Shown: positions 1 through 24,760 of the stretch, piece by piece | How the letters are laid out: every line of letters starts with the position of its first letter | Position numbering within the stretch: the stretch's first letter is position 1 | NCBI GenBank assembly: GCA_964507075.1 | Contig: CAZDOL010000002.1 | Coordinates: 47,465-72,224 of the forward strand | Source: an uncultured Gammaproteobacteria bacterium | GTDB taxonomy: Bacteria > Patescibacteriota > Patescibacteriia > UBA2591 > UBA6264 | Reading direction: 5' to 3' | Length of the DNA stretch: 24,760 nt | The notes under the pieces: generated by a model | Seen by the model: only the letters and a program-made list of their open reading frames with translations | What the model was told of the DNA's origin: nothing | Databases searched by the model: none | Program-made: the position numbers and the translations under genes

Positions 1-126
1 TTTATATACAATAAATATTTAATTTCAAGGTTCTCGCCATGGGCGAGGTTCTTATAATTAAATTACCTTAATTTATATACAATAAATATTTAATTTCAAG
101 GTTCTCGCCATGGGCGAGGTTCTTAT
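1..126. repeat. Direct duplication of a ~55-bp unit (1-55 and 72-126, 71-bp period). Each copy carries a 6-bp-stem hairpin CTCGCC-ATG-GGCGAG. Copy 1 may continue upstream of the window.
   Basis: Bases 1-55 and 72-126 are identical by eye. The hairpin lies at 33-47 and again at 104-118. The spacer at 56-71 is AATTAAATTACCTTAA. Confidence 0.85.
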
Positions 127-195
127 CTTAGCACAATGAACCCCAAATTACAATTGGACTATTGGCAAGTTTCAAAAAGGTGGTATTATTAAAAT

Positions 196-1572
196 ATGGT
201 AAAAAACAAAAAGATACAATTTTTTGTTATTTCATTAATGGTTATTTCTTTGGTTAGTTCTGGTTTTGGTTGTAAATGCGTATCTAACGAAATGAAAGAA
301 AAAATTAAGCCGATAAATTTAGTTTATTGGCGAGCTCAAGATGGCAAGGATGCTTTTTCAGAAATAATCCAGAGATTTCAAAAACTTTATCCACATATTT
401 CTATTACCTATAATTTAATTCGTGCCGAAGAATATGAACAAGCTCTTTTAGAGGCTTGGGCTGAAGACAGGGGTCCGGATATTTTTTCTATTCCTAAAAA
501 TTGGTTAGGGAAATATCAGTCTAAGATTTTGCCTTTAGGGTTTTCTCAAGAGATAATAATGGCCCGTCAGATTATGGCAGGGACAATCAAAAAAGAACCT
601 AAGATTGTACAAGAAAAGAAAAAAGCATTAGATTTAAGAGAACTAAAGGAGATTTTTGTAGAAACAGTTTCTAATGATGTCTTAATTGATAATAAGATTT
701 ATGGTTTACCGTTGTCTTTAGATGTTTTGGCCCTTTATTATAATCGTGATCTTTTGAATGAGGCGGGTATTGTCAGTCCGCCACAAACATGGCAAGAGTT
801 TATAGACCAAGTTAGGATATTAAATCTTTGGGATGCTTATGGAAATTTTATTCGTTCTGGAGTTTCTTTAGGGACAGCTAACAATATTGAAAATTATACA
901 GATATTTTATCTTTATTGATGTTTCAAAATGGCACTTCCATAGTTAACGAAAAAGGGCAGGCAATTTTTGATCAACCACTTTTGGATGATAAAACCTATT
1001 TTCCAGGACAAGAAGCCCTTCGTTTTTATCTTAGTTTCGCTAACCCTTCTCAAGAGATTTATAGCTGGAATGAAAAAATGCCTGATTCAACGAGCGCTTT
1101 TACCCAGGGTTTAACTGCTTTTTTGTTCGGCTATTCTGATTATTTACCATTAATAAAAGAGCAGGCTCCTAAATTGAATTTTGACATTATTAAAACGCCT
1201 CAAATTAGTAGTTCATTAAAAGAAGTAAATTATGCTAATTATTGGTTGGAAACAGTTTCCAAAAAAACAAAACATCCACACGAAGCTTGGGCTTTTGTTT
1301 TACACGCTACTGAAGCGCAGAATGCTAAGACTTTTGTGGAAAGAGCGAAAAGACCAACTGCTCATAGAAGTTTAATCCAATTTCAATTAGAGGATTTTGA
1401 TTTAATTCCTTTTGCTTCCAGCGTTTTAACTGCTAAAACCTGGTATCAAGGAAAAAAATATTCTTTAGCAAAAGAGTCTTTCAAAGAAATGATAGAAAGC
1501 GTTTTATTTGGACAAAAAACAATCCAAGAGGCGATTAAATATTGTGTTCAAAGAGTTAACTTAACAAATTAA
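196..1572 (+). CDS. ABC transporter extracellular solute-binding protein (family-1/MalE-like, probably sugar-binding), lipoprotein-type signal
   Basis: ATG start. The N-terminal hydrophobic segment ends in SSGFGC (lipobox-like). LVYWRAQDG...FQKLYPHISI...GPDIFSIP..WLGKY and the later IYGLPLSLDVLALYYNRDLL are typical SBP_bac_1-type sequence. No permease or ATPase gene lies downstream in the window. Confidence 0.8.
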   Translation: MVKNKKIQFFVISLMVISLVSSGFGCKCVSNEMKEKIKPINLVYWRAQDGKDAFSEIIQRFQKLYPHISITYNLIRAEEYEQALLEAWAEDRGPDIFSIPKNWLGKYQSKILPLGFSQEIIMARQIMAGTIKKEPKIVQEKKKALDLRELKEIFVETVSNDVLIDNKIYGLPLSLDVLALYYNRDLLNEAGIVSPPQTWQEFIDQVRILNLWDAYGNFIRSGVSLGTANNIENYTDILSLLMFQNGTSIVNEKGQAIFDQPLLDDKTYFPGQEALRFYLSFANPSQEIYSWNEKMPDSTSAFTQGLTAFLFGYSDYLPLIKEQAPKLNFDIIKTPQISSSLKEVNYANYWLETVSKKTKHPHEAWAFVLHATEAQNAKTFVERAKRPTAHRSLIQFQLEDFDLIPFASSVLTAKTWYQGKKYSLAKESFKEMIESVLFGQKTIQEAIKYCVQRVNLTN

Positions 1573-1612
1573 GAACATTAGAACATGGGAACATTAGAAC
1601 ATGGGAACATTA
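1573..1612 (+). repeat. Five tandem octamers: GAACATTA GAACATGG GAACATTA GAACATGG GAACATTA (a 16-bp unit x2.5)
   Basis: Read directly from the sequence. The array starts one base after the SBP stop codon and contains the ATG (1585) of the next ORF. A second ATG at 1601 is out of frame. Confidence 0.9.
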
Positions 1613-2265
1613 CATCAAAGAAAAAGAAAATTATTTTTGCTATATTTATATTTGCCCTTTTGTTTTTTGTATTGAATGCTGATGTAGTAAAAGCAGAAGG
1701 TTCATCTGGTCCTTGTAATGAGTTCTGCGGAAGAGAATGTCCTACACTTCAGATTGACGGAGAAGATTTTGACTATGGTTGTCGCAAAATTGGCCTTAAA
1801 AGCGACGGGGCAACTGCTTTATGTAGTTGTTGCCAATGCACTTTTATTGATTTGAGTAAAAACAAAAATGTAGTATGTGATTGCAATTGTCAAGATGAGA
1901 ACAAGATTAAAGATTGTTATGTTGGTGGTTTGTTTGGAGGTTGGCGCACCGCTGTTTGTTCATGTTGCGGAGATTGCACCCTAAATGATTTATTGTACAT
2001 TGGTGTTAGTATAGCTGAGTTAATTTTAAAGTATTTAGGAGTCATTGCCTTGTTTATTTTTATTCTGGGTGGTATAATTTGGATAACCTCTGGGGGAGCT
2101 CAAGAGAAAGTTAAAAAAGGAACAGCCATTATTAAAGGAGCAATTATTGGCATAATAATTGTTATAACTGCCTTTTTGGTAGTTAGGGTAATTATGAGAG
2201 ACATACTGAAGGTGGATTCAGAATACTTGCCTGAATCAAGTAGTCGAGAGTATAAAATTTCTTAG
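1585..2265 (+). CDS. Chimeric T4SS-type (TrbC/VirB2-like) pilin with a Cys-rich N-terminal extracellular module
   Basis: Signal/TM segment KKKKIIFAIFIFALLFFVLNADVVKAEG, then ~90 aa with 16 Cys by hand count. This part includes a duplicated motif (ALCSCCQCTFIDL / AVCSCCGDCTLNDL). The C-terminus has the pilin core LGVIALFIFILGGIIWITSGGAQEKVKKG plus a second TM helix, shared with the four ORFs downstream. Confidence 0.7.
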   Translation: MGTLEHGNITSKKKKIIFAIFIFALLFFVLNADVVKAEGSSGPCNEFCGRECPTLQIDGEDFDYGCRKIGLKSDGATALCSCCQCTFIDLSKNKNVVCDCNCQDENKIKDCYVGGLFGGWRTAVCSCCGDCTLNDLLYIGVSIAELILKYLGVIALFIFILGGIIWITSGGAQEKVKKGTAIIKGAIIGIIIVITAFLVVRVIMRDILKVDSEYLPESSSREYKIS

Positions 2266-2287
2266 TAAATATAGACAAATTTGGTAT

Positions 2288-2629
2288 ATGGATAAAAAAC
2301 ATTTTATTTTTATTATTATCTTAATTGGTGTTTTTGCTATAAGTTATGTTTCCTGTGCTGCTGAAACGGTTAAGCTCCCAAATCCTTTAGAGGGAAAAGA
2401 CGATATTCCCATTTTAGTAGGCAATATTATTAATTATGTTTTGGGAATTCTTGGAGTTTTGGCTTTGGTTATGTTTATTTATGGTGGTTTAACTTGGATG
2501 ACCTCTGAAGGATCGCCAGATAAAATAAAGAAAGGCAAAGACACCCTTATATGGGCAATATTAGGTTTGGCTTTAATTTTTTTCAGTTATTCTCTTTTGG
2601 ATTTTGTTCTCGCAGCATTACAGCAATAG
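2288..2629 (+). CDS. T4SS-type (TrbC/VirB2-like) pilin paralog
   Basis: Signal peptide, then core LGVLALVMFIYGGLTWMTSEGSPDKIKKGKDTLIWAILGLALIFFSY. This is two TM helices joined by a W-M-T-S-x-G-x3-K loop. Confidence 0.75.
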   Translation: MDKKHFIFIIILIGVFAISYVSCAAETVKLPNPLEGKDDIPILVGNIINYVLGILGVLALVMFIYGGLTWMTSEGSPDKIKKGKDTLIWAILGLALIFFSYSLLDFVLAALQQ

Positions 2630-2644
2630 GATGATTTAATGGCT

Positions 2645-2672
2645 GGGGGTTGACCCCCACACCATAACAAGG
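2645..2672. repeat. Palindromic repeat, right-arm copy: GGGGG-TTGA-CCCCC hairpin followed by ACACCATAACAAGG
   Basis: CCCCCACACCATAACAAGG (2654-2672) is the reverse complement of CCTTGTTTGGTGTGGGGGG (2942-2960), apart from one indel. Confidence 0.85.
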
Positions 2673-2681
2673 ATAGAAATT

Positions 2682-2939
2682 ATGTTCTATACTTATATTA
2701 TAAAAAGCATTAAAGATAACGATTGTTATATCGGTTATACATCTGATCTTCAAAAAAGACTTAAAGAACATAATTCTAAATTAAATAAATCAACTAAACA
2801 TAGGACTCCTTTTAAAATTATTTATTACGAAGCTTATGCCTCTAAAGATGACGCTACAAGAAGAGAGCATAACCTTAAATTAAGGGCTAGAGCTTTTAGG
2901 CAATTAAAATTGAGAATTAAAAAAAGCTTAGAGAATTAA
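2682..2939 (+). CDS. Small GIY-YIG nuclease superfamily protein (UPF0213/YhbQ-like, 85 aa)
   Basis: MFYTYIIKS...DCYIGYTSDLQKRLKEHN...YYEAY....A..RE..LK. This gives the GIY/YIG-type strands plus the conserved Arg/Glu pattern of the minimal GIY-YIG domain. Confidence 0.8.
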   Translation: MFYTYIIKSIKDNDCYIGYTSDLQKRLKEHNSKLNKSTKHRTPFKIIYYEAYASKDDATRREHNLKLRARAFRQLKLRIKKSLEN

Positions 2940-2941
2940 AT

Positions 2942-2983
2942 CCTTGTTTGGTGTGGGGGGTTGCCCCCACACTAAACAGCAAT
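2942..2983. repeat. Full copy of the palindromic repeat: CCTTGTTTGGTGTGGGGGG-TTG-CCCCCACACTAAACAGCAAT
   Basis: Self-complementary, with roughly 16-bp arms and mismatches. Its left arm pairs with 2654-2672 and its right arm with 3078-3098. Confidence 0.85.
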
Positions 2984-3077
2984 AATGCTCTTTTGCATTT
3001 TTAAGTTCCCTTAAGGTAAAGTAATTTTTTACCACAAATAGATTAAATCGTATGGCGGCGATTCGCATTGAAAATGC

Positions 3078-3104
3078 ATTGCTGTTATAGTGTGGGGGTT
3101 GACA
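3078..3104. repeat. Palindromic repeat, left-arm copy: ATTGCTGTTATAGTGTGGGGG-TTGAC, truncated before the C5 arm
   Basis: The reverse complement, CCCCCACACTATAACAGCAAT, matches 2964-2983 apart from one indel. Confidence 0.85.
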
Positions 3105-3127
3105 TTTTTTTAAATTGTTTTTATATT
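3099..3127 (+). promoter_or_regulatory. Sigma70-like promoter candidate: TTGACA (3099-3104), 17-bp spacer, TATATT (3122-3127)
   Basis: Near-consensus hexamers at optimal spacing, ~50 bp upstream of the ATG at 3176. The -35 hexamer is contributed by the truncated palindromic repeat. Confidence 0.5.
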
Positions 3128-3175
3128 ATTAAATAATAGGTCGAATAATTAATTATCCTCTCTAATCATAGAGAA

Positions 3176-3565
3176 ATGAAAAATTGCAATAAAAAATTTT
3201 TGTCTTTCTTCATTATAATATCCTTGTCTTTGTTGCTTTTTTTTCCTTTACTGACCAGAACTAATGCTGTTAGTCTTGATGAGGAATTAGAAGGCTTTAG
3301 GAAAGGGGCTACATTAGGGGAAGCTAGTTTAGGAACAGTTATTGGAAAAGTGGTTAAGGGCGCTTTGGGTATTTTTGGTTTAGTTTGTTTGGTTATTTTT
3401 ATTATGGCTGGTTTCCAATGGATGAATTCCGGAGGACATAAAGAAAAAATTGCTGGTGCGCAAAAATCAATGGGCGCAGCTATTCTTGGCATGATTATTA
3501 TAATTGCCGCTTATGCAGCAGTGGATTTTATTACCAAAGCTTTATCTACGGTTACCGCTAAATAA
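3176..3565 (+). CDS. T4SS-type (TrbC/VirB2-like) pilin paralog
   Basis: Signal peptide ending TRTNA, then core FGLVCLVIFIMAGFQWMNSGGHKEKIAGAQKSMGAAILGMIIIIAAYAAVDFI. Confidence 0.75.
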   Translation: MKNCNKKFLSFFIIISLSLLLFFPLLTRTNAVSLDEELEGFRKGATLGEASLGTVIGKVVKGALGIFGLVCLVIFIMAGFQWMNSGGHKEKIAGAQKSMGAAILGMIIIIAAYAAVDFITKALSTVTAK

Positions 3566-3615
3566 CCAAAGTAGTATTCTTTCTCGATTAAAAAAGAGGA
3601 TAAAAGAGGTTTAAA

Positions 3616-3987
3616 ATGAAAAAATATTTACCTTTAATTGGCGTAGTATTAATGTTAGCTTTATTGGTTACTCCTGCTTTAGCACAAAATCTTGATAATG
3701 GTTTTATGATTGAATTTCAAGGTAATGCTGGGATTGGAGACAACACTATAGCTGAAGTTGTTGGTCAAGTAGTCAAAGCAGTTCTAAGTATTTTGGGTTT
3801 AGTAGCTTTAGTTATCTTTATAATTGCTGGTTTCCAATGGATGACATCTGGTGGTAATAAAGAAAAAATTCAGAGTGCGCAAAAATTAATGGGCGCAGCA
3901 GTAATTGGTTTGGTTATTATAATTATCGCCTATGCCGCTGCTTCTTTTATTATCAGTGCGTTAACTGATGTAACTGGGACGGCATAA
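3616..3987 (+). CDS. T4SS-type (TrbC/VirB2-like) pilin paralog, a close tandem duplicate of 3176-3565
   Basis: Signal peptide ending PALAQ, then core LGLVALVIFIIAGFQWMTSGGNKEKIQSAQKLMGAAVIGLVIIIIAYAAASFI. An AAAAGAGG motif occurs twice upstream and is SD-like. Confidence 0.75.
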   Translation: MKKYLPLIGVVLMLALLVTPALAQNLDNGFMIEFQGNAGIGDNTIAEVVGQVVKAVLSILGLVALVIFIIAGFQWMTSGGNKEKIQSAQKLMGAAVIGLVIIIIAYAAASFIISALTDVTGTA

Positions 3988-4023
3988 TTTATTCTTTAGA
4001 AATACGGTCAATTATTCAATTCT

Positions 4024-4458
4024 ATGGCTAGAAATTTTTCTTATCCAGAAAAAATATTTTCGGGTATTCTGTTAATTATTGTTCTAACTTTGATTTTTTG
4101 TAGCAGTCCAGTTTTAGCAGATAGTCCTCGAGACCAACTTAATGTTGTAGCTGGTCAAGTTGGCATCGCAACTACCAATTCTTTGGGTTATACATTTGGA
4201 CTTGTTTTTCAGAAAATATTGGGAGTAATGGGTTTGATTTTGTTGGTTTTATTTGTTATTGGTGGTATAACGTGGATGACTTCTGAGGGCAATGCAGAAA
4301 AACTAAAGAAAGCTAGGGGTTTATTGATTCATGCCATAATTGGTTTAATTATTATCTTAGTTTCTTATGCTTTGATTAATTTTGTGACCGAGAAACTGCA
4401 GGAAGTTGTTGATGCAAAAGAAATTCCTGCAACAGAAGTTCCTGCAACAGGTGATTAA
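4024..4458 (+). CDS. T4SS-type (TrbC/VirB2-like) pilin paralog with a short repeat tail
   Basis: Core MGLILLVLFVIGGITWMTSEGNAEKLKKARGLLIHAIIGLIIILVSYALINFV. The C-terminal tail EIPAT-EVPAT is encoded by two perfect TTCCTGCAACAG 12-mers (4424-4435 and 4439-4450). Confidence 0.75.
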   Translation: MARNFSYPEKIFSGILLIIVLTLIFCSSPVLADSPRDQLNVVAGQVGIATTNSLGYTFGLVFQKILGVMGLILLVLFVIGGITWMTSEGNAEKLKKARGLLIHAIIGLIIILVSYALINFVTEKLQEVVDAKEIPATEVPATGD

Positions 4459-4496
4459 ATAATAATTATTGATTATTCATATTTATTATATATATC

Positions 4497-4527
4497 AAAA
4501 ATATATCTGAATATCAGATATATTTTT
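4497..4527. terminator. Bidirectional intrinsic terminator between convergent genes
   Basis: Perfect 14-bp stem AAAAATATATCTGA / TCAGATATATTTTT with a 3-nt ATA loop. The A-run and T-run are built into the stem ends. It lies between the pilin stop (4458) and the GT2 stop (4554). Confidence 0.6.
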
Positions 4528-4553
4528 GTTTTGAATTGATTGATTATTAAATA

Positions 4554-5294
4554 TCAAAGAAGACGATATTTTAATCTAATTATTTCTTTTAGATACCCTA
4601 ATGCTGTTTTAATAATCTTAACTTTTGTTTTTCTTTCATTTTTATCTTCCCAATTAATTGGTATTTCTTTAATTTTGAGATTATGATGTCGAGCCAATAC
4701 TAAGAGTTCAGTGTCAAAGAAAAAACCATTGTTTTCAATTTTTGGGATAATTTTTTGAACAGCTGATTTGGAAAGCGCTTTAAATCCGCAATGGGTATCA
4801 GTTAATTTAATGTTAAAAAATATTTTAAGAATAAAATTATAGAATATAGAATACACAGAGCGCATTAGAGATCGTTTGCAGTGGCTTTGTTTCTGATATC
4901 GCGAGCCAATAGTTAAATCATATTTTTCTTTAATTATCCCTTTAATTAAGGGAAGTGTAAATTTTAGTTCAGTAGCCAAATCAGCATCCATAAAAATATT
5001 AACATCAACTAAATAATCCAGCCATGCTTTTTTAATAGCCAACCCCTTTTTATCAGGTTGTGATAAATGGAAGTATTCTAAATTAGAATATTTTTGTTTT
5101 TTTTGTTGGATTATTTTTATGGTTTTATCTGTTGAGCCGTTGTCAGCCACGATTATTTTCCATTTATATTCTTGAAGATTATTTTTACAAAAAATAAAAA
5201 GCTGATTAATTTTTTGCTCAATAATTTTTTCTTCATTATATGTTGGGATAACCACCAAAACGCTTTTCTTTTTTAGATTATGTTTAGTCTCCAT
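4554..5294 (-). CDS. Family-2 glycosyltransferase (polyprenol-phosphate sugar synthase / Dpm1-like)
   Basis: VVIPTYNEE...ADNGSTDKT...MDADLAT (DxD) plus a C-terminal amphipathic tail. This is a typical GT2 GT-A fold signature. Confidence 0.8.
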   Translation of the reverse strand: METKHNLKKKSVLVVIPTYNEEKIIEQKINQLFIFCKNNLQEYKWKIIVADNGSTDKTIKIIQQKKQKYSNLEYFHLSQPDKKGLAIKKAWLDYLVDVNIFMDADLATELKFTLPLIKGIIKEKYDLTIGSRYQKQSHCKRSLMRSVYSIFYNFILKIFFNIKLTDTHCGFKALSKSAVQKIIPKIENNGFFFDTELLVLARHHNLKIKEIPINWEDKNERKTKVKIIKTALGYLKEIIRLKYRLL

Positions 5295-5301
5295 ATTGTT
5301 T

Positions 5302-7044
5302 TTATTTTAACAACTTCTTAATGATTTTTATATTTTCTTCTGACACAGAACCAATAGTTTGTCCATTTTTTTCTTCAGGGTCTTTTTCTAAATCATAAAG
5401 GGTAATTTCTTTTTCTTTCGCGTTATATTGATATTTTAAATTATCTTTAACAAAATTCAAGGGGCATTTATAGTCAGAGGGTTGGATTAAAGGGATAAGT
5501 TTATTATTAAGTATTTCTTTGCCCTGAAGCTCGGGCCAGAAGGATTGGCTAAATTTGTTTTCAGAATAATCAATTTGGAAGAAATCCAAAAATGTTGGCA
5601 AAATATCTAAATGACTATAAACACCGTTTATTTTTATGTTTTTATATTTTTCTTCATCACCTATAACCAAAACCAGAGAAGTAATAAAATTTTCTTCAAA
5701 AGCCATTCTTTGGTTGAAAGTATTGTTTTGATGAAACTCAGCTGGCCAACCATGGTCTCCCAAAATAAGCAAAGTATAATTTTTTTCAGGAAAAAGTTTG
5801 TTAATATTTTCCCAAGCAACAGTCAAATATTTATCCTGCAGAAAAGTGGTATTTTGTAATTTTTCACGATGATTTTTAGGATTTTTATAAGGAACTAGAT
5901 TTTCTAATCCTAAAGGAGTGTGAAAGGGCCAATGATTGGTTGGACCCACTTCTATATATAAAAAATTACGTTTTTCTTTGTTTTTTTCAATATAATTAAA
6001 AACTTTTTCATAAAAAATGTCTTCCCTAAATCCCCAGAGATATTGAGGGTCATCTTTAGACATAATATCATCAGCGTGTATTTCGTCAAAGCGTAAATTC
6101 TTCATAAATTCTTTTGTTCGGGCAAAACTTAAATCATAACTTTTGAGAAAAAATGTTTTGTATCCTAAATTTTTCATTATTTCAGGCCAACAAATAATTT
6201 TTTTATCAAAATTACTAGAAACAAGTGTTAATTTAAAAGAACCAGGAAAAGAGCATAGTAAATTTTCTTGGCCTAATATAGTTTCAATACTATTGCTATA
6301 AAATTTAGGAAAAAGAATACCATTTTTGGCTATTTCTAAAAAATTTGGCGTAATTTTTTCACTGACCAAAAAACCATTCAAACTTTCTATTTGAAGAATG
6401 ATGATATTGTCTAAGTATGGAGGGATGTTATTTTGATTAATTTTTTGAACTTGAGAGATTATATTCTCTTTATTTTTTTCAGATTTTTTAATCAATTCTA
6501 AATATATATCTTGATAATATTCTATTATCTCATCTTTGTGGAGTAAAGTTTTGCCGAAAGAGAATAGTTCGTTGTTTGCGGAAGGAAAAATAAAAAATTG
6601 AACCAAGATTGCAATTAATAAAATTAGATAAATAATTTTATTTTTAATTTTTAATTTTATTTTTTGAATTAGCAAACAATTCAAGAGAGCTGCAAAAAAC
6701 AAGATTATCAAGGGGCAGATTAAACTTAAAATGATGTTATGGTTAGAGCCCTGAATAAGGCGTTTAATAAAGTAAATGTTAGGACTATTTTGAAATAAAA
6801 GAAAATAAACAACAAGAGATAAGTATAGTAAATAAACAATTGTGGACAAGAGAACTCCAGCTATTCTTGAAATTTTAGAAAAGAAATATGACAAAAGAAC
6901 AAGGAAAGTTATAGCCTGGAACCATTTATATAACCCTAAAAAGGCATTACATTTCCAGGAAGATGCCATAATAATCAACAGATTCGTTAGGGTAAAGACA
7001 AATATCAAGAAAATGCTGTATATTAATCCTCTTTTAATTGTCAT
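5302..7044 (-). CDS. Membrane-anchored sulfatase/alkaline-phosphatase-superfamily transferase (LtaS / phosphoglycerol-transferase-like)
   Basis: About five N-terminal TM helices, then an extracytoplasmic domain with ILQIESLNGF, NSIET, and GDHGWP. The start ATG overlaps the upstream gene's stop as ATGA at 7041-7044. Confidence 0.65.
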   Translation of the reverse strand: MTIKRGLIYSIFLIFVFTLTNLLIIMASSWKCNAFLGLYKWFQAITFLVLLSYFFSKISRIAGVLLSTIVYLLYLSLVVYFLLFQNSPNIYFIKRLIQGSNHNIILSLICPLIILFFAALLNCLLIQKIKLKIKNKIIYLILLIAILVQFFIFPSANNELFSFGKTLLHKDEIIEYYQDIYLELIKKSEKNKENIISQVQKINQNNIPPYLDNIIILQIESLNGFLVSEKITPNFLEIAKNGILFPKFYSNSIETILGQENLLCSFPGSFKLTLVSSNFDKKIICWPEIMKNLGYKTFFLKSYDLSFARTKEFMKNLRFDEIHADDIMSKDDPQYLWGFREDIFYEKVFNYIEKNKEKRNFLYIEVGPTNHWPFHTPLGLENLVPYKNPKNHREKLQNTTFLQDKYLTVAWENINKLFPEKNYTLLILGDHGWPAEFHQNNTFNQRMAFEENFITSLVLVIGDEEKYKNIKINGVYSHLDILPTFLDFFQIDYSENKFSQSFWPELQGKEILNNKLIPLIQPSDYKCPLNFVKDNLKYQYNAKEKEITLYDLEKDPEEKNGQTIGSVSEENIKIIKKLLK

Positions 7045-8699
7045 TTGTTTTTGGGCAAATTATTTCTGTAGATAATCGCTTGTTCGTCTTCATAAACTTT
7101 TTCTAAATTTGTTGATTTTTTTAGTAGTTTTGCGAATTTTTCATCGTTTTTTGATTTTGACGCAATAATATATGAAGCTTTGAATTTTTCTTTGATAATT
7201 TTTGCTGTTTGCTCGGGATCAACATTACCTGTAAATAAATCATCCCAATCATTGTAAAGTTTTTTGTCATATTCATACATAAATGTTTGGTCTAAACCAT
7301 TGACGTAATAATGGCTGTCATCAAAATAGAGTAATTCCGGGAATATATCCCAATTGCTATGAAATATTATCTCTTGAGAAGGAACACTATTTCTAATCCA
7401 TTGTGTTGCCCCCTGAAGGTAGTTGACTGGGCGAGAGCTATTTTGATAGGATTGCTTTAATCCATAAACTCCATGAATTAAATAGAAAATTAAGAAAAAA
7501 GCGCAAGCAGAGCTTAATATGATTGTTGTAATAAAATAAAAAGTATTTTCAGTTGAAGAAAATAAACGTTTAATTTGTTTTCGAACATTGTCCCAGTTTA
7601 TACTTTTTATAATCTGAGTGAAAATTAAAGCATTAAAGATTATGATTATTGGTGCTAAATACTCAATAATTCGACGCGCTTTCAGGGTATACGCTAGAAA
7701 GAATATAGACAGAAGAGCAAAAAACCATTGTTTAGTTTTTTGTTTCTTGATGAAAGAAATAAACCAAGCGATTGATATTATATATGGTATTAAAAGGGGC
7801 AAAGTATCTAATAAGAAATTGGGCATTTCTGAAGGATACCACTCTGCTCCTACTCCAATTAAATTTTGATAGTTCAAAACAGCTATCTTAACAGTTTGAA
7901 ACCAATAAAAAGGAAATGTTTTGGGAAAGTAAGGATTGATAATAAGTCCGATGAGTAACCCCGAAAAACAATATAAAAGTAGTTTTACGTTTGAACGATT
8001 AAAAAAAGATTTAAAAAATAAGGCAAATTTTATTGATTGTTTTTTGATTAGTTTTTCTATGGCATACGAAAAACAGTAGATAAGCGCGCAAACAAACATT
8101 AATGGCCAGCCACCATAAGTCCAAACATAAAAGACAGAGATTAAAAAAATACCTAAATATTTTTTGCGTACAATATAATAGAGTCCTAAAATTAGGATAA
8201 CCAGAGAAAGAGCAGGGCTTCTGCTTAAAGAAAGTCGAAATAAAAAATTTGTTATCAAAAAACTGCTTAATATCCATAGCAAAGGTAGCTTAACTTTTAA
8301 TTTGCGCAAAAACCAATAAATTGCAAGAATAGCCAAAGCCGCAAAAAAAGCGCTAGCTAATTTTACTTTTAACAATGGGTCTATTTGGGTTGATAAAATA
8401 TCAAAATTTTTAGGCGTTGGAATGCTTAAAAACGGAAGAAGTAAAAGATGATATCCAAAATGATGGTCAACAAATAGATTTTTATAAGTAGTAAATTGAG
8501 TCCATGGGAAATCTTTAACAATATTTCCCTCTTTCACAAGTAATGCCATTTTCGTGTGGTAAAAGCCGTCTGGACACAACAATGTTGGGGGGGCTAAAAC
8601 ATAAAGAAAAATAATAAAAGCAACGGCAAATACTATTAAATAAATTAACCATTGCCTTTTGTATATAAGTTTATAAATTTTTAATATAATATCAATCAT
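7041..8699 (-). CDS. Polytopic membrane protein, putative GT-C-fold glycosyltransferase (ArnT/PMT/STT3-like)
   Basis: More than ten predicted TM helices, a first loop containing PDGFYHTKMA, and a soluble C-terminal domain. The ORF track starts at a TTG (8723) lying inside an octamer repeat. The first ATG is at 8699 (MIDIILKIY...), and I prefer that start. Confidence 0.5.
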   Translation of the reverse strand: MIDIILKIYKLIYKRQWLIYLIVFAVAFIIFLYVLAPPTLLCPDGFYHTKMALLVKEGNIVKDFPWTQFTTYKNLFVDHHFGYHLLLLPFLSIPTPKNFDILSTQIDPLLKVKLASAFFAALAILAIYWFLRKLKVKLPLLWILSSFLITNFLFRLSLSRSPALSLVILILGLYYIVRKKYLGIFLISVFYVWTYGGWPLMFVCALIYCFSYAIEKLIKKQSIKFALFFKSFFNRSNVKLLLYCFSGLLIGLIINPYFPKTFPFYWFQTVKIAVLNYQNLIGVGAEWYPSEMPNFLLDTLPLLIPYIISIAWFISFIKKQKTKQWFFALLSIFFLAYTLKARRIIEYLAPIIIIFNALIFTQIIKSINWDNVRKQIKRLFSSTENTFYFITTIILSSACAFFLIFYLIHGVYGLKQSYQNSSRPVNYLQGATQWIRNSVPSQEIIFHSNWDIFPELLYFDDSHYYVNGLDQTFMYEYDKKLYNDWDDLFTGNVDPEQTAKIIKEKFKASYIIASKSKNDEKFAKLLKKSTNLEKVYEDEQAIIYRNNLPKNK

Positions 8700-8711
8700 T
8701 TTTAAAAAATC

Positions 8712-8743
8712 CCAATTACCCAAGTACCCGATTACCCAACTCC
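8712..8743. repeat. Tandem octamers CCAATTAC CCAAGTAC CCGATTAC CCAACTCC
   Basis: The 8-bp period was read directly from the sequence. The array sits in the divergent intergenic region between the GT-C-like gene and yebC. Confidence 0.85.
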
Positions 8744-8787
8744 CATTTTATCATTAACATTTTACTTTGTCTATTTAAAATGTTAAT

Positions 8788-9543
8788 ATGTCATATATGA
8801 GTGGACATTCTAAGTGGTCAAAAGTGAAACATTCTAAGGGCGCATTAGACGCTAAAAAAAGCTCTTTGTTTACTAAATTGGGTCAAGCTATTATTATTGC
8901 AGCTAGAGAAGGTGGTGGTGATTTAAATTCTAATTTTAAACTTCGTTTAGTTGTAGATAGAGCGAAAAAAGCAAATTTACCTAAAGATAATATTGAGAGA
9001 GCAATCAAAAGAGGTACGGGAGAAATAAAGGGTAAGCAAATAGAAGAAATAACTTATGAAGCTTTTGGTCCAGGAGGTACAGCTTTTGTTATAGAAGTTT
9101 TAACAGACAACAAGAATAGGATTGCTACTAGTCTTAGAATTATTTTTAGTAAGCATGGCGGAAGTTTAGCTGGCAAAAATTCAGTTCTTTGGATGTTTAA
9201 TCGTTTGGGAGTTATCCATGTAAGTTCTGATTTAATTAAAAGAAATAAAGAGGAGTGGCAATTAAAAATTATTGAGTTAGGCGCAGAAGATTTTAAAGAA
9301 GATGGACAATGGTTAGTTGTTTATACCAGCTCTGATAATTTACAGAAGCTAAAAGAAGCGATTGAAAATAAAGGAATAGAGATAGAAAATGCGGACATAG
9401 AATGGATAGCTAAGGAATTTATTAGTATTGATGAATCTAAAGAAAAGAAAGTTGCTGCTATTTTTGAAGAATTAGAAAATGATCCTGACGTTCAAAATTA
9501 TTATACTAATGTTAGGCAATCGGGTACTTGGGCAATCAGGTAA
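8788..9543 (+). CDS. yebC: YebC/PmpR-family DNA-binding regulatory protein
   Basis: MSGHSKWSKVKHSKG...AKKS.LFTKL...A.REGGGD. The start is ATG 8788 or, matching homolog N-termini better, ATG 8797. The last ~9 aa (RQSGTWAIR) are encoded by an octamer repeat array. Confidence 0.9.
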   Translation: MSYMSGHSKWSKVKHSKGALDAKKSSLFTKLGQAIIIAAREGGGDLNSNFKLRLVVDRAKKANLPKDNIERAIKRGTGEIKGKQIEEITYEAFGPGGTAFVIEVLTDNKNRIATSLRIIFSKHGGSLAGKNSVLWMFNRLGVIHVSSDLIKRNKEEWQLKIIELGAEDFKEDGQWLVVYTSSDNLQKLKEAIENKGIEIENADIEWIAKEFISIDESKEKKVAAIFEELENDPDVQNYYTNVRQSGTWAIR

Positions 9544-9548
9544 TTAGG
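9515..9548. repeat. Tandem octamers GGCAATCG GGTACTTG GGCAATCA GGTAATTA, the inverted orientation of the 8712-8743 family
   Basis: AATCGGGTACTTGGG is shared exactly with the reverse complement of 8718-8732. The array contains the yebC stop codon (9541-9543). Confidence 0.85.
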
Positions 9549-9586
9549 ATTTATAATTATTTATTTATTCTAATTTCTAATCAAAT

Positions 9587-9626
9587 CCCAATCCCTAAGC
9601 ACCTAATTAACTAATTAACTAATCTG
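9587..9626. repeat. Tandem octamers CCCAATCC CTAAGCAC CTAATTAA CTAATTAA CTAATCTG
   Basis: The 8-bp period was read directly from the sequence. The array ends 2 nt before the ruvC ATG. Confidence 0.8.
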
Positions 9627-9628
9627 CT

Positions 9629-10114
9629 ATGATTATTTTAGGCATTGATCCTGGTTATGCAATTACTGGTTATGCGGTTATTAAGGTTGATTTGAAGACA
9701 AAAATAATAACTTTAGTTGATTATGGATGTATATTCTCTTCTCCTAAGGATATTTTTTCCAAACGATTATTAATTGTTTTTAATGGAATTAAAGAGGTAA
9801 TAAGGAAGTATAAACCAGATAAGATAGCCATAGAACACATTTATTTTGCCAAGAATGCCAAAACAGCTATTAAAGTTAGTGAAGCTAGGGGCGTTATTAC
9901 GTTAGCAGCTGCTATCGAAAAGATTGATATATTTGGCTTTACTCCTTTACAGGTTAAACAAGCTTTGACTGGTTATGGGAGAGCTACCAAGGGTCAAATT
10001 CAGCAAATGGTAAAAAACATTTTGAAATTAAAAGATATTCCTCGTCCTGATGATGCTGCTGATGCTTTAGCTATTGCGCTCACCTGTGCACAGACAAATC
10101 AGGTGCTTAGGTAA
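9629..10114 (+). CDS. ruvC: Crossover junction endodeoxyribonuclease RuvC
   Basis: IILGIDPGYAITGYAVI, IEHIYF, and the GYGRATKGQIQQMV...DDAADALAIAL catalytic acidic motifs. Also classic yebC-ruvC synteny. Confidence 0.92.
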   Translation: MIILGIDPGYAITGYAVIKVDLKTKIITLVDYGCIFSSPKDIFSKRLLIVFNGIKEVIRKYKPDKIAIEHIYFAKNAKTAIKVSEARGVITLAAAIEKIDIFGFTPLQVKQALTGYGRATKGQIQQMVKNILKLKDIPRPDDAADALAIALTCAQTNQVLR

Positions 10115-10125
10115 TCGTCAGGTAG

Positions 10126-10159
10126 AAAAAAAATACACTGGTCTGACCAGTGTTTTTTT
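10126..10159. terminator. Bidirectional intrinsic terminator between ruvC and the convergent hydrolase gene
   Basis: A8 run, then stem ACACTGG (10135-10141) / CCAGTGT (10147-10153) with loop TCTGA, then a T6 run. Confidence 0.65.
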
Positions 10160-10172
10160 AATTATTAAAATC

Positions 10173-10203
10173 CCGATTACCCAATCTCTAATTACCCAAG
10201 CAT
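10173..10203. repeat. Octamer-family repeats CCGATTAC CCAATCTC TAATTAC CCAAGCAT
   Basis: Shares CCGATTACCCAA with 8728-8739. It abuts the stop codon of the minus-strand gene at 10203. Confidence 0.75.
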
Positions 10204-11432
10204 TAGCGTTTGGGATATATATATCCTACGATTTGCCATCCGCCTTGAGAAGTATTTTGCCAGGCGGTTGTCCTTCTTAATTTTCGGGTTACTGGTTTTT
10301 GGGTCCAACTTGGATTTGATGGACCATTCATTTCCGAGAAATAAACATAATTATCGTCAAATTTTTCTATATAAGCAACATGTCCATACCAATTATTGCA
10401 TCTCAAAACTACTATTGACCCCTCATCTCCTTTATTTAGAGTGAGACCCGTTTTAAATCCATCGTTTCTAGCGTTTTGTAGCCATGTTCTGGCATTTCCC
10501 CAATTACTTGGTCCTACACATTGACCTAATTCAGTTGCCCACTTATAGGCCACCCAATCAGTGCATTGACCTGGGTTCGTGTAGTAGCGTTTACATGATA
10601 CACAACAACGTTTATATCTCCAGTCTGTATAACTGCAATTACTTTTTTCCGTGGGAATAAAGGAAGAAATAGAGGAAGTTTTTGCTATGATTGGTTTTGG
10701 CACAGGAAGCGGTGAGCCATCAGGGATAATTAAAATTTCCCCTACTTGAAGATTGTCTGGGTTAATGAGATTGTTGAATGCAATTATTTCTCCAGTATCT
10801 ATTTTGTATTTTTCGGCAATCTGAGAAAGTTTTTCGTTTTTCTTTATTTTATGCAAAATTCCATCTACTGGCAGAATTGTTAACTCGTCTCCTGGCTGAA
10901 TATTGGCGCGCCAATAAGTTAAATCATTTGCCCAGAGTACCGTCCAAACACTTAAACCAAATTTTTCAGCAATATCCCAAGGATTGTCATTGGGTTCAAC
11001 CACATAAGTTTCGATTTCTGTCCTAGTGGGTATAATATTTGGACTAATTTCACTATTGACAGCAACAAGAGCAGTATTATTTAAAGTGAGAGCTAATTCT
11101 GGAGAGGGATATTCTTCTCTTAAGAGAGTAGCAATCTGGAAATCATAATTTTCCTTTTCAATTTTCGGGTTTTGCGCGGAGGAAATTCTATCTAAATGAA
11201 TATCTTTGCTGGTACTTTCGGAAAGAATAACGTTACTGCTTTGATTTATTATCTGTGCATAAGAAAAAAATATAAAAAATAAAACAGCCAGAATAACAGG
11301 CAGTTGTTTTTTGGGCTGTAAGTTTTTATAAATTCTAGACAAAAGGTGTCCAAAATAGATGGCACGAAGTATGCCTCTTTTTAAAGCCTTAATACTATAT
11401 CTGACAATTTGTCTTAATAGTTTATCTTGCAT
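10203..11432 (-). CDS. Membrane-anchored peptidoglycan hydrolase: 2x LysM plus a C-terminal CHAP domain
   Basis: TM anchor LPVILAVLFFIFFSYAQII. LysM repeats YVVEPNDNPWDIAEKFGLSV...L.PGDEL and HKIKKNEKLSQIAEKYKID...LQVGEILIIP. CHAP motifs QCTDWVAYKW and YGHVAYIE. The track start at 11438 is TTG, and the first ATG is 11432. Confidence 0.8.
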   Translation of the reverse strand: MQDKLLRQIVRYSIKALKRGILRAIYFGHLLSRIYKNLQPKKQLPVILAVLFFIFFSYAQIINQSSNVILSESTSKDIHLDRISSAQNPKIEKENYDFQIATLLREEYPSPELALTLNNTALVAVNSEISPNIIPTRTEIETYVVEPNDNPWDIAEKFGLSVWTVLWANDLTYWRANIQPGDELTILPVDGILHKIKKNEKLSQIAEKYKIDTGEIIAFNNLINPDNLQVGEILIIPDGSPLPVPKPIIAKTSSISSFIPTEKSNCSYTDWRYKRCCVSCKRYYTNPGQCTDWVAYKWATELGQCVGPSNWGNARTWLQNARNDGFKTGLTLNKGDEGSIVVLRCNNWYGHVAYIEKFDDNYVYFSEMNGPSNPSWTQKPVTRKLRRTTAWQNTSQGGWQIVGYIYPKR

Positions 11433-11492
11433 AAACAATTTTTTTTTTGTATAATAATGATTATTATGCCTAAAATTGTGAAAAAATCAAGT

Positions 11493-13967
11493 ATGAGTTA
11501 TCAACATCTAAATTTAAATGAAAAATGGTCAAAAATTTGGGATGAATTGGGAATTTATCGCACATCAGAACGAACGAATCAAGAAAAACAATATATCTTA
11601 GTTGAGTTTCCTTATCCATCTGGATCGGGCTTACATATTGGACATGCTTTTACTTTTATAGGAGCTGATATTTATGCGCGTTTCCAAAGAATGAAAGGGA
11701 AAAGAGTTCTTTTTCCTATGGGTTGGGATGCTTTCGGTTTGCCTACAGAAAATTATGCTATTAAAACTAAAACTAAACCCCAGAAGATAACTAAAGACAA
11801 TACAGCCAGGTTTAAGAAACAGATGAAAAAATTGCAACTTTCTTTTGACTGGGAAAAGGAAGTGAATACCACTGATCCTGATTATTATAAATGGACTCAG
11901 TGGATTTTTATTCAATTATTTAAAAAAGGATTAACTTACAAGAAAGAAATGCCTATTAATTGGTGCCCTGAATGCAAAATAGGATTGGCTAACGAAGAAG
12001 TTGTAGATAATAAATGCGAAAGATGCGGAGCTGAGGTTTCGCGCAGGAATATTTCTCAATGGATTGTAAAGATCACAGATTACGCGGATCGATTGATTGA
12101 TGGACTTTCACAAACGGATTTTATTGAAAAAGTTAAAACAGCCCAGATAAACTGGATAGGAAAAAGCCGAGGCGCTCAAGTTGTTTTTAAAATTAAAACC
12201 GACAAAAAAGAAGAGGATTTAGAGATATTCACAACTCGTCCGGATACGTTATGGGGGGCTACTTTTATGGTTTTATCACCCGAGCATCCATTCGTCGCTT
12301 CGCTCCTCAAAATCAAAAATGAAAAATTAAAAATCAAAAATATTGAAGAAATTAAAAAATATTTTGAAATAACGAAGAAAAAATCTGATTTAGAAAGAAC
12401 AGATTTAGCCAAGGATAAAACAGGTGTGTTTAGCGGGTTTTATGCCATAAATCCAGTAAATAATAAAGAAATTCCTATTTGGATATCTGATTTTGTTTTA
12501 AGTTCGTATGGAACTGGGGCTATTATGTCTGTTCCTGCGCACGACCAAAGAGATTGGGAGTTTGCCAAAAAATTTGGTTTAGAAATAATTCCCGTAATTC
12601 AACCTTCAATAGATTGGGATTTTAAAAAATGCGCTTATACTGATATTTTAAATGGAAAAATCATAAATTCGGAGCCAATTAATGGTTTAAACCCAGATGA
12701 TGCTTTTGAAGAAATGATTGATTGGTTGGAGAAGAAAAAAATAGGCAAAAGAGCTAAAAATTATCATTTAAGGGATTGGATTTTTTCTCGTCAACATTAT
12801 TGGGGCGAACCGATACCAATGATTCATTGTTCTAAATGCGGATGGCAATCTGTTAAAGAAAAAGATTTACCAATAAAACTTCCAGAAGTAGAGCATTTTG
12901 AACCAACTGACACAGGAGAAAGTCCTTTAGCTAAGATTAAAGAATGGATTGAAACTACCTGTCCTAAATGTGGAGGTTTAGCAAAAAGAGAAACAGATAC
13001 TATGCCGAATTGGGCTGGATCAGATTGGTATTTTTTAAGATATACTGATTCCCAAAATAACAAAACATTAGCCAGTAAAGAAAAAATGAAGAAATGGCTT
13101 CCCGTTGATATCTATATTGGTGGCGATGAACATAATACTCTTCATCTTTTGTATTCTCGGTTTATTTATCAATTTTTATGGGATATCAAGGCTGTGCCAT
13201 CGGAATATCCAGAGCCATATCAGAAAAGGATATCTCATGGAGTAATTCTTGGGCCAGATAATCAAAGAATGAGTAAATCTAAAGGAAATGTAATTGACCC
13301 AGAAGAGGTGATAGAAAGATTTGATAAATACGGGTCAGATATTTTAAGAATGTATTTGATGTTCATTGGACCCTTTGAGGGAACTATGGCATGGAATGAT
13401 CAAGCTCTAATGGGCATGAAAAGATTTTTAGACAAGGTTGAATATTATGTTGATTATTGGTTATCTCTAAAAGAAAAGATTTTAGAAGAAACAGATAATG
13501 ACGAAATGAAATTTTTAATGCATCGGACAATCAAAAAAGTAACTGAAGATATAAAAAATTTGAGACTTAATACAGCTATTGCTTGTTTAATGGAATTTTT
13601 AAATGAAGCGAAAACAAGAAAGGATAGAATAAAAGAAGAACATCTTAAAAATTTTCTTATTCTTCTTTCTCCATTCGTTCCAGTTTTCAGTGAAGAACAG
13701 TGGCAAAAAATAGATGCATCTAAAAAAAGTATTTTTTTAGAATCTTGGCCATTGTTTGATTCTGGGTTAGCGAAAAATAAGAATATTGAATTTGTGGTTC
13801 AAGTTAATGGTAAAATTAGAGGAAAAATTGAAGCTGAAATTGGACTTTCTCAACAACAGGCTCAAAAAATTATCTCTGCCTTGCCCAGAGTCCAAGAATA
13901 TTTAAAAGGAAAAAAAATTAAAAAAGTAATTTTTGTTCCCGATAAATTAATCAATTTCGTTATTTAA
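11493..13967 (+). CDS. leuS: Leucine--tRNA ligase
   Basis: HIGH motif (GLHIGHAF), KMSKS motif (RMSKSKGN), CP1 editing-domain sequence (TTRPDTLWGATFMVLSPEHP), and Cys clusters CPECK...CERCG and CSKCG...CPKCG. The track start at 11427 is a TTG that overlaps the divergent gene. ATG 11493 (MSYQHLNLNEKW) fits homolog N-termini; 11457 and 11466 are alternatives. Confidence 0.95.
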   Translation: MSYQHLNLNEKWSKIWDELGIYRTSERTNQEKQYILVEFPYPSGSGLHIGHAFTFIGADIYARFQRMKGKRVLFPMGWDAFGLPTENYAIKTKTKPQKITKDNTARFKKQMKKLQLSFDWEKEVNTTDPDYYKWTQWIFIQLFKKGLTYKKEMPINWCPECKIGLANEEVVDNKCERCGAEVSRRNISQWIVKITDYADRLIDGLSQTDFIEKVKTAQINWIGKSRGAQVVFKIKTDKKEEDLEIFTTRPDTLWGATFMVLSPEHPFVASLLKIKNEKLKIKNIEEIKKYFEITKKKSDLERTDLAKDKTGVFSGFYAINPVNNKEIPIWISDFVLSSYGTGAIMSVPAHDQRDWEFAKKFGLEIIPVIQPSIDWDFKKCAYTDILNGKIINSEPINGLNPDDAFEEMIDWLEKKKIGKRAKNYHLRDWIFSRQHYWGEPIPMIHCSKCGWQSVKEKDLPIKLPEVEHFEPTDTGESPLAKIKEWIETTCPKCGGLAKRETDTMPNWAGSDWYFLRYTDSQNNKTLASKEKMKKWLPVDIYIGGDEHNTLHLLYSRFIYQFLWDIKAVPSEYPEPYQKRISHGVILGPDNQRMSKSKGNVIDPEEVIERFDKYGSDILRMYLMFIGPFEGTMAWNDQALMGMKRFLDKVEYYVDYWLSLKEKILEETDNDEMKFLMHRTIKKVTEDIKNLRLNTAIACLMEFLNEAKTRKDRIKEEHLKNFLILLSPFVPVFSEEQWQKIDASKKSIFLESWPLFDSGLAKNKNIEFVVQVNGKIRGKIEAEIGLSQQQAQKIISALPRVQEYLKGKKIKKVIFVPDKLINFVI

Positions 13968-14002
13968 ATTTACTGTTTTAACCCGACGCCTACAAGTCAT
14001 TC

Positions 14003-14026
14003 AATCATTAGAACATTAGAGCATAA
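14003..14026. repeat. Degenerate octamers AATCATTA GAACATTA GAGCATAA (GAACATTR family)
   Basis: Read directly from the sequence, immediately upstream of the rsmA ATG (14032). Confidence 0.7.
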
Positions 14027-14031
14027 AGACA

Positions 14032-14919
14032 ATGAATGTAAAAGAAATTAAAAAGATTTGTAAAAAAAATGATTTTGTTCCTTTGCGTCGTCGGGGACAA
14101 AATTTTTTAATCAACCCTAAAGTAATTGGACGAATAGTAGATGTGGCCGAAATAAACGGAGATGATGTTATCCTGGAAATAGGCCCAGGTTTAGGTGCTT
14201 TAACCAAACCGATTGCTGATAAATGCAAGAAAGTAATTGCAGTTGAAATTGATAGAAAATTAGTTGAAATTTTAAAAGAACGCTTATCAAATTATATTAA
14301 TATAGAAATAATTAAGGGTAGTATTTTAGATGGAACTTCAAATTTAGATTTGAGAAAGAAGAAATATAAAGTAATCGCTAATCTCCCTTTTAATATCACT
14401 GGCCGAGTTTTAAGAATTTTATTAGAACAGAGAAATAAGCCAGAGTTAATCGTAATAGTAGTTCAAAAAGAAGTGGCGCAGAGAATAGTTGCTCAACCTC
14501 CCCATATGTCTCTTTTATCTTTGGCAATTCAATTTTATAGTCAAGTAAACGCTGTTTTCAGTATTAATAAAAGCAATTTTTGGCCTCAACCGAGAGTAGA
14601 TTCAACAATATTAAAAATAAGGCCAAATAAATCCAAAATTAAACAAGAAATTGAGGATAAATTTTTTCAACTCATCAACGCTGGTTTTTCTTCTAAGAGA
14701 AAATATTTACTTAACAATTTGGTTAAAAGTGTTATAATGACTAATCATTGGAACATTGGAACATTGGAACATTGGAACACAAAAGGAAAAAAAGAATTTT
14801 TTTTAAATATTTTTAGAGAGATTGGTTTGAACGAGAAAGTTAGAGCGCAGGAACTATCACTTGAACAATGGATAGAGATTGCATATAACATTGGAACATT
14901 GGAACATAGAAAAAGTTAA
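14032..14919 (+). CDS. rsmA: 16S rRNA (adenine1518/1519-N6)-dimethyltransferase RsmA/KsgA, with octamer-repeat-encoded insertions
   Basis: RRRGQNFL, the SAM-binding EIGPGLGALT, ANLPFNIT, and FxxKRK in the C-terminal domain. The two stretches HWNIGTLEHWN and YNIGTLEH are encoded by GAACATTG repeats. Confidence 0.9.
   Translation: MNVKEIKKICKKNDFVPLRRRGQNFLINPKVIGRIVDVAEINGDDVILEIGPGLGALTKPIADKCKKVIAVEIDRKLVEILKERLSNYINIEIIKGSILDGTSNLDLRKKKYKVIANLPFNITGRVLRILLEQRNKPELIVIVVQKEVAQRIVAQPPHMSLLSLAIQFYSQVNAVFSINKSNFWPQPRVDSTILKIRPNKSKIKQEIEDKFFQLINAGFSSKRKYLLNNLVKSVIMTNHWNIGTLEHWNTKGKKEFFLNIFREIGLNEKVRAQELSLEQWIEIAYNIGTLEHRKS
14743..14782 (+). repeat. Tandem octamers AATCATTG GAACATTG GAACATTG GAACATTG GAACACAA inside the rsmA CDS
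   Basis: Three perfect units plus two degenerate ones, read directly. Translated in frame as NHWNIGTLEHWNT. Confidence 0.9.
14886..14909 (+). repeat. Tandem octamers TAACATTG GAACATTG GAACATAG at the 3' end of rsmA
   Basis: Read directly. These units encode the terminal NIGTLEH. Confidence 0.85.
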
Positions 14920-14943
14920 GCACTTAATTACCTAATATATTTT

Positions 14944-15639
14944 ATGAGAAATAAATCTAAAGTTTTTCAAATATTTTGCCTTTCAGTATTGGGGTTATTT
15001 GTTTTAGCCTTAGGTTTTTTTCAGATCAGGGGAGCGATTTATGGTCCATTTAAAGGTTTTAGAAAATCTAATACAGAGAAAGAATCAGCACTAACACAAG
15101 AAGAGATTTTATTTATTTTATCAGAGCAAGCCAAACAAGAAGACACAGATAAGGACGGCCTTTCTGATTATGACGAAGCTTATGTTTATAAAACATCTCC
15201 ATATATCCAAGATTCAGATAGCGACGCCTTTTCTGACCAAGAAGAAATAGAAGCGGGAAGTGATCCTTTGAATTCTAATTCAACGCCTTATCATCAGGCA
15301 GAGGATAATGAAGACAATCAATTAATAGATAAATCTTGGCCCGAGCCCCTTGAGGATGAACAATTTTCTTCAGAAGATATTAGGGATTTTTTAATTCATG
15401 CAGGAATAGACAAAGAAATTGTGGACAATATTGATGACAATGATTTAAAAAAGTTATATAATGAAACTAAAGAAGAAACAGGTATTGACCCGCAGGATTT
15501 AGGATTGTCATCTTCTCCTGAGGTTGATATTCTTTTATTAAGGCAAGCTCTAATAGATGAGGGGGTTGATGCTTTAATATTGGGAGAAATAGATGACGAG
15601 ACGTTAAAAGCAATGTTTTTGGAAAATTTAGGAAATTAA
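14944..15639 (+). CDS. N-terminally anchored, highly acidic protein with thrombospondin-type-3-like Ca-binding repeats and a duplicated C-terminal helical motif
   Basis: TM segment VFQIFCLSVLGLFVLALGFFQI. DTDKDGLSDYDE and DSDSDAFSDQEE match the DxDxDGxxDxxE pattern. Internal duplication: IRDFLIHAGIDKEIVDNIDDNDLKKLY / LRQALIDEGVDALILGEIDDETLKAMF. Confidence 0.6.
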   Translation: MRNKSKVFQIFCLSVLGLFVLALGFFQIRGAIYGPFKGFRKSNTEKESALTQEEILFILSEQAKQEDTDKDGLSDYDEAYVYKTSPYIQDSDSDAFSDQEEIEAGSDPLNSNSTPYHQAEDNEDNQLIDKSWPEPLEDEQFSSEDIRDFLIHAGIDKEIVDNIDDNDLKKLYNETKEETGIDPQDLGLSSSPEVDILLLRQALIDEGVDALILGEIDDETLKAMFLENLGN

Positions 15640-15662
15640 GATAATTTATTCATATAAATTAT

Positions 15663-18600
15663 ATGAGATTTGGGAAATCAGGTAATATTTTTATCAAAGG
15701 AGCGATTTTATTAACAATGTTTATGTTAGTAATTTCCTCTTTTTTATTTTTACCACAAAAAACTCAAGCTCAATTTATTGTTGCTGATCCCATCAAGGGT
15801 GTTTGGGATGCGATGAAATGGGCATGGGATAAGGGTGGTGCAGTTGCTTATCGAAATGCTTTAAATTTCTTTTTACAACAAGCCGCCAAACAATCAGGTG
15901 AATGGTTGGCTACTGGAGATGCAGGCAAGAAACCAGCATTTTTAACTGATCCTGATTTTTTTAGTAAAGCAGGTGATCAAATGTTGGGAGAGTTTGTTGA
16001 TTCTGTGGCAGATAATTTTTTAGGACAAAGTCTTTGTGACACTTTAGATCCCACTGTTAAATTTAACATATTGGCTAATTTAGACCCAGATTATCAAAAA
16101 ATGAAATGGGCAGAAGAACCAAAATGTTCTTTCAGTCAAATTAAAAAGAATCTTGAAGAAGCAGACTGGGAAAATATGTTTGAGTTTTCTAGTGAGGTAA
16201 AAGAGGGGAAAGTTGCTAAGCAAAAATCAACTATTAGCTCTCTTATTCAAGGTGATTCAATCCTAACAGAAGAGAGGAAGTATACATTGGACGGCAAACT
16301 AGATATTTGTCCTGGGAGCGGTCTTGACATCTTACAATGTCCTGCTGGAGCTGTTAATTGGGCGTTAGGAAACGTTTTTTATTTTTATCAGGAAGACTAT
16401 CAAGGAGTTGGGTCATATTTGCATGAATATACTAATGAGTTTGAGGATATTTTAGAGGGACTGAAAAAAGATGCTCCAACCCTTGGACTTGTTCGTGAAT
16501 CAGGTGAATCTGAAGATGAGAAAGATGCTGAGGCTGTGGCGATAATGAAAGGAGAGGCCTCGGCAAGGCTCCAGGCATTAGAAAAACAATTAGATCCAGA
16601 AACAGGCGCAGAAATTTGGATTCCGGGAGAGGGTGAAGATATATTTAAATTAGCAAGTTTAAATAAGTGGGCCCCAGAATGTTTAGCAAAGGATAACAAG
16701 GTTTTATTAGATGACCCGCAATGTCGTGGTTTATGTGATGTGAAAATTTGGCTTCGCAATGATTCTAATTCTGTAAAGAAATGTACTAGCGCATTAGGTA
16801 AACCAACTGGAAGTGTGTGTACATCAAATTCTGACTGTGAATCAGGCAGTACTTGCGAAGAATGGTATGGAATGTGTCAAGGGGGAAGTCATAATGGAGA
16901 GTGGTGTAAGAATACTTCTCAGTGTTTATTGCCATTACCAGGCGTTTGTGTAGATGCTGGACCGATTTGTTATAATCGCATTAAGAGAGTGAATAAATAT
17001 ACCAAACAATTAATAGAGTGGGCCACTACCCTACAGGACATGATAACTCAAGTTCAAAATAACTGGGAAGCACAGAAAGGTATACCTGATTTAGATCCTT
17101 TGGAAGACGCACAGAATATGTTTAATCCAGAGAGTAGCGCCATTGGTATACAAATGAGCTTAGAGAGTAAATTATTTGAAAAACAAGCAGCTGCTATTGA
17201 AAAAAGTAAAATTTTTAGGAGTATTCAGGGTTCAATGAACGCAGTAACTTCAAAAGTTTCAGGCATTATTAAACTACCATCTACTTTTGTGAGTGAAAAA
17301 GCGCGGGAATCTGTAAAATCTGGGAGCGCTGGACCTTTAACTACCACAGGCGTGGCTTTAGCTGATGCTATTGGAGTTTTTGCCAACACTTTTATATCTC
17401 AGTATATGAAGATTCTTTTCACCAAAGGACTCAATCCAGGGGCAGATAGCAGCAGGGTCAATGTTCCTGATGATCCCGAGGATCCGCCAGATCCGGACAC
17501 AACTTCTATTTTAAGCGAAATAAAAGTAATCCCTATTAATCAAGCCAGTAATGAAATGAGTATTTATGATGAATTTGCAGTTTGTCCTACTGGTACCGAC
17601 CAAAAATATACTTCTCAATTTAATTGTTTATTAGATAATAAATTAGCTCGAGCTGTAGAAGAAAGAATGACCATTCAAGAAGCTATAGAGAATAGTCTTC
17701 TTAATCCTGAAGAACGTTTGGGTATAGCTGGTGATATGCGTAGTTTATTATCAAAGAGTCATATTCAAAAACTACGACTAATTGGTATTCTGCCCTTGGG
17801 CATGCAAATCGCCAGCAAAATAGTTATGGAAGGGCAATATACTAACGGAATGACTTTGGCTGAGGTGGTAGACGGATTTGATCAAAGGGGCGCAAATGGT
17901 ATTTGTGGTGATCTTGACTCAGGAGAAAGTGAATTTTGTAATCTGGTAGACCCTGATTGGGTTTTGAAAGCCCCCAGTTATTTATGTGAAATAACTGGTT
18001 ATTCAGCGATTCCCCTAAGAGATAGTTCTTTTCGCCAAGAATCCTGTTTAGATTTAAAAACATGTATTAACGAAACTGATGGCAATCAGTGTGATACATG
18101 GTCTTATTGCACCCGCGCAAAGAATGTTTGGCGTTTTGGTGGAGATGAATGTGATGCTCAGTATAATACTTGTGCTTCTTATGCCCAAAAAGATAGTGGA
18201 GAAATTTTCTCTTATCTTTCTAATACTTTAGATTTTAATAATTGTAGCGCCAGTAATGTTGGTTGCAAATGGTATTGTTCAAAATGGGACCAAATATATT
18301 CGGGCATAGGTGGTAATTGGCCTTGTTCGTCTCCTGGTTGGCGCAAATATACTTGTTATCTCGGAGGCTTGTGTGATGACCCTTCTTGTCTTTGCGCTTG
18401 CGACGGCGATAATGGTTGTCCTGATGGATTAGGGAGTTGTGATGTTGTAGAAGGAGGAATGTCTTGTTCCTTGGATAGTCCCGAATTAAGGAATGTAGCC
18501 TTTTTTAGTAATCATATTGGGGGATGCAAAGAAGTTGACGAGGGTTGTTCTAAATATATTAGAATTAAACCAGGAACAGGAGTTAATTTTTTGCCTAATG

Positions 18601-21600
18601 GAAGTTTTGAGTTGCCTTCTCAAGATGACGGCACTCCTTTTGGTTGGTATGTTAATAATTCAGCGATTATTCAACAAATTGCGCTTTCCTCGGGTGCGCA
18701 ACATAGCAGTAATGTGGTACAGATTCAGACCGGTAATTGCGAATTAAGTCAGACGGTTCATAATGTCCCTTTACAAGGAGATTTTACTTTCTCGGGATAT
18801 TATAAGAAAAATAGCATTTTATCTGGTAATTATAATTTAAAATTACAAATTTGTTATGACGATAATTGCGATGATTTGGACGAGATTGAGAAAATTATTG
18901 AGCTTGATAATAATAATTGGAAACCTGTTTCTGTGTCCTTATCTTCTAATATAGAGAAATCTATTGATCATGTTAAGATTTTCGCTTTTAATTCTTCTGA
19001 TTTTAGTGGTGATATTTATATTGACGCATTACAACTTAGAAACGAAAGTGGGAATTCGGTTTATAGAGAATATGGCTCTAATGGGATTACTTATTTTAAA
19101 AGTGCTCCCGGACAGATGAATTGTTATGATGGAGATGAGAGTAATAATAATACTGATTGTGATAATTTTATTCAAAAATGTGATTCACAAAATGTTGGTT
19201 GCGAATCTTATATTTCTATGAATGATAATATGTCAGATATTCCAGCCATAGTTGATAATTTAGATTTATGTCTTTCAGGTTGTGTTGGCTATGAAACTTT
19301 TGAAGAAATTCCGACCAATTTTGTTAGTAGTAATCGTTGGGTAGATTTAATTCCTCAAACAGCAAAAAAATGTTCTGCTCCAGGTTGTGAGGAATTTACG
19401 AATTTAGATGCCTTGTCTCAAGGAGGTGAAGCGAGAGAATACTATACTTATCTCCGCCAATGCGTTAAGACTAATGCTCAAGGATTGGCAATCGTGGATT
19501 CTCTGGGAAACGAAATTTCGCCAGCCACTGCCGATACTTGCCGATATTATTATACTTGGGTTGGAGAAGAAACAAACGGATATCAATTAAAGAAATATTA
19601 TTTAGAAGCTAATCTATCTTTAGGGGGGCCAGTTCAAGTTAGCGCAACCCCGAATTCTGATTGGGGTGATTGCGAAAACGAGGATGACGCAGACGAAAAT
19701 CCTCATTGCAGGCAATTTTACGACGCTATGGGCAATATTTATTATCGTCTTTATAAAAATACTGTTACTTGCTCGCAAGACTGTAGTCCTTATCGTAGAG
19801 AAGTGGACAACACAACTCATATGGCTATAAAAACAGAAGGAGAAATTTGCGGGTTCCAAGACGTTGGTTGCAGGGAGTATAAAGGGTCTGCTTATGGAAA
19901 TATGAAAAATTTATTCTTGGACAGATTCCTCTCCAGCACTGATCCATGGGAAAATGTTGAAATCAGCGGCGAATCAATCAATCACTTGGGCCAATCTATA
20001 AAAGCCGACAATAATTTGGCTCAAAGACCAGTAGATGATTTCATTAGTTCTAGGGGAAAGGTTTATTCTCTTTCATTGTGGGTTAAAGGAAGTGGTAATT
20101 ATATTGCATCTTTCGGCAATGATTTATATTTTATTAACGAAGGTTCTCATGATGTTTCAGTTGTTTCTAATGATTGGCAAGAGATAAGATTTGGTTCTGT
20201 TTATTTTAACAGAGAGCCAGAAAACGATGAAAAATTAATCATCCAAGGACCGAATCAATTTTATTTAGATAATATTACCCTTAATGAGGTTCAGGATAAT
20301 ATTTATTTAACTCAAAATTCTTGGAATACACCGGCGGTTTGTGATATTGATTCCGAAGGAAATATATTTTCTGGTTATATGCTTGGTTGTCAAGCTTATT
20401 GGGATAGGAGCAATAACGCGCATTATCTTAAATCATTTAGCCGTCTTTGCCCCACAAAAGCAGTTGGGTGCGAAGCTATAATTGACACAAAAAATTCAAT
20501 GTCTGCTTTTAGCGAAGAATTTAATGGAGGGCTTCCTCAGGGCGACGAAATTGTTATTCCCGCCGACAGCTTGATTTACAGGGTTTATGACACAGACAAG
20601 AGTTGTGCCTCTGAAAACAAAGGGTGTCAAAGATTTGGCTTACCAGAATTTGATTCTAGTCAAGAAATAATTGATTTCACAGATGTATATTTATTAAATA
20701 ATCCAGATTTATATAAACTTCAATCCATTCTATGCGACATAGAAGGAGAAGGGTGTCAAGAATATGATGGACGAGTTTATTTTAAAGAACCAGGTGACAA
20801 TATTTGTGAGTATCGTGAAAATGTTTTTATTAATGGAGAGAATAAAAATGGTTGGTTTAAAGGTGAAACTGATCAACCTTGTTATATAGAAAATGGTTTT
20901 GCCTATCAACCATATGGCACTGTTTATGGTATTCGTACTAATACAGATCTTTTATATGAGGGAATTGCTGGGGTTTGTCCTGAAAATCAGAATGGATGTA
21001 GTCGGTTTATTAATCCAACTGAACAAAATTTAGTTTTGAATAGTGGGTTTGAGTTAGATGAGAATGGAGATGATGTTCCTGATGATTGGGACCCATATGA
21101 AGATCCAGAAATATCATTTACCCTAGAAACGAATGATTGTTTGAGCGGAAATTGTTGGCGAATGAATCATATTGGCGCTGCAACTTCAGCTGGTTCGCAA
21201 TATATAGAAATACAACCAGGATATACTTATGAGCTTTCTGCATGGATGAAAGCAAGTGATACTTCTACTGGTACCAGCAGAATTTACCTTGCTTATGTTG
21301 ATGAATTTAATCCTGGGACTTGGTTAGATATTGCTCACTCTGAACAATTAGGTTCTACGGACGGAAAATGGATAAAACACACTGTTACATTAAAAGCTCC
21401 ATATAATGCCATGTACGCTAGAATTTTAGCTCCTTATGTTGACGGTTTCATGGATGTGAGGATAGATAATGTTTCCTTAATAGAACAATTTTCTCCGCAA
21501 GGCAGTTATTATTATTTAAACAATGAAAATATAGATAAGACTTCTTGTAATGCAATGGCAGGTTTAAAAGAAGGTTGTATCTTATTTAATGATACTTCAA

Positions 21601-24065
21601 TTTCAGGAAATTTATTTTATGATTCAACCTCTACTTATGTTTTAAGTCAATCTCAGGGTGATATTTCAGTTCCAGCGTCCAGTGTTAGTTTAAATTCTGG
21701 GGGCGAAGGAGACAGTAATGTAGTTCTTAAAGTGAGGCGAGATAGAACTTGTGGTGAATGGTTGCAATGTTCGGGTTATCGTTCGGTCTGGGATAGTTCT
21801 ATTGATGAATATCGTTCGGTCTGTGATTCTTGGGTGCGTTGCGATCAGTTGGTTGGCTCTGGCAAACAAGCTCAATGCGGACATGTTGTTTATGATCCCA
21901 ACCCTAATCCTTTAACAGAACGAGAATATAAAAACAGAAATGTTTCTTGGTCAGGTATGGACTATTTGGGTTATTCTATACCAGATATGTATCCCATAGA
22001 AAGATTGTTCCCGAGCGAAGATACGCAAAATTCAGGATTATATACCTTAACTTATTTTGAAGATATAGATGATGATGGCATAGAAGACAATATAGGAGTG
22101 GATGGACTTGGCTTAAACATTGAGAAAACCACGCGTATTTACCCAGAAAAGAATTCTCCTTTCATGGCCAGTGCTAGTTCCTATTATAACAAGGTTAATT
22201 TATGTGATAGTGGAACAGGTGATTATCCTTATGATAATATTGATATTGACGGTAATATTGTCTCTCTCTATCCTGATTGTCAGGGTTCTTATCAGAAGGT
22301 TGAATATGGTGATCAATATAGTGGACTAACTAAATATTATAATTTTGATACAGGGGGCGTTAATTTAAGGAAAGCTTGTAAATATAGTGGGAAAAATTGT
22401 GAAAATGGTTTTCCTGACTGTGAAGCGGGAGATGAATGTGTTAAACCAAACAAGATAACTCAAGTTATTGGTTTGAGGGGTTTTTGTTTAGAGCCAGATG
22501 AGTCAAGGCCTGAAGATGCTAATACTTGTATTACTTGGTGGCCAGGGGCCAGCGCTGGCGATGTAGATGTTTATAATTTACATTATTCAGCAGGATATGT
22601 GGCGACTGGTAGCAGGAAATGGTATTGTTTAAATCAAGAGGACTATGTTTTTTCGGATGTTTGCACAGAAGATGGTGATCCGGGATGTAAATATCATTGT
22701 TGGGAGCACGACAGTTGTTCTTCTATTAAGATTTATGACGTAAATGATGATGGTCGCTTGATTCATAAAGATGAGATAGATTATGTCCAAACAGAATTAG
22801 GGGCTTCTGACGGGACAAGTTGTTCAATGGATCATATAATATATCTTAGAGAGGATCATGTTGGAAATTATGAAGAGGGAAATTGGTATGGTTGTACTGT
22901 GTCTGATGGTAGTTATGCTGGTAGTTGTGGTTATGATGCAGCCGCGTCTGACCCTCTCACTTGTAGATGTACCCAAAATGGTGATGGAACACAAAATGAT
23001 GGCTGCTCCTGCACAAAAATACAAGTTACTTTTGACTCCAATGGTTTTTTAGAAAAAGTAAAGCTAAGAGCGCATGGGAACAGTGCTGCCAATGATCGAC
23101 AATCATGGGATGGTGATTTGGAGGTTCATCTTAAGAGTGGCTGTCAATTCCTTGTTAATGCGATCCCAAGTGACAATTTTGGATTATCCATTACTTATAC
23201 TGATCGCTTTTGGGAATTCAGTGATTATTATTCTATAATAGATCCACCAAATACGCCTGGGACTGGCGGCCAAGATTGTACTCCTTATGGGGTGGCCAAT
23301 ACTTCAGACGCAACTAGATTGACCATAACAGGAGGTTTGGGAGAGGATAATTGTGATGGGGGCACAGAAGATGGAGGTAAAGCTAATATTGTCTATAATT
23401 TAAATGGCTTACAACAACTGTTTGTCAAGGTTGATGAAACACAAGAATTTGACGAAAATGCAATGAGCTATGGTTCAGTAATTGCTGGCAATTGGGCTCC
23501 CTGGAATATAACAGAGATTGCAGCAAGTTCGGCAGATGCGCCAACGATAACTTCTATTAATGGAGTTGAAAACGCTATTAGTATTGGGGAAGAGGATTTT
23601 GGAGTAGGTCCAGAAACATCTCCTTATGTTGCAAATCTTAAATTTTATGCTTCAGCAGATACAAATCATATGCCTATTAGGGAGATTAGCATTGATTGGA
23701 ATAATGATACGCCAATTAATTTTTATAATGTAATTAGCAAAAATCATCGTCCAGAATGTGATGGTACAGAATTTGGCGCAACACCTGAAGCTTGTGTAGA
23801 TAAATATTTTTCATTCAACCATACTTATACTTGCGAAGGAGAAGGAAGTGATGGATGGAATGCACATGGATGTGTTAATATGTGTTGTTTTAAACCTAAA
23901 GCTTATATCAAAGATAATTGGGGCTGGTGTGCTGGTAATCCAGGGGTATATGCTGGATGGGATTCTGACAACAATGCATATAATTGTAAAGATTGGGCTG
24001 ACATACCCGTAAGCGAAGCAGGAATTCCTTATAATGGAGTAATTAAAGTAAACACAAATAACTAG
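15663..24065 (+). CDS. Giant (2800 aa) secreted or N-terminally anchored Cys-rich surface protein with three jelly-roll/CBM-like modules and a PKD-like C-terminal region
   Basis: An uninterrupted 8.4-kb ORF beginning 23 nt after the previous gene. Signal peptide ...FLFLPQKTQAQF. About 112 Cys by hand count, nearly all after aa ~120. Recurrent C-x(4-7)-G-C-x-x-[YF] motif. N(F/L)(L/V)xNG(S/G)FE-type modules at ~18585-19050 and ~21027-21488, plus a related one at ~19908-20295. No LPXTG or C-terminal anchor. Confidence 0.85.
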   Translation: MRFGKSGNIFIKGAILLTMFMLVISSFLFLPQKTQAQFIVADPIKGVWDAMKWAWDKGGAVAYRNALNFFLQQAAKQSGEWLATGDAGKKPAFLTDPDFFSKAGDQMLGEFVDSVADNFLGQSLCDTLDPTVKFNILANLDPDYQKMKWAEEPKCSFSQIKKNLEEADWENMFEFSSEVKEGKVAKQKSTISSLIQGDSILTEERKYTLDGKLDICPGSGLDILQCPAGAVNWALGNVFYFYQEDYQGVGSYLHEYTNEFEDILEGLKKDAPTLGLVRESGESEDEKDAEAVAIMKGEASARLQALEKQLDPETGAEIWIPGEGEDIFKLASLNKWAPECLAKDNKVLLDDPQCRGLCDVKIWLRNDSNSVKKCTSALGKPTGSVCTSNSDCESGSTCEEWYGMCQGGSHNGEWCKNTSQCLLPLPGVCVDAGPICYNRIKRVNKYTKQLIEWATTLQDMITQVQNNWEAQKGIPDLDPLEDAQNMFNPESSAIGIQMSLESKLFEKQAAAIEKSKIFRSIQGSMNAVTSKVSGIIKLPSTFVSEKARESVKSGSAGPLTTTGVALADAIGVFANTFISQYMKILFTKGLNPGADSSRVNVPDDPEDPPDPDTTSILSEIKVIPINQASNEMSIYDEFAVCPTGTDQKYTSQFNCLLDNKLARAVEERMTIQEAIENSLLNPEERLGIAGDMRSLLSKSHIQKLRLIGILPLGMQIASKIVMEGQYTNGMTLAEVVDGFDQRGANGICGDLDSGESEFCNLVDPDWVLKAPSYLCEITGYSAIPLRDSSFRQESCLDLKTCINETDGNQCDTWSYCTRAKNVWRFGGDECDAQYNTCASYAQKDSGEIFSYLSNTLDFNNCSASNVGCKWYCSKWDQIYSGIGGNWPCSSPGWRKYTCYLGGLCDDPSCLCACDGDNGCPDGLGSCDVVEGGMSCSLDSPELRNVAFFSNHIGGCKEVDEGCSKYIRIKPGTGVNFLPNGSFELPSQDDGTPFGWYVNNSAIIQQIALSSGAQHSSNVVQIQTGNCELSQTVHNVPLQGDFTFSGYYKKNSILSGNYNLKLQICYDDNCDDLDEIEKIIELDNNNWKPVSVSLSSNIEKSIDHVKIFAFNSSDFSGDIYIDALQLRNESGNSVYREYGSNGITYFKSAPGQMNCYDGDESNNNTDCDNFIQKCDSQNVGCESYISMNDNMSDIPAIVDNLDLCLSGCVGYETFEEIPTNFVSSNRWVDLIPQTAKKCSAPGCEEFTNLDALSQGGEAREYYTYLRQCVKTNAQGLAIVDSLGNEISPATADTCRYYYTWVGEETNGYQLKKYYLEANLSLGGPVQVSATPNSDWGDCENEDDADENPHCRQFYDAMGNIYYRLYKNTVTCSQDCSPYRREVDNTTHMAIKTEGEICGFQDVGCREYKGSAYGNMKNLFLDRFLSSTDPWENVEISGESINHLGQSIKADNNLAQRPVDDFISSRGKVYSLSLWVKGSGNYIASFGNDLYFINEGSHDVSVVSNDWQEIRFGSVYFNREPENDEKLIIQGPNQFYLDNITLNEVQDNIYLTQNSWNTPAVCDIDSEGNIFSGYMLGCQAYWDRSNNAHYLKSFSRLCPTKAVGCEAIIDTKNSMSAFSEEFNGGLPQGDEIVIPADSLIYRVYDTDKSCASENKGCQRFGLPEFDSSQEIIDFTDVYLLNNPDLYKLQSILCDIEGEGCQEYDGRVYFKEPGDNICEYRENVFINGENKNGWFKGETDQPCYIENGFAYQPYGTVYGIRTNTDLLYEGIAGVCPENQNGCSRFINPTEQNLVLNSGFELDENGDDVPDDWDPYEDPEISFTLETNDCLSGNCWRMNHIGAATSAGSQYIEIQPGYTYELSAWMKASDTSTGTSRIYLAYVDEFNPGTWLDIAHSEQLGSTDGKWIKHTVTLKAPYNAMYARILAPYVDGFMDVRIDNVSLIEQFSPQGSYYYLNNENIDKTSCNAMAGLKEGCILFNDTSISGNLFYDSTSTYVLSQSQGDISVPASSVSLNSGGEGDSNVVLKVRRDRTCGEWLQCSGYRSVWDSSIDEYRSVCDSWVRCDQLVGSGKQAQCGHVVYDPNPNPLTEREYKNRNVSWSGMDYLGYSIPDMYPIERLFPSEDTQNSGLYTLTYFEDIDDDGIEDNIGVDGLGLNIEKTTRIYPEKNSPFMASASSYYNKVNLCDSGTGDYPYDNIDIDGNIVSLYPDCQGSYQKVEYGDQYSGLTKYYNFDTGGVNLRKACKYSGKNCENGFPDCEAGDECVKPNKITQVIGLRGFCLEPDESRPEDANTCITWWPGASAGDVDVYNLHYSAGYVATGSRKWYCLNQEDYVFSDVCTEDGDPGCKYHCWEHDSCSSIKIYDVNDDGRLIHKDEIDYVQTELGASDGTSCSMDHIIYLREDHVGNYEEGNWYGCTVSDGSYAGSCGYDAAASDPLTCRCTQNGDGTQNDGCSCTKIQVTFDSNGFLEKVKLRAHGNSAANDRQSWDGDLEVHLKSGCQFLVNAIPSDNFGLSITYTDRFWEFSDYYSIIDPPNTPGTGGQDCTPYGVANTSDATRLTITGGLGEDNCDGGTEDGGKANIVYNLNGLQQLFVKVDETQEFDENAMSYGSVIAGNWAPWNITEIAASSADAPTITSINGVENAISIGEEDFGVGPETSPYVANLKFYASADTNHMPIREISIDWNNDTPINFYNVISKNHRPECDGTEFGATPEACVDKYFSFNHTYTCEGEGSDGWNAHGCVNMCCFKPKAYIKDNWGWCAGNPGVYAGWDSDNNAYNCKDWADIPVSEAGIPYNGVIKVNTNN

Positions 24066-24068
24066 TTT

Positions 24069-24103
24069 GGCTCTATAGAGCCCCAAAACCAGGTCCGACC
24101 TGG
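24069..24103 (+). other. Two adjacent GC-rich hairpins just after the giant gene's stop, with no T-run
   Basis: GGCTCTATAGAGCC (24069-24082, a perfect palindrome) and CCAGGT-CCG-ACCTGG (24089-24103). Confidence 0.5.
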
Positions 24104-24132
24104 ACAAGGATAAATAGTAATTAAATATAATA

Positions 24133-24760
24133 GTGAAGGATTTATTTAAGAAAATTAAACTAAGATACCATATAAAGTTGCTACGCTCCCAAGGGCCAAG
24201 CAGGAAATTTATTTTTCTTCCTCTTTTGGTTTTGGTGTTAATAGGAGTATTTTTAATTGCTGAACCTGCTTTAGCTGACGTTGGATCTTTTGTGGCTTCT
24301 GTTTTTGGTTGGTTAATAATGCAGATAGTTAGTATTTTGGGTAAAATTTTGACTTGGATTATAGGATTATTAATAGAAATAGCGCAATATAATAGTTTTA
24401 TCACTGCTCCAGCTGTTTCTAAGGGATGGATAATTGTTAGAGACGTTTGTAATATGTTTTTTATTGCCGCTCTTTTGCTTATTGCTTTTGGTACAGTTTT
24501 AAAAATAGAAAAATATTCTTATAAAAGAACTTTGGGCGGACTTTTAGTGGCTGCAGTTTTGATTAATTTTTCTAAATTCATCTGCGGTTTTTTTATTGAT
24601 ATCGCTCAGATATTGATGCTTACTTTTGTTAATGCATTTAAAGATGCTGGATCTGGCAATTTTTTGCAAATGTTAGGCATGGATAAATGGCTTAATTTTT
24701 CTGGAGCGCAATCAGCAGCAGGTGGTAGCGCTCTTACGGGAGCTCTTTTCGCTCTAATTT
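24133..24760 (+). CDS. Partial (3'-truncated by the window) polytopic membrane protein with a signal peptide; possibly VirB6/TrbL-like
   Basis: Hand translation of the frame opening after the TAA at 24118-24120 gives the following: (GTG 24133 or TTG 24178)...RKFIFLPLLVLVLIGVFLIAEPALADVGSFVASVFGWLIMQIVSILGKILTWIIGLLIEIAQYNSFITAPAVSKGWIIVRDVCNMFFIAALLLIAFGTVLK...LLVAAVLINFSKFICGFFIDIAQILMLTF... It remains open to the window end and has several TM helices. It is absent from the ORF track, probably because no stop codon is present. The family assignment is tentative. Confidence 0.6.
   Translation, partial: MKDLFKKIKLRYHIKLLRSQGPSRKFIFLPLLVLVLIGVFLIAEPALADVGSFVASVFGWLIMQIVSILGKILTWIIGLLIEIAQYNSFITAPAVSKGWIIVRDVCNMFFIAALLLIAFGTVLKIEKYSYKRTLGGLLVAAVLINFSKFICGFFIDIAQILMLTFVNAFKDAGSGNFLQMLGMDKWLNFSGAQSAAGGSALTGALFALI

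Follow-up and report, generated by a model that had tools for sequence, protein, structure and literature searches.

Arrays of VirB2-like pilin genes are well documented in Patescibacteria: a recent survey described 441 of them, each of 2-11 genes that either follow one another directly or are interrupted by a single non-pilin gene, with intra-array identity averaging ~25% and reaching a maximum of 54%, and with the pilins often lying away from virB4 (Quinonero-Coronel et al. 2025, Microb Genom, PMC12102498). Such arrays are most abundant in Microgenomatia and Saccharimonadia. VirB4 itself was present in 2,417 of 3,035 assemblies, with VirB2-like pilins near virB4 in only 1,135 of 1,948; in ~40% of the VirB4-containing assemblies with such pilins, none lies near virB4 (PMC12102498). 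In Southlakia epibionticum ML1, a six-pilin array sits inside the T4SS cluster SEML1_0006-0019 and is essential by Tn-seq (Wang et al. 2023, Cell, PMC10633639; PMC12857230), and in Paceibacterales co-cultures T4SS_pilin genes rank with the most strongly expressed of those lacking a known function (PMC10936435). Tandem, divergent VirB2 paralogues are also found on the chromosomes of Anaplasma and Bartonella (virB2/trwL), where, at least as cited in PMC12102498, they are read as antigenic or host-range variants. The abundant VirB2-like pilins of CPR bacteria are essential in the single species tested.

The array considered here was treated as unusual in a preliminary description, a view that does not hold, as multi-pilin arrays are published and common in Patescibacteria (PMC12102498, PMC10633639, PMC12857230); the array type is already described, and the array itself adds nothing new. 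What is new lies in the details: the fixed positions of the paralogues, with a Cys-rich pilin first, and a solute-binding protein (SBP) as conserved partner. Homologue names support the view that the host of the window, by which we mean the whole stretch of 24,760 nucleotides analysed, is an ultra-small bacterium of the Patescibacteria (CPR, Parcubacteria/ABY1-like). The relevant features are as follows.

162-189, plus strand: promoter-like site shortly before the SBP gene, TTGGCA-16-TATTAT with TG; 10/12 matches in a consensus scan only, which is weak evidence
196-1572, plus strand: orphan family-1 (sugar/CUT1-like) extracellular SBP, probable lipoprotein with an SGFGC lipobox; its gene opens the operon as a conserved feature and ends 13 nt ahead of P1
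1585-2265, plus strand: pilin P1 ('p1 type'); signal peptide, then an ectodomain of ~100 aa containing 16 Cys, a CCGDCTLND motif directly before TM1, and the pilin hairpin
2288-2629, plus strand: pilin P2; canonical, most conserved VirB2/TrbC-like subunit, above cut-off for both PF18895 and PF04956
2630-3098, plus strand: inserted cassette; 85-aa GIY-YIG ORF (2682-2939) between GC-rich palindromes (2641-2662 and 2951-2972)
3099-3127, plus strand: internal promoter-like site, TTGACA-17-TATATT, ahead of P3-P4-P5; best promoter match in the region (11/12)
3176-3565, plus strand: pilin P3; PF18895 at 30.4 bits; 129 aa, or 111 aa from an alternative TTG start at 3230
3616-3987, plus strand: pilin P4; PF18895 at 32.7 bits, TrbC at 23.1 bits (below cut-off)
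4024-4458, plus strand: pilin P5; longer N-terminal ectodomain and a C-terminal tail; PF18895 at 33.7 bits
4496-4528, no strand assigned: 15-bp AT-rich hairpin with a T run after it, where the P5 and GT2 genes converge; from a terminator scan

Five neighbouring genes encode divergent VirB2-like, conjugation-type pilins of the PF18895 family. The five plus-strand ORFs of the preliminary description are all present (226, 113, 129, 123 and 144 aa for P1-P5, respectively), and the VirB2/TrbC-like identity it proposed is supported by profile searches against Pfam: every protein exceeds the curated gathering threshold of 26.6 bits for PF18895 (T4SS_pilin), with scores from 28.0 (P1) to 48.0 bits (P2) and E-values of 2e-6 to 1e-12, such that the family match is not down to chance. 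P2 also passes the TrbC/VirB2 family PF04956 (32.9 bits, threshold 27.9), with P4 and P5 (10.3 bits) below threshold and P1 and P3 unmatched. The suggested two-helix hairpin was likewise borne out. Hydropathy reveals three hydrophobic segments per paralogue, these being an N-terminal signal peptide (~24-37 aa, as read from an AxA-type site) followed by two TM helices; a W[MI][TN]S.G motif leads into a Lys-rich loop between the helices, and AlphaFold2 models of P1 and P2 agree with the arrangement typical of PF18895, in which a signal peptide precedes a helical hairpin of two TM segments joined by a short basic loop. In P2 the helices span residues 40-71 and 77-112 (mean pLDDT 82); in P1 they span 133-168 and 173-206, and the ectodomain is modelled as a small beta domain (pLDDT ~80). 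Reading from the N-terminus, all five pilins have a Sec/SPase-I signal peptide, then an ectodomain that is either short or rich in Cys, then a membrane hairpin of two helices whose cytoplasmic loop is basic.

In an alignment, the paralogues, which are 27-50% identical in pairwise comparisons, share 14 invariant columns, of which 11 belong to the C-terminal core (L148, G152, L156, F159, G163, W166, S169, G171, K175, A186 and G189 in P1 numbering) and the others are the start Met, K14 and G49. Some earlier statements needed adjustment in the process: the core motif is shared, as claimed, across those 11 columns, but P3 carries WMNS rather than WMTS; the N-terminal regions, said to differ in all copies, are not wholly unrelated, for each begins with a signal peptide and the P3-P4 pair is 50% identical from end to end; and the ‘consecutive’ genes are indeed five neighbours, but with the GIY-YIG ORF and an insert of ~470 nt between P2 and P3.

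Might the shared core be a generic membrane hairpin, unrelated to pilins? We consider this most improbable. A Foldseek search against the PDB, for which the hairpin fold is too simple to discriminate, yielded no match at E <= 0.001, the best (E 0.49) and its companions being generic helical hairpins (F-BAR, ATP synthase subunit c, chemoreceptor), with the A. pernix archaeal conjugation pilin (8dfu) only at rank 31 (E 4.2); there are also many weak Pfam matches to unrelated TM families. Against a generic hairpin, PF18895 and TrbC alone reach their curated cut-offs, all other Pfam matches falling far below theirs; a profile search detects 75,961 family representatives; and alignment of the family profile with A. 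tumefaciens VirB2 by hhalign is colinear, with an E-value of 5e-4, a probability of 30% and 30% identity over 57 columns, and places the non-hydrophobic motifs common to the two (W-x-T-S-G-G, the basic loop and G-x3-G) in register. Database relatives of P2 are mostly unnamed or ‘hypothetical protein’, the commonest functional name being ‘pilin’ (in Patescibacteria records). Type IV pilins are recognised by a short basic leader, a site for prepilin peptidase of the form G|F-x-x-x-E, and just one hydrophobic helix, at the N-terminus; this class (T4P, with class III signal peptide) was rejected, the leaders here being ordinary SPase-I peptides with AxA sites and the mature proteins having two TM helices.

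The set of paralogues is old, and its members keep their places in the array: the long, Cys-rich pilin comes first and the canonical pilin second, with P3/P4 a recent duplicate. In 29 of 30 related arrays P1 finds its best match in the gene that leads the array, and its residues C128, G129, C131 and D135 are invariant among 25 homologues; certain orthologues add a C-terminal PF01471 peptidoglycan-binding domain, which places the C-terminus outside the cell. Orthologues of P2, a candidate for the major subunit, are 42-69% identical and occupy second position in 24/30 arrays. Gene calls differ on the start of P3, whose 129-aa form has a proper charged n-region; P3 corresponds to the lone third gene of four-gene arrays, which identifies P3/P4 as a lineage-specific duplication. 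P5 finds its best match in the last array gene in about half of the related arrays. At the closest species locus (L011), where proteins overall are 47-76% identical, P2 and P4 are conserved at 69%, as is YebC, and P1, P3 and P5 at 47-50%; the SBP is more conserved than the housekeeping neighbour genes.

These comparisons bear on the idea that the paralogues are interchangeable variants of one subunit, expressed in alternation so as to shift host range or escape recognition by host or phage, an explanation put forward for the virB2/trwL copies of Anaplasma and Bartonella and raised for Patescibacteria in PMC12102498. Low intra-array identity fits such a scheme, as do array sizes of 1 to 9 genes between species and an internal promoter that could permit differential expression of P3-P5. 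It is nevertheless a distinctly unlikely account, as positional orthologues persist across species at 40-60% protein identity, indicating an ancient set of which each member has been retained. Moreover, all genes are 100% identical in four further loci from different ENA and JGI metagenome samples, which speaks against population-level switching, and no recombination cassettes or repeats were seen between the pilin copies, the only repeats being those of the GIY-YIG insertion. That each gene keeps its position from species to species speaks for specialised subunits over redundant copies, as do the unequal rates of divergence from L011.

The insertion itself (GIY-YIG ORF, PF01541, E 2.6e-18; palindrome pattern matched 4 times against 0.00 expected) is absent from L011, where the intergenic region is 80 nt. 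By comparison, the hexamers of the internal promoter-like site, and the sequence downstream of them, are kept in L011 despite the divergence of the proteins. The array appears to comprise two transcription units: SBP-P1-P2, with a putative start at the site at 162-189, and P3-P4-P5, read from the conserved internal promoter, with transcription ending at the hairpin after P5, which is likely to act as a bidirectional terminator for the array transcript.

The SBP had been taken for an unrelated flanking gene; it is instead the conserved and most tightly linked partner gene of the array. It lies directly upstream of 31 of 33 arrays in species genomes and, conversely, a pilin follows immediately downstream in 69/73 metagenome loci selected by SBP, with three of three divergent homologues also adjoining a pilin. 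The pairing is kept despite full turnover of the outer flanks, which carry PBP1, NTP-transferase or TyrRS in one clade and SMC-ComM in another. The protein matches PF01547 (E 3e-22) and PF13416 (E 6e-20), its closest solved relatives in the PDB are oligosaccharide-binding proteins (E 5e-12 and weaker), and a lipobox pattern is present in 92 of 120 homologues. No ABC permease or transport ATPase gene was found by the SBP in the window, among the recurrent neighbours, or among the Walker-A ATPase candidates annotated from related loci; an ordinary ABC importer with a family-1 SBP was rejected, the SBP fold being present and the permease and ATPase genes absent. Searchable literature yielded no mention of a link between SBP and pilin array, and we know of no counterpart to such a near-obligatory partner in any described T4SS.

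That no T4SS ATPase or channel gene lies beside the array, as the preliminary description held, is confirmed: by Pfam search, VirB4, VirD4 and VirB6 are absent among all window ORFs of at least 80 aa, and from a further ~8 kb upstream on the 71.7-kb source-population contig. Nor was any of the three found within +/-10 kb of 31 SBP-linked arrays or +/-6 kb of 80 SBP-selected loci. Across the 159 related loci examined (79 + 80), the array is not clustered with VirB4 or other mating-pair-formation genes, the sole T4SS-type exception being a VirD4-like ATPase 3 kb from a related solitary pilin in two of them (L069 and L070).

Synthesising these observations, we propose that this chromosomal operon for a solute-binding lipoprotein and five PF18895 VirB2-like pilins probably serves a heteromeric surface structure of T4SS type, for which the pilins would be exported by Sec and assembled by VirB4 machinery with its genes elsewhere in the genome. 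After export, the mature hairpins would collect in the cytoplasmic membrane, both termini facing outward, from where a T4SS of MPF-FATA type (VirB4) may extract and polymerise them into a surface filament or conduit for host-cell contact. We suggest that P2 may serve as bulk subunit, with P1 and P3-P5 as specialised minor subunits, and that the lipoprotein SBP could act at the same envelope site, either as a binder of ligand or host glycan or as an assembly partner of p1. T4SSs of monoderm bacteria normally lack a pilus, and we know of no PF18895 protein for which a filament has been demonstrated. In some family members, 2-17 hairpins are fused into a single polypeptide behind one signal peptide, which is awkward for a classical one-subunit helical pilus. 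Counting against a T4SS pilus are the lack of linked T4SS genes, of a significant fold match to solved conjugative pilins and of any match in a PDB sequence search, the SBP partner, and the fused hairpins.

We also speculate, tentatively and with the balance against it, that Patescibacteria possess an envelope apparatus not described before, whose conserved core would be the SBP lipoprotein together with Cys-rich p1, with P2-P5 as accessory hairpins and the ligand-binding protein mechanistically coupled to a pilin polymer or hetero-oligomer; this might capture host-derived sugars, glycerophosphodiesters or lipid head-groups where epibiont and host meet, a role either separate from the classical transfer of substrates by a T4SS or added to it. 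A self-contained, T4SS-independent envelope module goes further: here, SBP and hairpin proteins would act together without a T4SS, for instance as a membrane hetero-oligomer, or a short structure at the surface, working with the lipoprotein to capture or sense the same kinds of ligand, and the VirB2 homology would reflect ancestry, not present function. We regard this as unlikely, even though much of the above accords with it, namely the near-obligatory adjacency in both directions and its survival of flank turnover, an orphan SBP conserved beyond its housekeeping neighbours, T4SS genes unlinked throughout bar the VirD4-like gene by solitary pilins, and fused polypeptides that suggest a fixed hetero-oligomer. 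Against it, no transporter or sensor made of two-TM hairpins and an SBP is known, homologous Saccharibacteria arrays sit inside a T4SS cluster (PMC10633639), and operon linkage signifies a shared process, not independence from VirB4.

Whichever applies, the SBP link, the constant gene order with Cys-rich p1 ahead of canonical p2, and the fused multi-hairpin proteins are concrete, testable handles, offering the SBP as candidate interaction partner and P2 as candidate major subunit alongside minor subunits; phylogenetic profiles could show whether these pilins need VirB4. Were the SBP coupling mechanistic, a pilus-like structure would be tied to nutrient or host-surface recognition in obligate epibionts.

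Set against known systems, VirB2 (Ti plasmid), TrbC (RP4) and TraA (F) resemble P1-P5 as small, Sec-exported, two-helix hairpins with a basic inter-helix loop, but are encoded by one gene per locus beside VirB3/VirB4, whereas here there are five genes without VirB4 nearby, and their leaders are ~50 aa long against the shorter ones read here from AxA sites. Classical conjugative pilins are cyclised or acetylated, come from diderm hosts, and have solved filaments with bound lipid. The mycoplasma ICE pilin-like family (NF045849; Mbov_0395 / MMCAP2_0565) provides, like P2-P5, a VirB2-like hairpin, there in wall-less/monoderm MPF-FATA-type conjugation systems; P2-P5 match it at E 4e-8 to 8e-5 but are not members, all scores (22-33 bits) being below the family cut-off of 40. 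The ML1 array likewise comprises VirB2-like pilins that diverge in sequence but resemble one another in structure, and its host is also a monoderm CPR bacterium, but those pilins are essential and lie inside a T4SS cluster, whereas our locus has no T4SS gene within ~33 kb. The surveyed patescibacterial arrays share the same Pfam families (PF18895, PF04956), and this locus fits their pattern with its five genes, one GIY-YIG gene between P2 and P3, and 27-50% identity; its relatives, named Falkow-, Uhr-, Komeili-, Kuenen-, Buchananbacteria or Parcubacteria, differ from the Microgenomatia/Saccharimonadia peak of that survey, in which a term search finds no mention of an SBP, fixed gene positions or a Cys-rich first subunit, all of which are seen at this type of locus (PMC12102498). 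Anaplasma and Bartonella, going by what is cited there, share tandem, divergent VirB2 paralogues on the chromosome, but these are intracellular pathogens with diderm envelopes, whereas the present paralogues show ancient orthology by position and have an SBP partner of their own.

The five pilin paralogues, P1 to P5, were called as ORFs at the coordinates and on the strand that the preliminary description had given them. It had also presented them as consecutive; there are indeed five genes, but they are not strictly so, because an 85-aa GIY-YIG ORF (2682-2939) sits between P2 and P3. Just 5' of P1 lies the gene for a solute-binding protein (SBP; 196-1572, plus strand), and the region is arranged as follows:

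162-189: promoter-like site preceding the SBP gene
1585-2265, plus strand: P1, 226-aa ORF
2288-2629, plus strand: P2, 113-aa ORF
2641-2662 and 2951-2972: GC-rich palindromes, GTGTGGGGG..CCCCCACAC, a pattern with 4 matches against 0 expected
3099-3127: TTGACA-17-TATATT preceding P3, the strongest promoter match in this region
3176-3565, plus strand: P3, 129-aa ORF
3616-3987, plus strand: P4, 123-aa ORF
4024-4458, plus strand: P5, 144-aa ORF
4496-4528: hairpin and T run following P5

Alignment of P1-P5 agrees with the C-terminal core motif described earlier, with 11 of its 14 invariant columns falling inside that core; pairwise identities run from 27 to 50%, the maximum being P3/P4 (50% overall, 62% in the core). 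Every paralogue begins with a signal peptide with an AxA-type site, followed by two hydrophobic helices; the loop between them, which comes after W[MI][TN]S.G, is rich in Lys. The AlphaFold2 model of P2 is a hairpin (helices 40-71 and 77-112; mean pLDDT 82), as expected from the two-helix topology that had been proposed. A ‘type IV pilin’ identity is ruled out by the type of signal peptide and the topology.

Searches with hmmscan, suggested as a check on the pilin assignment, place all five proteins above the curated Pfam threshold of PF18895 ‘T4SS_pilin’ (28.0-48.0 bits against 26.6); P2 also passes PF04956 TrbC/VirB2 (32.9 against 27.9), with P4 slightly under at 23.1, and P2-P5 give matches, all sub-threshold, to NF045849, a mycoplasma ICE pilin-like family. 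With hhalign, a profile of P2 orthologues and paralogues aligned in register with A. tumefaciens VirB2 (E 5e-4; 57 columns, 30% identical), the match extending from the mature N-terminus across both helices. The family is very large, with 75,961 representatives (50% identity level) at E <= 1e-3, and most relatives of P2 are unnamed or ‘hypothetical protein’; the commonest functional name is ‘pilin’, in records labelled Patescibacteria. A search of PDB sequences with the family profile gave no match, and Foldseek against the PDB returned generic hairpins only (best E 0.49), which is uninformative as a structural test. Set beside the profile matches, the notion that the core is simply a generic hairpin strikes us as highly improbable. 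The original observation is confirmed, and its interpretation as pilins supported.

Among 79 loci from GTDB species genomes, picked by similarity to P2 and scanned with the family HMM, arrays with 3-9 pilins in tandem are frequent, and in 31 loci, the window included, the layout is constant: a long pilin of 142-336 aa first, in most cases with an ectodomain rich in Cys, then a P2 orthologue, then 2-7 more. P1 finds its best match in the first array gene of 29/30 arrays and the P2 orthologue is the second gene in 24 of the 30, a positional orthology that rules out recent amplification of the array. In four-gene arrays, the one third gene is the counterpart of both P3 and P4, which hence represent a lineage-specific duplication shared with L011, the closest species locus. 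Identity to L011 is 69% for P2 and P4, 47-50% for P1, P3 and P5, and 69% and 64% for the neighbouring YebC and RuvC; such differences are more in keeping with old, non-redundant subunits than with interchangeable variants, and that the paralogues are alternating variants appears to us rather unlikely. In four further loci, from different ENA and JGI metagenome samples, the window genes recur at 100% amino-acid identity, except one at 99%.

The long, Cys-rich first-gene class (‘p1 type’) has an invariant C-x-x-CGDC-x-x-x-D immediately before TM1; for the ectodomain of this class, the predicted structure is a small beta domain (pLDDT about 80). Some P1 orthologues (homologues P0234-P0236, and the first array genes of loci L012-L016, L028, L044, L048 and L064) carry a C-terminal Cys-rich extension with a peptidoglycan-binding domain, PG_binding_1 (PF01471); the window P1 is without it. 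The position of this domain places the pilin C-terminus outside the cell, as VirB2 topology predicts.

The ~470 nt between the P2 stop codon and the P3 promoter-like site (2630-3098) are absent from L011, where the promoter-like site and the sequence downstream of it are conserved. In addition to the GIY-YIG ORF with the GC-rich palindromes on either side, the insertion contains short direct repeats (TGGGGGTTGAC, ACAGCAATA); it resembles a small mobile cassette whose arrival left the operon undamaged. A second GIY-YIG gene lies near a related array in locus L091. Two identical GC-rich hairpins, TCTCGCCATGGGCGAGG (32-48 and 103-119, 71 nt apart), are found 5' of the SBP gene and 3' of the divergent PBP1 gene, and look like terminators or a repeat element.

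The SBP had been described as one flank of the array; it does lie beside it, directly upstream, but it is far more than a flank, being the array's most faithful neighbour. It stands immediately upstream, in the same orientation, in 31/33 arrays with upstream DNA available, and genes outside the SBP-array pair vary by locus (upstream PBP1, NTP-transferase, TyrRS or others; downstream GT2, RluD or others). When three divergent SBP homologues (48-50% identity) were taken as starting points, PF18895 genes followed each (3/3). In an independent set of 80 metagenome loci picked on SBP similarity alone (41-67% identity), 69 of the 73 having at least 400 nt downstream show a pilin in the same orientation whose start lies between -28 and +621 nt from the SBP stop, with 1-9 pilins; of the other four, one has a pilin farther off and three have none. 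The adjacent pilin is usually of the p1 type, with at least two Cys before the core in 55/70 first genes against 21/127 later genes.

The SBP is a family 1 member, and the solved structures closest to it are of oligosaccharide-binding proteins (E 5e-12 and weaker); a lipobox pattern in 92/120 homologues makes it a probable lipoprotein. At 76%, its identity to L011 is above that of housekeeping neighbours. Annotation of recurrent neighbours and of candidate ATPases in related loci turned up no ABC permease or ATPase partner, and the literature searched makes no mention of an SBP-pilin link.

The window is otherwise ordinary CPR chromosome (GC about 30-38%); tRNA and Rfam scans of it were empty. 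After the SBP and the array come opposite-strand genes, then YebC, RuvC, a LysM-CHAP hydrolase, LeuRS, KsgA, and two further large or repetitive proteins:

4554-8723, minus strand: GT2 (polyprenol-phosphate sugar synthase-like), 580-aa sulfatase/LtaS-family membrane protein and 560-aa polytopic protein (weak archaeal STT3 match), converging on the array
10203-11438, minus strand: peptidoglycan hydrolase with two LysM domains and CHAP, syntenic only with L011
14944-15639: TSP3-repeat protein
15663-24065: 2,800-aa ORF, with a CBM_4_9 carbohydrate-binding domain as sole Pfam match

The GT2 and 560-aa genes recur downstream of arrays in about 16-18/79 loci. CHAP/LysM proteins are VirB1-like candidates discussed for patescibacterial T4SSs. 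The 2,800-aa ORF has the look of a giant surface protein typical of CPR bacteria, and may be a host adhesin. Many GTDB species genomes with these CPR-type operons (L012, L015, L018 and others; binchicken/SRP co-assemblies) bear the title ‘uncultured Gammaproteobacteria bacterium’, apparently a placeholder or a taxonomic error in the records.

As the preliminary description had stated, no T4SS ATPase or channel gene accompanies the array: VirB4, VirB6 and VirD4 are absent from the window and from ~8 kb farther upstream (on a 71.7-kb contig from the same population). Nor was VirB4 found among the annotated Walker-A ORFs of related loci (all those of at least 450 aa in GTDB loci, or at least 400 aa in metagenome loci). 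The sole T4SS-type ATPase in 159 related loci is a VirD4-like gene, in L069 and L070 only, 3 kb from a solitary P2-like pilin; the L069 protein (13638-16151; 837 aa) has the coupling-protein domains T4SS-DNA_transf, TrwB and TraG-D_C. Three proteins that recur beside solitary P2-like pilins (unk266, unk350, unk352), considered as candidate T4SS parts, have no Pfam match and a hydropathy unlike VirB6, and were not accepted as evidence; one looks SPFH-like by eye. In a more distant clade (about 23/80 SBP-selected loci, within L109-L170), the ATPases that recur upstream are SMC/RecN-like and ComM-like, in the co-oriented order SMC/RecN-like, ComM-like (Mg_chelatase/YifB), SBP, pilin. DNA-recombination/competence genes also recur more generally near arrays, with RecG near some and RuvC/YebC in the window; synteny alone may account for this.

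In many members of the family, one polypeptide carries 2-17 tandem hairpins behind a single N-terminal signal peptide (P0237, 820 aa; P0239, 1775 aa; P0240; P0243). These proteins look like genuine fusions and not like read-through across separate genes, and hint that the paralogues co-assemble. Such a chain is awkward for a classical pilus, unless it is processed. Together with the near-obligatory SBP link and the complete lack of T4SS linkage, fused chains such as P0237, P0240 and P0243 speak for the main rival explanation, in which SBP and hairpins form a T4SS-independent module; we consider this possible, if somewhat doubtful. The analysis establishes family membership, topology, operon anatomy, the conservation pattern and the SBP linkage. 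Beyond these, our preference, held with moderate confidence, is for assembly by a T4SS: we infer that mature hairpins would accumulate in the membrane, and that a VirB4-type T4SS, encoded elsewhere, would build from them a heteromeric surface structure used in contact with the host, with P2 as the bulk subunit, P1 and P3-P5 as specialised subunits, and the SBP acting at the same site.

Separation of pilin genes from virB4 has precedent: a search of 3,035 Patescibacteria genomes with the same two Pfam models (Quinonero-Coronel et al. 2025, PMC12102498) found VirB4 in 2,417 assemblies and VirB2-like pilins in 1,948 of these, near virB4 in only 1,135. Southlakia epibionticum has an essential pilin gene series inside its T4SS cluster (Wang et al. 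2023, PMC10633639), counted as six divergent VirB2-like pilins in a 2025 review, which regards the potential for conjugative pili as making patescibacterial T4SSs unique among monoderms (PMC12857230). In Paceibacterales co-cultures, the genes of unknown function with the highest expression include T4SS_pilin genes (PMC10936435). Since multi-pilin arrays of Patescibacteria have already been described (PMC12102498, PMC10633639, PMC12857230), the window array is a further example of a published phenomenon and in itself no novelty; set against these known systems, what interest remains is in the pairing of SBP and p1 and in the fixed order of the subunits, which offer new leads on the function of CPR pilins.

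Follow-up and report, generated by a model that had tools for sequence, protein, structure and literature searches.

What does a segment with 16 cysteines do on a protein that ends in a VirB2-type pilin core, and what might the pilin array that this protein leads be building? The gene lies in a 24,760-nt window (the whole stretch of DNA analyzed here) from an uncultured ultra-small bacterium (Patescibacteria), in which the open reading frame at 1585..2265 on the + strand encodes 226 amino acids. A Sec signal peptide opens the product, hereafter called the Cys-pilin; a ~95-aa module containing 16 Cys comes next, followed by a VirB2-type pilin hairpin (PF18895). The identical protein (P0001) occurs on at least 13 contigs. 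The gene and its parts are as follows.

1585..2265, + strand: complete Cys-module pilin gene, 226 aa plus stop (ORF list).
1585..1695, + strand: signal peptide, residues 1-37, with an MGTLEHGNITS extension, then KKKK as n-region, then a hydrophobic stretch that leads to VKA (by eye from the sequence).
1696..1980, + strand: predicted Cys-rich ectodomain, residues 38-132, 16 Cys (Cys count; module-only AF2 model).
1714..1830, + strand: accessory N-terminal six-Cys block (C44, C48, C52, C66, C80, C82), found in the extended subfamily only.
1831..1977, + strand: universal core, residues 83-131 (alignments; Cys presence patterns).
1981..2205, + strand: VirB2-type hairpin with helix 133-168, basic loop TSGGAQEKVKKG, and helix 173-207 (PF18895, AF2, BLASTP).
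2206..2262, + strand: short, predicted extracellular C-terminal tail with a conserved YLPxS motif (alignment; Pfam scan of relatives).

We found no alternative in-frame start in the ORF 1585..2265 that retains the signal peptide, and ~75 homologues show protein-level conservation of the module, so it is translated rather than bypassed. These homologues, collected by a representative protein search and DNA-pattern scans, all come from Patescibacteria metagenomes; the second-best match of the representative search, a 1116-aa repeat protein (P0027) that lacks both CCGDC and the pilin hairpin, was discarded as a low-complexity Cys/Thr repeat artefact. In the AF2 model, residues 11-34 are helical and the linker that comes next (33-39) has low confidence, and we infer from the leader sequence that Sec signal peptidase I cuts after VKA37. 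The mature protein would then have ~189 aa, with a predicted 95-aa folded ectodomain placed before helix α1, and so exceeds the typical, hairpin-only size; we therefore regard the Cys-pilin as a variant rather than a typical VirB2/TrbC-type pilin.

The assignment of the C-terminal part to VirB2-type pilins, made in the preliminary description, is borne out by two comparisons. PF18895 (T4SS_pilin) covers residues 148-203 with a score of 28.0 bits, which is marginal relative to the gathering cut-off of 26.6, and BLASTP aligns the core with the neighboring pilins at 35-38% identity (E = 1e-12 and 4e-12). The protein also has the leader, with predicted cleavage, the two hydrophobic helices, and the short Lys-rich loop of such pilins. 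Its neighbors complete a tandem array.

2288..2629, + strand: pilin paralogue at array position 2, 113 aa, 1 Cys (PF18895 48 bits, PF04956 32.9 bits; positional orthology).
3176..3565, + strand: pilin paralogue at array position 3, 129 aa (PF18895; positional orthology).
3616..3987, + strand: pilin paralogue at array position 4, 123 aa, a duplicate of the position-3 class (PF18895; positional orthology).
4024..4458, + strand: pilin paralogue at the last array position, 144 aa (PF18895; positional orthology).
4496-4528: terminator-like hairpin after the last array pilin.

In all 51 related loci the Cys-pilin leads the array, as a single gene against 3-4 plain pilins in fixed order that are Cys-free or Cys-poor. 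The array members are positional orthologues that fall into four classes, a pattern seen even when only the hairpins are compared. Two other pilus- or wall-related assignments were rejected: a type IV pilin or T2SS pseudopilin, given the Sec-type leader (VKA, then E), the C-terminal two-helix hairpin, and the lack of a class III signal; and a sortase substrate, since YLP(E/K)S after TM2 is followed only by the hydrophilic tail SSSREYKIS. In orthologues, PG_binding_1 or Cys-rich ectodomains take the place of this tail or lengthen it, with extensions (as in P0040) that reach ~780 residues and with Cys counts that are even in 27 of the 30 non-zero cases. The presence of such C-terminal domains argues that both termini of the hairpin lie outside the cytoplasm.

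Three further genes of the window define the surroundings of the array.

196..1572, + strand: orphan family-1 solute-binding lipoprotein, SBP (SBP_bac_1, 80 bits).
15663..24065, + strand: giant secreted protein of 2800 aa and 112 Cys; the T4SS core genes follow directly.
24133..24760, + strand: start of a 955-aa polytopic protein, a VirB6 candidate, cut by the window end and followed by PrgI and a VirB4-like ATPase.

Wherever a related locus has enough flank (51 related loci), the SBP gene directly precedes the Cys-pilin, and its orthologues, adjacent to the Cys-pilin in L001-L056, are 52-92% identical, so that part of this synteny may reflect inheritance within a related clade rather than selection. 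The nearest PDB relatives of the SBP are sugar or oligosaccharide binding proteins, and the flanks examined contain no ABC permease or ATPase gene. The T4SS core genes are located on the same contig and the same strand, ~20 CDS or ~22 kb downstream of the Cys-pilin and separated from the array by ~11 kb of housekeeping genes; they include PrgI (30.3 bits) and a VirB4-like ATPase (P-loop_TraG, 94.7 bits). The VirB6 candidate has only a weak precomputed TrbL_3 match and gave no match on re-scan. The giant protein contains 4.0% Cys, and its count of 112 is even. A likeness between it and the module had been proposed; this stands for composition and for the shared T4SS-adjacent context, but not for homology, as an HMM of the module has no match in the 2800-aa protein even at E ≤ 10.

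We propose, with a probability of roughly one half, that, within one Patescibacteria clade, the Cys-pilin is a specialized subunit of a VirB2-like (T4SS-type) pilin set. Once the protein is exported and its leader cut off at VKA37, the hairpin would lie in the membrane and might become part of a filament at a later stage; its Lys-rich loop would point inward and the two termini outward. Several features favor a low-copy display subunit over bulk polymer: the ectodomain would be bulky and rigid, each array has only one copy, the gene comes first, and orthologues add PG-binding or Cys-rich domains at the C-terminus. Such a subunit could serve as the cap, primer, or adhesin of a heteromeric VirB2-like assembly, or anchor that assembly in the wall; the placement as tip, cap, or adhesin is one that we infer from analogy and gene order. 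To our knowledge, a VirB2-like pilus has not been demonstrated experimentally in any Patescibacterium.

The alternative that survives best, which we consider possible yet distinctly less probable, is that the Cys-pilin is no filament subunit and instead serves as a membrane-resident display anchor, whose hairpin keeps ectodomains, disulfide-rich or PG-binding, within the zone of the wall. It might act jointly with the putatively co-transcribed SBP, for instance in a complex that serves nutrient capture as a dock or scaffold. Every locus has the SBP gene next to the Cys-pilin gene, often with a gap of 1-50 nt, and the outer flanks vary; ABC permease and ATPase genes are absent nearby; PG_binding_1 in the orthologues is compatible with anchoring to the cell's own wall; and monoderm T4SSs are normally without pili (PMC12857230). 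On the other hand, the hairpin is of bona fide PF18895/PF04956 type and common to 3-4 short paralogues, the same contig carries T4SS core genes, and the SBP is tied to the pilins by gene order alone. A more far-reaching version of the subunit reading, which we regard as unlikely, is that the SBP, the Cys-pilin, and the three plain pilin classes form an undescribed heteromeric surface organelle built by the nearby monoderm-type T4SS. Its tip, which would make contact with the host, would be the new-fold eight-disulfide domain (relatives swap this domain for PG-binding modules or extend it with them), and the SBP would link the structure to the capture of nutrients from the host.

It is more doubtful still that the Cys-pilin is the major repeating subunit, such that the disulfide-rich domain covers the filament along its whole length. 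The N-termini reportedly face outward in the solved VirB2/TraA pili (Costa et al. 2016, cited in PMC12857230), and, by a rough and uncomputed geometric estimate, a domain of ~11 kDa on each subunit is conceivable. However, the one Cys-pilin gene per array, set against 3-4 plain pilins in fixed order, argues for a minor component, and C-terminal extensions of the size found in P0040 are hard to place on every subunit. We thus return to the reading of the Cys-pilin as a specialized, low-copy member of the set and consider what its module could be.

The Cys residues occupy positions 44, 48, 52, 66, 80, 82, 83, 85, 98, 100, 102, 111, 125, 127, 128, and 131, all of them between the signal peptide and the first pilin helix. 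An exact count thus gives the 16 Cys that had been counted by hand in a ~90-aa segment, here delimited as a ~95-aa module, and the motifs quoted with that count (ATALCSCCQCTFIDL, RTAVCSCCGDCTLNDL, VCDCNC, and CNEFCGREC) are each found in the sequence. Taken over 104 residues, the density is 15.4%, compared with 0.97% Cys in the other ORFs of the window when the giant protein is left out (binomial tail 7e-15; 7e-10 with the giant protein counted).

The preliminary description had also reported a duplicated CSCC motif. The two arms of the putative repeat, both weak by pairwise alignment against shuffles and by hhalign, are as follows.

1780..1857, + strand: internal repeat arm 1, residues 66-91, CRKIGLKSDGATALCSCCQCTFIDL.
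1915..1992, + strand: internal repeat arm 2, residues 111-136, CYVGGLFGGWRTAVCSCCGDCTLNDL.

Local alignment of C66-L91 with C111-L136 scores 55, compared with 28.5 ± 5.6 for shuffled sequences, of which 2 of 2000 reach 55, and a profile-profile comparison recovers the same register (P = 0.0035), but with an HHalign probability of only 9%. Moreover, the first CSCC copy is not conserved: one subclade has CDVC instead, and C83 alone is universal. A modest, above-chance internal duplication is therefore weakly supported, and a duplicated CSCC motif as such is not.

The Cys positions themselves are conserved in homologues, so that the check on this point proposed in the preliminary description leaves its reading standing. 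Eight of them (C83, C100, C102, C111, C125, C127, C128, and C131) are near-invariant across the ~75 homologues, within a core (residues 83-131) whose consensus is Y/CxCxCQ..N.V.DC.VGGL...(P/A)(V/I)CxCCGDC; the most conserved stretch of the module is the part joined to helix α1. The remaining eight are gained or lost in pairs or as a block. Among 51 aligned ectodomains, the six N-terminal Cys columns appear and vanish jointly (Fisher p = 1e-6 to 1e-11, with kinship ignored), and C85 and C98, an optional pair within the universal core, are both present in 12, both missing in 38, and discordant in 1, the sequences being related and the events not independent. In the same set, two proteins have lost C111 together with C127, and one lacks both C83 and C100. 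The Cys count of the N-terminal ectodomain is even (6, 8, 10, 12, 14, or 16) in 72 of 73 proteins, which are again related and not independent; the exception has 11.

To place the module among known folds, we used AF2 and Foldseek. The module-only model is confident (pLDDT 83.8, pTM 0.76) and shows a compact α/β fold, with helices at 45-51 and 60-65, strands at 66-71, 78-87, 96-102, and 106-113, and a helix at 120-128; in the full-length model the module is continuous with helix α1. The confident fold and the linker-free run into α1 point to a retained folded ectodomain rather than a removed leader, as far as the models can tell. When Foldseek was run with the full-length model on PDB and BFVD, and with the module alone on PDB, nothing came back at E ≤ 0.001, the best module match in PDB having E = 1.8 with TM ≤ 0.29; outside the hairpin, profile searches of Pfam, NCBIfam, and PDB sequences found no match. 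The disulfide-rich bacteriocins laterosporulin 3 and 10 appear in the weak Foldseek top lists at insignificant E values (3.3-7.9). The structure prediction and Foldseek run suggested in the preliminary description thus yielded a confident fold without a known structural match, and the knottin-like or metallothionein-like character considered there is not supported. A knottin or inhibitor cystine knot is rejected given the length (95 aa versus ~30-50) and the Foldseek values, and a metallothionein given the seven aromatic residues and confidently predicted four-strand sheet, the exported location, and the paired gain and loss of Cys.

Of the two chemistries envisaged for the module, a disulfide-locked domain or a metal-binding one, the first is favored and the second is less well supported. 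The even Cys counts in 72/73 proteins and the pairwise losses point to disulfides rather than metal sites, and joint loss tentatively suggests the pairs C85-C98, C111-C127, and C83-C100. The 16 Cys would then form eight disulfides that lock the compact α/β domain, and those made by C125, C127, C128, and C131 would clamp it to helix α1 at the outer end. We judge it improbable that the module is instead an extracellularly displayed metal-binding domain (Zn, Cu, or Fe-S, metallothionein-like). Its CxC, CC, and CxCC spacings do resemble metal-thiolate motifs, the hosts are likely anaerobes, and we found no Dsb or VKOR genes within the ~45 kb of contig examined. Against this, Cys are gained and lost in pairs with even totals, of which 6, 10, and 14 cannot be divided by 4; conserved His residues are absent; aromatic residues are numerous in the module, and its β-sheet core is predicted with confidence; and neither Pfam, NCBIfam, nor PDB yields any match to metal-binding families or structures.

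In VirB2 and TraA, a long leader is cleaved off. By that precedent, and with the laterosporulins among the weak Foldseek matches, the Cys-rich segment might be a pro-region or a released peptide (bacteriocin-like or signaling) cleaved from a pilin scaffold, but this is very improbable, as those matches are insignificant, the last four Cys and CCGDCTLND enter α1 without a linker or conserved cleavage motif, and module conservation is highest at the helix-fused part. A RiPP or lanthipeptide precursor is ruled out by the architecture.

VirB2-like arrays are known in Patescibacteria and essential in one cultured member (PMC12102498, PMC10633639, PMC12857230), Southlakia epibionticum (Wang et al. 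2023, PMC10633639); the reported pilins are short, and their variation has been suggested to relate to host range (Quinonero-Coronel et al. 2025, PMC12102498; PMC10633639). The present locus shares with these arrays (PF18895/PF04956) the phylum, the tandem divergent pilins with Sec leaders, and a nearby monoderm-type T4SS (PrgI, VirB4, VirB6-like); it differs in its four fixed orthologue classes, in the orphan SBP in front, and in a first pilin with a 6- to 16-Cys ectodomain and often an additional C-terminal one. The array reports (PMC12102498, PMC10633639) make no mention of such a Cys module, and literature searches gave zero matches.

With diderm VirB2, TraA, and TrbC, the Cys-pilin shares the leader, two hydrophobic helices, short basic loop, and outward termini, and PF04956 matches its position-2 paralogue; the classical proteins, however, are ~70-120 aa when mature and lack an extra folded domain, whereas here a predicted disulfide-rich domain of 95 aa precedes α1. 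The logic of a large extra domain on one member of a fixed, non-interchangeable paralogue set recalls bulky minor (pseudo)pilins (GspK, PilX/PilY1-associated sets), but only as an analogy, since fold and machinery are unrelated and the Cys-pilin has no class III signal and a hairpin instead of a single N-terminal helix. High Cys density and CC and CxC spacings are shared with knottins, defensin-like bacteriocins, and metallothioneins, from which the module differs in being larger, membrane-tethered, and built on an α/β core with aromatics, without a sequence or fold match.

Many Patescibacteria are anaerobes without quinones, and the predicted chemistry of the module raises the question of how 16 Cys are oxidized extracellularly in organisms without respiratory chains. 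Because VirB2-like arrays are essential in the sole genetically tractable Patescibacterium, the Cys-pilin family bears on what these arrays build. At least in one clade, the array consists of four fixed classes and not of interchangeable variants, and its first member displays a predicted rigid, disulfide-rich domain without a detectable structural relative, sometimes with PG-binding domains as well. The 95-residue soluble module offers a target for structure determination and binder design, and the Cys-pilin can be tested as the putative subunit by which the array assembly makes contact or is anchored.

The Cys-pilin gene stands at the head of a same-strand array of VirB2-type pilins, directly behind a solute-binding lipoprotein (SBP) gene:

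196-1572, SBP_bac_1 solute-binding lipoprotein
1585-2265, + strand, Cys-pilin, array position 1, 226 aa
2288-2629, + strand, pilin, array position 2, PF18895 (T4SS_pilin)
3176-3565, + strand, pilin, array position 3, PF18895
3616-3987, + strand, pilin, array position 4, PF18895
4024-4458, + strand, pilin, last array position, PF18895

The Cys-pilin opens with MGTLEHGNITS, KKKK, a hydrophobic core and VKA, after which EGSS begins a stretch of ~95 residues leading into a long hydrophobic hairpin with a Lys-rich inter-helix loop and a short C-terminal tail bearing a conserved YLPxS motif. Pfam matches T4SS_pilin at residues 148-203 (28.0 bits; cut-off 26.6), the hairpin shares 35-38% identity with the pilins that come next in the array (E 1e-12 and 4e-12), and the Cys region has no Pfam match. 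A script count places 16 Cys (residues 44, 48, 52, 66, 80, 82, 83, 85, 98, 100, 102, 111, 125, 127, 128, and 131) in the N-terminal ectodomain (residues 38-132, the module) and none outside it, confirming the observation of a preliminary description, made from sequence alone, of a pilin core fused to a 16-Cys module; its ORF coordinates, hand count and quoted motifs are all correct, and its interpretation is partly supported. Segment 38-141 (104 residues) is 15.4% Cys, against ~1% in the other ORFs of the window (0.97% without a giant 2,800-aa protein), giving a binomial tail of 7e-15, or 7e-10 with the giant protein counted. A perfect 16-bp tandem repeat, GAACATTAGAACATGG in 2.5 copies (the octamer AGAACATT five times), occupies 1573-1612, covering the spacer from the SBP stop to the pilin start and the first codons (MGTLEHGNIT); other lineages carry different octamer repeats (AGGTACTT) at this site, with the ORF start further downstream (MLNNKKK), and the element may be regulatory.

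An initial database search recovered 25 homologues with 40-73% full-length identity, all from Patescibacteria (Parcubacteria-type) metagenomes. The preliminary description had made Cys conservation a test, and 13 of the 16 Cys columns hold Cys in at least 22 of the 26 aligned sequences, with C102, C128, G129, C131, and D135 invariant. Searched against 1.84 billion representative proteins, a module-only profile matched only 24 clusters; all except P0027, rejected as a repeat-protein artefact, are pilin-hairpin proteins with the core Y/CxCxCQ..N.V.DC.VGxL...(P/A)(V/I)CxCCGDCTLN(D/N)FL directly ahead of the first helix. DNA-pattern scans located 16 loci in 185,579 species genomes and 35 in JGI metagenomes. 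The family is real, conserved, rare and clade-restricted. The suggestion that translation might start downstream, so that the module is not made, fails because the ORF holds no in-frame downstream start that keeps the signal peptide and because the module is obviously under protein-level constraint. The SBP-pilin cassette of Patescibacteria-titled records also occurs in ten MAG records under the title "uncultured Gammaproteobacteria bacterium" (TPA_asm; genome contigs L004, L006-L010, L014, L015, L017, and L018), a title that is probably erroneous or placeholder taxonomy.

We tallied Cys from the end of the hydrophobic leader to CCGDC.

Cys in the N-terminal ectodomain of 73 unique full-length family members
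6 Cys: 4 proteins
8 Cys: 23 proteins
10 Cys: 9 proteins
11 Cys: 1 protein
12 Cys: 7 proteins
14 Cys: 18 proteins
16 Cys: 11 proteins

The total is even in 72 of 73 members, which are related by descent, so that parity and co-occurrence counts are non-independent trials. C-terminal ectodomains of relatives contain 6, 8, 10, 20, 32 or 46 Cys and are even in 27 of 30 non-zero cases, one of the three odd ones being cut by a contig end. Across alignment columns, C85 and C98 occur together in 12 sequences and are both missing from 38, with one exception, in long and short subfamilies alike; C111 and C127 are jointly replaced in two proteins (DG...CAFCGDC), and C83 and C100 are jointly missing from one. 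C44, C48, C52, C66, C80, and C82 behave as a single accessory six-Cys block, and one subclade replaces C82 by Val and gains a Cys at position 101, keeping the total even. Six different even totals with pairwise gain and loss form the pattern of disulfide-bonded domains, suggesting that the 16 Cys make eight disulfides, with C85-C98, C111-C127, and C83-C100 as tentative pairs. The preliminary description had offered a disulfide-locked or a metal-binding module. A metal-binding module is less likely, since metal sites give no reason for even totals or paired loss and three of the totals (6, 10, and 14) cannot be divided by four; in addition, no His is conserved in the module, which contains seven aromatic residues.

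AlphaFold2 gave a mean pLDDT of 70.8 for the full-length protein (~80 over the module; 26-sequence alignment) and 83.8, with pTM 0.76, for the module by itself (37-sequence alignment). The predicted module comprises helices 45-51 and 60-65, a four-stranded sheet (66-71, 78-87, 96-102, and 106-113) and a helix at 120-128, and it passes without a break into the pilin helix at residue 133, placing C125, C127, C128, and C131 at the junction; if disulfide-bonded to the sheet, these would staple the module onto the outer end of alpha1. The module could instead be a cleaved pro-peptide, removed as a leader, which we consider less likely. Foldseek found nothing significant in the PDB (best E 1.7 for the full model and 1.8 for the module; TM <= 0.29) or in BFVD (best E 0.18), a PDB sequence-profile search returned no match at E <= 10, and NCBIfam gave none. 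The knottin-like and metallothionein-like comparisons are therefore unsupported, and as far as PDB, BFVD, NCBIfam, and Pfam reach, the module appears to be without a known relative.

The duplicated CSCC motif fares less clearly. Local alignment of residues 38-95 with 96-141 pairs C66-L91 with C111-L136 (CRKIGL...TALCSCC-QCTFIDL and CYVGGL...TAVCSCCGDCTLNDL), scoring 55 against 28.5 +/- 5.6 for shuffles and reached by 2 of 2,000, and within the 8 + 8 Cys layout, C66 and C80 have the same C-x13-C spacing as C111 and C125. Half-module family profiles align in the same register (P = 0.0035), with an HHalign probability of just 9%. Two points weigh against a clean duplication of ancient origin: C83 is the sole universal Cys of the first CSCC (CDVC in one subclade), and the first half is mostly accessory block, while the second copy is part of the universal core. 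Partial duplication within the module is thus plausible but weakly supported.

Wherever a related locus has enough flank, four or five pilins form an array on one strand, with the Cys-pilin as its first gene. Best hits between the arrays of L001-L016, with the first gene represented by its hairpin only, always pair position 1 with position 1 and position 2 with position 2; position 3 pairs with position 3 (duplicated into positions 3 and 4 in five-gene arrays, the window included) and the last position mostly with the last. Because best hits keep position, the array is a fixed set of four paralogue classes and not a recent amplification, which argues for a fixed heteromeric set over antigenic variation. 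The four further pilins of the window have 0-2 Cys each, and a disulfide-rich coat on every pilus subunit is less likely. Pilins 2 and 3 are separated by an 85-aa GIY-YIG nuclease ORF (2682-2939; absent from L001 and L003) that resembles a small homing or mobile element interrupting the array, and behind this ORF comes the best-scoring promoter-like site of the region (3099-3127, 11/12 matches).

All loci with flank have an SBP_bac_1 lipoprotein of 455-466 aa, 52-92% identical to that at 196-1572, as the next gene upstream of the Cys-pilin, often with a gap of just 1-50 nt; its nearest solved relatives bind sugars or oligosaccharides. Genes beyond it vary (TyrRS, NTP transferase, DnaJ, lectin-like protein, PBP1), and no ABC permease or ATPase gene lies near it in the examined loci. 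An orphan family-1 (sugar-type) SBP, the Cys-pilin and three to four plain pilins thus make up a conserved cassette (L001-L056), which, together with the structural novelty of the module, is a solid result. Two identical terminator-like hairpins (TCTCGCCATGGGCGAGG then TTCTTAT; 32-48 and 103-119, 71 bp apart) sit upstream of a promoter-like site of the SBP (162-189). Just past the array, on the opposite strand in many loci, are a GT2 glycosyltransferase (4554-5294, -) and a 560-aa polytopic protein (7041-8723, -) with a weak STT3-like match, which may form an envelope or pilin glycosylation module; a PMT_2 protein is close by in L009, and the sulfatase-family gene between them (5302-7044) occurs in the window lineage only.

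Position-1 orthologues display N-terminal modules of 6 to 16 Cys, and in many the C-terminal tail is extended by one to several PG_binding_1 domains, a small six-Cys module ending TTxCCK, or up to ~780 residues (P0024-P0026, P0033, P0035, P0037, P0040, P0042, P0044, and P0048; loci L006, L007, L009, L011, L012, and L014). PG_binding_1 repeats number one to many, up to 935 aa in total, and extension Cys counts are again even. Even Cys counts on either side and the PG-binding domains place both hairpin termini outside the cytoplasm, in agreement with VirB2 topology and the Lys-rich inter-helix loop.

Downstream, T4SS-type genes directly follow the giant protein, continuing on the same contig beyond the 3' end of the window (L057, 18471-25807):

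15663-24065, + strand, giant protein, 2,800 aa
24133 to the window end (24760, cut), 955-aa polytopic protein, VirB6-like
next, 426-aa protein
next, PrgI (VirB3-like), 30.3 bits
next, TraC-like protein
next, 627-aa VirB4-type ATPase (P-loop_TraG 94.7 bits, AAA_10, CagE_TrbE_VirB 20 bits)

A precomputed weak TrbL_3 match in the 955-aa protein was not recovered on re-scan. This succession marks the start of a monoderm-type T4SS core, with VirB4 ~20 genes and 22 kb downstream of the Cys-pilin on the same strand and ~11 kb of housekeeping genes between pilin and core. The giant secreted protein has a signal-anchor-like N-terminus, 112 Cys (4.0%, an even number) spread over its length and a single CBM_4_9 domain (residues 1789-1913). 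Its Cys-rich likeness to the module, pointed out earlier, holds for composition and T4SS context but not for homology, as the module HMM does not match it even at E <= 10. Given its place directly upstream of the core, also kept in L002, it is probably a surface component belonging to this T4SS system. Ahead of it is a 231-aa protein (14944-15639) that contains a bacterial TSP3 repeat; the pair is conserved beside T4SS genes in L002 and may be a surface or adhesin component.

In 383 Patescibacteria assemblies, VirB2-like arrays of 2-11 genes were reported and read as host-range variation (PMC12102498), and an essential six-pilin array is known from Southlakia epibionticum (PMC10633639; reviewed in PMC12857230). 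These accounts include no Cys-rich or folded ectodomain, fixed orthologue order or SBP partner, and a full-text literature search for a pilin combined with these features returned no match. In sequence, topology and context the Cys-pilin agrees with the VirB2/TrbC family; however, that family is hairpin-only, and the Cys-pilin, which adds a domain without detectable relative, is best filed as a variant within it.

The main rival to a pilus role holds that the hairpins stay in the membrane and anchor their ectodomains alongside the SBP lipoprotein, the constant upstream neighbor; the pilus reading draws on the nearby T4SS core and the ordered array. We propose for the latter that the Cys-pilin is exported by Sec and cleaved after VKA37, that its hairpin would sit N-out, C-out, and that eight disulfides would rigidify the module and fix it to alpha1. 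Position-1 pilins look like scaffolds for extracellular domains, with an eight-Cys core as the constant base. The Cys-pilin may be a specialised, low-copy member (cap, primer, adhesin or wall anchor) of a heteromeric VirB2-like assembly that would be built by the neighboring monoderm-type T4SS; a place at the tip is suggested by the analogy to GspK and other bulky minor pilins and by the ratio of one such gene to three or four plain pilins.

Follow-up and report, generated by a model that had tools for sequence, protein, structure and literature searches.

The T4SS of CPR bacteria has been described previously (PMC10633639, Wang et al. 2023; PMC12102498, Quinonero-Coronel et al. 2025), and without it the one genetically tractable species of Patescibacteria cannot grow as an epibiont. 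In the dataset of the second of these studies ksgA was common near virB4, and adhesins such as PrgB were not detected (PMC12102498). Two further systems lend themselves to comparison, namely the VirB5-VirB6 stalk formed by TrwJ and TrwI of R388 (PMC9259494) and PrgB of pCF10, a large surface protein at the head of an MPF-FATA-like T4SS operon with a presumed role in cell-cell contact.

The window analysed here (the whole stretch of DNA, 24,760 nt in length), which belongs to an ultrasmall bacterium of the Patescibacteria (CPR), was found to end in three plus-strand genes, encoding a predicted calcium-binding membrane anchor, a giant cysteine-rich protein and a membrane protein whose reading frame runs past the end of the window (Table 1). 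With moderate confidence, these three are read as the opening genes of a Patescibacteria T4SS locus on the chromosome, the giant being the host-surface element of the apparatus. As originally predicted, the genes are co-directional and closely spaced, the ORF coordinates giving gaps of 23 and then 67 nt. Two hairpins had also been proposed within the 67-nt gap; both are present, but the fold of this spacer (-17 kcal/mol, z -1.35) was equalled by 27 of 200 shuffled sequences, so its stability is not above chance. No T-tract or terminator-like site was found in the spacer between the giant and the third gene. The 3′ end of the upstream neighbour, rsmA/ksgA, carries two octamer tandem arrays (14746–14779 and 14887–14907), together with the region's best promoter-like match (14711–14738).

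Table 1. Features of the locus, in window coordinates unless a contig is named.
Feature	Position	Strand	Basis
VirB2-like pilin array, five genes (context)	1585..4458	+	each gene above cut-off for Pfam T4SS_pilin (E 2e-6 to 1e-12)
LysM-LysM-CHAP cell-wall hydrolase gene (context)	10203..11438	-	Pfam domains
rsmA/ksgA, upstream neighbour	14032..14919	+	conserved at this position across loci
Anchor gene	14944..15639	+	ORF, 231 aa
Giant gene	15663..24065	+	ORF, 2800 aa
Giant, signal peptide, residues 1-36 (...LPQKTQA/QFIVADP)	15663..15770	+	read from sequence; hydrophobic segment at residues 13-31
Giant, N-terminal domain, residues 37-612, family-defining, mostly helical	15771..17498	+	alignments; AF2 model helical, mean pLDDT 55
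Giant, CBM-like beta-sandwich module 1, residues ~975-1127	18585..19043	+	AF2 block with pLDDT 70-90; Foldseek
Giant, CBM-like beta-sandwich module 2, residues ~1412-1542	19896..20288	+	AF2 all-beta block with pLDDT 65-90; CBM-type Foldseek matches
Giant, CBM_4_9 module 3, residues 1789-1913	21027..21401	+	Pfam PF02018, E 5.4e-7, 30.5 bits against cut-off 25.9
Giant-third gene spacer, 67 nt, short hairpins at 24069-24082 and 24089-24103	24066..24132	+	folding
Third gene, 5′ part	24133..24760	+	open frame from GTG at 24133 to window end; 209 of 955 codons
VirB4 ATPase, beyond the window	L001:23924-25807		NCBIfam conju_CD1110, 332.3 bits against cut-off 325; P-loop_TraG, E 6e-27

The locus was extended downstream with a contig (L001) that matches window positions 14944–24760 at 100% identity. 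The third gene is followed there by genes for a 426-aa protein, PrgI/VirB3 (30.3 bits in Pfam, where the cut-off is 27), a TrsD-like N-terminal fragment of VirB4 (E 5e-8, under the curated cut-off), the VirB4 ATPase itself and a bitopic membrane protein of 190 aa. VirB4 is thus split in two, and PrgI/VirB3 and both VirB4 parts lie no more than 5.6 kb downstream of the third gene, where a VirB4-like ATPase had been anticipated. The five pilins and the CHAP hydrolase named in the original prediction are also present within the 25 kb, the latter being a candidate VirB1 analogue. The machine is the published Patescibacteria T4SS, which is Gram-positive (MPF-FATA)-like with VirB2-like pilins. It shares with that type the VirB4, the TrsD-like fragment and PrgI/VirB3 beside virB4, an extended VirB6-like protein, the pilin array, the cell-wall hydrolase, a chromosomal location and ksgA/rsmA close to virB4. 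Of the suggested uncharacterised envelope-spanning attachment or transfer apparatus, the apparatus stands as a T4SS locus, but it has already been described (PMC10633639, PMC12102498). The host is a monoderm and the system has no outer-membrane core complex, unlike those of Gram-negative bacteria.

ORF and profile searches of the window and of 27 kb of L001 found no relaxase, integrase or T4CP, and the absence of a relaxase and a coupling protein nearby is again a trait of the Patescibacteria type. Since neither is found in the vicinity, the machine probably functions in the interaction of an epibiont with its host and not in conjugation. The locus could be imagined as a conjugative element (ICE) that moves DNA, with the giant as its mating-pair adhesin, given that the VirB4 is nearest to conjugative Gram-positive families and that one related locus (L007) has a T4CP-like gene 9 kb from its giant. 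This is hardly credible, however, as the locus occupies a conserved chromosomal site flanked by housekeeping genes in dozens of species, and relaxases are recorded in only 103 Patescibacteria genomes (PMC12102498).

The third protein has a full length of 955 aa in L001. Its N-terminus is a hydrophobic segment ending in an AxA-type site (...EPALA/DVG), in line with the predicted signal peptide and multi-spanning topology; about six more hydrophobic helices follow, giving about seven segments within residues 26–340, and the remainder is a highly charged tail of ~600 aa. Neither the window fragment nor the full 955 aa matched TrbL (PF04610), PF19590 or any other Pfam or NCBIfam family at E≤1, which counts against a VirB6 identity, and the only sign in its own sequence is a precomputed 'weak' TrbL_3 flag. 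The proposed VirB6/TrbL resemblance is nevertheless upheld at the level of the family. A syntenic orthologue (L009) matches PF04610 over residues 122–285 (E 8.2e-7; 29.4 bits, the cut-off being 25.9), TrbL matches were obtained for 6 of 20 relatives, and the aligned region of L009 is conserved in the protein from the window. A local hhalign match at the conserved LSP...W motif of R388 TrwI was weak (P 0.02). The protein also has the five or more hydrophobic helices of TrbL/VirB6 proteins, and its gene is clustered with those for VirB3 and VirB4. By this transitive match it is assigned as a distant, 'extended' VirB6/TrbL-like subunit. It resembles the extended VirB6 proteins of PMC12857230 in combining such helices with a large hydrophilic C-terminal domain, but differs in being very divergent, below Pfam TrbL detection, and in that no known domain is found in its charged tail.

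The anchor has a sole hydrophobic segment at residues 10–28. Its sequence matches Pfam TSP3_bac (PF18884) in two stretches (27.9 bits against a cut-off of 25) with the DxDxDGxxDxxE pattern of bacterial TSP3 calcium-binding repeats, and the residues DxDxDGxSDYxE and DSDSDxxxDxEEI do not vary in four orthologues. The helical motif in its C-terminal part is duplicated (41% identity over 29 aa, E 5e-6). A single-pass protein with TSP3 repeats and a duplicated motif had been expected, and it is predicted more precisely to be a type-II (signal-anchor) membrane protein in which an N-terminal TM helix is followed by two TSP3-type repeats, an acidic linker and the duplicated motif.

The giant bears out its description as a secreted, cysteine-rich protein, with a signal-like N-terminal segment that is present in every homologue and 112 Cys in its 2800 residues (4%), or about 56 potential disulfides. 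Around 45 of these Cys are invariant over 14 homologues with identities down to 27%, and the conserved residues are mostly Cys, Gly and aromatics. In the N-terminal domain the motif 'ATGGxGQKPLF' and a pair of Cys (C125 and C155) are conserved, and residues of about 200–460 form a lineage-specific insert; the domain is always N-terminal, in proteins of 2400–3800 aa. Module 1 gave Foldseek matches to CBM16, CBM22, CBM61 and a porphyran CBM (TM 0.63–0.76, E ~1e-7), while CBM_4_9 was found in 13 of 14 homologues (best E 4e-16). With both a Pfam score above threshold and a jelly-roll fold, the giant is assigned to the CBM class and is probably glycan-binding through its three CBM-type modules. Overall confidence is low for both AF2 models (pLDDT 55 and 53), and no fold is assigned to most of the protein. 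The CBM_4_9 modules usually accompany glycoside hydrolases, so that the giant might be regarded as a secreted polysaccharide-degrading enzyme or toxin targeted to its substrate by the CBMs. This is very improbable, as no catalytic family was matched in Pfam, NCBIfam or PDB sequences and conservation is concentrated in the residue types listed above. An LPXTG motif and a C-terminal TM segment are absent from its C-terminus ('...GVIKVNTNN'), and family searches found no PrgB domain and no match to any adhesin family. The giant is thus like PrgB of pCF10 in being large, in its place at the head of the operon and its presumed contact role, but unlike it in lacking LPXTG and PrgB-like domains, in being disulfide-rich with CBM modules and in having a separate calcium-binding membrane partner.

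Gene neighbourhood was found to be conserved, as had been proposed, with synteny kept across dozens of species. The 24 giant homologues examined have 2539–3700 aa and all come from Patescibacteria-type metagenome bins; a relative of the giant occurs in at least 346 species genomes, and its N-terminal domain in 2856 clusters at 50% identity. The anchor gene lies immediately upstream of the giant in 70 of 71 loci, which shows the pair to be a tightly coupled, recurrent unit. It was found in relatives labelled Falkowbacteria, Uhrbacteria, Buchananbacteria, Komeilibacteria and Parcubacteria. The order RsmA-anchor-giant-VirB6-p426-PrgI-TrsD-VirB4-p190 was found again in loci whose giants are as little as ~25% identical. 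In one locus (L008) the same pilin array is nearby and the LysM-CHAP gene has the same position as in the window; of 47 loci examined for their upstream flanks, 14 have that gene there. Neither the giant cysteine-rich CBM protein nor the TSP3 anchor is in the published inventories of Patescibacteria T4SS, and no description of the pair was found in the literature; this widely conserved pair therefore appears to be new.

The original prediction had cast the anchor and the giant as parts of the apparatus, a role suggested by just two lines, their conserved gene order and their domain content. A VirB6-like gene follows the giant in 49 of 58 loci (≤200 nt away in 16 of these), including after giants of only ~25% identity. 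However, rsmA is nearly always upstream of the pair and leuS is in the upstream flank of 38 of 47 loci; as the whole block is syntenic, adjacency, the one support for a link between pair and T4SS, is weak proof of shared function. It is conceivable, if rather unlikely, that the anchor-giant pair is an envelope module in its own right, such as a calcium-stabilised adhesin or an S-layer-like coat, which adjoins the T4SS through the conserved gene order of the clade. The pair is indeed the tightest unit of the locus, and in 9 of 58 loci no VirB6-like gene was seen within 2.7–10 kb after the giant; L007, for instance, has only housekeeping genes around the pair. The giant, having a Sec signal peptide, is exported by Sec and not by the T4SS. 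Against the favoured reading, a comparable giant is missing from the Saccharibacteria T4SS cluster that proved essential. In the Southlakia cluster (SEML1_0006-0019) there are proteins of 1113 and 998 aa and none of 2800 aa. Against a separate module, the VirB6-like gene is retained far more often than yebC and ruvC (just 3 of 47 loci), the gap between giant and VirB6 in other lineages often holds T4SS-style accessory genes (in three loci for an M23 peptidase and in 21 for a small membrane protein), and in the window the gaps are short, with no terminator-like site between the genes.

A more specific role, which we regard as doubtful, is that the giant is the missing VirB5 equivalent, a tip or stalk subunit whose N-terminal domain would oligomerise and dock on the VirB6 platform, aided by the calcium-binding anchor, at the tip of the VirB2-like pilus, with a disulfide-locked multi-CBM body directed towards the host and reading its glycans. 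As in R388, which also has VirB2-type pilins, the gene for a secreted protein immediately precedes that for the VirB6-like protein, as virB5 precedes virB6. Like TrwJ, the giant has a signal peptide, a helical N-terminal region, an extracytoplasmic location and a short IPVxD-like mature N-terminus ('QFIVADP', with 'QIPVTV' and 'GMPVADV' in relatives, compared with 'QGIPVFD' in TrwJ), and a 'TGGxG' motif is found at a similar offset in both. Furthermore, the Patescibacteria T4SS components in PMC12857230 include no VirB5, and VirB5 can diverge past sequence or fold detection (bioRxiv 10.64898/2026.07.31.741991). On the other hand, the giant exceeds VirB5 of R388 more than 10-fold in size, and neither profile nor fold comparison gave significant similarity between them. 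It has no match to Pfam VirB5 (PF07996), and a HMMER VirB5 profile found none in 89 loci. Comparison by hhalign with signal peptides removed gave P 0.2–0.27, and column-shuffled controls reached equal scores in 11 of 60 and 7 of 60 runs. The AF2 model of the N-terminal domain is too poor for a fold test (conserved core below pLDDT 50), and Foldseek found nothing (best E 1.3). Homology of the N-terminal domain to VirB5 is not supported by these comparisons.

Under the favoured reading of the three genes as the head of the T4SS locus, the giant would be the part of the apparatus that faces the host surface, probably binding glycans. The calcium-binding single-pass protein would hold it at the cell surface, and/or the giant would dock on the VirB6 platform through its conserved, helical N-terminal domain; so held, it would position the channel or pilus next to the host cell. 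In hundreds of uncultured species the T4SS locus is headed by a near-invariant pair of a calcium-binding anchor and a giant lectin-like protein, and this pair is a concrete candidate for the host-contact element where published surveys list no adhesin. Through it these bacteria may hold on to their hosts, and the variable CBM modules could help to predict the hosts of lineages that have never been cultured. If the giant were a VirB5-type subunit, it would be a host-range determinant for a large part of the CPR.

The window has a low G+C content (approximately 0.27–0.39) and its final part carries three co-directional genes, encoding a short anchor protein, a giant secreted protein and a membrane protein which is cut by the window end. 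Their close spacing, stated in the original prediction, was borne out, with measured gaps of 23 and 67 nt. Both hairpins placed in the 67-nt spacer are present, although their stability is at the level of shuffled sequences (z of −1.35) and a T-tract is absent, so that they were rejected as a terminator or attenuator. The five VirB2-like pilins and the CHAP hydrolase said to lie in the same neighborhood were recovered as Pfam matches within the window.

Features of the window and of contig L001 (identical over 14944-24760)
Feature	Location	Strand	Size	Family match or remark
T4SS_pilin ORFs (n = 5)	1585-4458			Pfam; upstream of the three genes
LysM-CHAP hydrolase	10203-11438	−		Pfam; upstream of the three genes
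Anchor gene	14944-15639	+	231 aa	ORF
Giant gene	15663-24065	+	2800 aa	ORF
Third gene	from GTG 24133, past window end	+	955 aa in L001	open frame
p426	L001, after third gene		426 aa	no family match
PrgI/VirB3	L001, after p426		144 aa	30.3 bits (cut-off 27)
TrsD-like protein	L001:23269-23919		216 aa	VirB4 N-terminal part, E 2e-10; TrsD, E 5e-8
VirB4 ATPase	L001:23924-25807		627 aa	conju_CD1110, 332 bits (cut-off 325); P-loop_TraG, E 6e-27
p190	L001:25834-26406, after VirB4		190 aa	bitopic
Further membrane protein	L001, after p190			

An exact look-up of the giant returned 15 contigs; three of these (L001, L003, and L006) share 100% identity with the window over 14944-24760. L001 continues past the window end, and the VirB4-like ATPase expected just downstream is indeed encoded there, as is PrgI. 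No relaxase, integrase or coupling protein, the last sought alongside them, was found in the window or L001. VirB4 is split into a TrsD-like N-terminal protein and an ATPase encoded by separate genes, as has been reported for Patescibacteria. In many loci VirB4 is followed by the 190-aa protein (p190), which might be a VirB8-like subunit to judge from its size and topology; the sole hint from family searches was a weak one to DUF3828 (E 0.3). In L002 (22652-23023) and L008 (22489-22860) a 23S_rRNA_IVP-family gene separates the 426/530-aa protein from PrgI, an insertion seen in some strains and species and absent from L001, which matches the window.

Neither the window fragment nor the full-length third protein has a Pfam or NCBIfam match, and its family profile found nothing meaningful among PDB sequences. 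As predicted, it is a membrane protein with several helices. Its N-terminal hydrophobic segment ends in an AxA site, and its approximately seven hydrophobic helices precede a tail of ~600 aa (20% Lys+Arg, 18% Asp+Glu). This arrangement corresponds to the "extended VirB6" type (PMC12857230). The suggested VirB6/TrbL likeness was upheld through relatives: the syntenic orthologue in L009, 30% identical, matches PF04610 (TrbL/VirB6) over residues 122–285 (E 8.2e-7; 29.4 bits, cut-off 25.9), and six of 20 relatives match TrbL. The matched region is the best-conserved stretch of the family alignment. A weak hhalign alignment to R388 TrwI (P 0.02) falls on the same "LSP...W" segment. On the basis of transitive homology and context, the protein was classed as a distant member of the VirB6/TrbL family.

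The gene ensemble is that of the Patescibacteria type IV secretion system (T4SS), which is already known, so that the earlier description of the apparatus as uncharacterized has to be corrected. Southlakia epibionticum was shown to depend on this system for its epibiotic growth; there it has a Gram-positive-like make-up and an essential pilin array and lacks a relaxase or coupling protein (Wang et al., PMC10633639). A phylum-wide survey described VirB4, TrsD, VirB3/PrgI, VirB6, and VirB2 arrays, with ksgA near virB4, and did not detect adhesins such as PrgB (Quinonero-Coronel et al., PMC12102498). A further review lists VirB1-, VirB3-, VirB4-, VirB6-, VirB8-, and VirD4-like parts together with pilins, VirB5 not being listed (PMC12857230). 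We are highly confident that the three genes head a locus of this kind and that the third is VirB6-like. Apart from the hairpin detail the original observation was confirmed, and its interpretation is supported, with the correction that the apparatus is of a known kind.

A word-based search identified 24 homologues of the giant (2539–3700 aa), all in Patescibacteria-type bins. An exhaustive profile search with its N-terminal domain gave 2856 clusters at 50% identity, 684 of them at E ≤ 1e-30; the domain is always N-terminal, in proteins that measure 2400–3800 aa when complete. When one genome was scanned for each species, at least 346 genomes proved to carry a relative. The titles of the 80 loci retained read Falkowbacteria, Uhrbacteria, Buchananbacteria, Komeilibacteria, Parcubacteria or "Patescibacteria group". 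Many TPA MAG records (among L010–L089) with a Patescibacteria-type locus are titled "uncultured Gammaproteobacteria", which their gene content does not bear out, and the labels Nanoarchaeota, Omnitrophica or Spirochaeota are attached to some homologues (entries P0014, P0027, P0028, and P0050); all such records are likely mis-titled or mis-binned.

Synteny was counted with HMMs built from three loci, with which every ORF in 89 loci was searched. In 70 of 71 informative loci the anchor is the gene immediately before the giant, and a VirB6-like gene follows the giant in 49 of 58 (within 200 nt in 16; median gap ~700 nt), bearing out the conserved order anticipated for relatives. The full order RsmA-anchor-giant-VirB6-p426-PrgI-TrsD-VirB4-p190 recurs down to ~25% identity of the giant. 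Where the giant and the VirB6-like gene are separated by a gap, this often encodes a small membrane protein, itself conserved (21 loci), or a protein resembling M23 peptidases (three loci); two seemingly large gaps are due to split giant genes. The small membrane protein (166–336 aa; L017, L019, L020, L022, L023, and 16 others) carries the motif "LRxAW...INxHVFL...LFCxLGEEW" and is absent from the lineage of the window. The M23-peptidase-like genes (L024:23664, L075:10138, and L078:26228) have an HxH motif, "GDHVHxGxH", and their product is possibly a VirB1-type wall hydrolase.

Conservation falls with distance: yebC and ruvC are retained in three of 47 loci, the CHAP gene in 14 and an adjacent leuS in 12, as compared with 49 of 58 for the downstream VirB6-like gene and 70 of 71 for the anchor. 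However, rsmA is almost always found upstream, 38 of 47 loci have leuS somewhere in their upstream flank, and nine loci have the anchor-giant pair without T4SS genes after it. As rsmA and leuS are also kept and the whole block is syntenic, gene order, the sole evidence for a functional link, must be discounted. With this discount, it is somewhat more likely than not that anchor and giant act together with the T4SS.

At the 3′ end of rsmA two perfect tandem arrays of the 8-nt unit AACATTGG were found (14746-14779 and 14887-14907; the octamer pattern matches four times in the window, compared with a chance expectation of 0). The second array has 2.6 copies in the window and 3.6 in L001, L002, and L004, an 8-nt indel through which the stop codon of rsmA, at 14919, comes to lie 8 nt ahead of the anchor ATG (295 vs. 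303 aa). Slipped-strand polymorphism just ahead of the operon could account for this. Inside rsmA, directly before the first array and ~200 nt ahead of the anchor gene, lies the region's best sigma-70-like match (14711-14738; TTAACA-16-TG-TATAAT, 11/12). Further upstream, the first pilin paralogue (1585-2265, 226 aa) has a cysteine-rich N-terminal extension of ~110 aa (CxxC/CC) before its T4SS_pilin domain. Between the pilin array and yebC, the minus strand at 4554-8723 encodes a glycosyltransferase, a sulfatase-family membrane protein and a 560-aa polytopic protein; the array abuts yebC directly in L008, relative to which the block is therefore an insertion.

The position of the giant relative to the VirB6-like gene is that of virB5 relative to virB6, and its signal peptide and helical N-terminal domain would also suit a VirB5-equivalent tip or stalk subunit. 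Its mature N-terminus ("QFIVADP"; "QIPVTV" and "GMPVADV" in relatives) and conserved "ATGGxGQ" motif stand at offsets similar to those of "QGIPVFD" and "TGGRGLG" in R388 TrwJ. However, Pfam VirB5 does not match the giant, and an HMMER profile from 26 VirB5 proteins matched nothing in any locus. A first, weak hhalign alignment (E 0.023) had 86 collinear columns but owed its score to the signal peptides; once these were removed P was 0.2–0.27 and column-shuffled controls scored as well in 11/60 and 7/60 runs, so that VirB5 homology of the N-terminal domain is not supported. A weak Pfam match to DUF4141 (E 0.04–0.1) is uninformative, spanning only the signal peptide and "AQFIV.D". A functional analogy could still hold, as the F-plasmid VirB5 (TraH) was recognized solely through its predicted VirB6 interface and not by sequence or fold (bioRxiv 10.64898/2026.07.31.741991), but overall a VirB5-equivalent role for the giant is considered improbable.

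The giant has a signal-peptide-like N-terminal segment and 112 cysteines, ~45 of which are invariant among 14 homologues. Its only Pfam family match is one CBM_4_9 module (residues 1789–1913), present in 13 of these 14; no catalytic family was found in family searches, nor any meaningful relative among PDB sequences. The motif C-x4-7-G-C-x-x-[YF] occurs in approximately 12 copies between beta-rich modules (e.g., CDSQNVGCESY, CSAPGCEEF, and CDIEGEGCQEY) and may form a disulfide-closed connector hairpin. An AlphaFold2 model of residues 613–1800, of low overall confidence (pLDDT 53), contains confident beta-sandwich blocks at ~982–1127 and 1412–1542, a beta-rich block at 1262–1372 and a small helical one at 657–767. 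Every significant Foldseek match of this model stems from the sandwiches, which resemble CBM16, CBM22, CBM61, and a porphyran-binding CBM (TM 0.63–0.76); the model of residues 1–612 was too uncertain (pLDDT 55) and gave no Foldseek match against PDB.

Neither an LPXTG motif nor a C-terminal transmembrane segment was found in the giant. The picture from its sequence and models is of a Sec-exported, disulfide-stabilized, multi-lectin surface protein which would depend on a partner for its retention at the cell, and the invariably adjacent anchor is the obvious candidate. The anchor agrees with its earlier description as a single-pass, calcium-binding protein, with one hydrophobic segment (residues 10–28), a TSP3_bac match above cut-off (27.9 bits against 25) and an internal duplicate of its helical motif (29 aa, 41% identity, E 5e-6), and its profile had no meaningful match among PDB sequences. 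Arg and Lys residues precede the hydrophobic segment, so the acidic remainder should face outward. The Southlakia T4SS cluster has no protein of the giant's size. Neither a giant CBM- or cysteine-rich protein nor a TSP3 anchor is mentioned in PMC10633639, PMC12102498 with supplements, or PMC12857230, and further literature searches likewise uncovered no CPR protein that is giant or rich in cysteine and linked to a T4SS. What appears to be new is a widespread and tightly coupled anchor-giant pair attached to the known T4SS.

Follow-up and report, generated by a model that had tools for sequence, protein, structure and literature searches.

A giant Cys-rich protein and its genomic setting

The window analyzed here is a stretch of 24,760 nucleotides that contains, on its forward strand, a single giant gene flanked by a small partner gene and by genes resembling parts of a T4SS. 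The features of the locus are:

1585..4458, forward strand: five VirB2-like T4SS pilin genes (1585-2265, 2288-2629, 3176-3565, 3616-3987, and 4024-4458)
10203..11438, reverse strand: cell-wall hydrolase with two LysM domains and a CHAP domain, a candidate VirB1-like component at a position conserved in related loci
14944..15639, forward strand: 231-aa partner gene, 23 nt upstream of the giant gene, with an N-terminal transmembrane anchor, an acidic ectodomain, and a bacterial TSP3 (Ca-binding type) repeat
15663..24065, forward strand: giant gene encoding a 2,800-aa exported Cys-rich protein, with the stop codon TAG at 24063-24065
15663..15770, forward strand: signal sequence of the giant protein (aa 1-36), with a hydrophobic core at aa 13-31 and probable cleavage after T-Q-A36
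24133..24760, forward strand: polytopic VirB6/TrbL-like gene with a GTG start, which runs off the window and encodes 955 aa in a longer contig (L001)

The giant gene is one unbroken frame of 2,800 codons terminated by TAG, and, as originally predicted, it begins with a signal peptide. Only one stretch of the protein, aa 13-31, is strongly hydrophobic (Kyte-Doolittle 2.21); it precedes T-Q-A and then Q, where cleavage is likely to occur judging from an A-x-A-type consensus (PQKAQAQ) in the family alignment. No C-terminal hydrophobic segment and no LPxTG motif were found in a sequence scan, in agreement with the earlier statement that a C-terminal wall or membrane anchor is lacking. The same holds for the family: among 138 full-length members, 131 carry an N-terminal hydrophobic stretch, none has a C-terminal transmembrane-like segment, and one has LPxTG. 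The gene product is best read as a Sec-exported, very acidic extracellular protein of ~300 kDa.

The protein contains 112 cysteines (4.0%), close to the ~110 first estimated. All ten of the two-Cys motifs quoted in the original prediction are present, and the pattern GCxx[YF] occurs 11 times in total, vs. 0.83 +/- 0.92 expected from 2,000 shuffles (maximum 6). In eight of these copies, the upstream Cys lies at a C-x6-C spacing.

The size of the family became apparent only from an exhaustive phmmer search, which recovered 1,111 clusters (50% identity) at E<=1e-30; a word-index homolog search, repeated with a 21-sequence profile, had returned the same 24 proteins. Collinear homologs are present in at least 550 species-level genomes, full-length ones were found in 65 other genomes (median length 2,745 aa), and an identical protein is encoded on 16 contigs from independent assemblies. 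The concern that the frame might be an assembly artefact, which would have undone the original prediction, or a pseudogene can be dismissed with near certainty, given the identical sequence on independently assembled contigs, the intact frames, and the sheer number of collinear homologs. The giant gene and its TSP3 partner were found in Parcubacteria-group lineages, including Falkow-, Komeili-, Kerfeld-, Buchanan-, and Uhrbacteria. We found no earlier description of these proteins in the literature searched, the coverage of which is incomplete, and they constitute a large, previously undescribed family of Patescibacteria.

Domain architecture, cysteine pairs, and jelly-roll modules

Alignment of the family and structure prediction divide the giant protein into the following parts, all encoded on the forward strand:

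15771..16472, forward strand: conserved Cys-poor N-terminal domain (aa 37-270) with one conserved Cys pair, 125/155
16473..16982, forward strand: variable region (aa 271-440) containing a lineage-specific Cys "knot" cluster (aa 374-436)
16983..17897, forward strand: Cys-poor region (aa 441-745), predicted to be helical
17898..18584, forward strand: Cys-rich core R0 (aa 746-974) with hairpins Cys861/868 and Cys955/962, poorly modelled
18585..19052, forward strand: CBM4/9-like jelly roll 1 (aa 975-1130), from hhalign, AF2, and Foldseek
19053..19892, forward strand: Cys-rich linker R1 (aa 1131-1410) with hairpins Cys1173/1180, 1203/1207, 1237/1242, and 1396/1403
19893..20297, forward strand: CBM4/9-like jelly roll 2 (aa 1411-1545), from hhalign, AF2, and Foldseek
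20298..21017, forward strand: Cys-rich linker R2 (aa 1546-1785) with hairpins Cys1596/1603, 1648/1655, 1691/1698, and 1772/1779
21018..21497, forward strand: CBM4/9-like jelly roll 3 (aa 1786-1945), matching Pfam CBM_4_9, the family's most variable module
21498..22652, forward strand: Cys-rich region R3 (aa 1946-2330) with a Cys1962/1972 hairpin and conserved Cys at 2030-2072 and 2275/2289
22653..23402, forward strand: insertion-rich variable region (aa 2331-2580), from the family alignment
23403..24062, forward strand: beta-rich C-terminal domain (aa 2581-2800) with the motif IDWGDG...HxY...DNWGWC, PKD-like at motif level only

This architecture is collinear and fixed from the N- to the C-terminus across more than 1,000 sequence clusters, which corrects the original picture: the protein is not a variable repeat stalk. 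The knot (aa 374-436), the Cys-dense block (aa 746-940), and the three jelly-roll modules had been placed correctly. The knot and the Cys-dense block do exist, but aa 374-436 (occupancy 0.11 in 157 relatives) and aa 898-935 are lineage-specific and shared by less than 30% of relatives; within R0, the cysteines from 775 to 868 are ~100% conserved and aa 898-935 form a lineage-specific insert. R2 is weakly homologous to R1 (hhalign 81.5%).

AF2 was run on two segments, aa 441-1640 and 1641-2800, with 24-sequence alignments, and gave a mean pLDDT of 52-53. About half of the giant protein was modelled below pLDDT 50, and the models are unreliable for the Cys-rich linkers, the N-terminal helices, and aa 2040-2210. 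The Cys-poor region at aa 441-745 was modelled as helical, mostly at low confidence, with pLDDT 67-84 only for aa 656-770, and a beta-rich domain was predicted within R1 (aa 1241-1396, pLDDT 60-85). It is possible that the part modelled below pLDDT 50 harbors unrecognized catalytic or pore-forming domains.

Conservation in the family is much higher for Cys (0.61) than for any other residue (Trp, 0.39), and the great majority of invariant positions are Cys, Gly, Trp, or Tyr. Across 157 relatives, the paired hairpin cysteines, with the consensus C-x5-G-C-x-E-[YF], show 97-100% conservation. The variable cysteines are gained and lost in reciprocal pairs, including 872/888 (phi 0.97), 1154/1166 (0.97), 1293/1370 (1.0), 2181/2206 (0.99), and 2699/2711 (0.95), which fits disulfide bonding and suggests that disulfides form in the giant protein. 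Since the invariant hairpin cysteines never vary, covariation assigns no partners to them. Cysteines that covary at low frequency (~0.1) were discounted, as these merely mark the clade of the query. As noted originally, no named family accounts for the Cys motif; beyond CBM_4_9, the giant protein has no match in Pfam, NCBIfam, PHROGs, or PDB sequences. The recurrent C-x5-G-C-x-E-[YF] hairpin and several unassigned disulfide-rich domains of high conservation merit family definitions.

The three CBM4/9-like jelly rolls of the original prediction are borne out by several lines of evidence. Module 3 matches Pfam CBM_4_9 (PF02018) over aa 1789-1913 with 30.5 bits, above the gathering score of 25.9, and CBM_4_9 was also matched by all 15 diverse family members scanned (best E 9.8e-16). 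According to hhalign, module 1 (97% probability) and module 2 (93%) are relatives of module 3. All three were modelled by AF2 as beta jelly rolls (pLDDT 66-91 in module 3, 50-87 in the other two), and Foldseek aligned the modules with CBM16 at target TM-scores of 0.74-0.77 and with CBM22/CBM4 at 0.6-0.66. A search of PDB sequences with the whole-family profile gave no matches other than those of module 3 to CBM16 and hyaluronate-lyase CBMs. Foldseek also matched the whole models to reelin, phage fibers, Cry protoxins, and iota/CDT toxins, with TM-scores of 0.1-0.2; we ascribe these matches to the jelly rolls and not to a common ancestry of the entire protein.

Within the family, conservation is highest in the Cys-rich linkers and lowest in the CBM-like modules, with a mean column conservation of 0.48-0.49 for the linkers vs. 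0.16-0.38 for the modules. This is the pattern that would be expected of a fixed scaffold with adaptable binding sites.

The PKD-like call for the C-terminal region is unconfirmed. The family consensus there, IDWGDG ... F.HxY ... DNWGWC, resembles the PKD signature WDFGDG ... HxY, and the strands were modelled with pLDDT 44-87. Six diverse C-terminal domains gave no Pfam PKD match at E<=10, and a C-terminal profile of seven sequences gave no PDB match at E<=10. The domain, with its Cys-rich inserts, spans ~170 aa or more, vs. ~85 aa for PKD. The likeness is confined to the motif level.

Linkage to T4SS genes and proposed role

The position of the giant gene at the head of a Gram-positive-type T4SS gene cluster could not have been seen in the original prediction. 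On a longer contig from the same genome, genes for a small transmembrane protein, the giant protein, a VirB6-like protein, a 426-aa protein, PrgI, a TraC-like protein, and VirB4 lie in this order on one strand, and the order is kept around homologs at 52%, 31%, and 25% identity. The co-directional adjacency of the giant gene to VirB6, PrgI/VirB3, TraC-like/TrsD, and VirB4 is conserved. The putative VirB6 assignment of the local protein comes from an ortholog, 33% identical to it (E 5e-59), that scores above the Pfam TrbL cut-off. The arrangement of the locus is operon-like: the giant gene is separated from its neighbors by 23 nt upstream and 67 nt downstream, and a promoter/terminator scan, itself performing at chance level, detected no terminator-like hairpin between the three genes. 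The five-pilin arrangement recurs in another locus (L004), and CHAP or LysM domains like those of the hydrolase have been described in VirB1 homologs (PMC12102498).

In a synteny survey of 80 species-level loci, 68 of 71 have the small TSP3 partner upstream of the giant gene, and 51 of 58 have a VirB6-like gene downstream, with none following in the other seven. Of the 23 loci whose downstream sequence exceeds 9 kb, VirB4 was detected in 10; nine of the remaining 13 have part of the T4SS gene set in the flank and four have none. A counterpart of the giant protein is absent from the Saccharibacterial cluster SEML1_0006-0019, and the giant protein can therefore be at most a clade-specific accessory rather than a universal component.

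A Saccharibacterium, the one species tested, requires its T4SS for epibiotic growth (PMC10633639). In Patescibacteria the T4SS resembles the Gram-positive MPF-FATA type, mostly without a relaxase (PMC12102498). Its function in these bacteria and its means of host contact are unknown (PMC10633639, PMC11665869, PMC12857230). With moderate confidence, we propose that the giant protein is part of the Patescibacteria T4SS, acting outside the cell in host contact or as an adhesin, comparable to PrgB in function and not homologous to it. More specifically, it is most likely a clade-specific accessory of the Parcubacteria-group T4SS that serves as its host-contact or adhesin arm. An adhesin or host-contact protein, as first suggested without the T4SS context, is still the most likely class, and the exported, CBM-bearing, and anchorless character of the protein stands.

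In the mechanism we envisage, the protein would leave the cell via Sec and become oxidized outside the membrane, where the conserved short loops closed by disulfides (C-x5-G-C-x-E-[YF]) would, along with other Cys pairs, stiffen the linkers that hold the three CBM4/9-type lectin-like jelly rolls and the variable C-terminal half. The N-terminal part may dock non-covalently to the membrane-anchored TSP3 protein and/or to the VirB6-like channel or VirB2-like pilus, which would retain the protein at the surface. The variable CBMs and the C-terminal region might then bind glycans of the host envelope, placing the T4SS at the interface between epibiont and host. The giant gene is a concrete candidate for host recognition at the head of a putative operon, with variable lectin-like modules that can be assayed for their ligands, in a group that represents a large share of bacterial diversity and lives attached to other cells.

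Synteny alone does not prove a shared function of the giant gene and the T4SS, and part of the linkage may reflect the conserved gene order of streamlined genomes, as LeuRS and KsgA also lie within the conserved gene block. It is conceivable, and somewhat unlikely in our view, that the giant protein is a general cell-surface adhesin or envelope scaffold independent of the T4SS, its adjacency being inherited gene order. The presence of these unrelated housekeeping genes in the conserved neighborhood is consistent with such independence, as are the tighter linkage to the TSP3 protein (68/71) than to VirB6 (51/58), the separation of the giant gene and its small partner from the T4SS core in one locus (L005), and the occurrence of large Cys-rich extracellular proteins without a T4SS link in another CPR lineage (PMC4736985). 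By contrast, the giant gene is co-directional and tightly spaced with the T4SS genes, in an arrangement that is kept down to 25% identity and shows no terminator-like site, and the window is enriched in T4SS parts (pilins, hydrolase, and VirB6), which argues against this reading.

A secreted glycan-degrading enzyme or contact-dependent toxin, with its catalytic or pore-forming domain in the unmodelled Cys-rich regions and its CBMs targeting the host wall, appears improbable. CBM4/9 modules usually accompany glycoside hydrolases. Binary-toxin translocases and Cry protoxins are among the top Foldseek matches of model 1, and model 2 is matched by phage tail fibers and tailspikes with CenC-like CBMs, but the toxin matches have TM-scores of 0.1-0.2 and an rmsd near 30 A and are explained by the tandem jelly rolls. 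Giant proteins of predatory Omnitrophota have been linked to cell-wall attack (bioRxiv 10.1101/2023.11.21.568195). No catalytic family was matched in Pfam, NCBIfam, or PHROGs by 15 diverse members, and the invariant Cys, Gly, Trp, and Tyr residues make no recognizable catalytic constellation.

It is even harder to see the giant protein as cargo of the T4SS, a substrate or effector delivered onto the host instead of a retained part of the machine. In favor of this view, its gene belongs to a T4SS locus and the protein has no covalent anchor, but the signal is a classical Sec-type one, a single-membrane cell needs no T4SS for its export, and a protein of ~300 kDa with ~50 disulfides would be an implausible T4SS passenger.

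Beyond the proposed host-contact arm, a bolder and rather doubtful extension would make both the giant protein and the TSP3 protein integral T4SS subunits outside the cell, forming a rigid, disulfide-stapled dock or conduit that connects the VirB6/VirB4 channel and the VirB2-like pilus with the host envelope. If true, this class of T4SS component would be unlike any in known Gram-positive or Gram-negative systems and would help to explain how the essential, relaxase-less T4SS of Patescibacteria engages hosts.

Comparison with known systems

The modules share the jelly roll and the N..NG.FE first-strand signature with CBM4/9/16/22 modules (the Pfam PF02018 clan), including those of phage receptor-binding proteins, but differ in that they sit in a giant, apparently non-enzymatic scaffold and are each predicted to be capped by a disulfide hairpin. 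Among T4SS-associated surface proteins, CagY of the Helicobacter pylori Cag T4SS is likewise very large and host-exposed, with regularly spaced repeat cysteines. Unlike the giant protein in its setting, CagY is a VirB10 homolog with helical repeats and belongs to a diderm system.

The Cys-rich proteins of Peregrinibacteria (Anantharaman et al. 2016, PMC4736985) are also very large CPR proteins with a signal peptide and a proposed role in attachment. They form a 14-gene cluster, contain ~7% Cys, and show weak similarity to Myxococcus Cys-rich repeats (PMC4736985). Going by that description, the giant protein differs in being encoded by a single gene, with 4% Cys, other motifs, and a T4SS context.

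A functional parallel that we propose is PrgB (pCF10, MPF-FATA class), a large Sec-exported surface protein that is likewise encoded in a Gram-positive-type T4SS locus and mediates cell-cell contact by binding envelope polymers, the role suggested here for the giant protein. The latter has no sequence or domain homology to PrgB, is twice the size, and has ~110 cysteines and CBM4/9 jelly rolls instead. It has no PrgB-type LPxTG sortase anchor (present in 1/138 relatives) and no polymer-adhesin (GbpC-like) domain, with CBM_4_9 its only Pfam match. A 2025 phylum-wide survey found no PrgB homologs in Patescibacteria, stating that "no adhesins such as PrgB were detected" (PMC12102498).

With the T4SS of Southlakia epibionticum (SEML1_0006-0019) and those of the 2025 survey, the locus shares VirB4, TrsD/TraC-like, PrgI/VirB3, and VirB6-like proteins, as well as VirB2-like pilin arrays, wall hydrolases, and the lack of a relaxase nearby. 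The Saccharibacterial cluster differs in encoding no 2,800-aa protein, its largest products being VirB6-like and peptidase proteins of ~1,000-1,100 aa. Relative to the Saccharibacterial T4SS, the giant gene is an addition, together with the TSP3 gene, that is seen in lineages of the Parcubacteria group.

The giant protein and its cysteines

The 2,800-aa Cys-rich protein (the giant protein, to which residue numbers refer) is encoded, as originally predicted, by a single uninterrupted 8.4-kb ORF, directly downstream of the gene for a 231-aa TM-anchored TSP3 protein (the small partner). The features concerned are listed here in window coordinates.

1585-4458: five VirB2-like T4SS pilin ORFs (226, 113, 129, 123 and 144 aa)
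4554-8723, minus: GT2 glycosyltransferase, sulfatase-family (LtaS-like) protein and 560-aa membrane protein
10203-11438, minus: peptidoglycan hydrolase (LysM x2 + CHAP)
14944-15639, plus: small partner
15663-24065, plus: giant gene
24066-24132: 67-nt spacer
24133 (GTG start), plus: VirB6-like gene

The giant protein contains 112 cysteines, close to the ~110 first estimated, and all quoted copies of the recurrent two-Cys motif were found. GCxx[YF] occurs 11 times, versus 0.83 ± 0.92 expected (maximum 6) in 2,000 composition-preserving shuffles, and eight copies have an additional Cys exactly six residues upstream. The only strongly hydrophobic segment, residues 13-31, lies between Lys/Arg on its N-terminal side and T-Q-A|Q on its C-terminal side, consistent with the predicted signal peptide; no further TM segment and no LPxTG was found beyond residue 31, in agreement with the predicted lack of a C-terminal anchor. 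The mature protein is very acidic (net charge about -200). G+C content is slightly higher in the giant gene (0.34-0.39, window 15001-24000) than in 1-15000 (0.27-0.38, mostly about 0.30-0.33), a difference that probably stems from a Gly/Cys/Asp-rich composition and not from a foreign source. GC skew is positive nearly everywhere in the window, the sole negative stretch being 10001-11000. Two antisense ORFs overlapping the giant gene (119 aa at 16400-16759, minus; 197 aa at 23811-24404, minus) are presumably spurious because its sense frame is strongly conserved.

Among 157 aligned relatives, each at least 2,000 aa long, Cys stands well above every other residue type in conservation (0.61 versus 0.39 for Trp). 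The short Cys pairs bearing the motif (hairpins; family consensus C-x5-G-C-x-E-[YF]) are 97-100% conserved at 861/868, 955/962, 1173/1180, 1203/1207, 1237/1242, 1396/1403, 1596/1603, 1648/1655, 1691/1698, 1772/1779 and 1962/1972, and 13 residues separate three hairpins from the first strand of the following CBM. Hairpin Cys columns give no covariation signal because they are invariant, and rare covarying columns were discounted because shared ancestry inflates their correlations. The varying Cys come and go as reciprocal, sequence-local pairs (phi 0.97 for 872/888 and 1154/1166, 1.00 for 1293/1370, 0.99 for 2181/2206 and 0.95 for 2699/2711), and this paired gain and loss, the covariation check proposed originally, fits disulfide bonding. 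The ‘knot-like cluster’ (aa 374-436) and aa 898-935 within the ‘Cys-dense block’ of the original prediction are lineage-specific inserts rather than family features, each being occupied in <30% of relatives. CPR bacteria are reportedly enriched in MdbA-like oxidoreductases and VKOR (bioRxiv 10.1101/335083), which could make the disulfides of the giant protein. At one homologous locus (L008), a DsbA-like gene is located 5 kb upstream.

Domain architecture

Pfam and NCBIfam recognize a single domain, CBM_4_9, at aa 1789-1913 (above the gathering score); PHROGs gave no match, and a Pfam scan of 15 diverse family members returned nothing besides CBM_4_9, so that the Cys motif indeed falls in no named family. 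A whole-family profile matched, among PDB sequences, only CBM16 and hyaluronan-binding modules, all over the aa 1789-1913 region. Profile-profile comparison relates both remaining ‘N[FL]..NG.FE’ modules to the CBM_4_9 module as homologues (97% and 93% probability). AlphaFold2 was run on aa 441-1640 and 1641-2800 with 24-sequence alignments; the models, of low overall confidence (mean pLDDT 52-53), give each of the three modules a jelly-roll fold (pLDDT 50-91) and predict, in addition, a helical domain (aa 656-770) and a beta-rich domain (aa 1241-1396). In Foldseek, these jelly rolls matched CBM16, CBM22 and CBM4 structures (target TM 0.6-0.77), as well as CenC-like modules of phage tail fibres and tailspikes, and the three jelly-roll modules initially proposed are thus retained. 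Reelin, Cry protoxins and binary-toxin translocases gave high-ranking long alignments, yet with TM 0.1-0.2 and rmsd near 30 Å; we interpret them as no more than matches between tandem jelly rolls.

The Cys-rich linkers between CBM modules, two in number, show weak mutual homology (81.5%, profile comparison), suggesting that a Cys-rich linker plus CBM unit was duplicated long ago. The C-terminal motif (IDWGDG ... F.HxY ... DNWGWC) is conserved in the family and resembles the PKD signature. However, no PKD model was matched by any of six diverse C-terminal domains, even with the cut-off relaxed to E<=10, the C-terminal profile matched no PDB chain, and a PKD assignment is unconfirmed.

Family range and the T4SS locus

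With aa 620-1800 as query, an exhaustive phmmer search of 1.84 billion cluster representatives yielded 1,325 matches at E<=1e-3, of which 1,111 reached E<=1e-30; the top 150 mostly measure 2,000-3,900 aa. The family is present in at least 550 genomes (550 of the first 600 candidate stretches confirmed, one genome per GTDB species), under the public names ‘hypothetical protein’ or ‘carbohydrate binding domain-containing protein’. Carrier record titles include Patescibacteria group, Parcubacteria and Falkow-, Komeili-, Kerfeld-, Buchanan- and Uhrbacteria, named lineages that we take to belong to GTDB class ABY1; in NCBI taxonomy, Falkowbacteria belong to the Parcubacteria group of Patescibacteria. 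Many carrier contigs (L010, L012-L014 and numerous others) are titled ‘uncultured Gammaproteobacteria’, and one homologue (P0014) is Nanoarchaeota per NCBI, while its contig appears to be one titled Patescibacteria; both are probably errors of taxonomic labelling in the public databases.

The window stops 628 nt into the gene downstream of the giant gene. A longer contig from this genome (L001) carries on one strand, in order, the 231-aa protein, the giant gene, VirB6/TrbL-like (955 aa), a 426-aa protein, PrgI (VirB3-like), TraC-like, VirB4 ATPase (DUF87/AAA_10) and a 190-aa protein. The VirB6 assignment is based on an orthologue above the Pfam TrbL cut-off that has 33% identity to the protein encoded here (E 5e-59). 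This gene order is repeated around homologues of 52%, 31% and 25% identity. When L001-type neighbours were searched by tblastn against 80 species-level loci, the small partner was upstream in 68 of the 71 loci with enough upstream sequence, and a co-directional VirB6-like gene was downstream in 51 of 58. VirB4 was found in 10 of the 23 loci having >9 kb of downstream sequence; nine of the other 13 have part of the T4SS gene set but reach the flank end or inserted genes before VirB4, and four have no T4SS gene whatsoever. Gaps of only 23 and 67 nt separate the giant gene from its neighbours, no terminator-like hairpin was found between small partner, giant gene and VirB6-like gene, and a promoter scan of the locus was at chance level and uninformative. 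Overall, the giant proteins constitute a large, widespread, undescribed family attached to Patescibacteria T4SS; a literature search of incomplete coverage found no account of the family or this linkage, which amounts to an absence of evidence and no more.

In the small partner, an N-in TM anchor precedes an acidic ectodomain that carries a bacterial TSP3 repeat, followed by two similar C-terminal segments, IDKEIVDNIDDNDLKKLY and VDALILGEIDDETLKAMF; its family adjoins the giant gene even where T4SS genes lie elsewhere (L005). The 67-nt spacer holds two perfect palindromes, GGCTCTATAGAGCC (24069-24082) and CCAGGTC-C-GACCTGG (24089-24103), neither followed by a T-run, which could be a protein-binding site or RNA hairpin. 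The conserved 426-aa protein (L001 21352-22632, with an (SP)6 linker) and 190-aa protein (L001 25834-26406) have no family match, and either could be a missing VirB8-like or other clade-specific part. The LysM-CHAP hydrolase, a candidate VirB1-like wall-opening enzyme of the T4SS, keeps its place upstream of LeuRS across loci, as an M23 variant in L007. The 4554-8723 block separates the pilin array from YebC; it resembles an envelope-polymer cassette inserted at this point, because the syntenic locus L004 has nothing there. An 85-aa GIY-YIG nuclease ORF (2682-2939) between two pilin ORFs is possibly a homing-endonuclease remnant.

Proposed role and known systems

We consider it somewhat probable that the giant protein is a Sec-exported, disulfide-rigidified surface protein serving as the host-contact arm of this clade's T4SS. 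Export would proceed through Sec, and we infer every step thereafter: disulfides would rigidify the protein, the conserved Cys-rich linkers would form a fixed scaffold, and the three CBM-like modules and insertion-rich C-terminal third would diversify to recognize different host envelopes. Column conservation is 0.48-0.49 in the linkers versus 0.16-0.38 in the CBM-like modules, and diversification of these modules and the C-terminal third is as expected for such recognition. A covalent or membrane anchor was sought in 138 relatives and, apart from a single LPxTG, none was found, so retention at the surface must be non-covalent, perhaps through the conserved N-terminal domain, the small partner, the VirB6-like protein or the pilus. 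The candidate adhesin or host-contact protein of the original prediction is partly supported: the protein is exported, CBM-bearing and T4SS-linked, and its function is inferential.

An independent surface adhesin or scaffold, linked to the T4SS by conserved gene order, is rather unlikely; in its favour, LeuRS and KsgA lie within the same conserved block, and seven of 58 loci lack T4SS genes downstream. That the protein is an enzyme or toxin with an unrecognized active domain seems improbable, and that it is a released effector very improbable. An artefact, the objection raised originally, can be dismissed because 16 contigs in independently made ENA and JGI assemblies encode exactly this protein and homologues are collinear and similar in length (2,539-3,700 aa in one set; median 2,745 aa in 65 other genomes).

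As the putative host-contact arm, the giant protein would be a concrete handle on how these uncultivated epibionts engage hosts through a recently recognized, biologically important secretion system, and a conserved 2,800-aa component missed by T4SS surveys would surprise a specialist. Patescibacteria T4SS are related to monoderm MPF-FATA conjugation machinery, usually without a relaxase and with VirB2-like pilin arrays, and in the survey ‘no adhesins, such as the MPF-FATA PrgB, were detected’ (PMC12102498). The T4SS cluster of the Saccharibacterium Southlakia epibionticum is essential for epibiotic growth (PMC10633639; PMC12857230; PMC11665869), and its gene table lists no protein of giant-protein size. 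Large Cys-rich extracellular proteins were noted in Peregrinibacteria, without assigned function (PMC4736985). Of the known families, the giant protein can be assigned to CBM_4_9 only, the PrgB family not fitting and PKD being unconfirmed; it is likened to PrgB in role, as a T4SS-associated adhesin.
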